The position numbers were made by a program, and so were the translations under genes. A stretch of DNA of 64,000 bases from an uncultured Desulfobacterales bacterium (GTDB taxonomy: Bacteria > Desulfobacterota > Desulfobaccia > Desulfobaccales > 0-14-0-80-60-11). Below the pieces are notes generated by a model. The model saw only the letters and a program-made list of their open reading frames with translations. It ran no database searches and was not told the origin of the DNA. The stretch lies in assembly GCA_964480485.1 (NCBI GenBank), contig CAYZOP010000007.1, positions 3,914-67,913 on the forward strand, written 5' to 3'. Shown here in pieces: positions 1 to 64,000 of this stretch. How positions within the stretch are numbered: position 1 is the stretch's first letter; every line of letters begins with the position of its first letter.

Positions 1-489
1 TCCCTTATACCACAGATGCTCCAGGCTGATGAGGCTGCGGGCCGGTTTTTTCTGAACCTTGACTTCCCAGAATTGTTGCAGGCGGGCCTGGCTCCAGGGC
101 ACCAGGTAGAGACCGAGGGCGGCCAACAGGCCGACGGCCACTCCCGCCCGCCACCAAATCGGACGGGTCAGGCGCACGATGTCCAGACCGGAAGTACGCA
201 TGGCCATGGTTTCATGGCCCCGGGAGAGCAGTCCGAAGGCGAGTAGGGTCGCCAGCATCACCGCAGCCGGCAGCACCTGCTCCAGGGCGAAGGGGAGTTT
301 GAGCAGCAGGTAGGCACCCAGTTCCCCCGGACCCAGCCCGGCTTTCACCAGCCGATCGATTTTCTCGAAAAAGTCCACCACCAGAAAGACGCCGACAAAA
401 GCCGCCAGGCTCAGGAGCATCAGCTTGCCGTACTCCCGGCCGATATAGGCCTCCAGGATACGGGGCCGAAGCTGTGGCAGGACCTTCAT
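1..489 (-). CDS. LptF/LptG-family (YjgP/YjgQ) LPS export permease, N-terminal part; gene continues beyond left edge
   Basis: Absent from the ORF track because it is open at the window edge. Reverse-strand translation from ATG (CAT at 487-489): MKVLPQLRPRILEAYIGREYGKLMLLSLAAFVGVFLVVDFFEKIDRLVKAGL... This is a typical LptF/G N-terminus with TM helices. Confidence 0.7.
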   Translation of the reverse strand, partial: MKVLPQLRPRILEAYIGREYGKLMLLSLAAFVGVFLVVDFFEKIDRLVKAGLGPGELGAYLLLKLPFALEQVLPAAVMLATLLAFGLLSRGHETMAMRTSGLDIVRLTRPIWWRAGVAVGLLAALGLYLVPWSQARLQQFWEVKVQKKPARSLISLEHLWYKG

Positions 490-550
490 GTTTCTGGCAT
501 ATATCAGAAAACTGAGAGAATGATAAGGGCCTAGGGAGAATCAAACCGTC

Positions 551-1399
551 GTGCGCCTGGGATTTCACCTGTCCATTGCCGGTTCCTTGCTTCGGGCCGT
601 CCACGAGGCCACGGCTCTGGGGTGCCAGGCGTTGCAGCTTTTCGTGCAAAACCCTCGAAGCTGGCGCTGGCGTCAGCCTGAAGCTGCCGAGATCTCAGCC
701 TTCCGCCAGGCCCGGCGGGGCGCCGGCCTCACGCCCCTGGTGGTGCATCTCAGCTATTTGCCCAATCTGGCGGCCGTGGACCCCGAACTTTCGGCCCGCT
801 CCGGCGAGCGACTCACCCGGGAACTGGCCCTGGCCCGGGACCTGGACGCCGAGTACCTGGTGTGTCACCCGGGACACGGGCCCCTGGAAGACGCCACCTG
901 GAGCCGGATCGCCCGGATTCTGGCCACCGCGGTGGAGCAGGTGCCGCCGCCGCCCCTGGTGTTGTTGGAGAACACCGCCGGCCAAGGGGCGGAGGTGGGC
1001 TTCCACCCGAGCCAGCTTGGGCGCCTCATGGAGTTGAGCGGCGTGCCGTTGGGGGTCTGCCTGGACACCGCCCATGCCGCCGGGGCCGGCTACGATCTGG
1101 GGCACCCTGCCGGCGTGAGCCGACTCCTGGCGGATATGGCCTCAGGCCCCGGTTTGGAACGCTTGAAGGTGATTCATCTGAACGACAGCCGCACTGCCAT
1201 CGGTTCCCGTCGGGACCGCCACACCCACCTGGGAAGGGGCAGCATCGGCCTGGCCGGTTTTCACCATTTCTTCTCCCACCCGCTGCTGAGGGCAGAGGCG
1301 GTGATCATGGAGACGCCCCGGCGCCATGTGTCGGATGAATGGCTCAATCTCCTTACGGCCCGCACCCTGGTACCGGAATCCAGACTCCTGCCCCTCTGA
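551..1399 (+). CDS. nfo: Endonuclease IV (AP endonuclease family 2)
   Basis: 282-aa ORF with GTG start. Nfo-like blocks are present: HLSYLPNLA, LLENTAGQG, CLDTAHA, IHLNDS..DRH..LG.G.IG. Confidence 0.88.
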   Translation: MRLGFHLSIAGSLLRAVHEATALGCQALQLFVQNPRSWRWRQPEAAEISAFRQARRGAGLTPLVVHLSYLPNLAAVDPELSARSGERLTRELALARDLDAEYLVCHPGHGPLEDATWSRIARILATAVEQVPPPPLVLLENTAGQGAEVGFHPSQLGRLMELSGVPLGVCLDTAHAAGAGYDLGHPAGVSRLLADMASGPGLERLKVIHLNDSRTAIGSRRDRHTHLGRGSIGLAGFHHFFSHPLLRAEAVIMETPRRHVSDEWLNLLTARTLVPESRLLPL

Positions 1400-1426
1400 A
1401 CCTCAAAGCGGTCTCTGGCTCTGCCT

Positions 1427-2377
1427 TCACCAACCCTGGCGGGTGCGGACCTGCAAAGGTTTCAGCTTCTCCTGGATTTCCTGGCGCAGCCCCGCATCCT
1501 TCGGGGTCTCCTGGCCGGGTGGGGGCGGGGGTTGCTGCCGGAGCGCAGCCTCCGGGAGAGGGGGTCCCGCTCCGGGCCTCAGCGGGCCCTTCTCCTGGAA
1601 CATGACAATGATGCTGACCCGGCGGTTCTGATAGTCCATGGGGTCCTCAGGCCGGCGCAGATGGCGGTCGGCAAAGCCCCGCACCGCATGGAGGTTAGTC
1701 GGCGGCAAGCCGGCGGCCTCCATCAGGCGCCGGGCGGCATTGGCCCGGTCGGCGGACAACTCCCAGTTGGTGTACTGCTGGCTGCCGTAGGGGCGACTGT
1801 CGGTGTGGCCTTCAATGGTGACGCGGTTGGGCAGGCGTTTCAGTTCCTGGGCCAGCAGGGCGAACATCTTCTGGGCCTCGGGTTTGAGGTTGGCGCTGCC
1901 GATGTCGAAAAAGGTGGGGCTCTCCCGCTCCAGGAGCTCTATGCGCAGACCCTCATGGGTGATTTCCAGGGCCACCTGGTCTTTCAGGCGGCTCAATTCT
2001 GGCAGTTGGGCGATCACCTCTTCGATGCGTTTCTTCACCTCCTCCAGGGAGTTGCGGTCGTGGTGGACCTCGGGGGTGATGGGCGACGGCGTCTGCAGGT
2101 CCTGGCTGTGACCGGGGGTGGGCATTCTGCCTCCCATGTCGCTTGTTTCCATAAGCCCCACCGCCCCCGGCAGGACCCCGGGATTCTTGAAATACTGGGC
2201 TACCGCCAGGCGGATGGACTGACTCTGGCTCATGATCCACAGCACAATGAACAGGGCCATCATGGCGGTAACGAAGTCGGCATAGGCCACCTTCCAGGCC
2301 CCGCCATGATGGCCGCCGGTGATTTTCTTTTTTCTGACCAGACGAGGCTCAGAAGGTTCCAGGGAGGGAGAGGACAT
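1427..2377 (-). CDS. motB: Flagellar stator protein MotB (OmpA-like C-terminal domain), set 1
   Basis: N-terminal plug/TM segment WKVAYADFVTAMMALFIVLW. OmpA-like block GHTDSRPY...NWELSADRANAARR. Lies directly downstream of motA. Confidence 0.85.
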   Translation of the reverse strand: MSSPSLEPSEPRLVRKKKITGGHHGGAWKVAYADFVTAMMALFIVLWIMSQSQSIRLAVAQYFKNPGVLPGAVGLMETSDMGGRMPTPGHSQDLQTPSPITPEVHHDRNSLEEVKKRIEEVIAQLPELSRLKDQVALEITHEGLRIELLERESPTFFDIGSANLKPEAQKMFALLAQELKRLPNRVTIEGHTDSRPYGSQQYTNWELSADRANAARRLMEAAGLPPTNLHAVRGFADRHLRRPEDPMDYQNRRVSIIVMFQEKGPLRPGAGPPLPEAALRQQPPPPPGQETPKDAGLRQEIQEKLKPLQVRTRQGW

Positions 2378-2426
2378 AGAGCAACACCGTTGGCGCCTGC
2401 CGGCGGCTTCAATCAGGGGCTGGGCC

Positions 2427-3293
2427 TCAGGCGTTTTTCACCTTGATGGCCCGGCAGGCTTCCTCCACTTCGGCATATGGCGGGCGGAAATCGCCGCTGA
2501 TGACCCGGCGGGCGAACTCCACCGCCACGATGGGGGGCATGCCCTTGGCGTAGGCCACCACCCCGGCCTTGATGGCCTTGAGGAACAGGTCCTGGACCCC
2601 GGCCTGGTGCTCAATCTGGGCCGCCAGTGGTTGGAGAAACCCATAACACAGGAGCACCCCGAGAAAGGTGCCCACCAGCGCCGCACCCACCTTGTGCCCC
2701 ACCTCCGCCGCCGGTCCGCCGATGGCTCCCATGGTGATGACGATCCCCAATACCGCCGCCACAATGCCCATTCCCGGTAGGGAATCGGCAATGCGGCTCA
2801 AGGTGTGGGCCGGCTTCTTACCCTCCTCTTCCTGGGTTTCCAGGTCGGCGTCCAGGAGCAACTCCAACTCCAGCGGCGGCACTCCCCCCACCACCAGCAG
2901 TTTCAAAGAATCGGTGAGGTATTCCAGGGCATGCCGATTGTTCAGGAGGACCGGATAGCGGTTGAAGATTTCGCTTTCCTTAGGCTTCTCCACATGCTCC
3001 TCCAGGGTGAGCAACCCCTTGACCCTGGCGGTCTGCAGAATTTCAAAAAGCCCTTGCAACAATTCCACAAAACGCTCCCGGCTGGGGCCGCCGGATTTGA
3101 GAGAGCCCAGGATGTAGCGCACAATTTTCACCAGCGTCTCTTTCGGCGTGGAGATCAACAGGGCCCCCAGGGCCGTGCCGCCGATAATGACAAACTCAGC
3201 CCACTGGAGCAGCACCAGGAGGTTGCCGCCTTCCAGCAGAAACCCCCCCAGCACCGACACCAGCACCACACCTGCGCCGATCAGGACAAACAT
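2427..3293 (-). CDS. motA: Flagellar stator protein MotA (long type), set 1
   Basis: 288 aa. MotA/TolQ/ExbB channel C-terminal block PGMGIVAAVLGIVITMG...ALVGTFLGVLLCYGF. Forms an operon with motB. Confidence 0.9.
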   Translation of the reverse strand: MFVLIGAGVVLVSVLGGFLLEGGNLLVLLQWAEFVIIGGTALGALLISTPKETLVKIVRYILGSLKSGGPSRERFVELLQGLFEILQTARVKGLLTLEEHVEKPKESEIFNRYPVLLNNRHALEYLTDSLKLLVVGGVPPLELELLLDADLETQEEEGKKPAHTLSRIADSLPGMGIVAAVLGIVITMGAIGGPAAEVGHKVGAALVGTFLGVLLCYGFLQPLAAQIEHQAGVQDLFLKAIKAGVVAYAKGMPPIVAVEFARRVISGDFRPPYAEVEEACRAIKVKNA

Positions 3294-3319
3294 GCCCGCC
3301 CCGTCTTCTCCCTGCCTCC

Positions 3320-3347
3320 TTATCGGCCCACCGGAGGCGCTTCTTTA
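3320..3347 (-). promoter_or_regulatory. Sigma28 (FliA)-type promoter upstream of motA/motB set 1
   Basis: Minus strand reads TAAA-N16-GCCGATAA (plus strand TTATCGGC at 3320-3327, TTTA at 3344-3347). The -10 element is perfect and lies about 27 nt upstream of the motA ATG. Confidence 0.5.
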
Positions 3348-3370
3348 GGGTCCGCAACGAAAACCGCCTC

Positions 3371-3399
3371 TTGTCAAGCCTCGGCCCCATCTTTATAAT
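3371..3399 (+). promoter_or_regulatory. Sigma70-like promoter (TTGTCA-17 nt-TATAAT)
   Basis: TTGTCA at 3371-3376 and TATAAT at 3394-3399, with a 17-nt spacer. Faces the zinc-ribbon gene about 200 nt downstream. Confidence 0.4.
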
Positions 3400-3597
3400 A
3401 CTGAATGCTGCTGCCTTCCGGGGCAGCGGGGGGCTTCGCCGGCCCACTCTCCTTGGGGCCGCTCCCGTCGAACCTAAGAAAAAGACCGCGGCGAAATCCC
3501 GCAGAACCTCCGCCCGGCGGCATCTTCACGGCGAGGGCGCCTACCGTAAAGACTGCGGGTGGGGGATGTCCGCTGGAGTGCCGGAAAGGAGGACACC

Positions 3598-3759
3598 ATG
3601 CCGACGTATGAGTACCGTTGTCTGAAGTGCGGCGAGGAATTCACCCGGATTATGAGCATCGCGGAATACGAAAAGGGCGGAGTCGTCTGCCCCAAATGCG
3701 GCGGTGAAACGAAGCAGCAGATGTCCCAATTCATCCCCAAGACTTCCCGCAAGAGTTAG
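3598..3759 (+). CDS. FmdB-family zinc-ribbon protein
   Basis: MPTYEYRCLKCGEEFTRI...VCPKCGG is the classic FmdB CxxC...CxxC ribbon. An AGGAGG RBS precedes the ATG at 3598. The track ORF starts earlier, at 3559. Confidence 0.8.
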   Translation: MPTYEYRCLKCGEEFTRIMSIAEYEKGGVVCPKCGGETKQQMSQFIPKTSRKS

Positions 3760-6224
3760 CCGTCCGGCCAACCCGGGACCGCTTGGGGAGCTGCATCCCG
3801 CCAGCGGCCTGCGGTTGGCTGACCGGAATCTTCTTGTCGTCGGTCATATTGATCGTACTGAAAAGCCTCCACCCCCTGAGGGCCGAAGAGCAGCGTGAAG
3901 GCGCCCTGGGAGGTGTAGTGGAGGCGCGTCGCCGGAGGGGCCCGCACGGTCCCGGCCGCCGGGCGCTCATAGAGGATGAGCCGCCGGGGCTGCTGGCGGG
4001 CCAACCAGCCCAAAGAAGGCGGCTGCCCCGCCACCACGGCCTCCAGCACCCCCAAGCCTCCCGCTTCCAGGTGTTCCACCCCGGCCTGAGACACGGGCGG
4101 CAGCAAGAGCACCCGCCGACCGAAGCCTGACACCTCCAGGGCGGCCGCGCCCTTCACTGGCAGCAGGCGCACCTCCATCCCCCCCCACTGCCAGGCGGCC
4201 GGGTTGCCCGCCGCCGCCAGGGGCCGCACTCCCCGGTCGCCCAACTCGTTGACCAGCGCCAGACCTGATTCGCTCCACTCGGAGGGGGGGGAAACCCACC
4301 AGGCGGTTGCCCCAAAGGTCCGGACCACCTCCAAGAGGTCGGGGGCGTTGGCCGACGTCAGGTTTAGCCCCACGGCGCCGTCCAGGGTGGAAAACTGGCG
4401 CACCCGGAGATACCGCGTGAGCGTCCCGGTGCGGACTTCCTCCCGGCCGGGGTAGGATGGCCGGCCCGCAAAAACCGCCAGACGCCGGCCATCCGGAGCC
4501 ACCACCACGGCGTTCAGACCCGTGGGGCTGTCCAGCACCGTGATTTCGCACCCCGCCGGCGTCGGCCTCCAGGGCAGGACCATCGTCAGGGCCAGCATCC
4601 CTGCGGCCAGCCCGGCTCCCGCGAGCGTGAACCGACGGCGCGGCCGATACCCCCACAGCCCCAGGCAGGCGACATAGAGGCCTACCTGGAGCCACGTGGG
4701 GGTGGGAAGGGAACATGCCGCGCCGGGAACCTTCGCCCCCTGGGCAATGGCCTGCCACCCCAGCCACAGGGGCCATTCCCCCAGCTGAATGAGTGCCCGG
4801 GCCGCGGCGGTCTGCCCCAGGGCCTGGGCCAGCACTGCCAGTTCCCCCAGCGGCAGGGCCGCCATCAACACCAAGGGGATGGCCACCAGGTTGACCAAAA
4901 TCCCCAAAAAGGAGACGACGTTGAAGAACCAGGCCACCAGCGGCGCGGTGGCCAACGAGGCCGCCAGGGACACGCTCAACGCCTCCCACCCCCTCCGCAC
5001 GGCGCGTCCCGGCCAGCGCCCCCATCCAGAACCCACCGGCGCCGGATCGGTCCCGAACCGGCCCAGGGCGGGCTTGATATAGAGGATGCCGGCCACTGCC
5101 GCGAAAGACAGGGCAAAGGAGGCGGAAAACAGGCGCAGGGGGCTCATGGCCAGGATGACCAGGGCGGCCAGGGCCAGGGCGCTCCAGGTCTCCCGGGGGC
5201 GGCCCAAAAACAGCAGGAGGAGATAAGCCAGGACCATGACCTCGGCCCGTTGGGTGGAGGGCGACCCACCCGCCACCCAGGCGTATGCCAGCACCGGCCC
5301 GGCGGCCAGCAGCGTGGCCGCCTTGACGGCGTTGAGGCGCAACAGCACCCACGGGAAGAACCTAAGCAGCCAAAAACTCAGGGAATATGCCACCCCGGCC
5401 ACGGCCCCCAGATGCAGGCCGTTGATCACCAGAAGGTGGCTGGTGCCGGTGCGGCTGAAGGCCTCCCGCATGGGCTGGGTGATTTCGCCCTGGTCCCCCA
5501 GGAGCATGGCCAGATACATGGCCCGCGCCTCCGGCAGCAGGTCCCTGAGCAGGGCGCGGACGCCGCCCCGCAGGCGCTCCCGGAGCGGGTACGTCCCGGT
5601 GGCCAGCCACACCAGGTCGTCTGTGGAGTTTATGGCGAGAGTGCGGAAAATACCCTCCGCCGCCAGGTGACGGGGCCGGTCGAAGGCCCCGGGGTTGTTG
5701 AGACGGCGGGGGGTGTGCAGGGTGCCGCGCACCATCAGGCGGCTCCCCACCGGTCGCGCCTCTTGGCGGGGGGCGCTGACCAACAGCAGCCCCTCCACCG
5801 GCTGCCACCCCCGGGGGCTTAGCCAGGCCTCGGCGGCCACGAAAAGCTGGAGCCGTTCCGGCCCCATTTTACTGGGACGGGCCAGCCGCCCGGCCAGGGT
5901 CACTTGCCGGTCGCCCGGCAGGTGCACCAGGTGGGCCGGCGGCAGCAGGGGCTCCCGGGCCTGCCAATACATGGCCGTCCCCAGGCCAAAAAAGAAGAGC
6001 AGCGGCAGGAGCAGGAGGCGGCGGTTGGTCCACCAACCCGCCGCCAACCCCAGCCACAGTGCCCCCAGCCCAGCGAGCCTCCAGCCCCGGGGCGGCGCCA
6101 GCCCCCAGGCAGCGGCCACCAGCCCGGCCATAAGGGCCAGGACCACCGGCACCAGCGGCCGCGCCGGTGCAGGAATGGCCGCACCCCCCGGCGGCCACAA
6201 GGTCAGCTCACCGTCTTCTGTCAT
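3756..6224 (-). CDS. comEC: ComEC/Rec2 DNA internalization channel protein
   Basis: 822 aa and polytopic. Competence-domain block SRTGTSHLLVINGLHLG. The C-terminal region is beta-lactamase-like but lacks HxHxDH. Confidence 0.82.
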   Translation of the reverse strand: MTEDGELTLWPPGGAAIPAPARPLVPVVLALMAGLVAAAWGLAPPRGWRLAGLGALWLGLAAGWWTNRRLLLLPLLFFFGLGTAMYWQAREPLLPPAHLVHLPGDRQVTLAGRLARPSKMGPERLQLFVAAEAWLSPRGWQPVEGLLLVSAPRQEARPVGSRLMVRGTLHTPRRLNNPGAFDRPRHLAAEGIFRTLAINSTDDLVWLATGTYPLRERLRGGVRALLRDLLPEARAMYLAMLLGDQGEITQPMREAFSRTGTSHLLVINGLHLGAVAGVAYSLSFWLLRFFPWVLLRLNAVKAATLLAAGPVLAYAWVAGGSPSTQRAEVMVLAYLLLLFLGRPRETWSALALAALVILAMSPLRLFSASFALSFAAVAGILYIKPALGRFGTDPAPVGSGWGRWPGRAVRRGWEALSVSLAASLATAPLVAWFFNVVSFLGILVNLVAIPLVLMAALPLGELAVLAQALGQTAAARALIQLGEWPLWLGWQAIAQGAKVPGAACSLPTPTWLQVGLYVACLGLWGYRPRRRFTLAGAGLAAGMLALTMVLPWRPTPAGCEITVLDSPTGLNAVVVAPDGRRLAVFAGRPSYPGREEVRTGTLTRYLRVRQFSTLDGAVGLNLTSANAPDLLEVVRTFGATAWWVSPPSEWSESGLALVNELGDRGVRPLAAAGNPAAWQWGGMEVRLLPVKGAAALEVSGFGRRVLLLPPVSQAGVEHLEAGGLGVLEAVVAGQPPSLGWLARQQPRRLILYERPAAGTVRAPPATRLHYTSQGAFTLLFGPQGVEAFQYDQYDRRQEDSGQPTAGRWRDAAPQAVPGWPDG

Positions 6225-6531
6225 GTTCCTGTCAGCCAGCTGTCATTGCGATGCGGGCGGGATAAACCGGTCCGGTGGGAAAAGGTTAGGGAGCGCCATC
6301 CTTTTCCGCCCCCGCCTGGAGGCCCTGGGGCTCCGGGAATGCCTCGAAGCCGGGCCCTCGAGGTCCCAGGCTTGCGGCAGGCTGGAGACGCAGCTCAACC
6401 AGAAGGCACCCCCCGGGGCCTTCCGGGCCCCCTCCAAGACCCTTGCCGTCACCGGCTCCTGATGGTGCCGCCATATTTTGTCATTGACAAGAGCGCCTGC
6501 ATATCAAAAAATAGGGCTTAATAGGCGTAAT

Positions 6532-7374
6532 ATGAAGATACTCGCGATCTTCCTGAGCCTGGTGTTGGGACCTGCCGCCACCTGTGGCGCGGATCCCTCC
6601 CCGCCGGTAATCAGCCGGGACGGTTCATTGGTGCTGTCCGGCCCGGAAGACCGGAGCGGCTCGCGCTCCAAGGATCGCCTTTCGGTGCTGTTGAGCCGGG
6701 AAGTGGAAGTCTTCATCTTTAAGAATAAAACCCGGATCTGGCCCTATGGCCGGGTGGTGACGCCTTCGGGCGGCTCCCGGGTATGGTCCCCGCAGCCCCA
6801 TCTGGAGAGCTTGATTCAGAAATATTCCTCCCAATACGGCGTGGACCCCTCCTTGGTGCGGGCCGTCATCCGGCACGAGTCCGGCTTCAACACCCAGGCC
6901 GTCTCTCCCAAGGGAGCCATGGGCCTCATGCAGCTCATGCCCGGCACCGCCGACCTCATGGGGGTGAAAAATCCCTTCGATCCCGAGCAGAATATCATGG
7001 GCGGGGTGGGATATCTGCGCCACTGTCTGGACCGTTTCGGGCATAACGTGCCGTTGGCGGTGGCGGCCTATAATGCCGGCCCTGAGCGGGTGGCCAAAAC
7101 TGGGACCGTCCCCGCCATCCCTGAAACCCAATCATTTGTGCACAACGTGGTAGGCACCTACCAGGGCTTGTCTCAGTCCGGCGCCTCGCCGCCAGGTACT
7201 CCCCCTGCCAAGGGTGCCCACGTCATCACCCCGGGTCCGGCCCAAAAACGCCTGGCCGCCAAGCCGGTGCTGGTCACCGCCGCCGGTAAATCCCCGGAAG
7301 GCGAAAAAACCCGCCGTCCCCGACCCAAGATCATCGAAGTCCGCTTTCCCAAGGGCAAGAAATCGGAAAATTGA
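6532..7374 (+). CDS. Lytic transglycosylase (SLT domain), secreted
   Basis: Signal peptide MKILAIFLSLVLGPAATCGA. SLT motifs [26 protein letters not shown]. The start is taken at the internal ATG 6532 of track ORF 6478..7374. Confidence 0.85.
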   Translation: MKILAIFLSLVLGPAATCGADPSPPVISRDGSLVLSGPEDRSGSRSKDRLSVLLSREVEVFIFKNKTRIWPYGRVVTPSGGSRVWSPQPHLESLIQKYSSQYGVDPSLVRAVIRHESGFNTQAVSPKGAMGLMQLMPGTADLMGVKNPFDPEQNIMGGVGYLRHCLDRFGHNVPLAVAAYNAGPERVAKTGTVPAIPETQSFVHNVVGTYQGLSQSGASPPGTPPAKGAHVITPGPAQKRLAAKPVLVTAAGKSPEGEKTRRPRPKIIEVRFPKGKKSEN

Positions 7375-7482
7375 CGGCCCGTCAGCCTTGCCGGCGCGCC
7401 CCCGGGAACGGCTCGGGCCCCTCTCCGTCCGGGGATGCGGACCCGGCGCCCTGAGCCGGCTCTCCACCCCCTCCCCTCCGCT

Positions 7483-8430
7483 TCAGATAATGATGGCATC
7501 CCGGGCCGAGGCGCGCACCCGCACGCCTGCCGCCACCACGCAGCCGCGCAGGCTCACCCCCGGACTGATGACCGCGCCGTCCAGCACAATGGTATCCCCC
7601 AAGGTCGCCTCCTCCCCCACCCGCACCCACCGGCCCAGAACGACGCCTTCCTGAAACTTGGCCCCCGCCGCCACCTTCGTCCCCTCGCCCAGGAAGGGAT
7701 CGTGCAAGGGGCCCAGCAGGCGGGCCAGGCGGGGAGACGCTCCGGCCCGCAGGCGCCGGTGGGCCGCCAGGTAGGCCTCCCGCCGCCCCAGGTCCTGCCA
7801 GAAATGCCCGGCCACGGTGACGGCGGCCAGCCGCTCCCCGCCGGCCAGGGCTTGGCGCCACACCGCCACCAAATCCAGGGGGCCTTCCCCCGGCATCCAG
7901 GACAACAGCCCGGGCTCCACCACCTGGATGCCGGTATAGGCCAGCGGCGGCCCTGACATTGCGGCCGGCGGGCTGCCCACGCCGGCGACGTTGCCGGCCT
8001 GATCCACCCAGACGTTATTGAAGGGGGGGCAGTCATGCAGCACCAGGGTGGCCAGGGCCTCCGGCCGGCGGCGGGCATAGAGTTCCTTAAGGTCGAGGTC
8101 CGTGAGGATGTCGGCATTGACCGCCAGAAACGGCCCCTCCCCCAGCAGCCGGGCCAGGTTTCTCAGGCCGCCGCCGGTGCCCAAAAGCTCCACCTCATGG
8201 CTCACCTGCACCTGCAGCCCCCAGGGACCTTGGGTCCCCAGGAAGTGGAGCACCTGCTCTCCCAGGTGGTGGGTGTTGACGGCCACCTGGCAACAGTCGG
8301 CCTCCGCCAGTTGCGCCAGCACGATGCCCAACAGGGGCCGGTTGAACACCGGCACCAACGCCTTGGGGAGGACATGGGTGAGGGGACGGAGCCGGGTACC
8401 CAACCCCGCCGCCAGGATGGCCGCTTTCAT
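7483..8430 (-). CDS. Sugar-phosphate nucleotidyltransferase with C-terminal left-handed beta-helix
   Basis: N-terminus MKAAILAAGLGTRLRPLTHVLPKALVPV (G-x-G-T-R-L signature). The C-terminal repeats are hexapeptide-like. Confidence 0.8.
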   Translation of the reverse strand: MKAAILAAGLGTRLRPLTHVLPKALVPVFNRPLLGIVLAQLAEADCCQVAVNTHHLGEQVLHFLGTQGPWGLQVQVSHEVELLGTGGGLRNLARLLGEGPFLAVNADILTDLDLKELYARRRPEALATLVLHDCPPFNNVWVDQAGNVAGVGSPPAAMSGPPLAYTGIQVVEPGLLSWMPGEGPLDLVAVWRQALAGGERLAAVTVAGHFWQDLGRREAYLAAHRRLRAGASPRLARLLGPLHDPFLGEGTKVAAGAKFQEGVVLGRWVRVGEEATLGDTIVLDGAVISPGVSLRGCVVAAGVRVRASARDAIII

Positions 8431-8584
8431 AATTACGGGGGTGCGAAACGTTTCCGGGTGAAGGCGCCGGGTCGCGGACCCTGCCTCCCGCTCCCCTAAC
8501 CCCGACTGATGGCAACCGCCCGGAGCGCAAACCCCAGCGGCTTAAGAGGGGATGGCGGGGCCCCGGAGTCCGGCCCCCACCTCC

Positions 8585-9067
8585 TCACTTCTTATATCCC
8601 AGCCGGCGCAGGAGATCGTGGCGCCAGGCCCGGCCCTCCTCCCCTTCCACACCCTTGGGGGAGAAACCGTCCACCACGCCCAGGATGCCCCGCCCCATTT
8701 CGGTTTGGGCCAGGACGACTTCCACCGGGTTGGCGGTGGCGCAAAAAATCCGGCAGACTTCAGGACACGCCTTGATGGCGTTCAACACATTGATGGGAAA
8801 GGCGTTTTTCAAGATGAGAATGAAGGTGTGACCCGCGGCCAGGCGCCGGGCGTTTTCGATGGCCGCGGCCACCAGGTCCGGATCGTTGCCCTCGGTGCGA
8901 ATGAGGCACTCGCCCGAGGCCTCGGAGAAGGCCAGGCCGAATTGCCCCCCCGGCACGCTCCCCACCATGATTTCGTAAAGATCCTCCACCGTCTTAATGA
9001 AGTGGCTCTGCCCGAGGATGAGGTTGCAACCTTCGGGTATCAGCAGTTTTTCCAGCGCCAGTTCCAT
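8585..9067 (-). CDS. Adenosine-specific kinase family protein (PF04008-like)
   Basis: The conserved core starts at [32 protein letters not shown]... A GGAGGA RBS precedes the ATG at 9067. The upstream 90 codons of the track ORF look non-coding. Confidence 0.72.
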
Positions 9068-9254
9068 GGGATCCTCCGCATCACCATGCAGCTTCCTCAC
9101 CTCCCGGCCCCTGCGGCGAAGCCGCGCCGGTTCCCGAGAGGGATGACCGAAATATTTCCGGAGTCCATCGTTTTGTGGTATCATATATAAGTTTAAATCA
9201 GGGAATAGTAAAGAATTTGGGGGGCGGTCTGCTACTCCCCACGGAAATTGAGGC

Positions 9255-10376
9255 ATGCCGCTGTTTTTCGTTGTCCTTATCGTTCTCAGCCTGATTGCGG
9301 CGCCCTTCCCCGCGCCGGCCGCGGCCCCTCCCCTCAAGATCGGCCTCTACCTCCCCATGACCGGGGCGGCCGCAGCCATGGGCCAGATGGTCTGGGAGGG
9401 GGTGCAGACGGCCCACCGGATCAAGCCCGCCATTCTGGGACGGAAGGTGCAGCTGGTGTTGGTGGACACCAAGAGCGACAAGGTGGAGGCCGCCCTGGCG
9501 GTGTCCCGCCTCATCGAAAAAGACCAGGTGCAGGCCATTATCGGCGAGGTGATTTCCAGCGACACCCTGGCGGGCGCGCCCATTGCCGAGCGGGCGCAAA
9601 TCCCCAACATCTCTCCCACGGCCACCAACCCCCTGGTGACCCAGGGGCGCCAGTATGCCTTTCGGGCCTGCTTTGTGGACGACCTCCAGGGCAAGGTTGC
9701 GGCCCGCTATGCCTTCGAACACCTCAAGGCCCGGCGGGTGGCGGTGCTCATCGACCAGGCCCAGGACTACTGCGTGGGCCTGGGCACCTTCTTTATGCAG
9801 GAATTTAAGAGGCTGGGCGGCGAGATCGTGGCCACCAGCTTCATTCAGAGCGGCGATCAGGACTTCACCGCCCAGCTGTCATCCTTCAAGGCCAGGCAGC
9901 CGGACCTGTTGTACGCCCCCAACTACTTCGCCGAGGATGCCCTCCTGGCCCGCCAGATGCACTCCCTGGGCCTGAAGATCCCCATCCTCACCGGCGACGG
10001 GGCCCAGGTGCCGGAGCTTTTGAGCATCGGCGGGGCGGCGGTGGAGGGCATGTATTTCACCGCCCACTTTCACCGCCAGGGCATCGCCACCGATTTGGGG
10101 AAACAGTTCATCCAGGCCTATGAGGACGCTTATAAAAAGGAGCTGGACGCCTTTGCGGCCTTGGGCGGCGAGTGTTATGTTCTTCTGGCCCAGGCCATGG
10201 AGCAGGCCGGGGGCACCGGCGGCCCCCAGGTGGCCCAGGCCCTGGCCCGCATTAAGGACTTTCCCGGCATCACCGGCCAGCTCAGCATGGGCCCGGACCA
10301 CAACCCGGTGAAGGGCGTGGTGATCATCAAGGTGGAAAACGGCAAATTCGCCTATCAGACGACGATGCACCCTTAA
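9255..10376 (+). CDS. ABC transporter substrate-binding protein (LivK / type 1 periplasmic binding fold)
   Basis: 373 aa with a signal peptide. The body resembles a branched-chain amino acid binding protein ([16 protein letters not shown]..., ...FTAQL...PDLLY). Confidence 0.85.
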
Positions 10377-10625
10377 TTTTCGCAGTTGTCCCGGAGAAGG
10401 ACGGCTAAGGGGCCGAAGCCACGGAACAAATGGAAGAAACAGCAAAGAACCCCAAGGAAGAACAGAACATCTGACAACGGAAGTGGATTTCCGTGATTAT
10501 CCCCGGCCTTACGGGAAATTGCCGGAATGGGCCACAAGCGAGTTTCCCTCACAACGGCATCAGGTGCTGATGAGGCTGATCTCCTGGACCGACACGGCTG
10601 GCCTGGAAATCTGAGGTAGTGAACC

Positions 10626-10777
10626 ATGAAACGCCAGCCTACCGCCATCCTCGAGCGGGAAGACGATGGCCATGTGGCTCTCGGTCCCGAGTTTGACCTG
10701 GCCGGCCGGGAGATCCTATCAAGAAAATCCGCCCAAACCTGAAGGAAGCCTTGGAATTATTGCTTGAAATGTCATGA
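10626..10777 (+). pseudogene. HicB-like (UPF0150) antitoxin remnant with a frameshift
   Basis: Frame 1 reads MKRQPTAILEREDDGHVALGPEFDLAGRE and then stops at 10740. The next frame reads ...DPIKKIRPNLKEALELLLEMS* (stop 10775-10777). Joined, the two resemble a small HicB antitoxin. The span is 152 nt, which is not a multiple of 3. Confidence 0.35.
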
Positions 10778-10873
10778 GCGTAAGAAAGCCATGACCGGAG
10801 TCCTAGGAAGGATCCCAACCTCATTTTTCTGTCATAAAGGTCAGTCATCCTGAAGCAGCTCGACTTTTTCACC

Positions 10874-13318
<2,445 letters not shown>

Positions 13319-14442
13319 TCCGCCGGTGGCGGTCATCGGCGCGGGCTCCTGGGGCACGGCCTTGGCCCAGCTGCTGGCAGACAAGGGGCTGGCCGTCCGC
13401 CTGTGGGTCAGGGAGCCGGAGGTCCTGGAGCAGATCTCCCGGGGGGAAAACACTGCTTTTCTGCCCGGGGTGCGCCTCTCCCTTCGCCTGCGGCCCACCC
13501 TGGATCTGGCGGAAGCCCTGAGCGGCGCAGGACTCGCCCTCATGGCCGTGCCCTCCCACGTTTTCCGGGAGACCCTGAGGAAAGCCGCACCGCTTTTAAC
13601 CCCGGCCACCATTTTGGCAAGCGCCACCAAAGGCCTGGAAATCGACACCCAGCTCACCATGGAAGGGGTGGTCCGGGAAGAGTTGGGAGCGGAGGTTCCG
13701 TATGCCGTGCTCTCCGGCCCCAGCTTCGCCCGGGAGGTGGCCGCCCGGCAGCCCACGGCGGTGACCGTGGCCAGTCGCCGACCGGACACGGCCCGCCTCC
13801 TGCAACGCCTGTTTTCCACCTCCTATTTCCGGGTGTACACCAGTTACGATGTTACCGGCCTGGAGCTGGGGGGCGCGGTGAAAAACGTCTTTGCCATCGG
13901 CGCCGGTCTGCTGGCGGGGGTGGGTCTGGGTGACAACCCCCGGGCGGCCCTCATCACCCGGGGACTGGCGGAGATCACCCGGCTGGGAATGCGGCTGGGG
14001 GCCAACCCCATGACGTTGGTGGGTCTGGGGGGGCTGGGGGACCTGATCCTTACCTGCACCAGCCCCCTGAGCCGCAATTATCAGGTGGGCCTGCGTTTGG
14101 GGCGGGGGGAATCCCTGGAGGAAATCCTGGCCAGCATGCAGATGGTGGCCGAAGGCGTCAAGACCTCCCGGGCCGTCTATCTGCTGGCCCAACGGCTCGG
14201 GGTGGAAATGCCCATCGTGGAAGCCGTCTATCACATCCTTTATTCCGGCTTCTCCCTGAAGGAGGCCATCCGCAGGCTCATGGCCCGGGAACTCAAAGAC
14301 GAACTGGAAGCCATGGTCGAAACCTGGTAAAACCGGGAAGGGAGCGGAAGGGATAGGGCAGATACCCAGGGTGGCGAAGGGCCGTCACCCTGAGGACGTC
14401 CGTAGGAACCGCACCCAGGGAAAAACGGAGGTTCAAGGGTCC

Positions 14443-15840
14443 ATGAGAAGTTGTGAAATCGTCGCCGTCAAGGACGAGCGCCCCATGGTGTTCGAGGAAG
14501 TGGACACCTGCATTCCCACCCTGGGAGAGGCCAAGATCGATTCCCCCATCAAGAGCATTCCGCTGTTCACCCGGGAAGGCCGGCTGGTGGAGGAGAGCTT
14601 TGTGACGGATGTTGAGCGGGTCCTGGTGTACGATACCCTGCACTACCTGGAGCAACTGGCGCCGGGACAACGGCCTCTGACCTTCGAGGTGGCGGGCCCC
14701 CGGGCCAAGATCTATTTCGACCCCTCCAAGACCCGCTGCGCCATCGTTACCTGCGGCGGCCTGTGCCCCGGAATCAACGACGTGATCCGAGCCATCGTGC
14801 TGGAGCTCCACCACCTGTACCGCGTGCGTCACATCTACGGCATCCGCTACGGCTTTCAGGGCTTTATTCCCAAATACGGCCACGAAATGCTGGAGCTGAC
14901 CCCAGAGGTGGTGGCCACCATCCATTCCTTCGGGGGCACCATCCTGTCGTCCTCCCGGGGTCCCCAGGATATAGGGGAAATCGTGGACGCCCTGGACCGC
15001 CTGAGCATCCAGATCCTCTTTCTCATCGGCGGCGACGGCACCCTGAGGGCCGCTGACCGCATCGTGGAGGAGGTCGGCCGGCGGGGGTTGAAAATCAGCG
15101 TCATCATTATCCCCAAAACCATCGACAACGATATCCCGCTGGTCTCCCGCTCCTTCGGCTTCGATACCGCGGTGGAGATGGCCACCGAGGCGATTCGCGC
15201 CGCCCATACCGAAGCCCTGGGTGCGCCCAACGGCATCGGCTTGGTCAAGCTCATGGGGCGCTACTCCGGCTTCGTGGCGGCCAACGCCACCCTGGCCTTG
15301 CGGGAGGTCAATTACGTGCTGATCCCGGAGGTGGACTTTGACCTGGAGGGGCCCCAGGGTCTGCTGGCCAGCCTGGAGGAGCGGTTGAAAGCCAGAAACC
15401 ATGCGGTCATCGTGGTGGCGGAAGGGGCCGGCCAGAAATTCTTCAAACTGGAGGACCTGCCCCGGGACCCCTCGGGAAACGTCAAGCCGGGGGACATCGG
15501 GGTCTATCTGGCCGACCGCATCAAGGCGCATTTTGCCGCCAAGCGAATGGAGATCAACCTGAAATATATCGATCCCAGCTATATGATCCGCAGCCTGCCG
15601 GCGAATTATAACGACCGGATCTTCTGCGGTTTTCTGGGCCAAAACGCCGTGCACGCCGGCATGGCCGGCAAGACCGCCATGCTGGTCTCCCGCTGGCACG
15701 GCCACTACGTCCATGTGCCCATCCGGGCCGCGGTGGGCAAGTCCAAGGACGTGGACCTGGATTCACCCCTCTGGCGCTGCGTGCTGGAATCCACCGGCCA
15801 GCCGCCGCTCAAGAACTGTCCGCCGGTGACCTGTGAATGA
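14443..15840 (+). CDS. pfk: 6-phosphofructokinase (ATP- or PPi-dependent, long form)
   Basis: PFK motifs TCGGLCPGIND, IGGDGT, PKTIDNDI, MGR. The start is chosen at ATG 14443, downstream of GGAGG. The track ORF begins at GTG 14371. Confidence 0.88.
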   Translation: MRSCEIVAVKDERPMVFEEVDTCIPTLGEAKIDSPIKSIPLFTREGRLVEESFVTDVERVLVYDTLHYLEQLAPGQRPLTFEVAGPRAKIYFDPSKTRCAIVTCGGLCPGINDVIRAIVLELHHLYRVRHIYGIRYGFQGFIPKYGHEMLELTPEVVATIHSFGGTILSSSRGPQDIGEIVDALDRLSIQILFLIGGDGTLRAADRIVEEVGRRGLKISVIIIPKTIDNDIPLVSRSFGFDTAVEMATEAIRAAHTEALGAPNGIGLVKLMGRYSGFVAANATLALREVNYVLIPEVDFDLEGPQGLLASLEERLKARNHAVIVVAEGAGQKFFKLEDLPRDPSGNVKPGDIGVYLADRIKAHFAAKRMEINLKYIDPSYMIRSLPANYNDRIFCGFLGQNAVHAGMAGKTAMLVSRWHGHYVHVPIRAAVGKSKDVDLDSPLWRCVLESTGQPPLKNCPPVTCE

Positions 15841-15951
15841 GAAGCGCCGGTGGTCTGATGCTGCTGAAACAACTCTGCGGCAAGGGGGCGCAGGCCTCTC
15901 GGCCTTGCCGGCCGGATCTGACTGGTTCAGCCGATGCCTCCGTGAGGGAGT

Positions 15952-16377
15952 ATGTCCCGTAACCTGAGAGCCGGGGCCAGGATGACCCAGGGGGAGGCCG
16001 AACCGGTCTTCGCGTGCCGCCAGTGCGGGGAGTGCTGCCAGGGGGCGGGGGGCATCCTGGTGACGCCGGCGGAAACCCGGGCCTTGGCGGAATACCTTGG
16101 CCTCAGCCCCCGGGAGTTCGCCCGCCGCTACCTGGTGGACTCCCCCCTGGGCCCCCAGGTGGCGGAGAAAGACGGCGCCTGCGTCTTCCTCCAGGAGGCG
16201 CGCTGCCGGGTGCACCCGGTGAAGCCCCGCATCTGCCGGGAGTGGCCCTTCTTGCCGGCGCTTTTGGCCCACCCCGACGAGTTCGAGGCAGCCAAGGGGG
16301 CCTGCCCGGGGCTGGCGCCGGCGTCCCGGCACCAGGACTTCGTCCGGCAGGCTGAAACCCAGGGGTCAGGGGCTTAA
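15952..16377 (+). CDS. YkgJ-family cysteine-cluster (UPF0153) protein
   Basis: CRQCGECC...GACVFL...RCRVHPVKPRICREWPF. This is the YkgJ CxxCxxCC pattern. Confidence 0.75.
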   Translation: MSRNLRAGARMTQGEAEPVFACRQCGECCQGAGGILVTPAETRALAEYLGLSPREFARRYLVDSPLGPQVAEKDGACVFLQEARCRVHPVKPRICREWPFLPALLAHPDEFEAAKGACPGLAPASRHQDFVRQAETQGSGA

Positions 16378-16510
16378 CGTTTGTGCGGGAAACGGTCTTC
16401 CTTTTCAGGGACTGCGCTTCCCGGGAGCGGGCTCTCCCGCTGCTTTGTCCCAAACCCCGGCGGCCTTTGACGTTGGACTGTTGCCATCGGATCCTGAATG
16501 ACACACTGCC

Positions 16511-17125
16511 ATGGAACAGGCTATGAAGATTCTGGTTATTCTGGCCCATCCCAATCCCGCGAGCTTCAACCACGCCATCGCCGCCCAGGCAGTGGCCACC
16601 TTGAAGCAGAACGGCCATGAGGTGTTCTTCCACGACCTCTACGCCGAGGGCTTCGACCCCATTCTGCCGGCCGCGGAAATCCCGGCGGACGGCCCGGTAC
16701 CGCCTGCCATCCGGGAGCACTGCCGGGAGCTGTCCCAGGTTCAGGGCCTCATCATCGTGCACCCCAACTGGTGGGGCCAGCCGCCGGCCATCCTCAAAGG
16801 CTGGGTGGACCGGGTCTTCCGGCCCGGGGTGGCTTACAAGTTTGCCGAGGGCGACGGCGGCGAAGGCGTGCCCCTGGGGCTCCTGAAAGCCCAAACCGCC
16901 CTGGTCTTCAACACCTCCAACACGCCGGCCTTGCGGGAAGCGCAGGTCTTTCGGGACCCACTGGAGACTCTCTGGCGCATCTGCATCTTCGCGTTGTGCG
17001 GCGTTCAGCTCTTCCAGCGGAAAACCTTTGCCGTGGTGGTTACCAGCACTCCGACCCAGCGCCAGGCCTGGCTTCGGGAGGTGGCGGATTTGGTGGCCGA
17101 ACACTTTCCGGCCAACGCCGGCTGA
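16511..17125 (+). CDS. Flavodoxin-like fold NAD(P)H (quinone) oxidoreductase
   Basis: MKILVILAHPNPASFNHAIA...HDLYAEGFDPIL...IIVHPNWWGQPPAILKGWVDRV (Flavodoxin_2 family). The start is ATG 16511 or ATG 16523. Confidence 0.8.
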   Translation: MEQAMKILVILAHPNPASFNHAIAAQAVATLKQNGHEVFFHDLYAEGFDPILPAAEIPADGPVPPAIREHCRELSQVQGLIIVHPNWWGQPPAILKGWVDRVFRPGVAYKFAEGDGGEGVPLGLLKAQTALVFNTSNTPALREAQVFRDPLETLWRICIFALCGVQLFQRKTFAVVVTSTPTQRQAWLREVADLVAEHFPANAG

Positions 17126-17148
17126 TTCTGTTTGTTTAGAGGAGATAC

Positions 17149-17913
17149 ATGTCTTTATCTTACCGCCATTGCATCCTGGCCCTGGCGCTGTGGGCCGGGC
17201 TGTTCATTCACCCGGCCGCCGCAGCCCCAGAAGAGGCTGCCGCCGAAGCTGCCTTCAACCGGGGCATCGCGGCCCTGCAGGAGGGCAACCCCTCCCAGGC
17301 CGTGCAGCAGTTCAGCGAGGTCATCCAGCGGCAACCGGAGCTGCCGGAGGCCTACATCAATCGAGGGGTGGCCCAGCGCCGCCTGGGAAAGTTCTCCGAC
17401 GCCTTGGCCGACTTCAGCAAGGCCATCGATTTAGCGCCGGGAGCTCCCGAGGCCTATTACAACCGGGCCCTGCTCCATTCCCTTATGGACGCGCCGGACA
17501 AAGCCCTGGCCGACCTGACCGAAGCCCTGAAGTATGACGAAAAAGACTGGCAGATTTATTACAACCGCGGCAACGCTTACCTGGACCTGAAAAAGCCGGA
17601 AGCGGCCCTGAAAGACTATGCCCGGGCCTTGGAGCTCAGGCCCAACGCCCCGGAAGTACTGCACAACCAGGGGCTGGCCCATTTTTTGGCCAATCAGCCC
17701 GAGGCGGCCCTGAAGGACTTTGACCGCACCCTGGCCCTCAATCCCCATTTCGCCCGGGCCTACTTCAACAAGGCCCAGGCCCTGGAAAGACTGGGCCGCC
17801 TGGACGACGCCCGGCGGGCCTACCGCCAGTTCCTTAAGAGCGCCGACCCGGAAAAGGACCGGGGCCTCATGGAAAAAACCCTGGCCATCCTGAGGGAGTC
17901 GGAAGCAAAATGA
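17149..17913 (+). CDS. Secreted TPR-repeat protein
   Basis: Signal peptide, followed by six or more tandem 34-aa TPR units (A..Y.NRG.A...L....AL.D...AL.L.P). Confidence 0.8.
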   Translation: MSLSYRHCILALALWAGLFIHPAAAAPEEAAAEAAFNRGIAALQEGNPSQAVQQFSEVIQRQPELPEAYINRGVAQRRLGKFSDALADFSKAIDLAPGAPEAYYNRALLHSLMDAPDKALADLTEALKYDEKDWQIYYNRGNAYLDLKKPEAALKDYARALELRPNAPEVLHNQGLAHFLANQPEAALKDFDRTLALNPHFARAYFNKAQALERLGRLDDARRAYRQFLKSADPEKDRGLMEKTLAILRESEAK

Positions 17914-17982
17914 GGGATCGTTGAGGGGCGGGCCGCCAACCCCCGGCTCCCGCTCCCGGACCACCGTCATGATCCAGAAGCC

Positions 17983-19518
17983 ATGGCATTCTACATTACC
18001 ACACCCATTTATTATGTGAACGCCGAGCCCCATGTGGGGCACGCCTATACCACGGTGGTAGCCGACGCCCTGGCCCGCTTCCATCGCCTGGCGGGCGAAG
18101 CGGTGCGGTTCCAGACCGGCACCGACGAGCACGGCGACAAGGTGCAGGAGGCCGCGGCCAAGGCCGGGCTGCCGGTCAAGGAGTTCGCCGACCGCATCAG
18201 CGGCAGCTTCCGGATGAGCTGGGACGCCATGGGCATCAGTTACGACCGCTTCATCCGCACCACCGAGCCCGGCCACCGCCGAGTGGTCCAGGCCGTCCTG
18301 GACCAGCTCCACCGGTCCGGCGATATCTACTTCGGCGACTACGGCGGACTCTATTGCTTCGGCTGCGAACGCTTTTACCTGGAGCGGGAGCTCATTGACG
18401 GCAAATGTCCCGACCACCAGGTGGAGCCCAGCTTTATCAAGGAAGAAAACTACTTTTTCCGGATGAGCCGCTACCAGGACTGGCTTCTGTCCCATATCAA
18501 AACCCACCCGGACTGGATCCGGCCGGAACGCTACCGCAACGAGGTCCTGGGGTTCTTGCGGGAGCCCCTGGAGGATCTGTGCATCTCCCGGCCCGCCAAG
18601 CGTCTCTCCTGGGGCATCCCTTTGCCCTTCGACGAGCGCTTTGTGGCCTACGTCTGGTTCGACGCCCTGCTCAACTATCTTACCGGCCTCAACTATCCCG
18701 AGGATGAGGCCTACCGCACCTTCTGGCCTGCGGCCCAGCACCTCATCGCCAAGGATATCCTGAAGCCCCACGCCATTTACTGGCCCACCATGCTCAAGGC
18801 CGCCGGGGTGGAACCCTTTCAGCACCTGAATGTGCACGGCTACTGGCAGATGGCGGCCGGGAAGATGTCCAAGAGTCTGGGCAACGTGGTGGAACCCCTG
18901 ACCCTCATCGAGAGGTATGGTCTCGACCAGGTGCGGTACTTTTTCCTCCGGGAGATGGTCTTTGGTCTGGACGCCACCTTCAGCGAGGACCTGCTCAGAA
19001 GCCGCATCAATGCCGATCTGGCCAATGATCTGGGAAACCTGTTGGCCCGCAGCCTGGGGATGGCCTTCAAATACCGCCAAGGCATCGTGCCGGCCCCCGG
19101 GGTCCCCGAGGCCGTGGACCAGGAGGTGGTGAAGGCCGCCCGGGAGATGTCCCGGGATTTCCTGCACCTTTTTCCCAGCCTGGAGTTCCCCAGGGCGCTG
19201 GCGAGGGTGTGGGAGTTCATCAGTCACCTGAACCACTACATCGTGGCCACGGCACCCTGGGAGTTGGCCAAGGACGCCAAGGCCACATCCCGCCTGGACA
19301 CGGTGCTCTACCACCTGCTGGAGGGCCTGCGCTGGCTGGCGGTGCTGCTGCACCCGGTGATGCCGGGCAGCTCTTTAAAGATGAGCGAGCAGTTGGGCTT
19401 GGGGCCGGGGCTGTTCGAGCCACCCCTGCCCCGCCTGCTCACCTGGGGACGCCTGACCCCCGGCGGCTCCCTGAAAAAAGGCAAACCTCTCTTCCCCCGC
19501 ATCGAGGAAGAGAGCTGA
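17983..19518 (+). CDS. metG: Methionine--tRNA ligase (short form)
   Basis: HVGHAY (HIGH) and KMSKS motifs, plus a CFGCERF knuckle. Confidence 0.95.
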   Translation: MAFYITTPIYYVNAEPHVGHAYTTVVADALARFHRLAGEAVRFQTGTDEHGDKVQEAAAKAGLPVKEFADRISGSFRMSWDAMGISYDRFIRTTEPGHRRVVQAVLDQLHRSGDIYFGDYGGLYCFGCERFYLERELIDGKCPDHQVEPSFIKEENYFFRMSRYQDWLLSHIKTHPDWIRPERYRNEVLGFLREPLEDLCISRPAKRLSWGIPLPFDERFVAYVWFDALLNYLTGLNYPEDEAYRTFWPAAQHLIAKDILKPHAIYWPTMLKAAGVEPFQHLNVHGYWQMAAGKMSKSLGNVVEPLTLIERYGLDQVRYFFLREMVFGLDATFSEDLLRSRINADLANDLGNLLARSLGMAFKYRQGIVPAPGVPEAVDQEVVKAAREMSRDFLHLFPSLEFPRALARVWEFISHLNHYIVATAPWELAKDAKATSRLDTVLYHLLEGLRWLAVLLHPVMPGSSLKMSEQLGLGPGLFEPPLPRLLTWGRLTPGGSLKKGKPLFPRIEEES

Positions 19519-19583
19519 CGATGGGGGGAGGGGCCGGGTGCGCCCTGGATCCGTCCCTAAAACGGCCCCGGCCATGGATTCAC

Positions 19584-20138
19584 ATGAGTATGGAATTTCC
19601 CCGGCTATGGCGCTGGCTGGCCGCAAGTCTTGCCTGTCTGCTGCCGGCCTGCGGGGGGCCGCCCCGGCCGCTGCCGCCCGCCGCCCCCCCGCCGGCCGTC
19701 TGGCGCACCCCCCAGGAAGTTTCTCTGGAACAGGCGGTGCAGACTTTTTATGGCGCCCCCTACAAGCCCGGCGGCACCGACCCCAGCGGGGTTGACTGCT
19801 CCGGACTGGTGCAGGGGGCCTTTCGACAGGCCGACATCGCCCTGCCCCGCACGGTGGCCCAGCAGTTCACCGCCGGCCGCCCGGTGGAGTTGGGCGCGCT
19901 CCGCTTCGGAGACGTGCTCTTCTTCAACCGCTACTGCCAGGTAAAGAAGAGCGAATGGTTCACGGCCGGCATCCTCAATCCCGGCCAGTTGGCGGAAGTT
20001 TGCCATAACGGTATCTATTTGGGGGACGGACGGTTTATCCACGCGTCGCCCCGGGGAGTCTTTATCAGCCGCCTGGACGCCGAGGTCTGGCGCACTTCCT
20101 TTGTGGGAGCCAGGCGCTACCTGGCTCCGGGGCCATAG
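19584..20138 (+). CDS. NlpC/P60 (C40) peptidoglycan endopeptidase lipoprotein
   Basis: Lipobox LLPAC. Catalytic block GVDCSGLV and H in GIYLGDGRFIHAS. The track ORF 19209 start lies inside metG and was rejected. Confidence 0.85.
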   Translation: MSMEFPRLWRWLAASLACLLPACGGPPRPLPPAAPPPAVWRTPQEVSLEQAVQTFYGAPYKPGGTDPSGVDCSGLVQGAFRQADIALPRTVAQQFTAGRPVELGALRFGDVLFFNRYCQVKKSEWFTAGILNPGQLAEVCHNGIYLGDGRFIHASPRGVFISRLDAEVWRTSFVGARRYLAPGP

Positions 20139-20160
20139 CAGCAAGGCGGGAGGACAAGCT

Positions 20161-20685
20161 ATGCGTGTGTGCATTACGCCCAGTCGCCGGCAGCGGTGGG
20201 GGGCGCCGGCGGTCATCCTGGTGGGTTTGACCCTGGGGGGATTCGCCTGTGAAACCGGGGTCCGCACCCCCATCGGCGATATCTACTGGACGCAGTTCCA
20301 ACAGCAGCGCCAGGCGGCCCGGGAAGAAGCGGTGGCCCGCTACAACTATTGTCCCGAGGGCGGGTGCGTCATCCGCCTGGAGAGTGTTGAAGTGCAGCCG
20401 GCGCTCCCGGCGCGCGGCGAGCCCCTCCAGGTTACCATCGCCTATACCCTGCTTACTGCCCAGGATACGCCCATCCCGGTAACGATCTCACGGGAACTGG
20501 CATTGGGGGGCAAATCCCTGGGCCGGGTCAAGGACACGATTACCACCCAGGGGAACGGCACCTGGAGTCAGCGGGTGGATTTCTCCCTGCCGGCGGGCGC
20601 CCCTCCAGGGCTCTATACCATGGTAACCCGGATCAACTCCCCTTACGGGAGCGACAGCAAAAGCATCCAGTTCACGGTCAGGTGA
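20161..20685 (+). CDS. Hypothetical lipoprotein (beta-rich)
   Basis: MRVCITPSRRQRWGAPAVILVGLTLGGFAC is a lipobox-like N-terminus. I recognise no family. Confidence 0.55.
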   Translation: MRVCITPSRRQRWGAPAVILVGLTLGGFACETGVRTPIGDIYWTQFQQQRQAAREEAVARYNYCPEGGCVIRLESVEVQPALPARGEPLQVTIAYTLLTAQDTPIPVTISRELALGGKSLGRVKDTITTQGNGTWSQRVDFSLPAGAPPGLYTMVTRINSPYGSDSKSIQFTVR

Positions 20686-20835
20686 AGGCCGGTTCCCTCA
20701 GGGGCGGCGCATGGGTGAGGCGGCGGCAAAAACCCTCCCCCTGGTCTGGAAGCCCGGCTATAATCAAGCGTATGGCAACACCTGAGAACAAGGCGGGGGC
20801 GGCGCGCCCCCTGGTCGGTTTCCTTCACCCCTGCC

Positions 20836-21819
20836 ATGTCTAAACCGGCCCCTCAGCCCCCGCAGGTCAACTATCTGCGCCTGTCCATCACCGACCGCTG
20901 CAACCTCCGGTGTTTTTATTGCCTGCCGGGCAAGGGGTTTGAAAAACTCCCCGCCGGCGAGATCCTGCGGTATGAGGAGTTCCTGCGGCTGGCCCGGGTG
21001 GCCGCCGGTCTGGGCCTTAAGAAAATCCGGGTCACCGGCGGCGAGCCGCTCATCCGGCTGGGCGCAGTGGACTTTCTGGCCCGCCTGACCCAGGTTCCCG
21101 GCGTCCAGGAGGTCTGCCTCACCACCAACGGGGTGCGGCTGGCGGAGCTGGCCGGGGACCTTTACGCCGCCGGAGTGCGCCATCTCAACCTGAGTCTGGA
21201 CACCCTCGATGCGGCCCGCTATGAGGAAATCACCGGCGGGGACCATTTCGCCCGGGTCATGGCCGGCTTGGACCGGGCCTTGGCCCTGGGCTTTCATCCG
21301 GTGAAGATCAACTGCGTCGTGCTCCGAGGCCTGAACGACGGGGAGGTGCTGCAATTTGCCCTTCTGGCCAAAGAAGCCCCGGTGCAGGTTCGATTCATCG
21401 AATTCATGCCCATTGTCAATCAGGAGCGCTGGGAGGCTCACTTTCTCCCCATGGCGGAGGTGAAGGCGCGGCTGGCGGCATTGGGACCCATGACCGCCGT
21501 GCCCGCCCGACTCACGGCCGGCCCGGCCGAGATTTGGCGGCCCGCCGGTTTTCGCGGGGAGCTGGGGTTCATCAGTCCGGTGAGTTCCCACCACTGTCCC
21601 ACCTGCAACCGCCTGCGCCTCACCGCGGCAGGCAGGCTGCGCCCCTGCCTGTTTTCCTCGCAGGAAATTGATATCAAGGGGCCGTTGCGGGCCGGCGCCT
21701 CCGACGACCAATTGGCCGCCGTCTTTCGGGAGGCGGTGCGGCGCAAAGACCGCCGGCCCCGGGGCTGCCTGCCCACCGACCCCGGAGCCGCCCGCCCCAT
21801 GGCGAGCATCGGCGGCTGA
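20836..21819 (+). CDS. moaA: GTP 3',8-cyclase (molybdenum cofactor biosynthesis protein A)
   Basis: Radical-SAM motif CNLRCFYC, the second cluster C..CNRLRLT, and a C-terminal GG. Confidence 0.93.
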   Translation: MSKPAPQPPQVNYLRLSITDRCNLRCFYCLPGKGFEKLPAGEILRYEEFLRLARVAAGLGLKKIRVTGGEPLIRLGAVDFLARLTQVPGVQEVCLTTNGVRLAELAGDLYAAGVRHLNLSLDTLDAARYEEITGGDHFARVMAGLDRALALGFHPVKINCVVLRGLNDGEVLQFALLAKEAPVQVRFIEFMPIVNQERWEAHFLPMAEVKARLAALGPMTAVPARLTAGPAEIWRPAGFRGELGFISPVSSHHCPTCNRLRLTAAGRLRPCLFSSQEIDIKGPLRAGASDDQLAAVFREAVRRKDRRPRGCLPTDPGAARPMASIGG

Positions 21820-22056
21820 GGCCGCCGTCTGTTTCTCCCTTGCTCTCAATTTGACAGGCAGGTGCCGTTCACCGGGGGCGGGCTTTCTCATTTTGCCAGG
21901 GATGCCGGTGAGGCAGGCGGCTCCCCAGGGACAATGGCCGCGCCCGGCCTGCACTTCCAGGGTGAGTTGACGGGCCTCCAACCGCGCCCGGCCGCTGGCA
22001 TGCGTACTGCACAAGCTGGTTCAAACCGATTTTTTCCGGCAACGTTCACCAGCGGC

Positions 22057-22084
22057 TTGGGGCCGCCGGGAAACTTGGTATAAT
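22057..22084 (+). promoter_or_regulatory. Sigma70-like promoter with extended -10 (TTGGGG-16 nt-TGgTATAAT)
   Basis: TATAAT at 22079-22084 is preceded by TGG. TTGGGG lies at 22057-22062. Sits 36 nt upstream of the GT2 ATG, which has an AAGGAG RBS. Confidence 0.4.
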
Positions 22085-22119
22085 GCAGGCGGCAATCGCC
22101 GCTTCAAGGAGTCAGATGC

Positions 22120-22809
22120 ATGAAACTGAGCATCGTCATGCCGGTTTACAACGAGGAGAACACCCTGGAAGAGATCTTTCGCCGGGTGCAGGCCACGCCT
22201 TATCAAAAGGAAATCATCGCGGTGGATGACTGCTCCCGGGACCGCTCCCGAGAGATCCTCAGGCAACTGGCCGAAGAATACGACAACGTGCGCCTCTTTT
22301 TTCACGAAAAAAACCAGGGCAAAGGCGCCGCCCTGCGCACCGGCTTCGCTCAGGTTACCGGGGATGTGGTCATTATTCAGGACGCCGACCTGGAATATGA
22401 TCCCGTGGATTACCCGGCCCTCCTGGACCCCATTGAACGCGACTTGGCCGACGTGGTCTACGGCAGCCGCCTCATCGGGGCCCAACCCCACCGGGTGCTT
22501 TTTTTCTGGCATTACATGGGCAACAAGGCGGTGACCACCCTGTCCAACATGTTTACCAACCTCAACCTCACGGACATGGAGGTGGGCTATAAGGTCTTTA
22601 AGTCCTGGGTGCTGAAGGATATCCAGATAAAGTCCGAACGCTTCGGGGTGGAACCCGAGCTCACCGCCAAAATCGCCAAGAAGCGGGTGCGCATCTACGA
22701 GGTGCCCATCAGCTACCACGGCCGCGATTACTCCCAAGGCAAAAAGATCACCTGGCGGGACGGCATCGCCGCCATCTTCCATATCATCCGCTTCCGTTTC
22801 TGGGATTGA
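22120..22809 (+). CDS. Family 2 glycosyltransferase (polyprenyl-phosphate sugar synthase-like)
   Basis: SIVMPVYNEE, DDCSRD and IQDADLEYDP (DxD) motifs. Confidence 0.88.
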   Translation: MKLSIVMPVYNEENTLEEIFRRVQATPYQKEIIAVDDCSRDRSREILRQLAEEYDNVRLFFHEKNQGKGAALRTGFAQVTGDVVIIQDADLEYDPVDYPALLDPIERDLADVVYGSRLIGAQPHRVLFFWHYMGNKAVTTLSNMFTNLNLTDMEVGYKVFKSWVLKDIQIKSERFGVEPELTAKIAKKRVRIYEVPISYHGRDYSQGKKITWRDGIAAIFHIIRFRFWD

Positions 22810-22819
22810 CGTTGGGGAA

Positions 22820-22942
22820 AGCAGGGGGAGGAGTCCTCGGCCTTCTCCGCATCCCCCACCCCACCTCTTTCCCGACCCCTGATCGGGGGGAGAGGTTGAG
22901 GGGAGGGCATGGAAAACCCGGCTCCCCCGGCCCTCCCCCCGG
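22820..22942. repeat. G/C-tract palindromic intergenic repeat, copy b
   Basis: CCCCTGATCGGGG hairpin (22876-22888) nested in the imperfect arms CCCCACCTCT...AGAGGTTGAGGGGAGGG. CACCTCTTTCCCGACCCCT is shared with copy c. Confidence 0.6.
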
Positions 22943-22956
22943 GCAACTGACAAGCG

Positions 22957-23457
22957 GTGCAGGCATCCTCTGGAAAAATGTGGCTGGTGCGAATGTTCCT
23001 GGTGGCCTGGGCGGCCCAGACGGCCTGGCTGGGGTGGCACTTCGGGCCCGAGGCCGCCGATGTGGCCCGGCGGCTGGCCGCCGGTCGGGTGGGGGAAGCC
23101 GTCCGCCTGGAGGACCCCTTTTACCGCTGGGTCCTGGAGTTGGCGCAGGTTATCCCCCCGGGGGCCTCGTATGTCTTTCTGGACCGGTATGAAGCCGGCA
23201 AGGAGATCGAGGCCCGGTATCACCTCTATCCCCGGCGCCACGTCCTGGGGCTCCCCCACCTGCCGCCCAGCTATCTGTTTTATGACCTGAGGCGCCACCA
23301 GGCCGGCTTCCTCGTGGTTCATGCCGCCGGGGAACCCCTCTCCCCGGAGGTTCGGGCTGCGGTGGGCGCCCCCGCCTTTGCGCCCCTGGACCTGCCGGGG
23401 CCGGGCCGGGTCTTCCGGGTGGCGGCGGACCGCCTGGCCGGGGACTTCTATGACTGA
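22957..23457 (+). CDS. Hypothetical protein (one N-terminal TM helix)
   Basis: 166-aa ORF whose stop overlaps the next start by 8 nt (ATGACTGA). I recognise no family. Confidence 0.5.
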   Translation: MQASSGKMWLVRMFLVAWAAQTAWLGWHFGPEAADVARRLAAGRVGEAVRLEDPFYRWVLELAQVIPPGASYVFLDRYEAGKEIEARYHLYPRRHVLGLPHLPPSYLFYDLRRHQAGFLVVHAAGEPLSPEVRAAVGAPAFAPLDLPGPGRVFRVAADRLAGDFYD

Positions 23458-25027
23458 GGCGCTGGGCCAGGTTGTCCGCCTCCTGCTGGGTCTGGGTTTC
23501 CTGCACGTGGTGGGATATGCCGGCTTTCGCCTGGCCTGCCCGCAGCCCGGCGCTTTTTCCCGCCCGGAGCGGTTTTCCCTGAGCTTCGGCCTGGGAGCCC
23601 TGGGCGTGAGCCTCTGGATGCTGGGACTGAGCGCCCTGGCCCTCCCCTTCCACCCGTCCTTGCTGCTGCTGCCGTTGGGATTGGCGGCAGGCGCAGTCTT
23701 CTTGACCATGCGGCGCCCCCCGGCAGGCCCATCCCCGACCCCAGCCCCCGAGCCGGCCTCCCCTGATTGGACGGGGTTCGAGAAGCTCTGCCTGGGACTG
23801 CTGGCGGCGCTCTTCATCTTTGCCTTCTTGCGGGCTTCGCTCTTCCCCCTCTGGGCCTGGGACGCCATCGCCACCTGGGGCTTCAAGGCCAAGGTCTTCC
23901 ATCTCCGGCAGGGGGTGGATTTCACCGGCTTCAGCGCCCACAACTACTACCCCAACCTGGTGCCCCTGCTCCTCACCTTTCTTTACGGCTGTCTGGGGCG
24001 GGTCAACGACCACCTGGTGCAGGCCCTGTTCCCGTATTGGGGCGCCATGCTGCTCATCCTCCTGGCGGCCTTCCTGCGGCGCCTGGGGCTGAGCCGCCCC
24101 CAGGCCCTGGGGGTGACCGCGTTTTTTGCCTCGAGCGGGGTCACCTTCATCACGCATCTTTATATCGCCTACGCCGACCTGGCCCTGACCTATTATGCCC
24201 TGGCCGGGTCCGGCCTCACCTACCTCTGGCTCCGGGATCAGGCCCCGCCGGGGTCGCTGCCTGTGGCGGCGCTCATGGGTGCCGGCCTTGCCTGGACCAA
24301 ATTTGAAGGCCCACCCCTGGCCGCCACCATTGTTCTGGCCGCGCTCCTCACCCTGCTGTGGCTGCGCCCGCCCCGCCTCTGGCGCCGTCTGGCCGCGCTG
24401 GGCTGGCTGGTGGGAGGCATCCTGCTGGGGGTCCTGCCCTGGCGGCTGTTCATGCAAGCCCGCCAGATCGAGGTGGGCAGCGACCATATCCTGAGCTTTT
24501 TCCCCCATCAGCTTCTTCAGGCCCTGCCGCCTTTCTTCAAGATGCTGGCCTCGCCCTGGGGATTCGGGTTCCTCTGGTGGGCCGCCTTGACTGCGGTCAT
24601 CCTCACCGGCAGGCGCCTTTTTGCCACCCCCCGCCTGTTTTTGGCCCTGTTGTTGGCCGGCAACCTGCTGGCCGTCCTCCTGGGCTACGCCCTGCCTCCC
24701 ACTTCGGCCGAAGAATTCCCCTTCTACGTCCGGGCCACTCTGGACCGTCTGCTGCTGCACATTGCCCCACTGGCCGCCCTGCTGGTGGGGGAGGCCGTGA
24801 TGGACGTGGGGGGAGGAGGCCGGTGGGCCCCGGCCCCCTCCTCCGTATCCCCTCCCTCCACCCCAGAAAAAACGGGCAGGGAAGGCGAGCCGTTGGCCCG
24901 CCTTCCCTGCCCCATCTGCGGACTGGGAGGGGGTGCAGAAAGAGGGCAGGGACCTCAGATCCCTGCCCTCCCCCGTCATCAACCTATCCCAGTTTACACA
25001 CCCCGGCCGCGCATTTCTTGGCGGTGA
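23450..25027 (+). CDS. Polytopic membrane protein, GT-C/ArnT-PMT-like glycosyltransferase candidate
   Basis: About 525 aa from MTEALGQVVRLLLGLGFLHVVGY. It has more than 10 predicted TM helices and sits downstream of the GT2 gene. The family assignment is by architecture only. Confidence 0.55.
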   Translation: MTEALGQVVRLLLGLGFLHVVGYAGFRLACPQPGAFSRPERFSLSFGLGALGVSLWMLGLSALALPFHPSLLLLPLGLAAGAVFLTMRRPPAGPSPTPAPEPASPDWTGFEKLCLGLLAALFIFAFLRASLFPLWAWDAIATWGFKAKVFHLRQGVDFTGFSAHNYYPNLVPLLLTFLYGCLGRVNDHLVQALFPYWGAMLLILLAAFLRRLGLSRPQALGVTAFFASSGVTFITHLYIAYADLALTYYALAGSGLTYLWLRDQAPPGSLPVAALMGAGLAWTKFEGPPLAATIVLAALLTLLWLRPPRLWRRLAALGWLVGGILLGVLPWRLFMQARQIEVGSDHILSFFPHQLLQALPPFFKMLASPWGFGFLWWAALTAVILTGRRLFATPRLFLALLLAGNLLAVLLGYALPPTSAEEFPFYVRATLDRLLLHIAPLAALLVGEAVMDVGGGGRWAPAPSSVSPPSTPEKTGREGEPLARLPCPICGLGGGAERGQGPQIPALPRHQPIPVYTPRPRISWR

Positions 25028-26831
25028 TGTGGTCTTCGAACTCTTGGCGGAAGTTTTTCAGCACACTTAAGTAGGGCGCCGGCGCGGTCTGTCCCAGGGG
25101 ACAGAAGGAGGCGTCCATCATCACCGCAGCCAGGCGTTCCAGGAAGGCCAGGTCCCCCTGAGTGCCCTCTCCCCGGCAGATGCGGTTGACGGTCTTCAGG
25201 ATCTGGGGCGTGCCCTCCCGGCAGGGGGTACATTGGCCGCAGGACTCGTGGGCGAAGAACTTGGCCACGGCGCGTACGAAATCCACTACGCAGACGCTTT
25301 GATCCATGACCAGCATGGTGCCGGAGCCCAAGGCACCGCCCGCCTTGGCCATGGCGCCGAACTCCAGGGGCACGTCCAAGGCGTCTTTGGTCACTACGCC
25401 GGCGGAGGCCCCGCCGGTCTGGCAGAACTTAAAGGTGCTGCCGGCCCGCATACCCCCACCGTAAGTGTCGATGAGCTCCCGGAGGGTGATCCCCGCGGGC
25501 ACCTCCACGATCTGGGGCGTGTTCACGTGGCCGATGACCTGGTAGATCTTGGTGCCGGTGGTGTCAGCGGTCCCCAGGCCCTTGTACCAGGCGCCGCCCT
25601 TGTCGATGATGGCCGGCACGCTGGCCAGGGTTTCCACGTTGTTGACGATGGTGGGCTTGCTCCACAGGCCCGCCACTCCCGGGAAGGGCGGCTTCATGCG
25701 GGGGTAGCCCCGTTTGCCTTCGATGGACTCGATGAGCGCGGTCTCCTCGCCGCAGATGTAGCAGCCGAAGCCGGAGCGCACCTCGATGTCAAAGGAAAAT
25801 TCGGTGCCGAAGAGCTTGTTCCCCAAAAAGCCCCGGGCCCGGGCCTGTTCAATGGCCTTGTTGAGGCGGTACTTGGAGAGATAGTACTCGCCCCGCACGT
25901 AGATGTATCCCTGGGAGGCCCCCACCGCGAAGCCGGCGATGGCCATGCCCTCCAGCACTTTCTGGGGGTCGCCCTCCATGATATACCGGTCCTTGATGGT
26001 GCCGGGCTCGCCTTCGTCGGCGTTGCAGATGATGTATTTGGGGGTCACGGTCAGGGGCCGGGTGAAGGACCACTTGAGCCCGGCGGGGAAGCCGGCGCCG
26101 CCACGCCCCCGGATACCGGCAGTCTTCACTTCTTCCACCACCTGTTCCGGGGTCATGGTGGTAACCGCTTTTTTGAGGGCCTGCCAGCCGCCGGCGGCCA
26201 GGTAGTCGTCGATCTTTTCCGGGTCGATTTTCCCCACGTTCTTAAGCAGGATGAGCTCGCCCGAGGCCTGCTTGTAGGTGGTGAAGTCGTTGGTGGTGCA
26301 CTTTAAGGTGGTGAAGTCCGGCGCCTTGCCGGCCCGGTAGTCGGCCACGATCTGCCTGAACTTCTCCCGGGTGAGGTGGCCGTGCACCACCTCGTTGATC
26401 TGCATGGCCGGGGCCACCTCGCAGACTCCCAGGCAGGCGGAGAGCTCCAGGGTGAACAAGCCGTCCGGGGTGGTTTGCCCCAGGCCCACCCCCAACTCCT
26501 CCTGGGCAATCTCCAGGAGGTTTTCGGAGCCGCATACGTGACAGGGGGGCGACTCGCACATGCGGACGACATACCTGCCCTTGGGGCGCCAGGTGTACAT
26601 GGAGTAAAAGCTCATGACCCCGAAGATGTCGCTTCCAGGAACATTGAGCCCCAAGGCCAGCCGGTCCTGGACTTCCGGGGGCAGATAGCCCACCGCTTCC
26701 TGGACTTCCTGGAGGGCGGGCATGAGATTTCCGGGCTGACCCCGGTATTTGGCGATGATGGCGTCGATCTTCTCCCACTGGGCCGGGCTGAGTTGGGCCG
26801 GAGCGTGTGCCGCGCAGCTGCAATGTGTCAT
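24984..26831 (-). CDS. NAD-linked formate dehydrogenase diaphorase subunit, NuoE-NuoF fusion
   Basis: N-terminal NuoE-like 2Fe-2S domain (CESPPCHVCG...ACLGVCEVAP). This is followed by NuoF motifs GRGGAGFPAGLKW and ESCGQCTPCREG. Confidence 0.9.
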   Translation of the reverse strand: MTHCSCAAHAPAQLSPAQWEKIDAIIAKYRGQPGNLMPALQEVQEAVGYLPPEVQDRLALGLNVPGSDIFGVMSFYSMYTWRPKGRYVVRMCESPPCHVCGSENLLEIAQEELGVGLGQTTPDGLFTLELSACLGVCEVAPAMQINEVVHGHLTREKFRQIVADYRAGKAPDFTTLKCTTNDFTTYKQASGELILLKNVGKIDPEKIDDYLAAGGWQALKKAVTTMTPEQVVEEVKTAGIRGRGGAGFPAGLKWSFTRPLTVTPKYIICNADEGEPGTIKDRYIMEGDPQKVLEGMAIAGFAVGASQGYIYVRGEYYLSKYRLNKAIEQARARGFLGNKLFGTEFSFDIEVRSGFGCYICGEETALIESIEGKRGYPRMKPPFPGVAGLWSKPTIVNNVETLASVPAIIDKGGAWYKGLGTADTTGTKIYQVIGHVNTPQIVEVPAGITLRELIDTYGGGMRAGSTFKFCQTGGASAGVVTKDALDVPLEFGAMAKAGGALGSGTMLVMDQSVCVVDFVRAVAKFFAHESCGQCTPCREGTPQILKTVNRICRGEGTQGDLAFLERLAAVMMDASFCPLGQTAPAPYLSVLKNFRQEFEDHITAKKCAAGVCKLG

Positions 26832-26846
26832 CGTCGTGGCCTCCCT

Positions 26847-29537
26847 TTACGCTTTTTCGACCTGCACGGCGCAGACCTTGTATTCCGGGATCTTGCACAC
26901 CGGGTCCAGGGCGGCGTTGGTGAGTTTGTTGGCCGCGGCCTCGGCGAAATGGAAGGGCAGGAATACCGTGCCGGGCACCGCCTTGCCGGAAACCTGGGCC
27001 CGAGCCGTGATCTCGCCCCGGCGGGAGCGCACCCTCACCCGGTCGCCCTCGGCGATGCCATATTTGGCGGCGTCCGCCGCGGCCATCTCCACCCGGCATT
27101 CCGGGGCTTTTTCCGCCAGCCCCGGAGCCCGGCGACTCATGGTGCCGGTATGGTACTGATAGAGGAGCCGGCCGGTGGTCAGATACAACGGATAGTCGGC
27201 ATCCGGCATCTCCGCCGGATCTTTGTGCTCGATGGCAAAAAAGGCCCCCAGGCCCCGGGCGAAGCGGTCCTTGTGCAGAAACACCGTGCCGGGGTGGTCC
27301 TCCGTGGGGCACGGCCACTGGATGCCCCCGGCTTCCAGGCGCCGGTAGGTAATGCCGGCGTAAGCAGGGGTGACCGTGCGGATTTCCTCGAAAATCTCCT
27401 CGGGGCCGGTGTAGTTCATGGGATAGCCCAGCCGGTTGCTGAGCTCGCAGATGATCTGCCAGTCGGGCTTGCAGCCGGGAAGCGGCGGAATGCACTGGCG
27501 CACCCGGGCCACCCGCCGCTCGGTATTGGCAAAGGTGCCGTCTTTTTCCGCAAAGGAGGCGGCGGGCAGCACCACGTCGGCCAGTTTGCCGGTCTCGGTA
27601 AGGAAGATATCCTGGACCACCAATAGATCCAGCTTCTGCATGGCCTTGATGGCATGCTCCGAATCGGGGTCCGACAGGGCCGGGTTTTCCCCCATGATGT
27701 AAAGGGCCTTTATCTCGCCGGCGGCGATGGCCGGGAGCATGTCGGTCATGGTCTTCCCCACCCAGGCGGGGAGGTTGTTCACGCCCCAGGCGGCCTCCAT
27801 TTTCTTGCGGGCCGCTTCGTCGGTCACCGGCTGGTAGCCGGAAAAGACGTTGGGCAGGCCCCCCATGTCGCAGGCGCCCTGGACGTTGTTCTGCCCCCGC
27901 AAGGGGTTGACGCCGCCCCCCCAGACGCCCACGTTGCCGCAGAGCATGGCGAGATTCGCCAGGGATTTGACGTTGTCGGTGCCCACGGTGTGCTGGGTGA
28001 TGCCCATGCAATAGACGATGGAGGCCACTTTGGCCCGGGCATAGAGGCGGGCCGCGGCCGTGATATCCGCCGCCGGGATGCCGGTGATCTGCTCCGCCCG
28101 TTCCGGGGTATAGTTCGCCACCGTTTCCTTGAGCGCCTCAAAGTTTTCCGTGCGTTCGGACACGTAGGCGGCATCATAGAGGTTTTCGGCGATGATGACG
28201 TGCATCATGGCGTTGAGCAGGGCGATATCGGTGCCCGGGGTCTGCCGGAGGTAGAGTTTGGCGAACTTCACCAGGTCCTGACGCCTCGGGTCCACCACGA
28301 TGAGGTCGGCGTTTTTGAAGCGCACCGCCCGCTTGATGCGGGCTGCGATGACGGGATGGTTTTCGTTGGTATTGGAGCCGATGACCAGGATGCAGTCGGC
28401 GTCCTCCAACTCGGCGATGGAGTTGGTCATGGCGCCGGAACCGAAAGACGCGGCCAGACCGGCCACGGTGGCGCTGTGTCAGAGACGGGCGCAGTGATCC
28501 ACGTGGTTGGTGCCTAACGCCGCCCGCATGAGTTTCTGCATGAGGTAGTTTTCCTCATTGGTCACTCGAGCGGAGCACCAGCCGCCGATCTTTTCGGGAC
28601 CGTGCTTTTCCCTGATCTCTTTCAGTTTGTCGGCCACAGAGTTAAGAGCTTCGTCCCAGCTCGCCGGCACCAGCTCCCCGTTTTTCCGGATGAGGGGCGT
28701 GGTGAGGCGGTCGGGATGTTGCACGAAGCCCCAGCCGAAGCGGCCCTTGACGCACAGGCGGCCGTCGTTGGGCGCGGCGTCGGCGCCCATGACCTTGACG
28801 ATTCTGCCGTCTTTGACGTGCACCTCCAACTGGCAGCCCACCCCGCAGTAAGGGCAGGTGGTCTTGACCTTGGTGCGCTCCCAGGGGCGGCCCCGGCCGA
28901 TGGCGTTCTTGTCCAAAAGGGCCCCCACCGGGCAGGATTGCACGCACTCCCCGCAGAAGACGCAGTCCGAGTCGATGTAGGGGTAATCCGCCTTGGCCAC
29001 GATCTTGTTGTGGGAGCCCCGGTAGCCGATGGCGATGGCGTCGTTCACCTGGCGCTCGGTGCAACCCCGGACACAGCGGCCGCACATGATGCACTTGGAG
29101 AAGTCCCGGACGATCATGGTGTTGTTGTCTTCAAAATAATACGTGGTATCCGGGGGGTTGGCGAAGGGTGGCGTGGGCACCTGGTAGCGGTAGGCCAGGG
29201 CCTGGAGCTCACACTCGCCGTTGGCCTCGCAGATCAGGCAGTTGTGATTGCCGCTGGCCAGGGCCAGCTCCAGCACCATCCGTCGGGCTTCGGCCACCTT
29301 GGGGGTCTCGGTCTTGACCACCTGGTTGGCCGCCGCCGGGGTGGCGCAGGCAGGCAGCAGGGTCCGGGCTCCTTCCACTTCCACCACGCACATGCGGCAG
29401 GAGCCGGTGGGCAGGGTGTCTTTCATCCAGCACAGGGTGGGGATGAACACCCCGGCTTGGCGCGCCACCTCCAGGATGGTCTGGCCGGGCTTTATGGCCA
29501 CGGTCATCCCGTCGAGGGTCAAAGTCGGTTCGGCCAT
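26847..29537 (-). CDS. fdhA: Formate dehydrogenase alpha subunit, selenocysteine-containing (NuoG-like Fe-S N-terminus plus molybdopterin domain)
   Basis: Track ORFs 28479..29537 and 26847..28466 are in the same frame (2691 nt). They are joined by a single TGA at 28479-28481 in the context [30 protein letters not shown], which is the canonical FdhA Sec site. Confidence 0.92.
28450..28481 (-). promoter_or_regulatory. Candidate bacterial SECIS hairpin following the fdhA UGA
   Basis: UGA + 12 nt + GUGGCC-GGUCU-GGCCGC (6-bp stem). The GGUCU loop starts 18 nt after the UGA, the same spacing and loop as my recollection of the E. coli fdhF SECIS. Confidence 0.6.
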
Positions 29538-29719
29538 GCGCTGTTTTCCTCCGTAGTTCTGGCGCTTGCCTGGTCAAGAGCAAAGCATGTACATGTTAGC
29601 ACAATGTCTAGAAATACTACAAAATAAAATGCAGCAGCGGGGAATTGGGGGGAATTTCCGCCACCGGCCGGGAAGCGAAGACTGCCGCCTGGTTTGCGAG
29701 GATGTGAAGGTGTTGAACG

Positions 29720-29803
29720 GAGGGCTGGAGGAGCCTGGCTCCCCCCGACAGGGGATGGGGGTAAGGGTCTGCAACCTTTGGCCCCCTCCCCCCGTGACGG
29801 GGC
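29720..29803. repeat. G/C-tract palindromic intergenic repeat, copy a
   Basis: Contains GAGGGCTGGaGGAGCCTGGCTCCCC (29720-29744), a 25-mer that differs at 1 position from 52229-52253. Also contains the hairpins CCCCGACAGGGG and CCCCGTGACGGGG. Confidence 0.7.
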
Positions 29804-29820
29804 CAACCTTCTTAAGATAA

Positions 29821-30091
29821 CCTGGCCGTGCACCCTCCTTCGCCTCCGCCACAAGCCAGGGTGGCAACCGGGGGGTGAAGGATTAGGGTCCGCCACGACA
29901 CAGCCGGCCCGGCTTACCGCTGCTTCCTCCCGGACCTGACGGGGTTCACCGGCGTCTGTTGCGTGGGGTCCAATCCGCCCTTCCGGGCCTCCACCCTGGC
30001 GGCGCTGCGAGACTCTGGGAGGGGGTTCAACCCCGCATAAGCGGCTTTCGGGCTACAGGGCACCGCTAGCTCCCCGTCTAGCACGACCAGG
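29821..30091 (-). ncRNA. ffs: Signal recognition particle RNA, large (Bacillus-type, Alu-domain-containing) form
   Basis: The reverse strand contains the domain IV core GUCAGGUCCGGGAGGAAGCAGCGGUAAGCC. Its 5' Alu block CGUGCUAGACGGGGAGCUAGCGGUGCCCUGUAGCC closely matches my recollection of B. subtilis scRNA. The termini CCUGGUCGUGC and GCACGGCCAGG pair with each other. Length is 271 nt. Confidence 0.85.
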
Positions 30092-30095
30092 ATAC

Positions 30096-30374
30096 TTAGG
30101 CTGAATCGACCAATTCGCTTAATTCTTTACCGACTTTGAAAAAGGGCAGCTTCTTGCCTCCCACCTCGATGACATCCCCGGTCTTGGGATTCCGCCCTTT
30201 ATAGCCGTTGTAAAATTTGACCTTGAAGCTGCCGAAGCCGCGGATTTCGATGCGCTCATTTCTCACCAGGGCCTCCGCCATGTTCTCGAACATGGCGTTG
30301 ACCACCAGTTCCGCTTTCTTCAGGGTGAGGTTTTCAGCCTTGGCCAAGGCCTCAATGAGCTGAGACTTGTTCAT
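30096..30374 (-). CDS. HU/IHF-family DNA-binding protein
   Basis: MNKSQLIEALA...RIEIRGFGSF...GRNPKTG. The start is taken at ATG 30374, inside track ORF 30096..30413. Confidence 0.88.
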   Translation of the reverse strand: MNKSQLIEALAKAENLTLKKAELVVNAMFENMAEALVRNERIEIRGFGSFKVKFYNGYKGRNPKTGDVIEVGGKKLPFFKVGKELSELVDSA

Positions 30375-30576
30375 CCAGCACCACTCCTCGGAGGGATTTG
30401 CGGAGGCCCGCATGGAGCCGGGGCAGGCCGCCAGGGCTAATTATTCCAAATATTAAATAAAATCGGTTTGCGGGTAAAGAAAAAAATTGCGGCCCCGAGG
30501 CGGACCCTTTACAGCCGATTTCCCGGATGGTAGGCTGGCCACTGGCCCTGAAAGGCCGCTTCCACCGAGGAGCACC

Positions 30577-31212
30577 GTGGTGAATCCGGATACGGCCTTG
30601 GCGGGAGACTTTTTCCGCCGGCTGGTGACCCACAATTCCGCCGCCCTGGCAGGGTTTGCCGCCTGGGTCTTCCATCCCGGGATGCTCTTCGGCGCCTCCA
30701 GGGAGTGGTGGGGTGAGGGCAGGCGCCGGGCAACCCCCCATGAAGGGCTGGACCTGGTTTGCTTTCAGGATGACGCCCTCCGCCTCCACCTGGTCCCGGA
30801 AACGCTGGCCGTCCCCGCTCCCCTGGCCGGGGAAGTGGCCCGGCTGGTCCCTGACTTCCTGGGAACTTCTATTTTTCTCCGCCACCCCGTTTTCCGGGAA
30901 GGCTGTCAACTCTACACCGCCTTGGGACACACCCGTCCCCTGGCGACGCTCACCCTGGGCGCCAAGGTGGCAGCGGGCGACTGCCTGGCCACCCTGGCCG
31001 GCACCCGCCGCCGACCCACCCGGGTGCCCGCCCACCTCCACCTCACCTTTGCCTGGCTGCCGGCGTCGGCCTCCCCGGAGGCCCTCAACTGGCGCACCCT
31101 GGGTCACGACCCGGCCGTCCGTCTGGTGGATCCCCTCACCCTCCTCCCCCTCCCCTTCCGGCTAAGCGAAAGCCGCGCCTTGCTCAGGCTTCTCCGGGAA
31201 CTCCCCGCCTAA
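30577..31212 (+). CDS. M23/LytM-like metallopeptidase-domain protein (start uncertain)
   Basis: HEGLDL (HxxxD) and AHLHLTF (HxH) motifs. GTG 30577 is preceded by GAGGAG. The track ORF starts at TTG 30487. Confidence 0.55.
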   Translation: MVNPDTALAGDFFRRLVTHNSAALAGFAAWVFHPGMLFGASREWWGEGRRRATPHEGLDLVCFQDDALRLHLVPETLAVPAPLAGEVARLVPDFLGTSIFLRHPVFREGCQLYTALGHTRPLATLTLGAKVAAGDCLATLAGTRRRPTRVPAHLHLTFAWLPASASPEALNWRTLGHDPAVRLVDPLTLLPLPFRLSESRALLRLLRELPA

Positions 31213-31612
31213 CACCCCCCGACGCTCGCCCCGCCCGCCTGCGGGCCTCGACCTTGCGGTTTCCGGGTCTTTCCAGACCGGGGCCACGCCAAAAACTGCG
31301 GGCCGGTCCCGGTCTCCCCGGGCCGGATGGCAGGCTCCCCGGCGGAGACAGACAACCGGCCCGGACCGAGCCGGACAATTAAGCCATAAAAAAATGTGGG
31401 ATCATGATACAAACCGTCGGGGGCTTTTTTAAATATATAACGATATCAATATGTTAACCAATGCCAGAATTTTTCCGGCAAGGCTTCGAGGCGAGGGAAA
31501 ATCCAACAATTTTAATAGCTAATAATATCAGCCAGTTAAATGACCACAGGGGATTGCTGGTGGATAATCCAACATCCGGTGTCGGAAAAAGCATCCATGG
31601 TACCTTATTAAT

Positions 31613-31629
31613 CTAATTATATCAATTAG
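31613..31629. promoter_or_regulatory. Inverted repeat CTAATT-atatc-AATTAG just upstream of the sigma54 promoter
   Basis: Perfect 6-bp arms centred about 20 nt upstream of the -24 element, within an AT-rich tract. It could be an IHF or regulator site. Confidence 0.35.
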
Positions 31630-31638
31630 TTATAAGGA

Positions 31639-31653
31639 TGGCACGGCCCTTGC
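31639..31653 (+). promoter_or_regulatory. Sigma54 (RpoN) promoter
   Basis: TGGCAC-GGCCC-TTGC matches the TGGCAC-N5-TTGC consensus exactly. It lies 68 nt upstream of the ATG at 31721. Confidence 0.7.
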
Positions 31654-31720
31654 TTTTAATCAAGAGCAAGCGGGAATCCAAAGCAGGTTTCTTTCACTGC
31701 TCGAACAAGGAGACCAGACC

Positions 31721-32629
31721 ATGTCCCGGCAAGATAATCAGGAACACCGTGGCCAGGAACGGCCCCAAATGACCGAAGTCTTCGGGTTTCAAGTGCCCAC
31801 CAGCGGATATTACCTGCACCGGGGACATGCCTGGGCCGTTATTGAGGCAGACGGCCACGTGCGGGTGGGGCTGGACGATTTCTCTCAGAAAGTCCTGGGG
31901 CCCGCCGATGCGGTCAAGCTGCCCGAAATCGGCAAAGCCTATTATCAGGACCACATCTGTCTGACCCAGGTGCGCCAGGGCCACAAGGCCCCCTTTCTGG
32001 CCCCGGTGGACGGCACGGTGGAGGCGGTCAACCAGTCTATTTTGAAACGCCCCGCCCTGATCCATGAAGACCCCTACAAAGAAGGCTGGCTCTTCACGGT
32101 TCGGCCCACCAACCTGAAGCGTAATCTGGAAAACCTGCTCTATGGCGAAGCCAGTGTGGCCTGGATCGACGAGGAATCCCACCGCCTGCTGCATCTCATG
32201 GAAACCAAGGTGGGGGTTACCCTGCCCAGCGGCGGTGCCTTCGTGGATGACATCTACGGCCACTACCCCTCCTTGGGGTGGCGTCCCCTGGTCCAGGACC
32301 TGTTTTTACCCATCCTGACCAGGACCTGGAGAAAACGGCCGTCGGCGCTGGAGGCCAGGGATATCGAGGAACTGCGCCGGGAGGTCTTTCGGGTCTTGAG
32401 CCGGGCGTCGGAAGATCGGGATTTTCGGATCGCCCTGATGGACCTCCGGACCGAGGTCCTGGACGCCTACCGGCTGCCCCCCGAAGCCAAGACCGCCATC
32501 CTGGCGGGTGATTTGACCTGGCTGAACGAGCATATCGGCGATCTTACCCAGAAACAGCTGATGTTCATCCTGTCCTGCCTGCTTCCGGGCAATGCCTTCT
32601 TTCGGGGCAAGGCGGCCAGGGCCAGCTGA
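31721..32629 (+). CDS. GcvH-like domain protein with conserved extension and helical tail (paralog 1)
   Basis: AAGGAGA RBS. Residues from about 30 to 140 align without gaps to the glycine-cleavage H fold (HAWA...VGLDDF....LG......LPEIG.........APVDG.V..VN.......P..I..DPY..GWLF). The lipoyl-Lys column is Gly. Confidence 0.75.
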   Translation: MSRQDNQEHRGQERPQMTEVFGFQVPTSGYYLHRGHAWAVIEADGHVRVGLDDFSQKVLGPADAVKLPEIGKAYYQDHICLTQVRQGHKAPFLAPVDGTVEAVNQSILKRPALIHEDPYKEGWLFTVRPTNLKRNLENLLYGEASVAWIDEESHRLLHLMETKVGVTLPSGGAFVDDIYGHYPSLGWRPLVQDLFLPILTRTWRKRPSALEARDIEELRREVFRVLSRASEDRDFRIALMDLRTEVLDAYRLPPEAKTAILAGDLTWLNEHIGDLTQKQLMFILSCLLPGNAFFRGKAARAS

Positions 32630-32773
32630 CTGCCGGTGGGAACAAGCGGACCCTGCCGGGTGGTCCCGATCGGGCCGGCAACCTCTCCTGACCCGGCCGG
32701 GCCCCGGATGACCAGGGAAAAACCTCGGGCTGCGCTGGGACGGCCCCAAAACCCCACGCAACGGTGAGCGACT

Positions 32774-32878
32774 ATGACAAAATCATTCCTCTACACCGTC
32801 TTCATCGCCATGGCAATGCTGGCGGGAACGGTGGCGTTATTCTTCATCTTCGCCATGGGGGGCAGGATCAACCCATAG
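32774..32878 (+). CDS. Candidate 34-aa single-TM small protein (below the ORF-track size cutoff)
   Basis: ATG 32774 to TAG 32876-32878 gives MTKSFLYTVFIAMAMLAGTVALFFIFAMGGRINP. It is hydrophobic, mostly has C or G in the third codon position, and lies between the GcvH-like gene and hdrA. Confidence 0.35.
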   Translation: MTKSFLYTVFIAMAMLAGTVALFFIFAMGGRINP

Positions 32879-33039
32879 GCTTGAACCAACCGGGCGGGGA
32901 TGCCATCATGAAACCATGGACAGGGCTGGGCTCGAAGGCCGGCGGTGCCTTCCCGGGCAGGCCCTTCCCTGGCGGGCCCCCGGAAAATTCTCGGATTTTG
33001 AAACCTCGGTGCTCCAAACCCTGAACCAGGGAGGATTGC

Positions 33040-36000
33040 ATGAATTCCAGCGGCTCTCCATCTGAAAGACACGGGGCGGTGTTGGTGGTAGGCGGCGGCA
33101 TCGCCGGGATCCAGGCAGCTCTGGACTTGGCCGATGCCGGGTTTTTCGTTCATCTGGCGGAGCAGAGCGCCGGCATCGGCGGCGCCATGGCCCAGTTGGA
33201 CAAAACCTTCCCCACCAACGACTGCGCCATGTGAATTATTTCGCCCAAGCTGGTCGAGTGCGGTCGGCACTTGAACATTGAGCTGTTGACGCTCACGGAA
33301 TTGGCAAGCCTGGAGGGAGAGGCGGGAAATTTCACCGCGACCCTGAGGAAAAAGCCCCGCTACGTTGACCTGGACAAATGCATCGGCTGCGGCCTGTGCG
33401 CCGAAAAATGCCCCAAAAAGGCGCCGGATGAATACAACCTGGGCCTGGCCAGGCGCAAAGCCATCTATGTGAAATACAGCCAGACGGTCCCCCTGAAATA
33501 CGCCATCGACCCGGAGACCTGCATCTACTTCAAAAAGGGCACCTGCAAGGCCTGCGAGAAGCATTGTCCCGCCGGCGCCATCAAACTGGACGACCAGGAG
33601 GAACGGCTCATCCGGAAGGTGGGAGCCGTGGTCCTGGCCACCGGTTTTCAGCCTTACAACCCAAAGGTCCTTACCGGCTACGGCTACGGCAGCCATCCGG
33701 CGGTGGTCACCAGCCTGGAATTCGAGCGCATCCTGAGCGCCTCCGGGCCCTTCGGCGGTCATCTGGTACGGCCGGCGGACCACGCCGAACCCAAGCGCAT
33801 CGCCTGGCTGCAGTGCGTCGGTTCCCGGGACACCAAGCCGGAGTCGCACACCTACTGCTCCGGCGTTTGCTGCATGTACGCCATCAAACAGGCGGTCATC
33901 GCCAAGGAGCATGCCGGCGGCCACCTGGACACCACCATCTTCTTCATGGACATGCGCACCTATGGCAAGGATTTCGAGCGTTATTACGAAAACGCCAGGG
34001 ACGGCCTGGGGGTGCGGTTCGTCCGCTTCCGGGTGCATTCCGTGGACCCTCTGGGTGGGGACCGCAAACAGGTGCGCATCACTTATTTGGAGGAGGACGG
34101 CACCCCCAGGCAGGAGCTATTCGACTTGGTGGTGCTCTCCATCGGCCTGGAGCCTGCCGCTGACACCCAGGCGCTGGCCGGGAGGCTGGGCGTGGAACTG
34201 GACCGTCATGGGTTCATCACCGCCAGCTCCTTTGCCCCGGTGGCCACCAGCCGTCCGGGGGTGTACGTCTGCGGCGCCTTGGCCGGCCCCAAGGACATCC
34301 CCTATTCGGTGATGGAGGCCTCGGCGGCGGCCGGGGCGGCGGCCAGTACCCTCAGCGACCAGCGCTTCACCCAGGTCCTGGAGAAGACCTACCCGGCGGA
34401 GCGCGACGTGACCCAGGAACCCCCCCGCATCGGGGTTTTCGTATGCAATTGCGGCATTAATATCGGCGGGGTGGTGGACGTCCACCAGGTGGCCGAATAT
34501 GCCCGCACCCTGCCCCAGGTGGTGCACGTGGAGGAAAACCTTTACACCTGCGCCCAGGACACCCAGGACCGCATGAGTGAAATCATTGCGGAACAAGGCT
34601 TAAACCGGGTGGTGGTGGCCGCCTGTTCGCCCCGGACCCACGAGGCCTTGTTCCAGGAAACCCTGAACAATGCCGGCCTGAACAAGTACCTCTTCGAGAT
34701 GGCCAACATCCGCAACCACGATTCCTGGGTGCATGCCCAGACCCCGGACTTGGCCACTCAAAAAGCCAAGGACCTGGTGCGCATGGCGGTGGCTAAAGCG
34801 GCGCTCCTAGGTCCCCTCACCGAGGCGGAGTTGCCGGTGACCCAAAGCGCCCTGGTGGTGGGCGGCGGTGTGGCCGGCATGACCTCGGCCCTCACGCTGG
34901 CCCGACAGGGCTATCCGGTCCACCTGGTGGAGCAAGGCGACGTCTTGGGCGGCGCCGCCCGGCGGCTGTTGGCCACCTACCGGGGTGAGGAGGTGGGGGC
35001 TTTCGTGGACCGGCTGACCGCCGAGGTTTCGGCCGAACCCCAGATCACCGTGCACCTCCAAAGTTCCCTGACAGAAGTCCAGGGGTTTGTGGGCAACTTT
35101 CAAACCAGCCTTAAGACCCCTTCAGGGCCGGTCACCATCCCTCACGGCGTGGCAGTGCTGGCCACCGGGGCCAAGGAATACCGGCCCCAGGAATACCTCT
35201 ACGGCGACCACCCCGGGGTGGTGACCCAACTGGAGCTGGACGAACTGCTCCGCCGGGAGGACCCCCGGCTGAATGGGCTGGAGAGCCTGGCCTTCATTCA
35301 GTGCGTGGGCTCCCGGGACGAACAGCACCCTTACTGCTCCAAGGTCTGCTGCACCCACTCGGTGAAGGCCGCCCTGGAGATCAAGCGTCGCCGGCCCGAA
35401 GCGGCGGTGACCATCCTGTATCGGGACATGCGGACCTACGGGCCCCGGGAGGACCTCTACATCGCCGCCCGGGAGGAGGGCGTGCTGTTCGCCCGCTACT
35501 CCCTGGACCGGAAACCCACGGTCAGTGAGGAGGACGGGCGGCTTTCTCTGAAGTTTGTGGACCCCATCCTGGGACGGGCGGTGGCGTTGCCGGTGGATCT
35601 CCTCTGCCTGGCCGCGGCCATCGAATCCCACCACGACCAGCAGTTGGCCCAGATGTTCCGGGTGCCATTAGACGGCGACGGCTGGTTTTTAGAGGCCCAC
35701 CAGAAGCTCAGGCCGGTGGACTTTGCCAACGACGGCATCTTCCTGTGCGGCATGGCCCACTATCCCAAGCCCCTGGAGGAAAGCATCGCCCAGGCCCAGG
35801 CGGCTGCAGCCCGGGCGGCCACGGTGCTGTGCAAGAGCAGCATCCGGGTGAGCGGGTTGGTGTCCCGCATCACCCCGGAACTCTGCTGCGGCTGCCAGAT
35901 CTGTGTCAATGTCTGCCCCTATCAGGCCATCAGCTATGACGAGGGCCGGGGGGTGGCCATGGTGAACGAGGCGTTGTGCAAGGGGTGCGGGGCCTGCGCT

Positions 36001-36087
36001 GCCGCCTGCCCCTGCGAGGCCCCCCTGCTTATGGGGTTCACCCATCGTCAGTTGTATGCCCAGATCAAGAATGCCCTAGCGTTTTGA
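33040..36087 (+). CDS. hdrA: HdrA-like heterodisulfide reductase subunit A, selenocysteine-containing, extended (about 1015 aa) two-Rossmann form
   Basis: Track ORFs 33040..33234 and 33271..36087 share one frame. The TGA at 33232-33234 sits in [30 protein letters not shown], the HdrA Cys/Sec site. There are two GxGxxG motifs ([24 protein letters not shown]) and several 4Fe-4S CxxCxxCxxxCP motifs. A GGGAGG RBS is present. Confidence 0.9.
33232..33273 (+). promoter_or_regulatory. Candidate SECIS hairpin after the hdrA UGA
   Basis: CGAGUGC-GGUCG-GCACUUG (7-bp stem, 33255-33273). The loop contains GGUC and starts 27 nt after the UGA, further than in fdhF. Confidence 0.4.
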
Positions 36088-36107
36088 CCGCCGATGGAGG
36101 AGGCGTC

Positions 36108-36617
36108 ATGGAAGAAAGACCATTTGAGCCTAGACTGCTGGCATTTGTCTGCAACTGGTGCGCCTACGGCGCCGCAGACCTGGCCGGGGTGAGCCGGCTG
36201 CAATACCCGGCCAATGTCCGGCTGCTTCGGGTCATGTGTTCCGCCACGGTGTCGCCGCACCACATCCTCAGGGCCTTGCAGAGCGGGGCCGACGGTATCC
36301 TGGTGGGCGGCTGACACCTGGGGGACTGCCATTACCTGTATGGTAATCACATGACGCAAAAAAGGATGCTGTTCTTGCAGGATTTCTTATCCTTTGTGGG
36401 CCTGGGAGGGAGGTTGCGCCTGGAATGGATCTCCTCGGCCGAGGCCAACAAGTTTGTCCAGGTCGTCACTGAATTCACCGAGCAGATTCGCCGCTTGGGG
36501 CCCAGCCCCCTGCGCACCGGCCAGGAGGCGTTGGCCGCTCTGCACCTGCCGCCGGTCTCGGAGGCCGCCGGCCGGGCTGCCTGCCCCTGCGGCCACGCAC
36601 CCCAGGTGGTGGTATAG
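36108..36617 (+). CDS. mvhD: MvhD-like (methyl-viologen-reducing hydrogenase delta) 2Fe-2S protein, selenocysteine-containing
   Basis: MEERPFEPRLLAFVCNWCAYGAADLAGVSRLQYP...ADGILVGG-U-HLGDCHYLYGN...RLRLEWISSAE. The TGA at 36312-36314 aligns with the Cys of the MvhD motif GGCHxGDCHY. Track ORFs 35976..36314 and 36351..36617 are in frame. Confidence 0.88.
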
Positions 36618-36626
36618 GTACCGCTT

Positions 36627-37445
36627 ATGGCTGAGCTACATGACACTGTGCGCGAGTGGCTGGAAAGCGGCAGGGTGGACCTCTTCCTGGGCTATCGGGA
36701 GGTGACCGGTCATCCCCTGCCTTACGCCTTTACCAAAGAAAACCTGGAGGAATTGACCGAGCTGGAAACCAGCCTGAGCCGCTATCCTTTGGAGAAACTG
36801 GCAGCCGGCATCCTGGCGGTCCAGCCCGAGCTTAAGATCGGCCTCTTGGGCCGGGACTGCAACCGTCGGGCGGTAAACGTGCTCTTGGTGCACCAGCAGG
36901 TGGCCCCGGGACAGATTGAGGTGCTGGAGGTGAATTGCTGTCCTTCGCCCTTAAAGCCCCGACCCGACTGCTCCTCGCTTTCACCCCGGACTTACGGTCC
37001 GGTGAAGCTGGCCGAGGGCATCAACAACAACCTGACGCCGGCTCAATTCGAGCAGTACGGCCAGACGGAGCGTTTTGACCGCTGGCTGTATGAATTTCAG
37101 AAGTGCCTGAAATGTTACGGCTGCCGGGATATCTGCCCGGTGTGCTTCTGCCGGGAGTGCTCCCTGGAGCATGGGGACCTGGTGGAGACCGGGGCTCTGC
37201 CACCGGAAGTGCCGCTCTTCCATCTCATCCGGGCGGTGCACATGGCGGGCCGCTGCATCGACTGCGGCCTGTGCGAGGATGCCTGTCCGGTGGACATACC
37301 CCTGCGGCTGCTGTACCGGAAAACCAATCAGATCGTCAAGGACCTGTTCGGCTACGAAACCGGCCTGAGCCTGCGGCAGCCTCCCTTCAGCCTCCTGGGT
37401 GAACGCGCCCCGGGCGGGGGCGAGGTCAAGCAGGCGGCGACCTAA
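36627..37445 (+). CDS. 4Fe-4S dicluster protein, putative electron-transfer subunit between MvhD/HdrA and FdhA
   Basis: C-terminal half: CLKCYGCRDICPVCFC...CIDCGLCEDACP. The N-terminal 150 aa or so are unassigned. Confidence 0.72.
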   Translation: MAELHDTVREWLESGRVDLFLGYREVTGHPLPYAFTKENLEELTELETSLSRYPLEKLAAGILAVQPELKIGLLGRDCNRRAVNVLLVHQQVAPGQIEVLEVNCCPSPLKPRPDCSSLSPRTYGPVKLAEGINNNLTPAQFEQYGQTERFDRWLYEFQKCLKCYGCRDICPVCFCRECSLEHGDLVETGALPPEVPLFHLIRAVHMAGRCIDCGLCEDACPVDIPLRLLYRKTNQIVKDLFGYETGLSLRQPPFSLLGERAPGGGEVKQAAT

Positions 37446-37470
37446 AGAACCGGCAGTCTGGAGAATCATC

Positions 37471-39516
37471 ATGTACAAACTGGTTCCTTCGGTATGTTCC
37501 TATTGCGGCACCGGCTGCGGGGTGTTGTTTCAGGTTCTGGATGGTCAGATTCTTGGGACCCTGCCGCTGAAAACCCACCCGGTGAACGAGGGCAAACTGT
37601 GCATCAAGGGCTGGAACCTGCATGAATACGTGAACAGCTTCATGCGCTTGCAAGCCCCCCGCATCCGCATCAACGGGCGCCTGCACCAGGTTACCTGGGA
37701 CCGGGCCATCGGGTTTTGCGCCGACCGGCTCAAGAGCGTCATCGCCCAGCACGGGCCGGACAGCGTCGGAGTGCTGGCCTCGGCCAAAATCACCAACGAG
37801 GAGAACTACCTCTTGCAGAAATTCGCCCGGGCGGTGGTGGGCACCAACAATGTTGACCACTGCGCCCGCCTCTGACACTCCTCCACGGTGGTAGGTCTTA
37901 CCGCCGCCTTCGGGAGTGGGGCCATGACCAACTCCATCGCCGAGATCGAGGATGCGGGGTGCATTTTCGTCATCGGTTCCAACACTTCCGCCTGCCATCC
38001 CCTCATCGCCCGCCGGGTGCTCCGGGCCCGGGAAAAGGGGGCCAAGCTGCTGGTGGCCGACCCCCGGCGCATCCACCTAGGTCTCTTCGCCGACGTGGCC
38101 GTCAATCAGCGGGTAGGGAGCGACGTGGCCCTGCTCAATGGTCTGATGCACCTGATTCTCAGAAATGGTTGGGAGGACCGGGACTACATTGCCGAACGCA
38201 CCGAGGGCTTCGCGGAACTGGAACAGTCCCTGGCAGACTATCCGCCGGAGCGCGTCCAGGCCATCACCGGCGTCAGCCCGGCAGACCTGGAGAAGCTGGC
38301 CCGGCTTTATGCCACCCACCGGCCAGCCGCCATCCTCTACACCATGGGCATCACCCAGCACACCACCGGGGTGGACAACGTCAAGGCCATCTGTAACCTG
38401 GCCATGCTCACCGGCAACGTGGGCTTTCCCAGCTCCGGGGTCAACCCCTTGCGGGGGCAGAACAACGTCCAGGGCGCCTGCGACATGGGCGGCCTGCCCA
38501 ATGTCTTTCCCGGCTACCAGGCGGTGAACGTCCCGGATCACCATGCCAAATTTTCCAAGGCGTGGGGCCGGCCCCTGTCGGACAAGCCCGGGCTGACCAT
38601 CATGGAAATGGTCCAGGCCATCGACGCCGGCAAGATGAAGGCCCTGTACGTGGTGGGGGAAAATCCCAAACTCAGCGATCCGGACATGAACCACCTGCGC
38701 CACGCCATGCAGAAGCTGGATCTGCTCATCGTCCAGGATCTCTTTCTTTCGGAGACCGCCCAGGGCGCGGACGTGGTCTTCGCCGCGGCCTCCACCGCCG
38801 AGAAGGACGGCACGTTCACCAACACCGAAAGACGGTGCCTGCGCATCAACAAGGCTATCGAACCGGTGGGTCAGAGTTTGCCCGACTGGGAGATCATCTG
38901 CCGGCTGGCCACCGCCATGGGCTACCCCATGACCTACGGCAGCGCCGCCGAGATTTTCCGAGAGATCGCTTCCCTGACCCCCAGCTACGGCGGCATGAGC
39001 TATGAGCGCCTGGGGATTGACGGATTGCAGTGGCCCTGCCCCACCCCTGAACATCCGGGGACCACATACCTGCATCGGGACCGGTTCACCCGGGGGCGGG
39101 GGAAGTTCCACGTAATCCCGTATCAGGACCCGGCGGAGCTGCCGGATGCCGACTATCCCTTTTTCCTGACCACCGGCCGGACCTTCGTCCATTACCACAC
39201 CGGCACCATGACCCGGGTGTCAGCTCATTTGGACCGGGAGCAGCCCACAGGCTTTGTGGAAATCAACCCGGAGGACGCGGCCAGACTGGACATTCAGGAA
39301 GGAGACCACCTGCTGGTGTCCTCCAAGCGGGGACGCATCGAGGTACCGGCCCACATCAGCCACTCGGTGCTGCCCGGCAACCTGTTTCTGCCCATTCACT
39401 TCGGCGAAAACCCCACCAACGTGCTGACCAGCGCCGAGGCCCTGGACCCCCTGGCCAAAATTCCGGAGTTCAAAGTGAGCAAGGCCCGGGTGGAAAAATT
39501 GGTGGAAGCATGCTAA
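37471..39516 (+). CDS. fdhA: Formate dehydrogenase catalytic subunit, cytoplasmic, selenocysteine-containing (paralog 2)
   Basis: MYKLVPSVCSYCGTGCG 4Fe-4S N-terminus with no Tat signal. The TGA at 37873-37875 sits in [30 protein letters not shown]. Track ORFs 37399..37875 and 37888..39516 are in frame (2046 nt from ATG 37471). Confidence 0.9.
37873..37905 (+). promoter_or_regulatory. Candidate SECIS hairpin after the fdhA-2 UGA
   Basis: GGUGGUA-GGUCU-UACCGCC (7-bp stem including one G-U pair, 37887-37905). The loop starts 18 nt after the UGA. Confidence 0.6.
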
Positions 39517-39626
39517 CTTAAAGAAGCAGGCAGTGCCGGCGGAGGCTTGACGAGGAAGGCCGGGAACCTCCGAGGTCCAGATCTTCCCGCTCCGCCGTCG
39601 CCGGTTCACGCCTCCCGGAAGGCCTT

Positions 39627-41921
39627 ATGAGTCCCGAAAGAAAATCCTACAACCTGGCCATAGTGGGAGCCGGCCGGCAAGGGGTGGCCATTTTGGAGGC
39701 CCTGGTGCCCCCCCGGGGCGAGGCGCAGCCCCTCAAGGTTGTGGGAGTGGCGGACTTGAACCCGGAGGCCCCCGGCATCCTGTACGCCTACCGGCATAAC
39801 CTGTTCGTCACCGTGGATGTCGCCGACCTGTTCCACCTCCCGGATCTGGATATCATCGTCAACGCCACCGGCCACCCGGAAGTCTCGGTGCAGATAGATG
39901 AGCAACAGCCGGGCAGGTTCATAGTCCTCAATGTGGACCGCCCGGTCCAGCTCGAGGACTTCTGGGACCTCATCTCCATGAACCTCTCCCCGGTCCGGGA
40001 GGATGCGCCGCTCACCGTGGGGATTGTGGGCGGCGGCAAGGGCGGCTATGAAGTCCTGCAACAACTCGCCAGGGAGCCGCGCTATCCCCAACGGGTCAGG
40101 GTCATCGGCGTGGCAGACACCAACCATGAGGCCCAGGGAATGGTTTTGGCTCGAGAGCTCCAGATTCCCATCTACACCGAGTATAGGGATCTCCTCAAGG
40201 CCGAACCGGATCTGGTGCTGGAACTTACCGGTGACCCCCGGGTGCGGGAGCGGGTTATCCAGGAAAAGGGCCCCAACACCCAGATCATCGACCACGTCAA
40301 GGCCCGGCTGTTCTGGGACCTCCTGAAGCGGGAAGAGGAGCGGTTGCGCCACCGGGTCACCCAAGAAATCAAGCTGGCCGGACAGCGCAGCCGCTTTCAG
40401 AGGATTTTCGACCACCTGCCGGACCCGGTCATCGTCTTGCGCTCCAATTACCTGGTGGAGGAGGCCAACCTGCCCTTTCTGGAACGCTTCCATAAGCAGG
40501 CCGAAGAGGTCATCGGCAGGCCGTGCTACGAGGTGTTCCATCAGTTCGAGGAACCCTGCGACCGCAAAGGCATGACCTGTCCGTTGCCCCGCGTGTTGGA
40601 GAACCATCAGACCGCCCAGGTGCTGCAGACGTCCCTTAATCCCGACGGCACCATCCGCTACGATGAGATCACCATGTCGCCGTTGTGCGTCCCGGAACGG
40701 GCGCAGAAACGGGTCATTGAAGTCATTAAAGATGTCACCGACCGCAAACAATTGGAAGCAGGGTTGCAGAAGTCGGAACAGCGGGCCCAGGAACTGCTGA
40801 CCCAGGCCATCAAGGACAAGGGGTTTTTGGAAACCATTGTCAACGGCATCGCCGATCACATGATGGTCATCGACCTGGATTACCGCATCGTGGAAGTGAA
40901 CCGGGCCCTCTTGGAGATGGTGGGACTGAAGCGCGACCAGGTGGTGGGCAAGCATTGCTACGAAGTCTCCCACCATTTGCACCAGCCCTGCACGATACCC
41001 GATCATCCCTGCCCGCTGCAGGAAGCCGTGGCCTCCGGCAAGGCCGCCTCTGCTACCCATGTGCATTTTGACAAGGAAGGCCGGGAGCGCTATTACCACG
41101 TGGTCTGTCACCCCCTGCGGGACGAACAGGGCCGCATCCACCGGGTGGTGGACCTGTCCCGGGATATCACCCGGGACGTGATAGACCGTATGCGGACCCT
41201 GCACGAAGACAAGATGGCTTCCCTGGGGAAACTGGCGGCCAGTGTGGTCCACGAGATCAACAATCCGCTCACCGGCATCCTCAATTTCGTCAAACTGATG
41301 CAAAGCATGGTGGAGACGGGGACGCCCAGCGGAGACGAGTTAAACGAGATGCGCCGCTACCTGGACATGGTGTATCAGGAGACCTCCCGGGTGAGCCGGA
41401 CCTTGGCCAACCTCCTCACTTTTTCCCGGAAGCAGAAACCGGAATTCAAGCCGCTGGATCTCAATATCGTGTTGGAAGGGGCGTTATCCCTGGTGAGCTA
41501 TCAGATGCGCCTCCAGGGCATCGCACTGGAGCGCAAGCTCACTCCTGACCTGCTGCCGGTATTGGCGGACAAGGGTCAGATGACGCAGACCTTTATCAAT
41601 CTCTTCTTGAATGCCTTTGATGCCATGCCCCAAGGAGGCCGGCTCATCCTGGAGACCAAAAACACCCGGCGCGGCGAGGTGCTGATCAAGGTCTCCGATA
41701 CCGGCAAGGGCATCCCCAAGGAGCATATCTCGCAGATCTTCGAGCCCTTCTTTACCACCAAAAAAACCTGCGCCGGTGCAGGGTTAGGGCTCTCCGTGGT
41801 CTATGGCATCATCCGGGATCACAAGGGCACCATCAAAGTGGACAGCGTGGTGGGCCAAGGCACCTCTTTTACCATTCGCCTGCCGGCTCAGAAGGTGGGG
41901 GAAGTACATGTTGCCGCATAA
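39627..41921 (+). CDS. Cytoplasmic sensor histidine kinase: tandem Rossmann-like N-terminal domains, two Cys-motif PAS domains, HisKA, HATPase
   Basis: No TM segment. GxGxxG occurs twice (IVGAGRQG, IVGGGKGG). PAS motifs CYEVFHQFEEPCDRKGMTCP and CYEVSHHLHQPCTIPDHPCP. H-box HEINNPLTG. ATPase blocks DTGKGIP and GLGLS. Confidence 0.88.
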   Translation: MSPERKSYNLAIVGAGRQGVAILEALVPPRGEAQPLKVVGVADLNPEAPGILYAYRHNLFVTVDVADLFHLPDLDIIVNATGHPEVSVQIDEQQPGRFIVLNVDRPVQLEDFWDLISMNLSPVREDAPLTVGIVGGGKGGYEVLQQLAREPRYPQRVRVIGVADTNHEAQGMVLARELQIPIYTEYRDLLKAEPDLVLELTGDPRVRERVIQEKGPNTQIIDHVKARLFWDLLKREEERLRHRVTQEIKLAGQRSRFQRIFDHLPDPVIVLRSNYLVEEANLPFLERFHKQAEEVIGRPCYEVFHQFEEPCDRKGMTCPLPRVLENHQTAQVLQTSLNPDGTIRYDEITMSPLCVPERAQKRVIEVIKDVTDRKQLEAGLQKSEQRAQELLTQAIKDKGFLETIVNGIADHMMVIDLDYRIVEVNRALLEMVGLKRDQVVGKHCYEVSHHLHQPCTIPDHPCPLQEAVASGKAASATHVHFDKEGRERYYHVVCHPLRDEQGRIHRVVDLSRDITRDVIDRMRTLHEDKMASLGKLAASVVHEINNPLTGILNFVKLMQSMVETGTPSGDELNEMRRYLDMVYQETSRVSRTLANLLTFSRKQKPEFKPLDLNIVLEGALSLVSYQMRLQGIALERKLTPDLLPVLADKGQMTQTFINLFLNAFDAMPQGGRLILETKNTRRGEVLIKVSDTGKGIPKEHISQIFEPFFTTKKTCAGAGLGLSVVYGIIRDHKGTIKVDSVVGQGTSFTIRLPAQKVGEVHVAA

Positions 41922-43254
41922 GAAGATCTCGATTTTGGTGGTGGACGACGAGCCGAGCATCCGGGAATCCCTGAGCGGCTGGCTGAAACGGGCCGGCTAC
42001 CAGGTGGACACCGCCGCCGACGGCTTCACGGCATTGGCCAAGAACCGGGAGACCCACTTCGACATCATCATTGTGGATGTCAAGATGCCGGAAATGGATG
42101 GTCTTACCCTGTTGCAGCAACTGAAGGAGAACGGCAGCGAAGCCGGCATCCTCATGATGACCGCCCACGGTGATATCCATGACGCCGTGCAGGCCATCAA
42201 GTTGGGGGCCTATGATTACCTGCTCAAGCCCTTCGAGCTGGAGGAATTATCCTTCACCATCGGCAAGATGGTGGAGATGCAGACCCTGGCCATGGAGAAC
42301 CTGATTTTAAAGGAACGCTTGGCCACCATCAGCCGCTTTGAAAACCTGGTGGGCCAGTCCCCGGTCATGCTCAAGCTGTTTGAGACCATTGTCGACGTGG
42401 CCAAGACCGACGCCACCGTCCTGATCACCGGGGAGACCGGCACCGGCAAGGAGCTGGTGGCCCGGGCCATTCACGCCCAAAGCCCCCGCTGTTATGCCCC
42501 GTTCATCGCCATCAACTGCGGCGCCTTCACCGAGCACCTGCTGGAAAGCGAGATCTTCGGACATGAAAAAGGCGCCTTCACTGACGCCAAATACACCAAA
42601 AAGGGTCGCCTGGAGATGGCCAACGGTGGCACCCTCTTCCTGGACGAAGTGGGGGACATCTCCATGAAAATGCAGATTGATCTCCTGAGGGTCCTGGAAA
42701 CCCACGAATTCACCCGGGTGGGGGGGACCACCATGCTGAAAAGCGATTTCCGGGTCATCGCCGCCACCCATCAGGACCTCAAAGAGGCCATTCGCCACAA
42801 AACCTTTCGGCAGGACCTTTTCTACCGTTTGAACGTCTTCCATATCGAGGTGCCGCCCCTCAGGGAACGACCGGAGGACATCCCGCTGTTGGCCCACCAC
42901 TTCCTGCGGCGCTATGCGGCGGAAACCAAGAAAAAGATCGATGCCATCGATAAAAAGGCGCTGGAGGCCATGAAGCAATACTCCTGGCCGGGTAATGTGC
43001 GGGAATTGGAGAATGCCATCGAACGGGCGGTGGTGGTGGGTAAGGGGCGGACCATCAAACTCTCCGACCTGCCCTTTATCACCGCCGGGGAACCTGCGGA
43101 ATACGGGGAACTTTCCCTGGAGGAAATGGAACGGCAGCATATCGCCCGGGTGCTGGCTACCAAGGGAAGGAATCTCTCCCACGTCGCCCGGGTGCTGCGC
43201 ATCAACCGCTCAACGCTTTATGAGAAGATAAAAAAATACGGCCTCACCACCTGA
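41908..43254 (+). CDS. Sigma54-dependent response regulator (NtrC family: REC-AAA+-HTH)
   Basis: ILVVDDEPSIRE receiver domain. GETGTGKE Walker A and GAFTDA (GAFTGA-type sigma54 contact loop). C-terminal Fis-type HTH. The ATG at 41908 overlaps the kinase stop by 14 nt. Confidence 0.92.
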   Translation: MLPHKKISILVVDDEPSIRESLSGWLKRAGYQVDTAADGFTALAKNRETHFDIIIVDVKMPEMDGLTLLQQLKENGSEAGILMMTAHGDIHDAVQAIKLGAYDYLLKPFELEELSFTIGKMVEMQTLAMENLILKERLATISRFENLVGQSPVMLKLFETIVDVAKTDATVLITGETGTGKELVARAIHAQSPRCYAPFIAINCGAFTEHLLESEIFGHEKGAFTDAKYTKKGRLEMANGGTLFLDEVGDISMKMQIDLLRVLETHEFTRVGGTTMLKSDFRVIAATHQDLKEAIRHKTFRQDLFYRLNVFHIEVPPLRERPEDIPLLAHHFLRRYAAETKKKIDAIDKKALEAMKQYSWPGNVRELENAIERAVVVGKGRTIKLSDLPFITAGEPAEYGELSLEEMERQHIARVLATKGRNLSHVARVLRINRSTLYEKIKKYGLTT

Positions 43255-43467
43255 CTTGCGGAGGCCGGGCGGGCGTACGCCGGGGCCGGCAAACTCCCGG
43301 CGACCTAAAAGGCGCCTGCCAACTCCACCCGTGGTCCGCTCCTGTTCCGGCCTTACAAGGTTTCGGCCAAGGCTTTCCCTCATACCCCTGGATACCACGC
43401 CCCACACCGCCGGTTCAGCCGGGTTTCGGTGGGGCAGGATCACCGTCGGTCCTGACGTCGGGCGTCT

Positions 43468-44349
43468 TCAGGTGCTGTGCAGGAACTCGTGCACCAGGCG
43501 ATCCCATCCCAGTTGGGGATAGGCGCCATAGACGTCGTCCAGGATGGCGCCGCCGGAGGGCAGCGTCACTCCCGCCACAGACTCCAGCATGCCCAGGAGA
43601 CGTTGGGCCTCATGTTCTATCCAGGCGACGTTGCATTGGCCGAAGAGCATCTTTTCCAGATCCGGTTTGAGGTGGGTGGGGGAGACCAAAAAGAGCCAGC
43701 CCTCGCCATACGGGTCATCATGGATCAGGCGCGGGTTGTCCCGAATCTTGGGATTAACTGCGTCGATGATGCCGGTGAGGGGGGCCAGCACCGGGGCGGT
43801 CTTGCCCTGGCGGGAGAGCATCAAGGCTGTCTGGTCGGCGAACACCTTTTCTCCCACCTCCGGGAGGCTCACTTCCTCGGGCGGACCCAAAACCCGCTGG
43901 CAAAAATCGTCCATGCCGAGGCGGACCCGGCCGGCATTTTCCAGGGCCACCCAGGTATGTCCCCGGTGGAGGAAACTGGAGACGGGCACCATAATCCCCA
44001 TGACCTCCTGCACTCGGGGCCGCTCCGGAGCCAGAAAGAAGTCAAACTGCTCCTCCAGCAGCTCATCAAAGGAACATTCATGACAGAGGCTGGTCATCAT
44101 CAGGCGGCATTTCTGCTGGTCGCCGAAGCGCTGCCGCATCTTTTCCTCCCACGGCAGGACCTCACGATGCTCCGGGACCGGCTTCGGGCGTCCTTTCCAC
44201 TTGGCCAGGTTGGCAGCCGCAGCTTCCGTCAAGGCCCGGTCCAGCTCACAATGTTCGCAATCAAACTCTTTATCGCAGATCTTGTAGTCAATTACTCCAG
44301 CTTCCATCCAGATACAAGGCTGCCGGCTTTCGGGAAATTCATGTGCCAT
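43468..44349 (-). CDS. Cys-rich N-terminal domain fused to a GcvH-like domain (paralog 2)
   Basis: MAHEFPESRQPCIWMEAGVIDYKICDKEFDCEHCELD...CRLMMTSLCHEC, followed by a GcvH-like fold (HTWVAL...VRLGMDDF...LPEVG...APLTG...DPYGEGWLF). The start is taken at ATG 44349, inside track ORF 43468..44406. Confidence 0.75.
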   Translation of the reverse strand: MAHEFPESRQPCIWMEAGVIDYKICDKEFDCEHCELDRALTEAAAANLAKWKGRPKPVPEHREVLPWEEKMRQRFGDQQKCRLMMTSLCHECSFDELLEEQFDFFLAPERPRVQEVMGIMVPVSSFLHRGHTWVALENAGRVRLGMDDFCQRVLGPPEEVSLPEVGEKVFADQTALMLSRQGKTAPVLAPLTGIIDAVNPKIRDNPRLIHDDPYGEGWLFLVSPTHLKPDLEKMLFGQCNVAWIEHEAQRLLGMLESVAGVTLPSGGAILDDVYGAYPQLGWDRLVHEFLHST

Positions 44350-44430
44350 GGTCCTGCCCTGCCTTTCCCCTGATCTTGGGAAGGACGGGGTGCGGCGGTC
44401 TCCCACCCCGTCCCTGCCGGGTGCAAGCGT

Positions 44431-45072
44431 TCATTGTCTTCCCTTCCAGGTTCTCTTGTCCCAGTTGTCCCAGCCCTCAAAACCGCGCCGCGTTGAGGGA
44501 GTGGTCAGGTTCCGCAGGAAGAACCCCTGGACCAGCCGCCGCCAGCCCAACGCCGGGAAATGGCCGAACACGTCATCGACGATGGTCCCGCCATCTTGCA
44601 GGGTGTAGCCCACTTTGGTATCCAAAAGTTCCAGCAGGCGGTGGGTTTCCTCGTCGATCCACGCGGCGTTGTCCTGCCCATAGCACAGATTGAACAAGTT
44701 TTGCTGGAGATTGATGGGCCTCATGTGGAAGAGCCAGCCCTCGCCGTACGGGTCGTCATGGATCAGAGCCGGCTTCTCCCGAACCCGCTCATTGATCTCG
44801 GTGACCATGCCGTCCACCGGGGCGACGAAGGAGGCCTTGCTGCCATGCCGGAGCAGGGCCATGCAAATGTGGTCCTGATAATAGACCTTGCCCACTTCCG
44901 GCATCTGAATGCCGTCGGCCGGTCCCAGGATCTTCTGGGAAAAATCATCTAGACCAACCCGCACCAGGTCCGTCTTTTCCACCACGGCCCAGGCATGGCC
45001 CCGGTGCAGATAATAGGTCTCGGTGGGTACCCGGAACCCGAAGACCTCCGCCATGTTGGTAGGGGTTTTCAT
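44431..45072 (-). CDS. GcvH-like domain protein (paralog 3)
   Basis: The first 180 aa or so are by eye about two-thirds identical to the 31721 product (MAEVFGFRVPTETYYLHRGHAWAVVE...). A GGAGGG RBS is present. Confidence 0.78.
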   Translation of the reverse strand: MKTPTNMAEVFGFRVPTETYYLHRGHAWAVVEKTDLVRVGLDDFSQKILGPADGIQMPEVGKVYYQDHICMALLRHGSKASFVAPVDGMVTEINERVREKPALIHDDPYGEGWLFHMRPINLQQNLFNLCYGQDNAAWIDEETHRLLELLDTKVGYTLQDGGTIVDDVFGHFPALGWRRLVQGFFLRNLTTPSTRRGFEGWDNWDKRTWKGRQ

Positions 45073-45109
45073 GTCTTTTCCCTCCTCTGGGGGTTTGATT
45101 CGGGAGAGA

Positions 45110-45124
45110 GCAATGAGCGTGCCA
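45110..45124 (-). promoter_or_regulatory. Sigma54 (RpoN) promoter
   Basis: The minus strand reads TGGCAC-GCTCA-TTGC. It lies 38 nt upstream of the ATG at 45072. Confidence 0.7.
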
Positions 45125-45133
45125 GTCCCTGGT

Positions 45134-45153
45134 TATCGGCTAACTAACCGATA
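45134..45153. promoter_or_regulatory. Inverted repeat TATCGG-ctaactaa-CCGATA adjacent to the sigma54 promoter
   Basis: Perfect 6-bp arms located 10-30 nt upstream of the -24 element, followed by an AT-rich tract. Confidence 0.35.
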
Positions 45154-45398
45154 TTATTTCTTAAATCTACTAATGACCGGCGGACCCCAGAGGAGAATTG
45201 TAGGATAAGGCTACAGCTGATGCGGGGGATGTATTTAACTTATCGCATTCATTATATTTTTTATCATGTTAGCAGTCGTGGTAAATTCCTACGGTCGCAG
45301 GCGTGCTCAGGCCGGAGGCTGACAGCAGGATAAGTGCTGGGGAACCTGATGGGGGGCTTGGGGCTGCAAAACCCCGAGTGCGGGCTAGCCGGCAGAAC

Positions 45399-45473
45399 TG
45401 GAGGCGGCAACCGGATTCGAACCGGTGTATAACGGTTTTGCAGACCGTTGCCTTACCACTTGGCTATGCCGCC
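45399..45473 (-). tRNA. tRNA-Cys (GCA), CCA encoded
   Basis: Reverse strand: GGCGGCAUAGCCAAGUGGUAAGGCAACGGUCUGCAAAACCGUUAUACACCGGUUCGAAUCCGGUUGCCGCCUCCA. It folds as a cloverleaf with anticodon loop CUGCAAA. Confidence 0.93.
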
Positions 45474-45483
45474 CCAAAATAAA

Positions 45484-45558
<75 letters not shown>

Positions 45559-45643
45559 TCGTGCAGTGTTTATTTTTTGTAAAATCATCCGGCTTGTCAA
45601 GGAGAAAAATGCATTGATGCGGCTCCCGCCCTTGCCGGGGAGT

Positions 45644-48190
45644 TCAGCGGTCCTCCTCGGGCCGGCCGGCCGGGCCGAAGAGCCCCATCTGCAACGCCTC
45701 TCCCCCGGGGCGCCGCCGGTGGCGCGCCAACTTGGGGAGGCCCAAAGGGTCGAGAGAACCGGCCTCCAGATTTTCCAGGACTTCCTGGGCACGCTGAATA
45801 ACGGTTTGGGGCACACCGGCCAGCTTCGCCACCTGAATGCCATAGCTCTGGGAGGCGGCACCCGGCGCCAGGCGGTGCAGGAACACGATGGTCCCCTGGT
45901 CTTCCGCCACCAGCACCTGGACGTTGGCCACCCGGGGTTTCACCCGGCTGAGCTGGGTCAGTTCCTGGTAATGGGTGGCAAACAGCGTCCTCACTCCCCT
46001 TCCCTCCAAATCGGCCAGGTGCTCGGCCACCGCCCAGGCCAGGGACAGTCCATCGAAAGTGCTGGTGCCCCGGCCGATCTCATCAAGGATCACCAGACTC
46101 CCAGGGGTGGCCTGGTGCAGGATGCGGGCGGTTTCGTGCATCTCCACCAGGAAGGTGCTTTGGCCCCTCCCGATGTCGTCCACCGCCCCCACCCGGGTGA
46201 AGATGCGGTCGGCGAGCCCCACCTCCGCCGAAGCCGCCGGCACAAAAGAACCCATCTGGGCCAGGAGCGTGATCAGCGCCGCCTGGCGCAGGATGGTGGA
46301 TTTGCCGCTCATATTGGGACCGGTGACGATGAGCACCCGGTGCTGGCCGTCCAGGTGGAGGTCGTTGGGCACAAAGCGCCCCGGCGGCAGCAGCCGCTCG
46401 ATGACCGGGTGCCGGCCCGCGGCGATGTGGAGCTGGGCCTCGGCGGTGAGGCGGGGCCGGCAGTAGCGCCGGGTTGCCGCCACCTCAGCCAAGGCGGCCC
46501 AGGCATCCAGGCGGGCCAGGGCCTGGGCCACCCGCTTCAGGCGCACCGCCTCCGCCCCCAGGCGGCGGCGCAGCTCGCAGAAAAGCTCCTGCTCCCGTTT
46601 CACCCGGGCAGCCTCGGCCCCCAGCACCCGGGCCTCATAGTCCTTGAGGTCTGCGGTGATAAAGCGCTCGGCGTTCACCAGGGTCTGCTTCCGGATATAG
46701 TCCGGCGGCACCAGCGGCAGGTTGGGCCGGGAGATCTCGATATAATAGCCAAACACTTTATTGTAGCGGACCTTCAGAGAGCCGATGCCGGTGCGCTGGC
46801 GTTCGGTCTCCTCCAACCGGGCCATCCACTCCTTGCCGCCCCGGGAGAGAGCAATGAGCTCGTCCAGCTCGGAATCGTAGCCTTCCCGGATGACGCCCCC
46901 GGCCGCCAGCGTCGGTGGGGGCACATCCAACAGGGCCCGGTGGATGAGATCGTGCAGGTCGGAGAGGTCCTCCAGGTCGGCCACGGCCTGGGCCAGCAGC
47001 TCCGGTCCCGGGCTGCCCAGCACCGCCTTGAGGGCCGGCAGGGCGGCCAGGAGGTGCCGCACCGCTGCCACTTCCCGGGGCCCGGCCTGCTCCAGCCCCA
47101 GGCGGGCGCTGAGGCGCTCCAGGTCCGCCAGTCCTTTGAGGCCGGCCCGCCACTCCTGCCGGACCATCGCCGCGGTGAGGAAATACTCCACCGCGTCCAG
47201 CCGGGCCTCGATCTCCTGCCGGTCCTTCAGGGGATGGCGCAGCCAGCGGGCCAACTGCCGGGAGCCCATGGGGGTGACGGTGGCGTCCAGGGCCTCCAGG
47301 AGCGATCCCTGGCGGCTGCCGCTGCGCCAGTTCTCAAAGATCTCCAGATGCCGCAGGGTGGCCTCGTCCATTTCCAGGTAGTCCTCCCGGGAATAGGGTA
47401 CCACCCGCTCCAGGTGCGGCAGCGCCAAGTTCAGAGAATCCCGCAGGAAGCGTAGTATCGCTCCGGCGGCGGCCACTCCCAGGGGATAGGCTTCCAGGCC
47501 GAAGCCGTCCAAAAAGAGCGTCCCCAGAACCTGCCCCAACTCCCGGCGGGCGACCTCGAGATCAAAAGCCGGAGCCGGGAGGGACCGCAGCGTCGGCGGC
47601 GCCTGGAAGGAAGCCAGGGCGGCGGCCAGAAGCCCGCCGCTTTCGTCTTCGGACACCACGATCTCCGCCGGCTTCAGGCGCACCAGTTCATCGGCCAGAG
47701 GTTCCGGCCCCTCCCCTGCCGTCAGGCGGAATTCGCCGGTGGACAGGGAAAGGTACGCCAGGCCCCAGCGGTTTTTCGCCGCCGCCACCGCCGCCAGATA
47801 ATTGTCGGTGCGGGCGTCCAGGGCGGCAGGGTCCACCACCGTGCCCCGGGTGAGGATGCGGGTCACCTCCCGGCGCACCAGACCCCTGGCGGTCGCCGGA
47901 TCTTCGGTCTGCTCGCACACCACCACCTTGAACCCCTGCTCCAGCAGACGGTGGAGGTAGGAGTCGGCCGCGTGGACGGGAAAACCCGCCATGGGGATTC
48001 GTTCTTCCCCGGCGCGGCTGCGGCTGGTGAGGGCGATGTTCAGACTCCGGGCCACCTTTTCCGCGTCCTCAAAGAAGAGTTCAAAGAAATCCCCCATCTG
48101 AAACAGCAGGAGGGCATCGGCATATCTGGCCTTCAAGTCCAGGTATTGCCTCAGCATCGGGGTGAGGCGGTCAGGCGCGGGTTCGGTCAT
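45644..48190 (-). CDS. mutS: DNA mismatch repair protein MutS
   Basis: 848 aa. N-terminus TPMLRQYLDLK, Walker A GPNMSGKST, and the STF..E block. Confidence 0.96.
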   Translation of the reverse strand: MTEPAPDRLTPMLRQYLDLKARYADALLLFQMGDFFELFFEDAEKVARSLNIALTSRSRAGEERIPMAGFPVHAADSYLHRLLEQGFKVVVCEQTEDPATARGLVRREVTRILTRGTVVDPAALDARTDNYLAAVAAAKNRWGLAYLSLSTGEFRLTAGEGPEPLADELVRLKPAEIVVSEDESGGLLAAALASFQAPPTLRSLPAPAFDLEVARRELGQVLGTLFLDGFGLEAYPLGVAAAGAILRFLRDSLNLALPHLERVVPYSREDYLEMDEATLRHLEIFENWRSGSRQGSLLEALDATVTPMGSRQLARWLRHPLKDRQEIEARLDAVEYFLTAAMVRQEWRAGLKGLADLERLSARLGLEQAGPREVAAVRHLLAALPALKAVLGSPGPELLAQAVADLEDLSDLHDLIHRALLDVPPPTLAAGGVIREGYDSELDELIALSRGGKEWMARLEETERQRTGIGSLKVRYNKVFGYYIEISRPNLPLVPPDYIRKQTLVNAERFITADLKDYEARVLGAEAARVKREQELFCELRRRLGAEAVRLKRVAQALARLDAWAALAEVAATRRYCRPRLTAEAQLHIAAGRHPVIERLLPPGRFVPNDLHLDGQHRVLIVTGPNMSGKSTILRQAALITLLAQMGSFVPAASAEVGLADRIFTRVGAVDDIGRGQSTFLVEMHETARILHQATPGSLVILDEIGRGTSTFDGLSLAWAVAEHLADLEGRGVRTLFATHYQELTQLSRVKPRVANVQVLVAEDQGTIVFLHRLAPGAASQSYGIQVAKLAGVPQTVIQRAQEVLENLEAGSLDPLGLPKLARHRRRPGGEALQMGLFGPAGRPEEDR

Positions 48191-48199
48191 GGCGTGGGG

Positions 48200-48335
48200 T
48201 GGAAGCGGCAGGGAGGGTCGGGGACCACCGGCCCCCCACCCTTCCCCTCAGCCTGCCACCCATTCCCCTGTACGGGGGCGGGGCGGGAGTCTGATGGAGA
48301 GGGGCCAGGGTGCTCACCTCCCCGACCCCTTAGGT
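48200..48335. repeat. G/C-tract palindromic intergenic repeat, copy c
   Basis: CCCCTGTACGGGG hairpin (48265-48277), flanking GGGG/CCCC tracts, and CACCTCCCCGACCCCT, which is shared with copy b. Confidence 0.6.
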
Positions 48336-48343
48336 TCACACCC

Positions 48344-48691
48344 TTAATCCGCCGGCGGCGCGGCGGCCGGCGCCGGCTCCACGGACTCTTCCGTTACCAG
48401 GCCGGCCCGTTTCATCTCCTGGCCCAGGATTTCCAGGTTGTGCTTCAGGTGGCGAATGGTCTGGCGCTGTTTGACGAAATCGATAATAAAATAGAGAAAC
48501 GCGGTGAAGACCCCCAAAAAATAGCTAAAGAGCACCAGCACCCACAAGGGGATGTGGGCCGTCTGCAGACTCATCAGGTAGATGTCGAAGCGCAGCTGGA
48601 CTGAGTGCTCCAGGACCACCCGGTTTTCCAGGATAAAGACAATCCCGAACAGCACCAGGATGAAGCCGATCATCACTTTGACGTAGCGCAT
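48344..48691 (-). CDS. LapA-family (DUF1049) inner-membrane protein
   Basis: 115 aa with two TM helices, followed by a coiled C-terminus (FVKQRQTIRHLKHNLEILGQEMK). Confidence 0.68.
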   Translation of the reverse strand: MRYVKVMIGFILVLFGIVFILENRVVLEHSVQLRFDIYLMSLQTAHIPLWVLVLFSYFLGVFTAFLYFIIDFVKQRQTIRHLKHNLEILGQEMKRAGLVTEESVEPAPAAAPPAD

Positions 48692-49188
48692 GGGGGATCC
48701 TCATCGGGAAGCGCCTGAAAGTGAGGAGCCAGGCGTTCGAAAGTTTGACGAAAATGCTCCGGTATCACCCGAACGTCGGCGAAGACCGGAATATAATTAG
48801 TGTCCCCGTGCCAGCGGGGCACGATATGCCAATGGAGATGGCTCTCCACCCCGGCGCCCGCCACCAGCCCCACGTTGAGCCCCACGTTGAAGCCGTCCGG
48901 TCGCATGGTCTCCTTCAGGATGCGCATGGCATGGCGCAGCTTGATCTGCAGGTCCAGGAGCTCCGGCGGCGTCAGGTCTTCCAGGAGCGGCACGTGGCGC
49001 AGGGGCGACACCAGCAGGTGGCCGTTGATATACGGGAATTTATTCATCATCACCCGGCTGCGCCTGCCGCTGAAGAGCACCAGACGCTGGGCCAGGTCTT
49101 CTTCGGGCCAGGGGCAAAAGATGCATCCAGGAGGCTTGTCCTCCCCCAGAATATACTCCATCCTCCAGGGGGCCCAGAGTGTTTTCAT
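48673..49188 (-). CDS. HIT-family nucleotide hydrolase/transferase
   Basis: Histidine-triad motif HLHWHIVPRW. Confidence 0.85.
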   Translation of the reverse strand: MKTLWAPWRMEYILGEDKPPGCIFCPWPEEDLAQRLVLFSGRRSRVMMNKFPYINGHLLVSPLRHVPLLEDLTPPELLDLQIKLRHAMRILKETMRPDGFNVGLNVGLVAGAGVESHLHWHIVPRWHGDTNYIPVFADVRVIPEHFRQTFERLAPHFQALPDEDPPCATSK

Positions 49189-49423
49189 CGGTCAACCAGC
49201 CTTGCGCGCGAGCAAAGGGCGGCCCGGATAAGACCGCCTCTTGGGCTTGCACTATACCACGATGGCCTCAAGTTTCAAGGGGTTTCTGCCCAAGAACCCG
49301 CCTCGGGCGCGGATAAGCCGAGGATTAACCTAAAAAAATCCAAGACCAAAGGAGTGCCGGAGCTGGGCGCCCGCCCTCGCAGAGATGACGGCCGGGGCCG
49401 GCCGTCCCGCCGGAATAACGGCT

Positions 49424-50434
49424 TTAAGAACCCGCAGGCACCAGGGAAAACCTGGGGCGGATTACCCCCACGTTTTCCTTACGGTTATTCAGGACGGCCG
49501 GCTGGCGGTAGGAGGCCAGAGCCTGCCGGTGGGCGTCGGTGAGCAGCCCCAGGTCGTCCGCCACCTGGAGGATCACCGGGTTCAGAGCCCGGGAGGCGCC
49601 GTCCTCGATCTTCACCGCCACCCCCAGGCCTTCCTGTACCAGGGCCAGGCCGAAGCCCCCCTCCGCCCCGGTTTTGGCAAAGACCCGGCCGGAGAGCTGC
49701 TCCATGAGCACGGTTTCCAGGCGGCCGTCGCCGGCCAGGTTCTTGGGGTGGGCCAAGCCCGCGGCCAGGATCTGGGCCTCAGGCGTACCCACCGGAGCCG
49801 TGGCCAGCCGGGCGAAGGCCCGGGCGATGGTGCTCAAGGAAAGATAAAAGGTGGGAACCCCGCAGCCGTCCACCGCCGTCGGCACCTCCTCGGGAGCAAG
49901 CCCGGCCGCGGCGGCCACGGTTTGGTGCATGAGGCGCTGCACCGGGTGGGCAAGCTCATAATAGCCCTCCACCGGCCAGCCGTGGTGCACACACAGGGCC
50001 AGCATCATGGCGTGCTTGCCGGCGCAGGTGTGGTGGAGGGCGGTGGGGTGCTGTCCGGCCTCAGTAAGCGCCTTGGCCGAGGGCCGGTGCAGGGGCGCAT
50101 GGGCCCCGCACTGAAGCGCCGCCGGGGTGAGATTGAGGCGCGCCAGCACGCTGGTCACCAGGGCCACGTGAAAGTCCTGGCCGGAAAGGGAGCCTGAAAA
50201 CAGGGCCAATTCCTGGGGGCCGAAGCCGAAGGCCGCGGCGGCGCCGCTGGTGATGACCGGCAGGGCCTGGAAGGGCTTGGCCAGGGAGCGCAGACACACC
50301 ATAGCCTCGGGGTCGCCCAGGGCATGCTTTAGACTTCCCTGAGCGTCGGCTACCGCGATCTCCCCCCGGTGGCGGCACTCCACCAAGGGGCCCCGGGTAA
50401 CTTCAATGAGCACTGGAGGGGTTTTCTCTGACAC
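49424..50434 (-). CDS. Asparaginase II family protein
   Basis: 336 aa. N-terminus VEVTRG.LVE..HRG...V and the body resemble the PF06089 family. Confidence 0.75.
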   Translation of the reverse strand: MSEKTPPVLIEVTRGPLVECRHRGEIAVADAQGSLKHALGDPEAMVCLRSLAKPFQALPVITSGAAAAFGFGPQELALFSGSLSGQDFHVALVTSVLARLNLTPAALQCGAHAPLHRPSAKALTEAGQHPTALHHTCAGKHAMMLALCVHHGWPVEGYYELAHPVQRLMHQTVAAAAGLAPEEVPTAVDGCGVPTFYLSLSTIARAFARLATAPVGTPEAQILAAGLAHPKNLAGDGRLETVLMEQLSGRVFAKTGAEGGFGLALVQEGLGVAVKIEDGASRALNPVILQVADDLGLLTDAHRQALASYRQPAVLNNRKENVGVIRPRFSLVPAGS

Positions 50435-50449
50435 CGGCTCTTTCCCCTT

Positions 50450-51214
50450 TTACTGACCGAGGTGCGCGAGGGCGTTGTGCAGCGGAGTGTTGGAGACCTT
50501 GAGCAGACCCTCGTACGGTGCATCCAACTCCAGGATCAAAAACAAGGCCCCAGCGGAGGAAAACGCGCAGATGAACAAAATCATACATACCGTTGAGAGG
50601 CGAGGGGACAATAGGCCAAAACTGAAGAAGATGACGGTGAGCCAGCCGACCAAGACCACCAAAAACGGCATCGGGATCGACCTCTGCCCAATTTGCGCGA
50701 TGAGAAGCCAGCGGGCCTCGGCAATTTCACCGCTCACCTGCAAGGCTCGGGACTGAAGCCAGCGTTGGGTGTCTGTTTGGGGAGCCAGTCGGCGGAGTTC
50801 GGTCTGGACAATCTCGATATCCACCCATCCCTCCAGATCCTTCCCCATCGCCGTCGCGTTCTCTTCCTCTGGCCATATTCGCTGGATGGAGGAGGCCACG
50901 GCGCGGCGCAGTGAATCTCGGGCTTCCTTCGTCTCCGGCCCATAATGGGCCATGCAGCGGTCGAGCAGAATGGCGCGACCCGCCACCTGTCTGATGGCGC
51001 CGCTCATCGTATCAAACGTGCCCTTGGCCGAGGCGATGAGCAAGCTAAGAACCAGGGCGGCTATGGTGGCAATCGTCCCCACTCCCAGCTTCACTGTATC
51101 CCTTGACTCGTCGCTCAGGTGGTGAGCTGGGAGAAAATGACGGACGACCATTCCCAGCAGCGTGCCGCCGATCATGCAAGCAAAAGCGATCAGGGAAATT
51201 TTAAGGTCGCTCAA
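50450..51214 (-). CDS. Membrane protein (DUF4239-like)
   Basis: 254 aa with TM helices at both ends. The family assignment is from memory only. Confidence 0.55.
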   Translation of the reverse strand: MSDLKISLIAFACMIGGTLLGMVVRHFLPAHHLSDESRDTVKLGVGTIATIAALVLSLLIASAKGTFDTMSGAIRQVAGRAILLDRCMAHYGPETKEARDSLRRAVASSIQRIWPEEENATAMGKDLEGWVDIEIVQTELRRLAPQTDTQRWLQSRALQVSGEIAEARWLLIAQIGQRSIPMPFLVVLVGWLTVIFFSFGLLSPRLSTVCMILFICAFSSAGALFLILELDAPYEGLLKVSNTPLHNALAHLGQ

Positions 51215-51253
51215 CGTTTTTCCTCAGAAATCGAGCAATGGAGAGCCATTGCC

Positions 51254-52162
51254 TCAACCCCGCCAGGCGGCGTAGAGCAAAGCCAGGGTCTGGGTGAGGC
51301 CAAAGATGAAGTGGGTCTTGACGGTCAGGGCCTGGAGGGCGATGAATTCCTCTTCCCCGGGGTCCAGCTCAAAGGCCAAACGGCCGGCTTTGAGGGCCAG
51401 GGGCAGGGCCGTGAAGCAGGCCAGCAGGTGCGGCGGCAGCCTGAAGGCCTCCATGAGCAGAAACAGGCAGGCGAAGGGCGCCAGCATGAGCCCCGCGTAG
51501 ACCCAGCGGGAAAGCCTCAGCCCCAGGCGGCTCATGAGGTGGCGCTTGCCCGCGGCCTCGTCCGCCTCCAGATCCGGGAACTCGTTGATCCAGAGGATGG
51601 CGGTGATGAGAAAGGCCAGGGGCAAGCCCACCGCCAAGCCCACGGCTTTGAAGGACCCGGTCAGGACATACCAGGTGCCCAGGGTTAAAACCGGGCCGAA
51701 GGCCAGGAAAATAGTCGCCTCCCCCAGCCCCAGGCTCATGAGCTGCACCGGCGCCGCGGAGTAAAGGTAGGCAAAAAGGAAGCCCAGCATCCCCACCACC
51801 GCCACATACGGGCGGCCCAGGTAGATGAGGGCCAGGCCGCACAACGCCCCCAGGCCCAGAAAGCAGTAGGCCAGGTTCCGCACCGCGGCGGCGGACAGCT
51901 CCTGCCGGAGGATGACCCGGCTGCCGCCGCTGTAAGGGCTCTCAAAGCGGTTTAGGGGGTCGCTTCCGAAGGAGTCGTAGTAGTCGTTGATGAGGTTGCC
52001 CCCGGAGTGCAGCGCGGCCACGCCCAAGGCGGTGAGGAGCACCAGGCGCAGGCTGAAGGCGCCCTGCACCAGGTAGGCCAGGGCCGCAGCCGCGGCCACC
52101 GGCATCAGGGAGCCGGTGAGGAAAGGCAAGCGCATGGCCCGGATCAAGACGCCCAGCTTCAT
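51254..52162 (-). CDS. UbiA-family aromatic prenyltransferase (MenA-like)
   Basis: MKLGVLIRAMRLPFLTGSL..., NDYYD motif, polytopic. The start is taken at ATG 52162. The upstream 62 codons of the track ORF cover repeat copy d. Confidence 0.8.
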   Translation of the reverse strand: MKLGVLIRAMRLPFLTGSLMPVAAAAALAYLVQGAFSLRLVLLTALGVAALHSGGNLINDYYDSFGSDPLNRFESPYSGGSRVILRQELSAAAVRNLAYCFLGLGALCGLALIYLGRPYVAVVGMLGFLFAYLYSAAPVQLMSLGLGEATIFLAFGPVLTLGTWYVLTGSFKAVGLAVGLPLAFLITAILWINEFPDLEADEAAGKRHLMSRLGLRLSRWVYAGLMLAPFACLFLLMEAFRLPPHLLACFTALPLALKAGRLAFELDPGEEEFIALQALTVKTHFIFGLTQTLALLYAAWRG

Positions 52163-52228
52163 TGCGTAATCCCTGAGTTTTAGGCGATTATAGAAGCTCC
52201 TGACCACCTTTGTCAATGAGGGCTGCGA

Positions 52229-53367
<1,139 letters not shown>

Positions 53368-53399
53368 ACGCAAAGGAATCGCTTCCGAGGAAGAACCTG

Positions 53400-53422
53400 G
53401 GGCGCCGGCGGCGCCCTTTTTT
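53400..53422 (+). terminator. Rho-independent terminator after mdh
   Basis: GGGCGCC-ggc-GGCGCCC stem followed by TTTTTT. Confidence 0.7.
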
Positions 53423-53555
53423 CGTTCTCTTGACCGGTTCCGGACCAGCGGAAATTTTGGGCGCCCTTCCCTCCTTTTACCGGAAACCGCCTGCCTCCCC
53501 TTAAGTTTTTGCCAAAACCCGTCGATGACCAGATGACAAGACACTACCGCCACGG

Positions 53556-55010
53556 GTGGGCCTGATGGGGAAGGAAGTGGAGGGCATGATGCAGGAACGG
53601 CAGATTGAGCTTTCCTTGGAAATGGAAGCGGGGGACTTCAGTGTCCGCGTGGCCGGGGTCACCATGAACGTTCGCCTCAAGGGCGAAAATGGCGGCGCCG
53701 GGGCGGCTGGCCCGGCGTTGCGCTCCGAGTCCCGACGTCAGGCCTTGCCGGACCCGTCAGTTCCCCTGGAAACCGAGGCCCACCGGCTGGCCCGGGAAGC
53801 GGCTTGTTATCGAAGAATTTCCGAGGAGATTTACACCGGCCTGGGAAAGCTGGCCAAGGAGATCAATCTTTCCCTTCAGGATTTGTCATTGGCGGAAATC
53901 ATCCAGGGCAAGGCGACTTCTCCCGGAGAGCGCCTGGATCAGGCCCGGCTTCAGCTCAGCGACGTGCTGGCCATGACGGAGCGGGCCACTTTGAACATCC
54001 TGGAGCTGGTGGACCTTATCCAGCGGGACTGCGGGGTGCTGGAGGAGGTGTTGGCCTCACTGGCGGCAGGCACCCAGGCTGAAGGTCCCGCAGGCCGGGA
54101 CGGAGAAGACCCGCCCCCAGAGACCTGGGCAGAGGTGCTCAGGGCCGCCCGGGAACTGGGTGAGCTCGTTCGCAACCAGACCCCGGAACCCCCGTCGGGG
54201 TCTCCCGGGATGTTGCGGTTTTCCTTGGCTGATACCTTGCAAATGCTCCTGGAAACCTGTAGCACCGAGGCAGTGAAGCCGCACTTGAAATCATTGCTGG
54301 CGCGGCAGGCGGTGTTATTCCCCACCGAGGCGGTGGAGCAGACGCTTTCCCGGCTGGCAGCTCAAGCTCCGGTGGAAGCGGGCTTTCATCAGGTTCCGGT
54401 GGTCGAGATCATCAAGGTGCTGAAAGACCATTGTGAGGAGGAGCGCAGCCGGGAGTTGCTGACCAAGCTCCTGGGGTCGGCGGGGAAAATCTTTCCGGGC
54501 CCTGACATCCCCCTGGAAGGCTATCCCGCCCCTCAGCCCCTTACGGAAGAGACCGTTGACCTGTGGCCGCGGTGGGAGGCTTTCATGGTTCTGCTGGAGT
54601 CCGCTGTGCAGACCCCAGGCCGGCCAAGCGGCCAACCGGCGGCCGGGCGCACCGCCGAGGCTCTGGCCGCCGCCGGCCGCATCCGGGACTCCCTCGCCCG
54701 GATTACCGAAGCCCTGTCCTTCCAGGACCTTTCCGGGCAACGCCTGCTGAAAGTCATGAAGATCCTGCGCCAGGTGCAGGCTCAGGTGCTGACCCTGTTG
54801 GTGGCTACCGGCCACCAGTTGAAATTGGTGGAGGCAGGCCAGGAAATTTCTTTGCAGGAATGTGAGGCCCTGGCCCAGGAAGAGCTCATTCGAGCGATCC
54901 ACTACCCTCCTCCGGCAGAGAGCGCCGAGGCGTTTCAGCAATCCCCGGCGCACCAGGAGCCTTTGGATCAGGAAGCCATCAACGCCCTGTTGGCAGGCCT
55001 CGGCTTCTAG
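53556..55010 (+). CDS. cheZ: CheZ-like chemotaxis phosphatase, long form
   Basis: Catalytic-type motif SFQDLSGQRLLKVM (CheZ has FQDLTGQ). The C-terminal peptide LDQEAINALLAGLGF resembles the E. coli CheZ CheY-binding tail QDQVDDLLDSLGF. The start is uncertain (GTG 53556, or ATG 53565 or 53586). Confidence 0.62.
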   Translation: MGLMGKEVEGMMQERQIELSLEMEAGDFSVRVAGVTMNVRLKGENGGAGAAGPALRSESRRQALPDPSVPLETEAHRLAREAACYRRISEEIYTGLGKLAKEINLSLQDLSLAEIIQGKATSPGERLDQARLQLSDVLAMTERATLNILELVDLIQRDCGVLEEVLASLAAGTQAEGPAGRDGEDPPPETWAEVLRAARELGELVRNQTPEPPSGSPGMLRFSLADTLQMLLETCSTEAVKPHLKSLLARQAVLFPTEAVEQTLSRLAAQAPVEAGFHQVPVVEIIKVLKDHCEEERSRELLTKLLGSAGKIFPGPDIPLEGYPAPQPLTEETVDLWPRWEAFMVLLESAVQTPGRPSGQPAAGRTAEALAAAGRIRDSLARITEALSFQDLSGQRLLKVMKILRQVQAQVLTLLVATGHQLKLVEAGQEISLQECEALAQEELIRAIHYPPPAESAEAFQQSPAHQEPLDQEAINALLAGLGF

Positions 55011-55583
55011 CCGACAACCTTGACTGGGCGAGCATGGTGCTGAGTCTGCCGGGAATACGGGCTCAGGATTTGCCCTCCAAGAAATTGGGGGGAAGAGGCT
55101 ACCGCCCGGGGGCCGATTGCCATGGGTTGGGGTCAATCTTTCAAGCCCTCTCACCATCGATTATTTTCTACCCGCCCGGGTCGGGGGCAAAGGGTTTGGT
55201 CCCAGAAATACCCGGACCTTGCCGTCGGCAGCATGATTTGAGGGGTTGGACCTTGGTTTTCAAGAGCTTTTTTGAAAGCCTGTCAGAGCCTCCCGGAACC
55301 GAGGCCGGCATAACATTTGCATGAGCTCTGGCATATGCTGCACAAACCAGTCTTCCAACAGTGCCAGAATGGTAAGCCGGTGCTGCGCACGGGCGCGAAT
55401 GCCCACAGAATTCCGTCTTCTTTTGCCCCCACCGGGGCGGCGGGCCAGTCCCCTTCCTTTGCGGCACTTCTTTCCCAGGCGTGCCACCTCCGGCTCCAGC
55501 ACGGTGCCCAGGCGGGTGGGGCCCGACCGGATCTTCTTCGTTTCCGGGTCCGCGGCCATTTGGGGGATGCCCACCTCTCCCGG

Positions 55584-56183
55584 ATGTTGCTCAGCAGTGG
55601 GTTGCGGCGCCATGGGGGCGCCAGTCTGGCTCTTCGCCCCCATGGGGGTGGGAGGGGGACCACCGTTCGGGGAGAGGTGGAGCGTCTCTTTCGCCACGCC
55701 CGGGGTGGCGGGCGTCCCAGTCCCGGCCAGGAAGCATTCCAGGAATTGATCCGGGAATCCTCAAGGAAGCACGGGGTTCCTGAGGACCTGATCCGGGCGG
55801 TCATCAAAGTGGAGAGCAACTTCAATCCCCAGGCCACCTCTCCGGCCGGGGCCATGGGATTGATGCAGCTGATGCCCGGCACCGCCAAGGAGCTGGGTGT
55901 ACGTCAGCCCTATGATCCCCGGGAAAATATTGACGGCGGCACGCGCTATCTTAAAGAACTTCTGAGCCGCTACCGGGGAAACGTCCCCATGGCGTTAGCC
56001 GCCTATAACTGGGGTCCGGGCAATCTGGAGCGGGGCAAAGCGCTGCCCGCCGAAACCCGCAACTATCTGCAATTGGTGGGGCGCCACCTAAGCCGGAAAC
56101 CGGTCCAACCTCCGGAAGCTCCCATCATTCCCCCCGCACCCGCCACCAATCACCTCTTCAGCCCCGCCACCATACCCTCCTGA
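55584..56183 (+). CDS. Lytic transglycosylase (SLT domain), start unresolved
   Basis: SLT motifs [20 protein letters not shown] and AYNWGPG lie within 55790-56020. The frame is open from 55317. Candidate starts are TTG 55317, ATG 55584, GTG 55677 and TTG 55746. No signal peptide is seen. Confidence 0.65.
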
Positions 56184-56374
56184 ATGGCTGGTCCAGGCCG
56201 GAACGGCATCTGAGCCACCCTCCGGCCTCGCTTGGCTAAGTGGAAGTGCGGTTCACCCCAGGGTTTTCTGGCCGCCTTGCCGATCCAGGTCCCGGGCTAC
56301 GGGCCTGCGAGCCATGGACCCGGAACCGCTCCTTCCCGCCCCCCTGATTCCACGATTTTCCCAGGATTAAGAAA

Positions 56375-56401
56375 ATTAAGCCCACCCACCTGGTGCCGAT
56401 A
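56375..56401 (+). promoter_or_regulatory. Sigma28 (FliA)-like promoter upstream of motA/motB set 2
   Basis: TTAA-N15-GCCGATAT, compared with the consensus TAAA-N15-GCCGATAA. Lies 125 nt upstream of the ATG at 56526. Confidence 0.45.
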
Positions 56402-56525
56402 TATAGGTTAGCTATGCCAGATCACCCCTACCCAGCCGCAGCCGCCCCAATTCCCTCCCCAAGGGCGCCGCGCCTTCATCGAGCCCTGGGAACGCCACCC
56501 CAAAGGGCAATCACGGGGGACGGCC

Positions 56526-57377
56526 ATGGATAAGGCGACCTTGACCGGGCTCTTCCTGGGAGCTCTGGCCGTTGTCGGCGGCCACTTTCTGGAGGGCGGC
56601 TCCCTGGGAATGATCCTTCAGGCTACCGCGCTGGTCATCGTCCTGGGGGGGACCTGTGGGGCGGTTTGCCTGAGCTTCTCCTGGGTCCATATCCGCCAGG
56701 CTCTCCGGGCCTTGCCTCGGATCTTCCGGGAGCCGCCCGATGATGCCGAGGCGCACCTGACCCAACTGGTGGAGTTGGCCTACCAGGCCCGCAAGGAAGG
56801 GCTGCTGGCGCTGGAAAAGGAGATGCCAAACCTGCCCGATGCGTTTTGGCGGCGGGGGTTAAGCCTGCTGCTGGACGGCCTGCCGCCCGAACAGGTGCAG
56901 GAGGTCATGGCGGTGGAACTGGCCCAAGGCCATGAAGCGGCCCTGCAACCGGCGCGGGTCTTCGAGGCGGCCGGCGGCTACGCCCCCACCATCGGCATTC
57001 TGGGTGCGGTCCTGGGCCTCATCCAGGTCATGCAGCACCTCACAGAGCCGGCCAAACTGGGGACGGGCGTGGCGGTGGCTTTCGTGGCCACCATCTATGG
57101 AGTGTCGAGCGCCAACCTCTTTTTTCTGCCGGTGGCCCACAAGCTCCGGCTGTGGCAGGAGCAACGCTACCGGCAGCAGGAGATGGTCCTGGACGGTCTC
57201 TTGGCATTAGCCCGGGGGGAACATCCCCGCCTGATTGGCGAGCGGCTGCGCGGATACCTCCGGGAGGCCCCCCGGGATGCCTGGCAGGGGCTGCACTCCC
57301 CCAAAGTCAGGCGCCTCACTCCACGCTCCCCACGCGAAAGGTCTCATCATGCCCCGGCCAAGGCCCCTTCCCCCTAG
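56526..57377 (+). CDS. motA: Flagellar stator protein MotA/PomA-type, set 2
   Basis: 283 aa. Block AAGGYAPTIGILGAVLGLIQVM...AFVATIYGVSSANLFFLP. Confidence 0.88.
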   Translation: MDKATLTGLFLGALAVVGGHFLEGGSLGMILQATALVIVLGGTCGAVCLSFSWVHIRQALRALPRIFREPPDDAEAHLTQLVELAYQARKEGLLALEKEMPNLPDAFWRRGLSLLLDGLPPEQVQEVMAVELAQGHEAALQPARVFEAAGGYAPTIGILGAVLGLIQVMQHLTEPAKLGTGVAVAFVATIYGVSSANLFFLPVAHKLRLWQEQRYRQQEMVLDGLLALARGEHPRLIGERLRGYLREAPRDAWQGLHSPKVRRLTPRSPRERSHHAPAKAPSP

Positions 57378-58107
57378 CCCGCCGGGGGGTCCCTCCTCTG
57401 AGCGTTGGTTGGTGTCGTACGCCGACTTCATCACCTTGTTGCTGGCCTTTTTTGTGACCATGTACGCGATCACCCGCTTGGACAGCGAGAGACTGGCTCT
57501 GGCCCAACTCTCCATTCAGCGGGCGTTGCACGCCCCGGTCTTTCTGGGGGGGTTCCCGGTGACCAGCGGCATTGACGAGGTGGCGGCTGCCGGGATAAAG
57601 GGCGACCTGGCAGGAGCCGTCCTCCAGGATCGCCTGCCCGCCCAGATCCAGGAGGTGGCCCACCTGGTGCAGGAAAGTCTGCGCCAGGAGCGGGATGCCC
57701 AGGACATCCGCCTGGTTCTCACCGCCCGGGGGTTGGTCATCCACTTGCCGGAGTTCCTGTTCTTCCCTTCCGGCGATGCCGCCATCCGTCCGGAAGGGCA
57801 GGCGCTGGTGGGGACCCTGGCCGCCATCCTGGGCCGGATTCCCAACCACGTGGCCGTTGAAGGGCACACCGACGACCGCCCCATCCATACCCCCCACTTC
57901 CCTTCCAACTGGGAACTCTCCGCGCAGCGGGCCATCAACCTGGTGCGGCATTTTATCGAACAATATGGTCTGGAGCCGACCCGGTTTGTGGCGGCGGGCT
58001 ACGGTGAGTACGCCCCCGTGGCCGACAACCGCCAAGAAGAGGGTCGCCGTCTCAACCGCCGCGTCGATATCATCATCAAGCCCTTGGCCGGGAGCCGCCA
58101 GCGGTAG
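57349..58107 (+). CDS. motB: Flagellar stator protein MotB, set 2
   Basis: WLVSYADFITLLLAFFVTMYA and GHTDDRPI...NWELSAQRAINLVR. The ATG at 57349 overlaps the motA end. Confidence 0.88.
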   Translation: MPRPRPLPPSPPGGPSSERWLVSYADFITLLLAFFVTMYAITRLDSERLALAQLSIQRALHAPVFLGGFPVTSGIDEVAAAGIKGDLAGAVLQDRLPAQIQEVAHLVQESLRQERDAQDIRLVLTARGLVIHLPEFLFFPSGDAAIRPEGQALVGTLAAILGRIPNHVAVEGHTDDRPIHTPHFPSNWELSAQRAINLVRHFIEQYGLEPTRFVAAGYGEYAPVADNRQEEGRRLNRRVDIIIKPLAGSRQR

Positions 58108-58425
58108 TCTCGCCGGGGCTGGCGCTCGAGGGGTGGCGGGACGGGAATGTGTGGTTCCGCCTGGTTGCCCGCCGCAGTCCCGGTCTCATCCTTCCCCTCG
58201 TGCCCGGGCTTTCATGGGCTGGGGAGCGGTTTTTCTGGCGCGCTTCGGCGAGGATTCAAAAGCGCAGCCAGTCGCGCTGCCGCAGCACTTGCCCCATGGG
58301 CGAAGCCGATTCCGAAAAGCTCGGGGAACTGTGCTGGATTTGCGTGGTGATGGTGCAGGCTGGCACTCCCGGCTCCTCGCCGGGAGCCCGATTCCACCAT
58401 CTCTCAGCGGATTAGGGCCGTGGGA

Positions 58426-59334
58426 TTATTTGAGATTTTCCATGATGCGGATGGCCGCCGGCCCGATGATCACCACCATGAGGGCCGGGAAAATGAAGAG
58501 CAGCAAGGGAAAAACCAGCTTGACCGGAGTTTTAGCGGCCAACTCTTCCAGTTTCTGTCTGCGGGTGGTGCGCAGGGTGTCGGACTGCACTTTCAGGGCC
58601 TGAGCCATGCTGGTGCCGAAGCGGTCACTCTGGATTAACATGGAGCAAAGCGAGGCCACCTCTTCCACGCCGGTGCGATCCGCCAGATTCCTGAGGGCCT
58701 GTTCCCGATCCAAGCCGGCGCCGATCTCCAGGTTGACCAGGGTCAGTTCCCGGGATAAGGCCTGATTGGAGAGCCTGAGGTCGTCGGCTACCCGCTTCAG
58801 GGCGGCATTCAGGCCTTGCCCGGCCTCCACGCAGACCACCAGGAGATCCAGGGCGTCCGGCAACCCGTCCCGGATCTGCTTCTGTCGGGAATCCACCATC
58901 GCCCCCAGGATCAGGTTGGGGAGAAAATACCCGCCCGGCATCAGCACAAAGAAAAGCAGCAGCAACAGGCTTTTGGGGACTCCCAGGGTTAGCAGCAAGG
59001 GCAGGGCAATCACGGGCAAAGCCACCGCCAACCCCAGCTTGAGGCCCAGAAAGATGGAGAGGGACTTTTCACCCTGGAGCCCGGCTCGGTGCAGCGCTTT
59101 CTGCAACTCCTTGACATAAGCGCTGCCTCGTTTGATGCCCAACGTTTCCTCGGCCTTTTCCACCAACTCCCGGGGCAAAAACTCCCTGGGACGAAGGTCC
59201 GGAGGCAGCGCCCCCTCCTGGGAGGAACCTTTGAGACGCTGTCGCATCCGGGAGCTGCGGCTCCGGGAAAAAAGCCCCAGGAACCCGATCATGGCGGCGA
59301 TGCTAACCCCGAACAGGACGGCGGAAACGGTCAC
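58426..59334 (-). CDS. tadC: Tad/Flp pilus assembly protein TadC (T2SS-F domain)
   Basis: 302 aa. Polytopic T2SSF-type protein immediately downstream of tadB. Confidence 0.82.
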   Translation of the reverse strand: MTVSAVLFGVSIAAMIGFLGLFSRSRSSRMRQRLKGSSQEGALPPDLRPREFLPRELVEKAEETLGIKRGSAYVKELQKALHRAGLQGEKSLSIFLGLKLGLAVALPVIALPLLLTLGVPKSLLLLLFFVLMPGGYFLPNLILGAMVDSRQKQIRDGLPDALDLLVVCVEAGQGLNAALKRVADDLRLSNQALSRELTLVNLEIGAGLDREQALRNLADRTGVEEVASLCSMLIQSDRFGTSMAQALKVQSDTLRTTRRQKLEELAAKTPVKLVFPLLLFIFPALMVVIIGPAAIRIMENLK

Positions 59335-59344
59335 AGGCGTCCTC

Positions 59345-60550
59345 CTAAATCCTGATGTTGACGATTCTACGGATAGTCAACATTCCCAAGAGCTGAAAGA
59401 ACAAGGCGGTCAGCGCCATCAGACGGCCGGTGCCGTGATGCACCAGCATTAAGGTGTAATCCGGGTTGATTTTGAGCATCACGGAAAAGATGACCGGCGG
59501 CAGGAGGATGAGAATCCACCCGGACAGGCGGCCTTCGGCGGTCAGGGCCTTTATCTGATTTCTCAGCTTAAAGCGCTCCCGTATCAAACTGGCGATCTTT
59601 TCCAGGATTTCCGTGAGGTTTCCCCCGGTCTCCCGCTGGATCATGACTGCGGTGGTGAAAAAACGAAGCTCCTTTAACTCCACCCGCTGACACAGGTTCA
59701 GGAGGGCGCGGTTCATGTCCATGCCGTGATTGTACTCCTTAAAGGTCTTGAAAAATTCCAGCCCGATGGGGTCAGCCATCTCCTCCCCCACCATCTGGAG
59801 CCCGGAGGCAAAAGCATGACCGGCTTTGAGTCCGCGGGCCAGCAGGTCCAGCGCTTCCGGCAGCTGCTTTTCAAATCTTTTCAGGCGGTGCCGTCGCTTC
59901 CAGGTCAGCAGCTTATAAGGGAGGAAAAGACCCGCTGCCAGACCCAAAAACCCGCCCGGCACCCCCCACTGATAATAGCCCAGGCTGAGATTCACCGCGC
60001 CGGAAAGGGCCCCCCCGGACAAGACCACTCCCAGGGGCCAGCTCACGTCGGCCTGGCGGAGCAACCGTTGCAGTCCTTCCAAGAACCGCACCTGCCTGCT
60101 TAACCGGCGCAGCCACGACTGACCGGTTAGGTGCTCAAGTTTCAGGAGCGATTCTTGAGTAAAGCGTTTTTCCAGTCGATCGAGATACTTCAATCTTTTC
60201 TGGAGAAGGCGTTGTTGACGCCGGCCGCGATCAAACAGCACCAGGGTAAGGCCCTCCAGCAGACAGAGAAAGAAGAGAAAGGTAGTGATGATGAGGAGAT
60301 GAGGCAAGCCCTGCAAGGTCGCCCGGAGGCGGCCGACAAAGGTCCCCTGGTTCCCCTGGCCCTTCAGATATCCCGCCCCGGTCCCTTCCAGGAATGAGGC
60401 CGCCTGGGCAGATAGACCGGGAGCTCCCGCCCGGTAGCCAGGAATCTCCGCCGCAATGGCCCCCCCCAAAGCAGCCACCGCCGGTAGCAGCATCAGCAGG
60501 ATTGCCAAACCGAGAGGCGCCAGACTGACACACCGAAGTCCCTTGTTCAT
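59345..60550 (-). CDS. tadB: Tad/Flp pilus assembly protein TadB (T2SS-F domain) with N-terminal extension
   Basis: 401 aa. T2SSF-type C-terminal two-thirds, plus an N-terminal signal/TM segment and a Gly-rich segment. Confidence 0.8.
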   Translation of the reverse strand: MNKGLRCVSLAPLGLAILLMLLPAVAALGGAIAAEIPGYRAGAPGLSAQAASFLEGTGAGYLKGQGNQGTFVGRLRATLQGLPHLLIITTFLFFLCLLEGLTLVLFDRGRRQQRLLQKRLKYLDRLEKRFTQESLLKLEHLTGQSWLRRLSRQVRFLEGLQRLLRQADVSWPLGVVLSGGALSGAVNLSLGYYQWGVPGGFLGLAAGLFLPYKLLTWKRRHRLKRFEKQLPEALDLLARGLKAGHAFASGLQMVGEEMADPIGLEFFKTFKEYNHGMDMNRALLNLCQRVELKELRFFTTAVMIQRETGGNLTEILEKIASLIRERFKLRNQIKALTAEGRLSGWILILLPPVIFSVMLKINPDYTLMLVHHGTGRLMALTALFFQLLGMLTIRRIVNIRI

Positions 60551-60593
60551 CGCAGCTCATCCGTCCCGGTGTGGGGGCTCCAGGGGGCAGCTT

Positions 60594-61943
60594 TCAATAA
60601 CTCTCCCTGAAAATCGCGGCCGGGAGGTTGATGCCCATGGCCTCCAGGCGATCCATGAATTTGGGCCTGATGCCAGTGATCATGAACCGGCCGCGTACCC
60701 GGCGGTCCTCGGTGAGACCCATCAATTTGAAAGAGAAAATCTCTTGCATGGTAATCATGTCCCCCTCCATGCCCACAATCTCATTGAGGCTCATCATCTT
60801 GCGGCTGCCATCGCTGAGCCGGGCCAACTGAATGACCACATTGATGGCCGAGGCAATCTGGTGCCGGATGGCCTTCTCCGGGATTTGCAGGCCGGCCATG
60901 GACACCATGGTTTCCAGCCGGGTAAGGGCGTCCCGGGGGGTGTTGGCGTGAATGGTGGCCAGGGAACCGTCATGGCCGGTGTTCATGGCCTGGAGCATAT
61001 CCAGGGCTTCCCCTTGGCGCACTTCGCCCAGGATGATGCGCTCCGGGCGCATCCGCAGGGCATTGCGCACCAAGTCACGCTGGGTGATCTCTCCCATGCC
61101 TTCCAGGTTGGGAGGCCTGGTCTCCAACCGGACCACGTGCTCCTGCTGGAGTTGCAACTCCGCCGAGTCCTCAATGGTGATGATGCGCTCGTCATTGGGG
61201 ATGAAGCTGGACAGCACGTTCAAGAAGGTGGTCTTGCCGGTGCCGGTGCCTCCGGAGATCAGGATGTTGAGGCGGGCCTGCACAATGGCCTCCAGGACCT
61301 GGGCCATCTCCGGGGTCAGCGTGTTGAACTCGATGAGGTTGTGGATGCGAATGGGATCTTTGGCGAATTTCCGGATGGACAAGGCCGGGCCGTCCAAAGC
61401 CAGGGGCGGGATGATGGCGTTGACCCGGGAGCCGTCAGGCAACCTGGCGTCCACCATGGGGCAGGACTCATCCACCCGACGGCCCACACCTGAGGCAATC
61501 TTCTCAATGATCTTCAAAAGATGGGCATTGTCCGTGAAGCGGGCCGGAGACCGTTCCAGCTTCCCCCGGCGTTCCACAAAGACCTGGTCAAAGCCGTTTA
61601 CCAGAATATCGCCGATGTTGGCATCGTTGAGCAGGGAGTCTAGCGGTCCGTAGCCCAACAGTTCATCGCGGATCTCTTTGACCAGACGCTCCTTTTCCGG
61701 GAGAGTCAGGGCCAGGTTCTCTTCCGTCAGGATGAGCTCGATGCCCCGACGGAGATCTTCCTGGAGCACGGTCTCCTCGGCTTCGGCCAACCGGGCCAGA
61801 TCCAAAAGATTCAGGAGGCGGAAATGGATCTTGGCCCGCAGTTCGCTGAAGGCGGTTTCCTTTTTCTGATCCGGGCTGACGGCCGCAGCGGAGCCGCCGC
61901 GTTCACCGGTGGCGCGCTCGCGGATGCGGGCGATGATGCTCAT
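60594..61943 (-). CDS. cpaF: Tad/Flp pilus secretion ATPase CpaF/TadA
   Basis: Walker [10 protein letters not shown], the [12 protein letters not shown] block, and [12 protein letters not shown]. Confidence 0.93.
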
Positions 61944-61950
61944 CGGTCAT

Positions 61951-63123
61951 CTATCTCCTGAAAAGATTCATGAGGCCCCAACGGGAGCCCTTGTCCGGCG
62001 GGCCTTCCTTGCCCTCCAGGTGTTCGGCCAGCACCTTGAGGTCCCGACAGATGGCATGTCCCGGGGCCAGGCGGGCCAGGGGCTGGCCCTCGTTGATGCT
62101 GCGCATCGTCTCCTTGAAATCGAAGGCGATGGTTCCCTTGACCTCCCGCCCCAGAAAACCGGCCACATCGGTCACTGCCAGTTCGCCGCTCTTCTGCCAG
62201 GAGTTAAGCCACACTTCCAGGGGGACGGCCTCCAGCCCCAAAAGCTTGAGAAGTTCCAGCAACTTCTTGGCATTGGATAACGCCGGGATGGTCTGGTTGG
62301 CCACGACGATGATGAGATCGGAGAGTTCCAGGGACCTCAGGGCGCCCTCGTCCAGGTGGTGTCCCAGGTCCACCAGAATATGCGTGAAAATTTTTATTTT
62401 CTTCAGGTAATTGAGGACTTTTTCCAACTGGTCCGGCGTCACCGCCTCGGCGTCCTCCAGGCGTTCCGGCGCCGGCAAGAGCTGCAGATTCTTGTCGTAC
62501 TGATAAAACAAGCTCTGAAGATAGGCCCGGTCGAGATGGTCGGCGTTTTCAATGACCTCGACGATGCTGTATTGCGGCTTGGCGTCAAAGAAATGCACGA
62601 GCTGTCCATACCTCAGGTCCAGATCCACCAGGAGCGCCTGGTTCCGGTCCTGCCGGGCCAGCAGATAGGCGGCATTGGCCGCCACGAAGGTGGTCCCTAC
62701 CCCTCCCTTGCTCCCCAAAAAGGAGACCAGCCTGGTGGGCGCAGCCAGGTCCGGCACCTCCGACAGGACCGGCAGACGGTCCAGGGCCTCCTGAAATTCC
62801 TCGGCGCGGATGGGGTAGGTGAAGCACTCCTTGACTCCCAGGCGGAGGGCTTTCCACAATTGATCGGTGGTGATCTCCGGAAGGTAAAGAAAGATGGGGG
62901 GATTTCGATGATCGGCGGTGGTCCGCCGAATCCAGCCATCCAATTCCCGGTTGTCGGTCTGATATTCCAGCAAAATGGCATTGGTACCGGAGTTGACATG
63001 GGCCGGCAGTCTGTCCAAGGGGCCCACCTCCACGAGGGCCCCCTGCCGGGAGGCGGTTACCACCTTCTGCAGGTATTCCCCTGCTTCGGGCGTGCTGTAG
63101 TACAGACTGAACTTGATGGCCAT
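61951..63123 (-). CDS. cpaE: CpaE/TadZ (receiver-like N-terminal domain plus MinD/ParA-type ATPase)
   Basis: Deviant Walker A FLGSKGGVGTTFVAANAAYLLA. Confidence 0.8.
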   Translation of the reverse strand: MAIKFSLYYSTPEAGEYLQKVVTASRQGALVEVGPLDRLPAHVNSGTNAILLEYQTDNRELDGWIRRTTADHRNPPIFLYLPEITTDQLWKALRLGVKECFTYPIRAEEFQEALDRLPVLSEVPDLAAPTRLVSFLGSKGGVGTTFVAANAAYLLARQDRNQALLVDLDLRYGQLVHFFDAKPQYSIVEVIENADHLDRAYLQSLFYQYDKNLQLLPAPERLEDAEAVTPDQLEKVLNYLKKIKIFTHILVDLGHHLDEGALRSLELSDLIIVVANQTIPALSNAKKLLELLKLLGLEAVPLEVWLNSWQKSGELAVTDVAGFLGREVKGTIAFDFKETMRSINEGQPLARLAPGHAICRDLKVLAEHLEGKEGPPDKGSRWGLMNLFRR

Positions 63124-63204
63124 CTCCGGGTTCCATCCTGGGGGTGGATTGGCCTGGGCGCCGTCCGGCCCAGCCGGGACATCCGGCCAACCGGACGGCG
63201 CGGT

Positions 63205-64000
63205 TTAGAAATTGACATGATCGCGCTTCAGCCTGGGGTTGCCCAAATCCAGATAGACCTTGGGAGGGAGGACCCGGATGATTTCAGCGGCCTGGCCGGC
63301 GCTGGCCCCAGCCACCAGATGGGTGGTGCGCACCCCCGAAGTTGGGGTGATCTTCTGGTTCTGTTGGCTGCGCAACACCAAGGAAATGGTCCCCTCCTTG
63401 GCGGCGTTGGCCAACCGCTCACCCTGACCTGGCTCCACCTCCAGGGTGACGGTGGGAACCACCTGGGGCTTCTCCCCCGGACGCCGTTCAATCTGCTGGC
63501 CCGTGCCCAAGACCCGGAGATTCTGCAAGGCCAGGCGACTGACGGGATCGTCTTTGAACTCCCCCACCTTGTCGATGGTCACCATCACGTCCACCCGGTC
63601 GTTGGGGCTCACAAAGCCCGCCACCCCCGAGGCCTCGTCCACTTTCACCGTCATGGCTCGCTTGCCAGGGCTCAAGAGGGCGGTGAGGCCCGCCTGGGTC
63701 CCCGGGGGGGCCAGCTTGACCTCCAGGATGGGCTCCCCGGCCCGGAAATGGGAGCCCGCCACTCGACCGGCCACCTCTTCCATTCGGGCGAAACTACCCT
63801 GGGGACAACTTTCCACTGGCCAATGGCGGATCACCAATTGCTCCTGGGCTAAGGACTGGGCGGCGTCAATGTCCTTGGCAGCCACCACCACCGCCCGCAT
63901 CTTGATTGTCTGTTGGGCGTTTTGCGCGGACTGGCCCTTGAGCCAACCCAACGCCATGACCGTGGCCGTGGTGCCGAAGACCAGGGCCAGGATGAGCCAG
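63205..64000 (-). CDS. cpaB: Flp pilus assembly protein CpaB/RcpC (SAF domain); 5' end beyond right edge
   Basis: The frame stays open upstream of the track ATG (63957). It encodes ...WLILALVFGTTATVMALGWLKG, a TM anchor, so the true start lies outside the window. Confidence 0.8.
   Translation of the reverse strand, partial: WLILALVFGTTATVMALGWLKGQSAQNAQQTIKMRAVVVAAKDIDAAQSLAQEQLVIRHWPVESCPQGSFARMEEVAGRVAGSHFRAGEPILEVKLAPPGTQAGLTALLSPGKRAMTVKVDEASGVAGFVSPNDRVDVMVTIDKVGEFKDDPVSRLALQNLRVLGTGQQIERRPGEKPQVVPTVTLEVEPGQGERLANAAKEGTISLVLRSQQNQKITPTSGVRTTHLVAGASAGQAAEIIRVLPPKVYLDLGNPRLKRDHVNF

Follow-up and report, generated by a model that had tools for sequence, protein, structure and literature searches.

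The window, a 64-kb stretch of DNA, carries on its + strand a single reading frame that opens at ATG 33040 and closes at the TGA stop 36085-36087. Its only internal stop is a TGA at 33232-33234, the position of residue 65. Reading through this codon yields a product of 1015 aa, encoded at 33040..36087 in 1015 codons including the proposed selenocysteine, Sec65; full-length homologues are colinear with it from residue 1. The gene is called here hdrAA (hdrA-hdrA, for a BamE-type fused HdrA dimer), and a Shine-Dalgarno-like GGAGG, read from the sequence, lies at 33030..33034 on the + strand, 5 nt before the ATG. An in-frame TGA at this position and a read-through product of about 1015 aa had been proposed in an initial annotation of this DNA, and reading the sequence bore out both. 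The split that it foresaw in automatic calls is exact: the mechanical open reading frames are 33040..33234 (64 aa) and 33271..36087 (938 aa, TTG start), and the 938-aa product is present in NCBI and JGI data, named ‘heterodisulfide reductase subunit A’ at JGI. In two public contigs, one from JGI (100% identical) and one from NCBI (85% identical), the gene is likewise called as 64 aa plus 938/945 aa. A plasmid megablast search with the DNA returned no match, which points to a chromosomal context.

Three genes follow on the + strand. First, mvhD (36108..36617; PF02662, 169 bits), encoding a FlpD/VhuD-like [2Fe-2S] adaptor, has a UGA at 36312-36314 (residue 69) in the context ..ILVGG-U-HLGDCHY..; the corresponding codon is TGA in 38 of 51 related instances, and public calls split the gene into 67/68 and 88/95 aa. 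Secondly, the gene at 36627..37445 encodes a 272-aa iron-sulfur protein recognised by two CxxCxxCxxxCP motifs in its sequence, with weak Fer4 matches only. Thirdly, fdhA (37471..39516; TIGR01591, 808 bits against a cutoff of 666) encodes a formate dehydrogenase catalytic subunit with a UGA at 37873-37875 (residue 135, ..DHCARL-U-HSSTV..), where a SECIS_3-like element occupies positions 37870-37928 of the + strand (E 1.8e-10; its 53.9 bits fall short of the gathering score, 63).

This arrangement is shared by relatives. We considered 80 related loci listed out of at least 595 relatives in a genome scan, the best identity among the 80 being 64%. The mvhD gene is found in 72 of the 80, directly 3′ of the fused HdrA gene in most, and the iron-sulfur protein gene in 33. 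Among the 15 closest orthologue loci of those listed, the order hdrAA-mvhD-FeS-fdhA is kept in 13, and the contig ends first in the other two.

The genes between 30.4 and 45 kb encode, in order, a GcvH-like protein, hdrAA, MvhD, the Fe-S protein, FdhA, a histidine kinase, a response regulator and two further GcvH-like proteins; none is an HdrB, HdrC, HdrD or BamD-like gene (CCG-domain disulfide reductase). Since HdrB, HdrC and HdrD are missing nearby and the NCBIfam HdrA models score below cutoff (962 versus 1100), the hdrAA product is described as HdrA-like and not as a heterodisulfide reductase. On the opposite strand, 4-8 kb away, a NuoE/F-like gene and a NuoG-like fdhA make up an NAD-type Fdh cluster.

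Atypical GcvH-like genes flank the cluster, a perfect sigma-54 promoter standing before each, and between them lie genes for a sigma-54 activator and a sensor kinase. One of these sites, a perfect -24/-12 consensus match (TGGCACGGCCCTTGCT, 31639..31654, + strand), is located 67 nt 5′ of the GcvH-like gene at 31721-32629, the gene before hdrAA; by our own calculation, about 0.06 perfect matches are expected in the window and two are observed. No + strand terminator or sigma-70-like promoter was found in 32630-33040, and the site at 31639-31654 may serve as promoter for the entire cluster, which would then be co-transcribed.

The TGA codon of hdrAA and the residue-65 position

Two general readings of the codon can be set aside. 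A UGA reassignment as in code 4 or 25 was ruled out because TGA is the normal stop of gyrA, metG, moaA, mutS, pfk and menA in the window. Nor does the codon come from an error, since the same TGA is found in the JGI contig and again in a distinct NCBI assembly, 85% identical.

The position itself is highly conserved. In the best 120 database matches, Cys occupies it in all 64 full-length homologues, and the remaining 56 are truncated calls beginning just after residue 65, among them the window’s own 938-aa call from TTG 33271. Across an alignment of 145 sequences, this position is C 86 times and U 58 times, with one gap, so that Cys or U is present in 144 of 145 relatives. At the codon level, the 102 motif instances of the 80 listed loci and the window comprise 73 TGA, 21 TGC and 8 TGT, and neither TAA nor TAG occurs in any of them. 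The initial annotation had described this as the HdrA position with Cys or Sec, and had suggested an alignment to HdrA sequences. The description holds: solved HdrA structures align across residue 65 with Cys there, and the homologous residue of HdrA from M. maripaludis is Sec197, bonded to a neighbouring Cys and adjoining the FAD (PMC13518236). In the suggested alignment, residues 14-385 match HdrA 154-517 straight across the TGA, at 337 bits.

These data bear directly on the reading in which the TGA is a real stop, arising by nonsense mutation, pseudogene formation or assembly error, and the locus gives only fragments. Gene callers do handle the codon so. Against this, 72 further instances of the motif have the same TGA and the other homologues an invariant Cys, which argues against a chance occurrence, and the TGA recurs in both contigs named above. 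Protein-level conservation is strong on both flanks, and residues 1-64 hold the Rossmann GGGIAG needed by the rest of the FAD domain.

Besides hdrAA, mvhD and two fdhA genes in the window have Sec-type TGAs, one each. Rfam SECIS_3 matches the two fdhA sites (..HCARL-U-HS..) precisely at these codons (E 1.8e-10 and 1.4e-6), and the mvhD site has the Sec context GG-U-H; on these grounds the genome is expected to decode Sec. No selA, selB, selD or tRNA-Sec gene was found in the 64-kb window, including NCBIfam scans of 30 window ORFs.

A hairpin downstream of the UGA

A SECIS-like hairpin at 33251..33277 (+ strand) was identified about 19-42 nt 3′ of the UGA. Its 5′ arm (33254-33261, UCGAGUGC) and 3′ arm (33267-33274, GCACUUGA) enclose the loop GGUCG (33262-33266) around the core GAGUGC-GGUCG-GCACUU, and two outer pairs join 33251-52 with 33276-77. 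The predicted fold has an energy of -12.8 kcal/mol (36 nt). The false TTG start, 33271-33273, falls inside the 3′ arm.

Single-sequence folding of the 64 nt after the UGA gave z = -0.87, unremarkable for this 64% GC DNA; this lack of significance would suit a real stop, but it is uninformative here, and comparative tests were used instead. Over codons +6 to +11, third-position entropy is 0.00-0.71 bits in TGA copies versus 1.11-1.81 in Cys copies, and outside these codons it is equal in the two classes. The core is unchanged in 10 of 10 copies of the window’s variant, and in the 85%-identical relative every synonymous change lies outside the six-pair GAGUGC/GCACUU core and the loop. Across the 10 copies, the stem is 95% paired in register versus 32-42% when slid. 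A covariation test of the window-type hairpin gave no informative signal (8 of 10 pairs never vary, and shuffle controls were not exceeded), and no covariation beyond conservation is therefore claimed.

Within the hdrAA family the hairpin takes at least three registers, with an AGGU loop in 55 of 73 copies, GGUCG in the window’s group and GGUC in a paralogue. Like the bacterial SECIS of E. coli fdhF and Rfam SECIS_3, it is a hairpin within the coding sequence soon after the UGA, with a GGU(C) apical loop; unlike them, the hdrAA element matches no Rfam family at either threshold, and neither does that of mvhD. The loop of the hdrAA hairpin begins 27 nt after the UGA, and that of fdhF lies nearer to its UGA. 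In archaea the SECIS is of the 3′-UTR type, and the bacterial element, as here, is of the in-frame type. Judged by its constraint in TGA copies only, the predicted hairpin is a bacterial SECIS-like element.

This TGA-copy-specific constraint on synonymous sites adds to the case against a real stop, a reading that the comparative data have in effect already refuted and to which we attach next to no probability.

The hairpin also bears on a second alternative, in which ribosomes stop at 33234 and start again at or near TTG 33271, and the two products, a Rossmann fragment of 64 aa and a subunit of 938 aa, would assemble non-covalently. A TTG is indeed available 36 nt 3′ of the TGA, but no Shine-Dalgarno sequence precedes it and it sits in the conserved hairpin’s 3′ arm. 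The residues between TGA and TTG, as conserved as the rest, would be lost. Moreover, the short calls of relatives begin anywhere from 5 to about 150 residues downstream, and with so many different positions no restart is conserved; the Cys-type homologues are continuous. We regard such a split protein as very improbable.

A third possibility concerns the amino acid inserted: for the most part, Cys or some other standard amino acid might be placed at the UGA, for example under selenium limitation, so that the protein would work as a Cys enzyme. The site tolerates Cys functionally, as 29 of 102 motif instances encode it, and misinsertion of Cys at Sec-UGA codons is known in some bacteria. The conserved TGA-specific hairpin with its GGUC-type loop is, on the other hand, what SelB-dependent decoding requires, and four Sec-type genes lie within 11 kb, two of them with SECIS_3 matches. 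Decoding as Cys thus seems improbable to us, though slightly less so than a split protein.

Taken together, the UGA/Cys homology, the TGA-specific hairpin, the three further Sec-type TGAs and the real mis-annotation sustain the selenoprotein reading of the initial annotation and support the in-frame TGA 33232-33234 (+ strand) as a genuine UGA selenocysteine codon, with Sec65 as the predicted partner of Cys62 in a Cys62-x-x-Sec65 pair.

Domain architecture of the hdrAA protein

HdrA unit 1 (approximately aa 13-450; 33076..34389, + strand) was delimited by Pfam, by the alignment to HdrA 154-517 and by residue invariance. It is a thioredoxin-reductase-like FAD domain with GGGIAG, Cys62/Sec65, C259/C273/C277/C278 and Lys283, and it contains an inserted 2x[4Fe-4S] ferredoxin domain (aa ~105-190; 33352-33609, + strand), recognised by Pfam and HdrA alignment. 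Lys283 is invariant in 145 of 145 sequences, and GGGIAG, C62/U65 and C259/273/277/278 are all invariant in the family.

An internal domain (approximately aa 455-590; 34402..34809, + strand) is homologous to the N-terminal domain of archaeal HdrA, as residues 454-614 match HdrA 4-164 at 185 bits; its C469, C471, C504 and C529 are invariant. HdrA unit 2 (approximately aa 600-935; 34837..35844, + strand), identified by Pfam and by 31-34% identity to unit 1 (E 1e-26), is a second FAD-type Rossmann module with GGGVAG and C755/C766/C770/C771. It has neither the CxxC/U motif nor the inserted ferredoxin domain, and position 776 (K776 here) varies among E, K, Q, L and D where unit 1 has an invariant Lys. 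The protein ends with a C-terminal 2x[4Fe-4S] ferredoxin domain (approximately aa 940-1015; 35857..36084, + strand), found by Pfam and by the match of residues 830-1013 to HdrA 471-653, with eight invariant cysteines.

All features of the HdrA family are thus present (the GxGxxG FAD domain, CxxC/U, Lys283 and the 4-Cys cluster), together with the inserted ferredoxin, N-terminal cluster and C-terminal ferredoxin domains of HdrA, permuted over two fused units. In total, 28 cluster cysteines are invariant and form seven conserved 4-Cys motifs, besides two FAD sites. We assign the predicted protein to the BamE-type fused HdrA dimers; its unit 2 is degenerate, and the FAD module of this unit is probably non-bifurcating and structural.

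This picture refines the initial annotation on three points. The two GxGxxG motifs that it reported exist (GGGIAG at 18-23, GGGVAG at 608-613), but they are 590 residues apart and not about 580. The extra flavin module is a second FAD module, as proposed, but within a head-to-tail HdrA-like fusion with permuted domains and not a generic pyridine-nucleotide-disulfide oxidoreductase. Finally, the protein is unusually long relative to archaeal HdrA (~650 aa), but the ~1010-aa form is common in Thermodesulfobacteriota: this architecture is found in all of the best 120 database matches, and the genome scan holds at least 595 relatives.

Proposed function and comparison with known systems

In the mechanism that we propose, Sec65 would be inserted at UGA 33232-33234 under the direction of the downstream mRNA hairpin. 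Unit 1 would combine a redox-active Cys62-x-x-Sec65 pair, Lys283 marking the electron-bifurcating flavin and the inserted two-cluster ferredoxin domain. HdrAA, Sec-MvhD, the small Fe-S protein and Sec-FdhA could then form a cytoplasmic, formate-oxidising (or CO2-reducing) flavin-based bifurcating complex. FdhA would hand electrons to the Fe-S protein and then to MvhD, which would deliver them to the unit-1 FAD. From this flavin, a low-potential branch would run through the inserted ferredoxin domain and on to ferredoxin, and a high-potential one would lead to a putative acceptor. A formate-linked bifurcating complex is the most likely assignment, and the complex itself, the direction in which electrons flow and their acceptors are put forward as parts of this model. 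For the explanation as a whole (a 1015-residue Sec65 selenoprotein made by means of the hairpin, a BamE-type fused HdrA dimer, most likely in an Fdh-linked bifurcating complex) our confidence is high.

The absence of an HdrBC/HdrD/BamD-type output subunit and the flanking GcvH-like genes, with their sigma-54 promoters, activator and sensor kinase, raise the idea that a GcvH-like carrier protein, in place of a CCG-domain disulfide reductase, might be a new high-potential partner of Fdh-MvhD-HdrAA. We consider this speculative and unlikely; if true, it would represent a distinct output solution for HdrA-type electron bifurcation.

Automatic callers break hdrAA, mvhD and both fdhA genes, four genes in 11 kb, in two at the Sec codon, and 56 of the 120 closest database entries of the hdrAA family are shortened in like manner. 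Because callers cut at Sec codons, metabolic reconstructions made from metagenomes of sulfate reducers and syntrophs undercount and mis-size these bifurcating modules.

The closest counterpart is BamE, the HdrA-like subunit of class II benzoyl-CoA reductase, for which a cryo-EM structure from Geobacter metallireducens places Lys280 at B-FAD, Gln768 at NB-FAD and a Cys59-Cys62 pair; the role of the Lys at N5 of the bifurcating flavin is known from the same work (bioRxiv 10.64898/2026.04.10.717634). Each of the two proteins is a fused HdrA dimer of ~1000 aa in which the domain order is permuted and which has two TrxR modules that bind FAD, besides seven [4Fe-4S] sites. Matched by published residue numbers, the bifurcating FAD lies in unit 1 in both, with Lys280/Cys59-Cys62 corresponding to Lys283/Cys62-Sec65 here at an offset of +3. 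In both, unit 2 lacks the hallmark residue and the gene adjoins one for an MvhD-like adaptor. A UGA/SECIS was reported for BamE of Desulfococcus multivorans, whose gene is split into two locus tags (PMC5109826). The partners differ, being FdhA and a small Fe-S protein in our locus. An assignment to class II benzoyl-CoA reductase, or to BamE proper, was not adopted, as no bamB, bamC, bamD, bamG, bamH or bamI gene is found around hdrAA.

Archaeal HdrA, in Mvh/Vhu/Fdh-HdrABC complexes (PDB 5ODC, 8RVU, 7BKB), has the same domains and the ..LDKTFPT.DC..C/U.. motif, and in M. maripaludis HdrA the Sec is at the identical position, beside the FAD and bonded to the neighbouring Cys (PMC13518236). These complexes also share the MvhD adaptor and use Fdh as an alternative electron-input module. 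Archaeal HdrA is nevertheless a single homodimerising unit of ~650 aa, whereas here two diverged units are fused in permuted order, and the hdrAA cluster is without HdrBC and the CoM-S-S-CoB chemistry of HdrABC.

The nearest gene clusters come from Deltaproteobacteria (Thermodesulfobacteriota). The hdrA/hdrL-mvhD-fdhB-fdhA loci of Desulfobacterium autotrophicum have the same gene order with Sec, the position of the Fe-S gene being annotated ‘FdhB’ (PMC2702500), and Syntrophobacter fumaroxidans has an HdrL-MvhD-FeS cluster, Sfum_0822-0824 (PMC5947623). The common pattern is a big HdrA-type gene followed by mvhD, an Fe-S ‘FdhB-like’ gene and fdhA, with Sec in HdrA/L, MvhD and FdhA. Compared by description, HdrL as published is HdrA with NADH-binding and glutamate-synthase-like domains, whereas the second module here is HdrA-like: it gives only short generic NAD(P)/FAD-binding matches (aa 599-649) and aligns to HdrA unit 1. 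Filing hdrAA as HdrL was not adopted.

Bacterial HdrA, FrhD and FdhA selenoprotein families, as well as hdrA-hdrA fusions, have been catalogued (PMC1794560). Forms of HdrA, MvhD, FdhA and BamE with Sec have all been described before, and hdrAA belongs to a selenoprotein type that is well known from sulfate reducers and syntrophic bacteria and that gene callers routinely split. No concept changes with this locus. In it, an uncultured Thermodesulfobacteriota-like organism provides a further case in which a BamE-type fused HdrA dimer with Sec is coupled with formate dehydrogenase, and the case is useful to set beside the BamE and Sec-HdrA structures now available.

Reading frame and predicted selenocysteine codon of hdrAA

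The hdrAA gene (33040-36087, forward strand) opens at ATG 33040, 3' of a Shine-Dalgarno-like GGAGG (33030-33034, +), and ends at TGA 36085-36087; its single internal stop, read from the sequence, is the TGA at 33232-33234. Reading through it yields a 1015-residue product in which position 65 is Sec, in line with the initial annotation, which had described an hdrA frame cut by this codon. Gene callers were also expected to report a 64-aa fragment and a protein from a false TTG start, and the mechanical ORF list indeed gives a 64-aa ORF (33040..33234) and a 938-aa ORF from TTG 33271, the latter recovered in the protein search as the exact NCBI entry P0001. This TTG (33271-33273) falls within the 3' arm of the SECIS hairpin and has no preceding Shine-Dalgarno sequence. 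Splitting of hdrAA-type genes by gene callers is a known systematic artefact.

The product was searched against 5.8 billion proteins and the top 120 matches were examined. They fall into two length classes, 64 full-length (997-1041 aa) and 56 shorter (863-950 aa). Every full-length homologue in this set (64/64) carries Cys at the position aligned with Sec65 (FPTNDCSM-C-ILSPKLVE), while all 56 shorter ones begin 5 to about 150 residues past it, with start codons at many sites, and are truncated gene calls. The archaeal HdrA chains of known structure (8RVU, 5ODC and 7BKB) align unbroken over the site and also have Cys there, bearing out the proposal that the TGA occupies the Cys/Sec position of HdrA. 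Across 80 related loci and the window, the 102 occurrences of the motif use TGA (73), TGC (21) or TGT (8), and never TAA or TAG.

An assembly error is excluded, since the TGA is present both in a JGI contig 100% identical across the gene and in a separate NCBI assembly with 85% nucleotide identity to hdrAA. A reassigned genetic code is ruled out as well, because elsewhere in this genome TGA works as a usual stop codon, terminating gyrA, pfk, metG, moaA, mutS and menA, whose products fit their family profiles to the end. No tRNA-Sec, selA, selB or selD was found within the 64-kb window. Six independent lines of sequence evidence, namely homology, recurrence, a TGA-specific RNA constraint, neighbouring Sec-type genes, ordinary TGA stops and a second assembly, thus identify UGA 33232-33234 as a predicted selenocysteine codon. 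The first reading of hdrAA as a selenoprotein gene is correct in both observation and interpretation.

Hairpins and the other Sec-type genes

SelB recognises a GGU-containing apical loop approximately 16-37 nt past the UGA (E. coli fdhF, bSECISearch criteria). At codons +6 to +11 after the Sec65 site, third-position entropy is 0.00-0.71 bits in TGA copies versus 1.11-1.81 in Cys copies, the two classes being alike at the ten upstream codons, +1 to +5 and +12 to +20. The constrained string CUGGUCG-AGGU-CGGCCGG is found in 55/73 TGA copies. The window's hdrAA has a minority variant, linked with Cys replacing Val at +9 (peptide VECGRH), whose hairpin UCGAGUGC-GGUCG-GCACUUGA (33254-33274, +) is shifted in register from the majority form. 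Its core does not differ among the ten copies of the variant; in one of them, the 85%-identical relative, every synonymous difference falls outside the six-pair GAGUGC/GCACUU core and the loop. In seven Cys-type genes the same peptide is encoded by varied codons. The stem is 95% paired in register versus 32-42% when slid, a signal of conservation, not covariation, as 8/10 pairs never vary. The single-sequence fold of the RNA after the hdrAA UGA was not significant (z = -0.87).

At least three hairpin solutions occur over nearly the same peptide-coding stretch of the HdrA Sec site in the related loci (L001-L080, e.g. L026:9782, L040:9308, L058:4975 and L062:10890): the AGGU loop (55/73), the GGUCG loop shifted by 5 nt (VECGRH group) and a GGUC loop (MLDVGRHP paralogue), each frozen inside its own group.

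Three further genes have an in-frame TGA at a Sec-type site. In mvhD (FlpD family, PF02662; 36108-36617, +) it lies at 36312-36314 (..ILVGG-U-HLGDCHY.., residue 69), and this codon is TGA in 38/51 related instances; the region gave no Rfam SECIS match, and the downstream RNA folds at -9.3 kcal/mol (single fold). The fdhA gene at 37471-39516 (+; TIGR01591, 808 bits) has TGA 37873-37875 (..DHCARL-U-HSSTV.., Sec135), and a second fdhA (26847-29537, -) has TGA 28479-28481 (..HVDHCARL-U-HSATV.., Sec353). Rfam SECIS_3 matches coincide exactly with both fdhA sites, at 37870-37928 (loop GGUCU, 53.9 bits, E 1.8e-10, under the gathering score of 63) and at 28426-28484 (E 1.4e-6, likewise under the gathering score).

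In the JGI contig and the 85%-identical assembly, all four selenoprotein genes are split at the same points by public gene calls: mvhD into 67/68- and 88/95-aa pieces, the first fdhA into 134 + 529/530 aa and the second into 352 + 539 aa. The second fdhA has an N-terminal NuoG-like 2Fe-2S/4Fe-4S extension and adjoins a fused NuoE/NuoF-like gene (24984-26831, -), together resembling a soluble formate dehydrogenase linked to NAD(P) or ferredoxin. Beside this cluster, a gene with coding-type GC3 (23321-25027, +; ~525-568 aa), for which the identical JGI contig likewise has a gene call, had no Pfam or NCBIfam match. A bacterial large SRP RNA gene (29826-30086, -; RF01854, 131.8 bits) separates the formate dehydrogenase clusters from each other, and tRNA-Cys and tRNA-Gly are encoded at 45399-45558 (-).

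Domain architecture and gene neighbourhood

Residues 14-385 of the hdrAA product align to HdrA 154-517 (FAD/TrxR-like domain with inserted ferredoxin domain), residues 454-614 to HdrA 4-164 (N-terminal cluster domain and start of the second FAD domain) and residues 830-1013 to HdrA 471-653 (end of the TrxR domain and C-terminal ferredoxin domain). The two GxGxxG motifs noted earlier are present at residues 18-23 and 608-613, which corrects the spacing of about 580 aa given for them. The flavin modules share 31-34% identity (E 1e-26), module 2 having neither the CxxC/U motif nor the inserted ferredoxin domain. An alignment of 145 sequences shows no variation at any of the 28 cysteines that make up seven 4-Cys motifs, nor at Lys283 of module 1; its module 2 equivalent (K776 in the window) varies between E, K, Q, L and D.

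This architecture matches the published 2026 cryo-EM description of BamE, a fusion of an HdrA dimer in which the domains are permuted and the clusters are numbered E1-E7; TrxR1 has a bifurcating FAD with Lys280 and a Cys59-Cys62 pair, whereas the FAD of TrxR2, with Gln768, does not bifurcate and is probably structural (bioRxiv 10.64898/2026.04.10.717634). C62, U65 and K283 of the window stand at a constant +3 offset from Cys59, Cys62 and Lys280. Given the HdrA alignments, the similarity between modules and the BamE match, the extra module proposed by the initial annotation exists, as a degenerate second HdrA unit instead of a pyridine-nucleotide-disulfide-oxidoreductase-like one.

The gene order is GcvH-like (31721-32629), hdrAA, mvhD, a 272-aa Fe-S protein in which the motif CxxCxxCxxxCP occurs twice, fdhA, and finally a PAS histidine kinase followed by a sigma-54-dependent response regulator. 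The mvhD gene is present in 72/80 related loci, in most right after the fused HdrA gene, and the hdrAA-mvhD-FeS-fdhA order is complete in 13/15 closest orthologue loci, the contig ending first in the other two.

In many genomes a second HdrA-type gene lies no more than a few kb from the first (L064, L018, L019, L028, L031, L034, L037, L041, L042, L050, L053, L055, L056, L060, L063, L072 and L078). L064 has two ~1000-aa fused-dimer genes (5276-8416 and 9352-12372), of which the first, at least, is followed by mvhD. In some pairs one gene is a Cys version and the other a Sec version, consistent with Sec/Cys isoenzyme pairs.

The window contains two perfect matches to the sigma-54 -24/-12 sequence (31639-31654, +; 45109-45124, -), where ~0.06 would be expected from chance. 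Each precedes a GcvH-like gene by 37-67 nt, and the two bracket genes for an AtoS/AtoC-like sensor kinase and a sigma-54 activator (39627-43254, +). The three GcvH-like genes (31721-32629, +; 44431-45072, -; 43468-44406, -) encode proteins that carry extensions and, by eye, have no lipoyl-lysine where it is canonically found (ESVK to VRQG, K displaced by two). These genes and the hdrAA-fdhA cluster may belong to a single regulon.

Proposed function and known systems

No HdrB, HdrC, HdrD or BamD-type gene is present with the hdrAA cluster. The gene qualifies neither as a true heterodisulfide reductase nor as benzoyl-CoA reductase, since the partner subunits of these enzymes are missing. By analogy with Fdh/Mvh-HdrABC and BamDEF, we infer that the cluster would encode a soluble complex, linked to formate, for flavin-based electron bifurcation (or confurcation). 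In module 1, the Cys62-Sec65 pair would lie beside the bifurcating FAD; roles proposed for such Cys-Cys/Sec pairs include a selenenylsulfide relay or gate (PMC13518236; bioRxiv 10.64898/2026.04.10.717634). The missing output subunit and the sigma-54-linked GcvH-like genes are the sole loose end with some potential for novelty.

The hdrAA gene belongs to a well-documented kind of selenoprotein gene. HdrA, FrhD/MvhD and FdhA have been listed as bacterial selenoprotein families since 2006, with hdrA-hdrA fusions noted in Deltaproteobacteria (PMC1794560). The annotation of D. multivorans gives hdrA, mvhD, fdhA and BamE a UGA and a SECIS each and splits every one of them into two locus tags (PMC5109826), and the HdrL-MvhD-FeS cluster is abundant in S. 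fumaroxidans on sulfate (PMC5947623). HdrA/HdrL, MvhD and FdhA of D. autotrophicum contain Sec, in the same published arrangement as hdrAA-mvhD-FeS-fdhA of the window (PMC2702500).

Follow-up and report, generated by a model that had tools for sequence, protein, structure and literature searches.

An in-frame UGA and a SECIS-type hairpin in an mvhD gene of an uncultured Desulfobacterales bacterium

The mvhD locus

The window analysed here, a 64-kb stretch of DNA from an uncultured Desulfobacterales bacterium, contains an mvhD gene at positions 36108..36617 of the plus strand. The gene runs from an ATG start to a TAG stop (36615-36617) and comprises 169 codons, counting a predicted Sec codon at residue 69. 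A Shine-Dalgarno-like sequence, GGAGGAGG (36096..36103, plus strand), lies 4 nt before the ATG and may act as such. The reading frame holds a single internal stop, the UGA at 36312..36314 (plus strand; residue 69). The read-through translation begins MEERPF...ADGILVGG, meets the UGA, and continues as HLGDCHYLYGNHMTQKRMLFL...RLRLEWISSAEANKF...VVV up to the terminal stop; the predicted Sec69 peptide is GG-U-HLGDCHYLYGNHMTQK. Mechanical ORF calling divides the gene into two pieces, 35976..36314 and 36351..36617, which share one frame and both belong to mvhD, as the original prediction had described. In public collections the gene is deposited as a separate C-terminal fragment of 88 aa.

Once the UGA is read through, the product matches the Pfam family PF02662 (FlpD/MvhD), a family of [2Fe-2S] electron-transfer subunits, with an E value of 4.7e-50 and a score of 169.1 bits (cut-off 22.3), and covers profile positions 2-123 of 123. 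The two fragments are colinear on this profile. Residues 11-68 of the N-terminal fragment fall on positions 2-59 and the C-terminal fragment on positions 61-123, and the UGA therefore corresponds to PF02662 position 60. Among 5.8 billion proteins searched, 6,099 are homologous at E<=1e-10, the best matches being from Deltaproteobacteria/Desulfobacterales MAGs, and the solved MvhD chains 5ODC_D, 8RVU_F, 9SW2_D and 7BKB_F align to the product with E values of about 1e-44 to 1e-41, ungapped to about residue 100 and with one single-residue gap beyond it. The identity of 36108-36617 as mvhD, proposed in the original prediction, is thus borne out by Pfam, by the homologues and by the PDB chains alike. 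Homology to these chains, taken together with the literature, suggests that the product carries a [2Fe-2S] cluster.

Alignment with 18 full-length homologues places the UGA in a column that is otherwise invariant Cys. This is the first Cys of GGCHxGDCHY, where the original prediction had put it and where 5ODC_D reads VGGCHLGDCHY. The Cys columns of the family (CxxC ... C ... GGCHxGDCHY) are occupied here by C15, C18, C44 and C74, with the UGA at position 69. All five columns are invariant, both in the 18-homologue alignment and in the set of 88 genes described below, when Cys and TGA are counted together.

Operon and genomic surroundings

mvhD lies 20 nt downstream of the TGA stop (36085-36087) of a gene for an HdrA/HdrL-like flavoprotein (33040..36087, plus strand; 1,015 codons), in which Pfam recognises Pyr_redox_2, Fer4 and a second Rossmann domain. 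Downstream follow an fdhB-like ferredoxin gene (36627..37445, plus strand; 272 aa with 4Fe-4S motifs, Pfam Fer4, public name 'ferredoxin') and fdhA, which encodes the catalytic subunit of a formate dehydrogenase (37471..39516, plus strand; 681 codons; Pfam Molybdop_Fe4S4, Molybdopterin and Molydop_binding). Genes for a sensor kinase and a sigma-54 response regulator come after the operon. The order hdrA-mvhD-fdhB-fdhA is kept in the five closest loci (L001, L002, L004, L005 and L010), and fdhB stands between mvhD and fdhA in these and also in L009 and L018.

Two of the neighbouring genes contain an in-frame UGA of their own. In hdrA it occupies 33232-33234 (DCAM-U-IISPK), the CxxU motif position, and most related loci have TGA in the same column; in fdhA it occupies 37873-37875 (HCARL-U-HSSTV), again with same-column TGA in related loci. 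The hairpins past these UGAs have GGUCG and GGUCU loops, GGUCU being that of fdhA. Across the five closest loci, TGA is present in mvhD and fdhA in 5/5 and in hdrA in 4/5, the hdrA position of L001 lying outside the fetched stretch. The original prediction counted three Sec codons (hdrA, mvhD and fdhA-2) within about 4.7 kb of one operon; the hdrA and fdhA TGAs are indeed 4,644 nt apart with the mvhD TGA between them, and those of hdrA and fdhA stand at canonical Sec positions.

In-frame TGA at canonical Sec positions is found in hdrA, fdhA-2 and fdhA-1 of the window, which suggests that the organism decodes Sec, and hdrA and both fdhA genes are split by these codons in mechanical ORF calls. 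A search of the 64-kb window for selA, selB, selD and tRNA-Sec, using ARAGORN and, on 30 long ORFs (to ~56 kb), NCBIfam, returned none of them. TGA terminates 22 of the 42 longest non-overlapping ORFs in the window, hdrA included. It is thus an ordinary stop in this DNA, so that recoding in mvhD is local and involves no reassignment of the code.

Codon 69 across homologues

We assembled a set of 88 mvhD genes, drawn from one genome per species in GTDB r232 and made up of the best 80 loci, second copies and the gene of the window. Codon 69 is TGC in 33 of these, TGT in 30 and TGA in 25, with TAA and TAG in 0. Cys-containing orthologues, 63 of the 88, thus bear out the aligned column. TGA occupies the codon in 24 of the 87 homologues from other, species-representative genomes and in 6 of the 10 best-matching loci, and its carriers belong to Desulfobacterales, Desulfobulbales (Desulfobulbaceae/Desulfocapsaceae), Desulfomonile, Syntrophobacteria and Desulforudis. 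Two mvhD genes, L009 and L018, carry a further TGA in place of the second CxxC cysteine (position 18).

A hairpin within the reading frame

A bacterial SECIS-type hairpin lies at 36331..36347 (plus strand), formed by a 6-bp stem of AUUACC (36331-36336) and GGUAAU (36342-36347) that closes a 5-nt loop, UGUAU (36337-36341). The hairpin starts 16 nt past the UGA and its loop 22 nt past it, and it is made of the codons for H75-Y76-L77-Y78-G79-N80. The original prediction had drawn the same element at the same distance; it is present, and it proves specific to TGA-bearing genes. The bSECIS model (PMC13188914) calls for an upper stem of 4-16 bp, a loop of 3-9 nt, a UGA-to-loop spacing of 16-37 nt and an MFE <= -7.5 kcal/mol. 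The mvhD element resembles this model in lying in the ORF just past the UGA, in its stem (6 bp), loop (5 nt) and spacing (22 nt), and in having a G at loop position 2 followed by U.

It departs from the model in stability. The bare stem-loop (26 nt) folds at -5.3 kcal/mol, weaker than the -7.5 threshold, and longer segments reach -7.1 (34 nt) and -8.2 kcal/mol (54 nt). With flanks the values run from -7.1 to -9.9 kcal/mol and straddle the cut-off in a flank-dependent manner. A 64-nt segment has an MFE of -9.3 kcal/mol (z=+1.33 against shuffles), with no excess over shuffled sequence. The hdrA and fdhA hairpins of the same window are far stronger (-16.6 to -24 kcal/mol for 60 nt). No SECIS-type family of Rfam was matched, either in the window at the gathering threshold or in 36200-36500 at E<=10. 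Since the folding energy is not significant, the hairpin was judged by comparative tests instead.

The modest thermodynamics bear on whether the UGA is read as Sec at all. Cys, Trp or Gly could be inserted by near-cognate or reassigned decoding, with the hairpin as a generic stimulator of read-through. This reading fares better than the other alternatives and is still highly improbable. TGA ends about half of the window's long ORFs, including that of the adjoining hdrA, which argues against reassignment, and the site is the Cys/Sec column of a recognised selenoprotein family. The hairpin fits the bSECIS geometry, with a G in the first two loop positions, and the formate dehydrogenase genes in the window have UGA at the catalytic Sec position together with fdhF-like GGUC loops.

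The comparison of TGA and Cys genes separates the hairpin from its coding context. An in-register stem of 6 bp or more occurs in 23 of the 25 TGA genes, as against 2 of the 63 Cys genes (Fisher p=1e-16). Two Desulforudis TGA genes (L025 and L046) contain instead UGCCACUA/UGU/UAGUGGCA, an 8-bp hairpin that is unrelated in sequence and has its centre 3 nt farther upstream. Counting every hairpin of bSECIS geometry whose stem reaches 6 bp or more gives 25/25 for TGA genes and 7/63 for Cys genes.

Because the stem lies wholly in codons of invariant residues (H, Y, G and N), it might be a by-product of the HYLxGN amino-acid motif and of codon bias that carries no RNA signal; in-register compensatory double substitutions are absent, and there is no thermodynamic excess over shuffles. 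Synonymous sites make this explanation extremely unlikely. In TGA genes the stem codons of H75, Y76, G79 and N80 are fixed as CAU, UAC, GGU and AAU (synonymous entropy 0.24-0.43 bit), whereas Cys genes with identical H-Y-x-x-G-N residues use every synonymous codon (0.98-1.83 bit), and codons outside the stem are equally variable in TGA-type and Cys-type mvhD. The different hairpin that the Desulforudis TGA genes carry at the same place likewise argues against it.

The RNAalifold consensus of the mvhD genes is exactly the 36331-36347 helix, with 0 compensatory pairs in register, since the stem does not vary among 23 genes. What favours a functional hairpin in these alignments is synonymous-site conservation tied to the UGA, together with an independent replacement hairpin, and not classical covariation. 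This evidence supports the hairpin as a putative conserved SECIS-like element specific to TGA-bearing genes. The Sec/Cys synonymous-site contrast is the new analytical product of this work, and it provides a reusable signature for sorting Sec-type from Cys-type mvhD in metagenomes: codons fixed as CAU-UAC...GGU-AAU, or a different hairpin, 16-37 nt past the UGA.

Translation beyond the UGA

The protein remains conserved past the UGA. Residues H70, G72, D73 and C74 are 88-100% conserved in the 25 TGA-type genes with varying codons: H is CAC in 19 and CAT in 6, G takes four codons, D is GAC in 18 and GAT in 4, and C is TGC in 20 and TGT in 5. Where paired codons of the TGA genes specify the same residue, the share of synonymous differences is 0.58 over codons 8-68, 0.44 over 70-74 and 0.60 over 81-132; it falls to 0.13 in the hairpin codons 75-80, and there only. 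Amino-acid identity of MvhD to the closest loci is 0.77-0.82 upstream of the UGA and 0.70-0.76 downstream. The conserved residues and free synonymous change past the UGA indicate that the downstream part is translated, and protein-level purifying selection appears to act on both sides of the codon. No orthologues end at the UGA, and the 100 codons that follow it behave as conserved coding sequence whose synonymous sites change freely, as the original prediction implied.

Translation could instead stop at the UGA and restart at the ATG at 36351, which opens the second mechanical ORF and whose product is the fragment found in databases; polypeptides of 68 aa and 88 aa would then assemble into MvhD. 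Such a split would leave untranslated the 12 codons between UGA and ATG (HLGDCHYLYGNH), although these are the family's most conserved and include the cluster-motif Cys74. The residues they encode are kept through synonymous substitutions in TGA genes, and Met82 is not conserved in the family. We regard a split gene as extremely improbable, on a par with the codon-bias explanation of the hairpin; a restart at ATG 36351, like a pseudogene, is excluded by the purifying selection seen before and after the UGA.

Least probable of all is a pseudogene, or a sequencing or assembly error, in which a nonsense change to TGA inactivates mvhD: TGC and TGT are one base from TGA, and gene callers truncate the locus and leave the 88-aa C-terminal fragment deposited separately, but 24 further genomes, from several orders, have TGA at this codon, the downstream protein is conserved as well as the upstream part with near-saturated synonymous change, the TGA-specific hairpin is present, and two neighbours in the operon carry TGA where a Sec codon of their own is canonical. 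We weighed and rejected all four alternatives: pseudogene, split gene, alternative code and codon-bias artefact.

Proposed decoding and role of Sec69

With a probability of roughly 0.93, mvhD is an intact selenoprotein gene in which the UGA at 36312-36314 would be read as Sec via SelB and the hairpin at 36331-36347. Bacterial Sec insertion relies on SelB bound to a hairpin that lies in frame immediately 3′ of the UGA (PMC13188914). In mvhD, the mRNA hairpin would recruit SelB as a bacterial-type SECIS inside the reading frame, and Sec-tRNA(Sec) delivered by SelB would decode the UGA. The product is predicted to be a 169-residue MvhD-family subunit with a [2Fe-2S] cluster, produced alongside an FdhB-like ferredoxin and two further Sec proteins, an HdrA/HdrL-like flavoprotein and FdhA, so that the operon would give rise to a formate-dependent FdhAB-MvhD-HdrA(L) module. 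SelB dependence, the selenium content and the electron path of MvhD are what we infer from the locus. In Methanococcus, Fdh directly binds VhuD and thereby feeds Hdr.

By position, Sec69 corresponds to Cys67 of methanogen MvhD, C18 to Cys16, and H70 and D73 to His68 and Asp71. In the methanogen protein, His68 and Asp71, beside Cys67, face the Cys pair of HdrA, and the fifth conserved Cys, Cys16, is a non-ligand 'additional' cysteine (PMC13580544). Given that the equivalent of Cys16 is a non-ligand, Sec69 would by elimination be one of the four [2Fe-2S] ligands, next to a His/Asp pair that would face the Cys-Sec pair of HdrA.

A tentative proposal, to which we give somewhat less than even odds, is that MvhD holds a natural selenolate-ligated [2Fe-2S] cluster and that the HdrA-MvhD Sec pair tunes the one-electron to two-electron hand-over from this cluster to the bifurcating flavin, with a SECIS in the HYxxGN codons easing Sec/Cys switching. 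A SECIS written in the codons of the invariant HYxxGN would explain easy interconversion of Sec and Cys and the hairpin relics in L079 and L051.

Comparison with known relatives

Sec recoding is already well known for the MvhD family in sulfate-reducing bacteria and methanogens. The standard table of selenoprotein families in prokaryotes lists MvhD/VhuD (PF02662), and both the Sec-containing family and the operon type are textbook material (PMC13188914; PMC2702500). The mvhD gene described here thus extends a selenoprotein family that is already known; its operon type is known as well, and its putative SECIS conforms in geometry to the bacterial model. Desulfobacterota are known to put Sec where MvhD meets HdrA in flavin-based electron-bifurcating complexes, and the gene is another case of this pattern. 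The gene also calls for a correction of annotation, the 88-residue public fragment being in reality part of an intact Sec-type mvhD. With mvhD reduced to this fragment and hdrA and fdhA split, a reconstruction of the organism's energy metabolism from automatic calls would miss an intact formate-dependent HdrA-MvhD-FdhAB module.

The closest described parallel in gene arrangement is Desulfobacterium autotrophicum HRM2, which has Sec-containing mvhD1, mvhD2, mvhD3 and mvhD5 beside Sec-containing hdrA/hdrL, some of these hdrA/hdrL-mvhD loci being followed by fdhB and a Sec-type fdhA (PMC2702500). As in that species, a bacterial (Desulfobacterota) Sec-MvhD here lies directly downstream of a Sec-containing hdrA/hdrL. 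The organism differs, and the Sec column in HRM2 is one that we infer from the 24 other TGA loci.

Archaeal VhuD belongs to the same Pfam family, has Sec in place of a conserved Cys, and acts as the [2Fe-2S] adaptor through which HdrA receives electrons from Vhu or Fdh. Its two Sec residues stand ~50 codons apart, a spacing that matches mvhD positions 18 and 69, and the bacterial genes L009 and L018 show this two-TGA pattern. In contrast, the mvhD gene of the window has one Sec (69) and a Cys at position 18. It has a small in-frame bacterial hairpin rather than an archaeal SECIS in the 3′ UTR, and its partner is FdhAB rather than a [NiFeSe] hydrogenase. Against the VhuD model NCBIfam NF045873 the product scores 135 bits, below the cut-off of 215. 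Because of this score, the single Sec and the bacterial SECIS, we do not consider the gene a VhuD equivalog, although its product would work like VhuD.

Cys-type MvhD of Methanothermococcus thermolithotrophicus (5ODC chain D) and M. marburgensis (9SW2 chain D) aligns to the product without gaps to about residue 100, after which there is a single one-residue gap, and the five conserved Cys columns and VGGCHLGDCHY are common to both chains. These archaeal proteins have Cys at the Sec69 site and an MvhAG hydrogenase as partner.

BamF of the class II benzoyl-CoA reductase of Geobacter metallireducens is an MvhD-homologous adaptor with Sec19 (bioRxiv 10.64898/2026.04.10.717634). This bacterial protein contains one Sec and a [2Fe-2S] cluster, as predicted for the mvhD product, and supplies electrons to an HdrA-like subunit at its bifurcating FAD (bioRxiv 10.64898/2026.04.10.717634). 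The Sec of BamF belongs to the N-terminal CxxC, close to the cluster, and is the counterpart of C18, in contrast to the GGCH position 69 of the present gene, and BamF is more than 100 residues longer than MvhD.

Predicted selenocysteine codons in the window

The second, 88-aa half of mvhD (36351..36617), which follows the in-frame TGA at 36312-36314, is deposited in databases as a separate protein; the selenocysteine of mvhD has therefore been missed by automatic annotation. Within the same Hdr-Fdh operon, the hairpins located 3′ of the hdrA and fdhA-2 UGA codons are far stronger than the mvhD hairpin (AUUACC/UGUAU/GGUAAU, 36331-36347). The hairpin of hdrA (GAGUGC-GGUCG-GCACUU; 33232-33290 with the UGA, + strand) reaches -16.6 kcal/mol for 60 nt, and that of fdhA-2 (GGUGGUA-GGUCU-UACCGCC; 37873-37935 with the UGA, + strand) reaches -24 kcal/mol for 60 nt, with a GGUCU loop similar to the hairpin loop of E. 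coli fdhF.

The UGA at 28479-28481 is a fourth predicted Sec codon in the window. This in-frame TGA, within DHCARL*HSATV, splits a second formate dehydrogenase alpha-subunit gene (26847..29537, - strand) that joins a NuoG-like N-terminus to an Fdh-alpha domain and adjoins a NuoE/NuoF fusion gene (24984..26831, - strand). The hairpin GGCCGGUCUGGCC lies 3′ of the UGA.

Variants of mvhD at homologous loci

Two mvhD genes from Desulfobulbaceae/Desulfocapsaceae (L009:3001-3411 and L018:3001-3411) each contain two in-frame TGAs, at positions 18 and 69, and carry the same AUUACC/GGUAAU hairpin as the window gene 3′ of the second UGA. A two-TGA pattern has been described in archaeal VhuD, and these loci show the same pattern in bacteria. 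The Firmicutes-type mvhD genes of Desulforudis (L025:1030-1437 and L046:3001-3384) also have a TGA, accompanied by a SECIS-like hairpin, UGCCACUA-UGU-UAGUGGCA, which differs from that of Desulfobacterota and sits one codon upstream; at this site the Desulforudis genes have a solution of their own, independent of the other. Hairpins are retained at the SECIS position of two Cys-type mvhD genes, one from a Rikenellaceae MAG (L079:2731-3141, CAUUACCUUGAGGGUAAU) and one from a Bathyarchaeia MAG (L051:1215-1622, 10-bp stem), and may be left over from a recent change of Sec to Cys.

Domain layout of hdrA

The gene labeled hdrA in the window (33040..36087) spans 1,015 codons, with a second FAD/NAD Rossmann domain at residues ~600-720 and a 2x[4Fe-4S] domain at the C terminus. 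In this layout the gene resembles HdrL as known from D. autotrophicum (PMC2702500) more than archaeal HdrA, which is shorter (~660 aa). Neither hdrB nor hdrC was seen adjoining it.

Other features of the window

The Hdr-Fdh operon is flanked by three GcvH-like ORFs (glycine cleavage H/lipoyl-carrier-like; 31721..32629, +; 43468..44406, -; 44431..45072, -), all below curated GcvH cut-offs, one of which weakly matches a ‘GcvH-related protein’ of Desulfo-bacteria. The 64-kb window contains no tRNA-Sec; it encodes a tRNA-Cys/tRNA-Gly pair (45399..45558, -) and a bacterial large SRP RNA (29826..30086, -; 131.8 bits).

What the first reader, a model, noticed from the sequence alone, without database searches (positions are those of the whole stretch)
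43468..44349. Seven-Cys N-terminal module fused to a GcvH-like domain
The first 110 aa or so of this paralog carry C-x12-C-x5-C-x2-C (CIWMEAGVIDYKICDKEFDCEHCELD). A second group follows, C-x8-C-x2-C (CRLMMTSLCHEC). These precede the lysine-less GcvH-like fold. The spacing suggests an Fe-S or zinc site. Fusing such a module to a carrier-like fold, next to a bifurcating HdrA module, would be consistent with a redox-active adaptor. I cannot assign the Cys module to a family from memory.
Basis: partly seen in the sequence, partly recalled or inferred. Interest (0 to 1): 0.7.

Follow-up and report, generated by a model that had tools for sequence, protein, structure and literature searches.

The report
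New Cys4 module on lysine-less GcvH
This is a real, conserved gene in which two copies (one truncated) of an undescribed four-cysteine metal-binding-type module sit in front of a glycine-cleavage-H fold that has lost its lipoyl-lysine. Across anaerobic bacteria the gene travels with a sigma-54 two-component system and with HdrA-type redox enzymes, so it probably marks an uncharacterised accessory of those enzymes.

Summary
Window 43468-44349 (-) encodes a 293-aa protein with seven N-terminal Cys, invariant in about 120 full-length homologs. A GcvH fold follows in which Gly182 replaces the lipoyl-lysine. One correction: the second group is C-x7-C-x2-C, not x8.

The "seven-Cys module" is a tandem repeat of a ~35-aa Cys4 unit, C-x12-C-x5-C-x2-C-x-[FY]-D. 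The second copy has lost 11 residues and one Cys; Desulfobacca-type relatives keep 8 Cys.

No Pfam, NCBIfam or PDB family matches it, and the model has no structural neighbour. It still occurs in 1067 protein-cluster representatives. Its homes are lysine-less GcvH-like proteins, REC-TPR response regulators, a TPR histidine kinase, and stand-alone TPR proteins beside two-component systems.

The gene and a Cys-less paralog have a perfect sigma-54 promoter. So does a third paralog heading the HdrA(Sec)-MvhD-FeS-FdhA(Sec) operon. A PAS kinase and sigma-54 regulator lie between them.

Of 73 related loci, 57 keep the regulator and 32 keep HdrA. GcvH-like domains are fused to HdrC (4 loci) and to HdrA (1).

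Best reading: a non-lipoylated, metal-binding adaptor between Hdr-type complexes and their sigma-54 control system. Metal identity and redox activity are untested.

The parts
43468..44349 (-). Target gene: 293-aa protein made of a Cys4 module, a truncated Cys3 copy, a lysine-less GcvH fold and a C-terminal extension
   Evidence: ORF and sequence. 120 full-length homologs. Public sources name it 'glycine cleavage system H lipoate-binding protein', which is a misnomer.
44218..44331 (-). Cys4 module, repeat 1 (aa 7-44): C12-x12-C25-x5-C31-x2-C34-x-L-D
   Evidence: Scores 78 bits against the repeat-1 profile. AlphaFold pLDDT is 83-95 with the diverse alignment. C12, W14, C25, C31 and C34 are invariant in 77 diverse sequences.
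44047..44124 (-). Truncated repeat 2 (aa 76-101): C81-x7-C89-x2-C92-S-F-D. An 11-residue deletion removed the hairpin half and the second Cys.
   Evidence: Aligned with 8-Cys relatives such as P0098 (CRHMLTGRVPAHFCGNNYLCHRCEFD). Only aa 89-101 still match the module profile. C81, C89 and C92 are invariant.
43645..43998 (-). GcvH-like barrel-sandwich domain (aa 118-235) with R180-x-G182 where H-proteins have E-S-V-K
   Evidence: Pfam GCV_H E=1.7e-19. Foldseek hits to H-proteins with TM about 0.9. Lipoyl-Lys aligns with Gly182.
43471..43644 (-). Conserved C-terminal helical extension of about 58 aa (aa 236-293), shared by all three paralogs in the window
   Evidence: pLDDT 69-92. Conserved motifs AW-E-E, TLPSGG, DDV-G and LGW-RLV. 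No significant family match.
44431..45072 (-). Cys-less GcvH-like paralog (213 aa), upstream in the same transcription unit
   Evidence: Pfam GCV_H E=5e-20. Gly at the lipoyl position. A paralog lies immediately upstream in 32 of 73 related loci.
45109..45124 (-). Sigma-54 promoter TGGCACgctcaTTGCT, 37 nt upstream of the paralog's ATG
   Evidence: One of only two perfect matches in 64 kb, where 0.09 are expected. The equivalent site is perfect in 36 of 77 related loci and has at most one mismatch in 50 of 77; gene-body controls have none with two or fewer mismatches. It is also present in a different phylum (L094).
41908..43254 (+). Sigma-54-dependent response regulator (REC, AAA+, HTH_8), convergent with the target gene
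   Evidence: Pfam Sigma54_activat E=4e-70. Found within 4 kb of the target's ortholog in 57 of 73 loci.
39627..41921 (+). Cytoplasmic histidine kinase: Rossmann-like N-terminus, two PAS domains, HisKA, HATPase
   Evidence: Pfam. Present in 56 of 73 loci. Each PAS domain carries C-x4-H-x5-C-x6-C-P.
31639..31654 (+). Second perfect sigma-54 promoter, TGGCACggcccTTGCT, ahead of the hdr operon
31721..32629 (+). Third lysine-less GcvH-like paralog (302 aa), first gene of the hdr operon
   Evidence: Pfam GCV_H E=7e-20. 53% identical to the target's GcvH part. Gly at the lipoyl position.
33040..39516 (+). HdrA (in-frame TGA at 33232), MvhD (TGA at 36312), Fe-S protein (36627-37445), FdhA (TGA at 37873): a putative formate-linked HdrA module with no HdrBC
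   Evidence: Translations and TGA codons. Pfam. No HdrB or HdrC homolog in the window.

Best explanation
Composition and transcription. The gene encodes a cytoplasmic accessory protein built from (i) a tandem of a previously undescribed Cys4 module, the second copy reduced to three Cys, (ii) a GcvH fold that cannot be lipoylated, and (iii) a family-specific C-terminal extension. It is transcribed with a Cys-less paralog from a sigma-54 promoter. The adjacent PAS kinase and sigma-54 response regulator most likely control that promoter. The same promoter type drives the third paralog plus HdrA(Sec)-MvhD-FeS-FdhA(Sec).

Most likely mechanism. The GcvH-like domain is a docking domain for HdrA/HdrC-type subunits. 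This is inferred from fusions and operon position. Each Cys module holds one metal centre, either Fe-S or a Zn-thiolate. This is inferred from conservation only. The protein then acts as a connector or sensor that couples the state of the Hdr/Fdh electron-bifurcating machinery to its dedicated two-component system, rather than as a simple electron wire. This last step is inferred from the module's other homes.

Shown versus inferred. Shown: gene, repeat anatomy, conservation, loss of lysine, sigma-54 promoters, synteny, fusions, domain census. Inferred: metal binding, docking, and the direction of information or electron flow.
For: Anatomy and conservation:
- Seven Cys are invariant.
- The repeat structure is shown by 8-Cys and single-module relatives. 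A profile built from repeat 1 alone finds repeat 2 at 17-31 bits.

No lipoylation:
- Gly182 sits at the lipoyl position.
- That column is Lys in 1 of 79 module-bearing proteins.

Regulation:
- The window has two perfect sigma-54 promoters against 0.09 expected.
- The site is conserved upstream of the gene cluster in 50 of 77 loci with at most one mismatch, against none in controls.
- It is also perfect in candidate division B38.

Synteny:
- RR54 is nearby in 57 of 73 loci, the kinase in 56, M54 peptidase in 43, HdrA in 32.
- The quartet of kinase, M54, RR54 and Cys8-GcvH recurs in another phylum with a HydS-like kinase.

Link to Hdr:
- The pair directly follows hdrC-hdrB with no promoter of its own in about 10 loci.
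- GcvH::HdrC is a single ORF in L006, L025, L028 and L030.
- HdrA::GcvH fusion lies beside a 4x-module GcvH gene in L095.

Signalling homes of the module:
- REC-TPR-Cys8 in 11 of 142 representatives, and TPR-Cys8-histidine kinase.
- REC-TPR-Cys8 lies beside a kinase and a sigma-54 regulator.
- Stand-alone TPR-Cys8 lies beside REC-GerE plus a PAS kinase.

Precedent: an Fe-S redox sensor within a sigma-54 system in the same phylum is OrpR (PMC8359166).
Against: - No metal, cluster or interaction has been measured.
- The module has no fold or family match, so Fe-S, Zn and a thiol switch cannot be told apart.
- The AlphaFold model of repeat 2 is only moderate, pLDDT 61-67.
- The gene has its own sigma-54 promoter, so it is a target of the regulator. 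That fits an induced enzyme subunit as well as a feedback connector.
- The window itself lacks HdrB, HdrC and the M54 peptidase.
- I found no shared upstream activator site between the two promoters.
- Synteny counts rest on tblastn labels and on contigs of unequal length.
Confidence: 0.42

Rival explanations
1. Electron-transfer subunit. The Cys modules bind one or two Fe-S clusters that wire electrons between the HdrA/Fdh complex and a partner. The GcvH fold serves only as the anchor.
For: - The gene sits in the hdr operon after hdrCB in about 10 genomes.
- GcvH-like domains are fused to HdrC and HdrA.
- In L007 a short Cys4-GcvH variant sits in a NrfC-NrfD (Fe-S/membrane) cluster.
- Three-Cys coordination, as in repeat 2, is common for [4Fe-4S] clusters (established knowledge).
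- All hosts identified are anaerobes.
Against: - The motif is not any known ferredoxin-type motif, and no Fer4 family matches.
- The module's other architectures are REC, kinase and TPR proteins, not redox enzymes.
- In Syntrophobacterales and B38 the gene stands alone beside the two-component system, often with no Hdr within 10 kb.
Confidence: 0.25
2. Structural zinc fingers. Each Cys4 unit binds Zn and serves only as a protein-protein (or nucleic-acid) docking module, with no redox role.
For: - Four Cys per autonomous unit, with single, double and quadruple copies.
- The last two Cys lie at the N-terminus of a helix in the model, as in many Zn sites.
- Frequent pairing with TPR repeats, a protein-interaction fold.
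- Weak, non-significant similarity to zf-CHY.
Against: - Repeat 2 has lost one ligand in most of the 120 close homologs, with no obvious replacement specific to that subgroup. Structural Zn(Cys)4 sites tolerate this poorly.
- No Zn-finger family or fold match.
- So far seen only in anaerobic lineages.
Confidence: 0.17
3. Protein thiol/disulfide substrate. The Cys-rich N-terminus cycles between dithiol and disulfide and is the physiological 'heterodisulfide' handled by HdrB-like subunits, by analogy with DsrC and DsrK.
For: - The gene directly follows hdrB in many loci.
- The physiological disulfide substrate of bacterial HdrB is unknown (established knowledge).
- LbpA, another GcvH-like protein, is the substrate carrier of sulfur-oxidising Hdr (PMC6067878).
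Against: - The window and many other loci have the gene but no HdrB.
- A rigidly spaced Cys4 repeat with invariant Trp and Gly looks like a metal site, not a flexible dithiol arm.
- The module also occurs in REC and kinase proteins.
Confidence: 0.08
4. Ordinary lipoate carrier, a GcvH or LbpA as public annotation says.
For: Pfam GCV_H match and source names.
Against: - Gly replaces the lipoyl-Lys in all three window paralogs, and Lys is present in only 1 of 79 relatives.
- The score of 62.6 bits is far below the NCBIfam gcvH cut-off of 115.85.
- All 95 LbpA proteins keep the lysine (PMC6067878).
Confidence: 0.02

Closest known systems
LbpA lipoate-binding proteins of the sulfur-oxidising sHdr system (Cao et al. 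2018, PMC6067878)
   Same: Both are GcvH-fold proteins encoded in or beside hdr-like gene clusters, often as two paralogs in tandem, and are not part of glycine cleavage.
   Different: - LbpA has a strictly conserved lipoyl-lysine and dedicated lipoate ligase and radical-SAM maturation genes. Here the lysine is Gly.
- This protein carries an N-terminal Cys4 tandem and a C-terminal extension.
- The hosts are anaerobic Desulfobacterota and others, not sulfur oxidisers.
Canonical glycine-cleavage H-protein (PF01597 / TIGR00527)
   Same: Same fold, TM about 0.9. It keeps the H-E-W-type N-terminal motif and the DPY-GW motif.
   Different: - No lipoyl-lysine.
- Scores below the equivalog cut-off.
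- Extra N- and C-terminal domains.
- Neighbours are regulators and Hdr, not gcvT or gcvP.
Fe-S-based redox sensing in sigma-54 systems: OrpR of Desulfovibrio vulgaris (PMC8359166)
   Same: Same phylum, also a sigma-54-dependent system, and also a Cys-ligated sensor. OrpR uses three Cys for a [4Fe-4S] cluster.
   Different: In OrpR the Cys lie within a PAS domain of the activator itself. Here a separate protein carries a new non-PAS module, and nothing has been measured.
Auxiliary regulators of sigma-54 activators encoded in the regulated operon (PspA/PspF, NifL/NifA); from my own knowledge, not tested here
   Same: A protein expressed from a sigma-54 promoter next to its activator gene could feed back on that activator.
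   Different: There is no sequence or fold relation, and an interaction with the activator is purely hypothetical.
DsrC, protein-thiol partner of the HdrD-like DsrK; from my own knowledge
   Same: A small accessory protein with conserved Cys that partners an Hdr-type catalytic subunit.
   Different: DsrC has two Cys on a flexible C-terminal arm and a different fold. Here there are rigid Cys4 repeats, and HdrB is often absent.

Membership tests
GcvH (glycine cleavage H-protein) | GCV_H barrel-sandwich fold | tested here: met
   Pfam E=1.7e-19 for aa 130-232. Foldseek TM about 0.9 and rmsd 1.5-1.8 A to 3ab9 and 1onl.
GcvH (glycine cleavage H-protein) | Lipoyl-lysine in the E-S-V-K hairpin | tested here: not met
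   The lysine aligns with Gly182. K183 is out of register and present in only 77 of 120 homologs.
GcvH (glycine cleavage H-protein) | Reaches the curated equivalog score | tested here: not met
   TIGR00527 scores 62.6 bits against a cut-off of 115.85. NF002270 scores 66.7 against 117.
GcvH (glycine cleavage H-protein) | Genomic partnership with gcvT and gcvP | tested here: not met
   Neighbours are mutS, tRNAs, a kinase/regulator pair and Hdr/Fdh genes. The whole window was not scanned specifically for gcvT or gcvP.
LbpA (sHdr lipoate-binding protein) | Strictly conserved lipoyl-lysine | tested here: not met
   All 95 LbpA proteins keep it (PMC6067878). It is absent here and in 78 of 79 relatives.
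LbpA (sHdr lipoate-binding protein) | Encoded in or next to an hdr-like cluster | tested here: met
   HdrA lies within 10 kb in 32 of 73 loci. The gene follows hdrCB in about 10 loci. In the window it shares the sigma-54 promoter type with the hdr operon.
LbpA (sHdr lipoate-binding protein) | Associated LplA-like ligase and radical-SAM maturation genes | not tested
   I did not search for these. None appeared among the Pfam-annotated neighbours.
Ferredoxin-type [4Fe-4S] domains (Pfam Fer4 clan) | C-x2-C-x2-C-x3-C(P) motif and a profile match | tested here: not met
   The motif is C-x12-C-x5-C-x2-C. No Fer4 hit at E up to 10 on the N-terminus or on 142 module-bearing proteins.
Known zinc-finger or zinc-ribbon families | Profile or fold match to a described Zn-binding domain | tested here: not met
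Tandem Cys4 module family (defined here) | C-x12-C-x5-C-x2-C-x-[FY]-D with Trp at +2 and Gly at +6, usually in two copies about 55-75 residues apart | tested here: met
   Repeat 1 scores 78 bits. Repeat 2 retains 3 of 4 Cys after an 11-residue deletion. The family has 1067 representatives at E of 1e-3 or better.
Sigma-54 regulon member | -24/-12 element TGGCAC-N5-TTGCW upstream, and an enhancer-binding protein nearby | tested here: met
   Perfect element at 45109-45124. Conserved in relatives. A sigma-54 response regulator is adjacent.
Sigma-54 regulon member | Upstream activator site bound by the cognate regulator | tested here: inconclusive
   No shared 12-mer (one mismatch or fewer) between the two promoter regions. 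A palindrome at 45134-45153 is unassigned.

The most novel reading that the evidence does not exclude
The Cys4 unit is a new class of metal-thiolate (Fe-S or Zn redox-switch) signalling domain. Through it, two-component systems read, or directly control, flavin-based electron-bifurcating enzymes such as Hdr, Fdh and NuoEF-type complexes. The lysine-less GcvH-like proteins are the long-sought protein partners of bacterial Hdr complexes. The unit of kinase, M54 peptidase, sigma-54 regulator and Cys8-GcvH, conserved across phyla, would then be a previously unrecognised redox-control module of anaerobic energy metabolism.
Probability: 0.2. Interest if true: 0.85.

Novelty: new variant of a known kind. 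Interest (0 to 1): 0.68.

Why it matters
- Bacterial HdrABC/HdrA-MvhD complexes are widespread in sulfate reducers and syntrophs, but their physiological partners and regulation are largely unknown.
- This locus defines three things together: a conserved, non-lipoylated GcvH-like protein family physically tied to HdrA and HdrC through fusions; an undescribed Cys4 domain with more than 1000 cluster representatives, shared with response regulators and a histidine kinase; and a dedicated sigma-54 regulatory unit.
- That gives concrete, clonable candidates for how anaerobes sense and tune electron bifurcation.
- It also corrects a widespread mis-annotation as 'lipoate-binding H protein'.

Tried and rejected
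- Family assignment of the N-terminus. I tried Pfam at E up to 10 on the window protein, distant relatives and 142 representatives, NCBIfam and a PDB sequence profile. Nothing matched.
I used the full-length alignment instead.
- A shared activator site between the two sigma-54 promoters was not found.
- Literature searches on GcvH-like plus Hdr, sigma-54, sulfate reducers, Syntrophobacter and archaemetzincin found no description of this family.
- Rejected readings: a wrong start codon (conserved N-terminus); a lipoate carrier; a single seven-Cys site (it is a 4+3 repeat).
Full report
**The gene and the observation**

The minus-strand ORF 43468-44349 (ATG at 44349) encodes 293 aa. The N-terminal 100 residues contain C12-x12-C25-x5-C31-x2-C34 and C81-x7-C89-x2-C92. 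The second is x7, not x8.

A search of 5.8 billion proteins returned 465 relatives. The best 120 are 56-100% identical over essentially the full length and begin at the same Met. The start codon and the N-terminal region are therefore real.

All seven Cys are conserved in 111-119 of the 120 sequences. The exceptions are almost all truncated entries, plus two single substitutions. In a later alignment of 77 much more diverse sequences (20-62% identity), the only invariant columns are these seven Cys and W14.

**The carrier-like domain**

Pfam finds GCV_H at aa 130-232 with E=1.7e-19. The NCBIfam gcvH equivalog score is 62.6 bits, far below its cut-off of 115.85.

AlphaFold models aa 111-293 with pLDDT 82-95. 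The model superposes on E. coli, Thermus and other H-proteins with TM about 0.9.

In HMMER alignments to solved H-proteins and in a MAFFT alignment, the lipoyl-lysine aligns with Gly182. The hairpin reads R-Q-G-K instead of E-S-V-K. K183 is one position out of register and present in only 77 of 120 homologs.

The two other GcvH-like paralogs of the window, 44431-45072 (-) and 31721-32629 (+), also have Gly there. Among 79 module-bearing GcvH-like proteins from several phyla, the column is Lys in one.

'Lysine-less' is therefore a family trait. The public name 'lipoate-binding protein' is wrong. All three paralogs share a conserved C-terminal extension of about 58 residues with no family match.

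**What the seven-Cys region is**

Relatives resolve it into a tandem repeat.
- Desulfobacca-type homologs carry two full copies of C-x12-C-x5-C-x2-C-x-F-D, for example CIWMEAGVIDYKICHNNFDCSHCEFD and CRHMLTGRVPAHFCGNNYLCHRCEFD, exactly 69 residues apart. That gives 8 Cys.
- Other proteins have a single copy in front of the GcvH domain, for example P0153 and P0155.
- One protein has four copies, P0164.

A profile built from repeat 1 alone detects repeat 2 in 8-Cys proteins at 17-31 bits. In the window protein it aligns only to aa 89-101. The window protein, like most of its 120 close relatives, has an 11-residue deletion that removed half of the hairpin and the second Cys of repeat 2. The region is thus 4+3 Cys.

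**No known family or fold**

The module has no match in:
- Pfam, on the window protein, on distant relatives, and on 142 representatives scanned one by one;
- NCBIfam;
- PDB sequences searched with a profile.

**Distribution and architectures of the module**

A 38-position profile was searched with HMMER against 1.84 billion cluster representatives. It found 1067 proteins at E of 1e-3 or better and 530 at 1e-10 or better.

Among the best 142 representatives:
- about half are module(s) plus GcvH-like domain (65 by a family HMM, 46 by Pfam);
- 11 are REC-(TPR)-module-module;
- one is TPR-module-module-HisKA-HATPase;
- one carries a glycosyltransferase, which may be a chimera;
- the rest are short or stand-alone.

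A further search revealed a large set of stand-alone TPR-module-module proteins of about 205-245 aa.

Named members come from Desulfobacterota, Dehalococcoidia, Aminicenantes/Acidobacteriota, WOR-3 and candidate division B38.

**Genomic context of the other architectures**
- REC-TPR-Cys8 lies next to a HAMP kinase and a sigma-54 regulator (L008).
- In a Dehalococcoidia contig (L010) it lies between rpoN, a HydS-like kinase, a sigma-54 regulator and NuoE/F/G-like genes. A TPR-Cys8 kinase lies a few genes away.
- Stand-alone TPR-Cys8 genes are divergent from REC-GerE plus PAS-kinase pairs.

Outside GcvH fusions, the module is therefore consistently a signalling-associated domain.

**Context of the target gene in the window**

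Gene order on the minus strand is mutS, tRNA-Gly, tRNA-Cys, a perfect sigma-54 promoter (45109-45124), the paralog (213 aa), then the target gene.

Convergent on the plus strand are a perfect sigma-54 promoter (31639-31654), a paralog (302 aa), HdrA, MvhD, an Fe-S protein, FdhA, a PAS kinase and a sigma-54 response regulator. These two promoter matches are the only perfect ones in 64 kb, where 0.09 are expected.

The window has no HdrB, HdrC or M54 peptidase.

**Context in relatives**

A scan of one genome per GTDB species found 170 relatives. The 80 loci kept are all Desulfobacterota (Desulfobaccales, Syntrophobacterales, Desulfobacteraceae).

I labelled neighbours by tblastn. Of 73 loci with the Cys-module gene:
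- 57 have the sigma-54 regulator within 4 kb;
- 56 have the kinase;
- 43 have an M54 (archaemetzincin-type) peptidase between the regulator and the gene;
- 32 have HdrA within 10 kb;
- 32 have a GcvH paralog immediately upstream;
- 13 have HdrB.

Two arrangements recur: GcvH> GcvHCys> M54< RR< HK<, and HK> RR> M54> GcvHCys>.

A sigma-54 element with at most one mismatch lies within 350 bp upstream of the GcvH cluster in 50 of 77 loci, and is perfect in 36. Gene-body controls have none with two or fewer mismatches. The loci that lack it are those where the pair directly follows hdrC-hdrB in a long hdr operon.

The same unit occurs in candidate division B38: a HydS-like kinase, M54, a sigma-54 regulator, a perfect sigma-54 promoter, then Cys8-GcvH.

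Physical linkage to Hdr is supported by two kinds of fusion.
- GcvH::HdrC is a single ORF in L006, L025, L028 and L030.
- An HdrA-like protein with a C-terminal GCV_H domain lies next to a four-module GcvH gene in L095.

A short Cys4-GcvH variant sits with two further GcvH-like genes in a NrfC-NrfD cluster, followed by a sigma-54 regulator (L007).

**Interpretation**

Shown:
- a real, conserved gene;
- a degenerate tandem of a new Cys4 module;
- a GcvH fold that cannot carry lipoate;
- membership of a conserved sigma-54 unit;
- recurrent operonic and fusion links of the GcvH-like domain to HdrA and HdrC.

Inferred:
- each module binds a metal centre;
- the GcvH-like domain docks on Hdr subunits.

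The module's other homes are REC, kinase and TPR proteins beside two-component systems. The gene's most constant neighbour is the kinase/regulator pair. I therefore favour a connector or sensor role between Hdr/Fdh-type machinery and its control system (confidence about 0.4) over a plain electron-wire subunit (about 0.25). A purely structural zinc finger (about 0.17) and a DsrC-like dithiol substrate (about 0.08) remain open. A lipoate carrier is essentially excluded.

An Fe-S redox sensor inside a sigma-54 system of the same phylum, OrpR, is a functional precedent but not a relative.

**Comparison with known systems**

The nearest described system is the LbpA/sHdr pair of sulfur oxidisers, in which GcvH-like proteins encoded in hdr clusters are essential. 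All 95 LbpA proteins keep the lipoyl-lysine and come with lipoate maturation genes. Here the lysine is gone and a new domain has been added, so this is not an LbpA.

Literature searches found no description of lysine-less GcvH-like proteins in hdr clusters, of the Cys4 module, or of the unit of kinase, M54, regulator and GcvH.

I rate it a new variant of a known kind, namely Hdr-associated GcvH-fold accessory proteins, that carries a domain new to the libraries searched here.

**Limits**
- Nothing biochemical is known.
- The model of repeat 2 is weak.
- Synteny labels are tblastn-based and contig lengths vary.
- The regulator-promoter link is inferred from adjacency and promoter type only.

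Noticed in passing
window 33232-33234, 36312-36314, 37873-37875 (+); 28479-28481 (-): Four in-frame TGA codons sit at positions typical of selenocysteine. They are in HdrA ([14 protein letters not shown]), MvhD (LVGG-U-HLGDCHY) and two FdhA genes (HCARL-U-HS). ORF callers split each of these genes in two.
   Followed up: partly
window 39627-41921 (+), aa 300-319 and 444-463: Both PAS domains of the histidine kinase carry the same C-x4-H-x5-C-x6-C-P motif. This may be a metal or Fe-S sensing site (compare the OrpR PAS [4Fe-4S]). The N-terminus has Rossmann-like NAD-binding matches.
   Followed up: partly
window 45399-45558 (-): tRNA-Cys(GCA) and tRNA-Gly(GCC) lie between mutS and the sigma-54 promoter of the GcvH-like pair, with a sigma-70-like promoter at 45572-45600.
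   Followed up: yes
window 45134-45153: A perfect palindrome, TATCGG-N8-CCGATA, lies immediately upstream of the -24 element of the sigma-54 promoter. It is unassigned and was not found at the other sigma-54 promoter.
   Followed up: partly
window 44350-44433 (-): The 81-nt spacer between the Cys-less paralog and the target gene folds into a strong GC-rich hairpin of about -40 kcal/mol with no T-run. It could be a processing, stability or attenuation element within the operon.
   Followed up: partly
window 24984-29537 (-) and 30096-30413 (-): A second formate dehydrogenase unit is present: a NuoE/NuoF fusion plus a Sec-containing FdhA with N-terminal 2Fe-2S and 4Fe-4S domains. An HU/IHF-like gene lies next to the hdr sigma-54 promoter region.
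   Followed up: partly
L001, L005, L006, L049-L071, L094 and others: An M54 archaemetzincin-type peptidase is the third gene of the kinase/regulator operon, adjacent to the Cys-module gene, in 43 of 73 loci and in another phylum. It is absent from this window. It may process or degrade the GcvH-like protein.
   Followed up: partly
L006 7079-8170; L025, L028, L030; L095 6907-10362: GcvH-like domains are fused to HdrC (363-aa ORF) and to the C-terminus of an HdrA-like protein (GCV_H at aa 983-1100).
   Followed up: yes
L010 4310-5392 and 10001-11428; L008 377-1390; L091-L093: The same tandem Cys4 module is found at the C-terminus of REC-TPR response regulators, at the N-terminus of a histidine kinase, and in stand-alone TPR proteins. 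In every case it lies next to a two-component system. In L010 it also lies next to rpoN, a HydS-like sensor kinase and NuoEFG-like genes.
   Followed up: partly
L007 2307-7153: Three GcvH-like genes, one with a single Cys4 module, flank NrfC-like and NrfD-like genes and precede a sigma-54 regulator. The GcvH-like trio is therefore not restricted to Hdr contexts.
   Followed up: no
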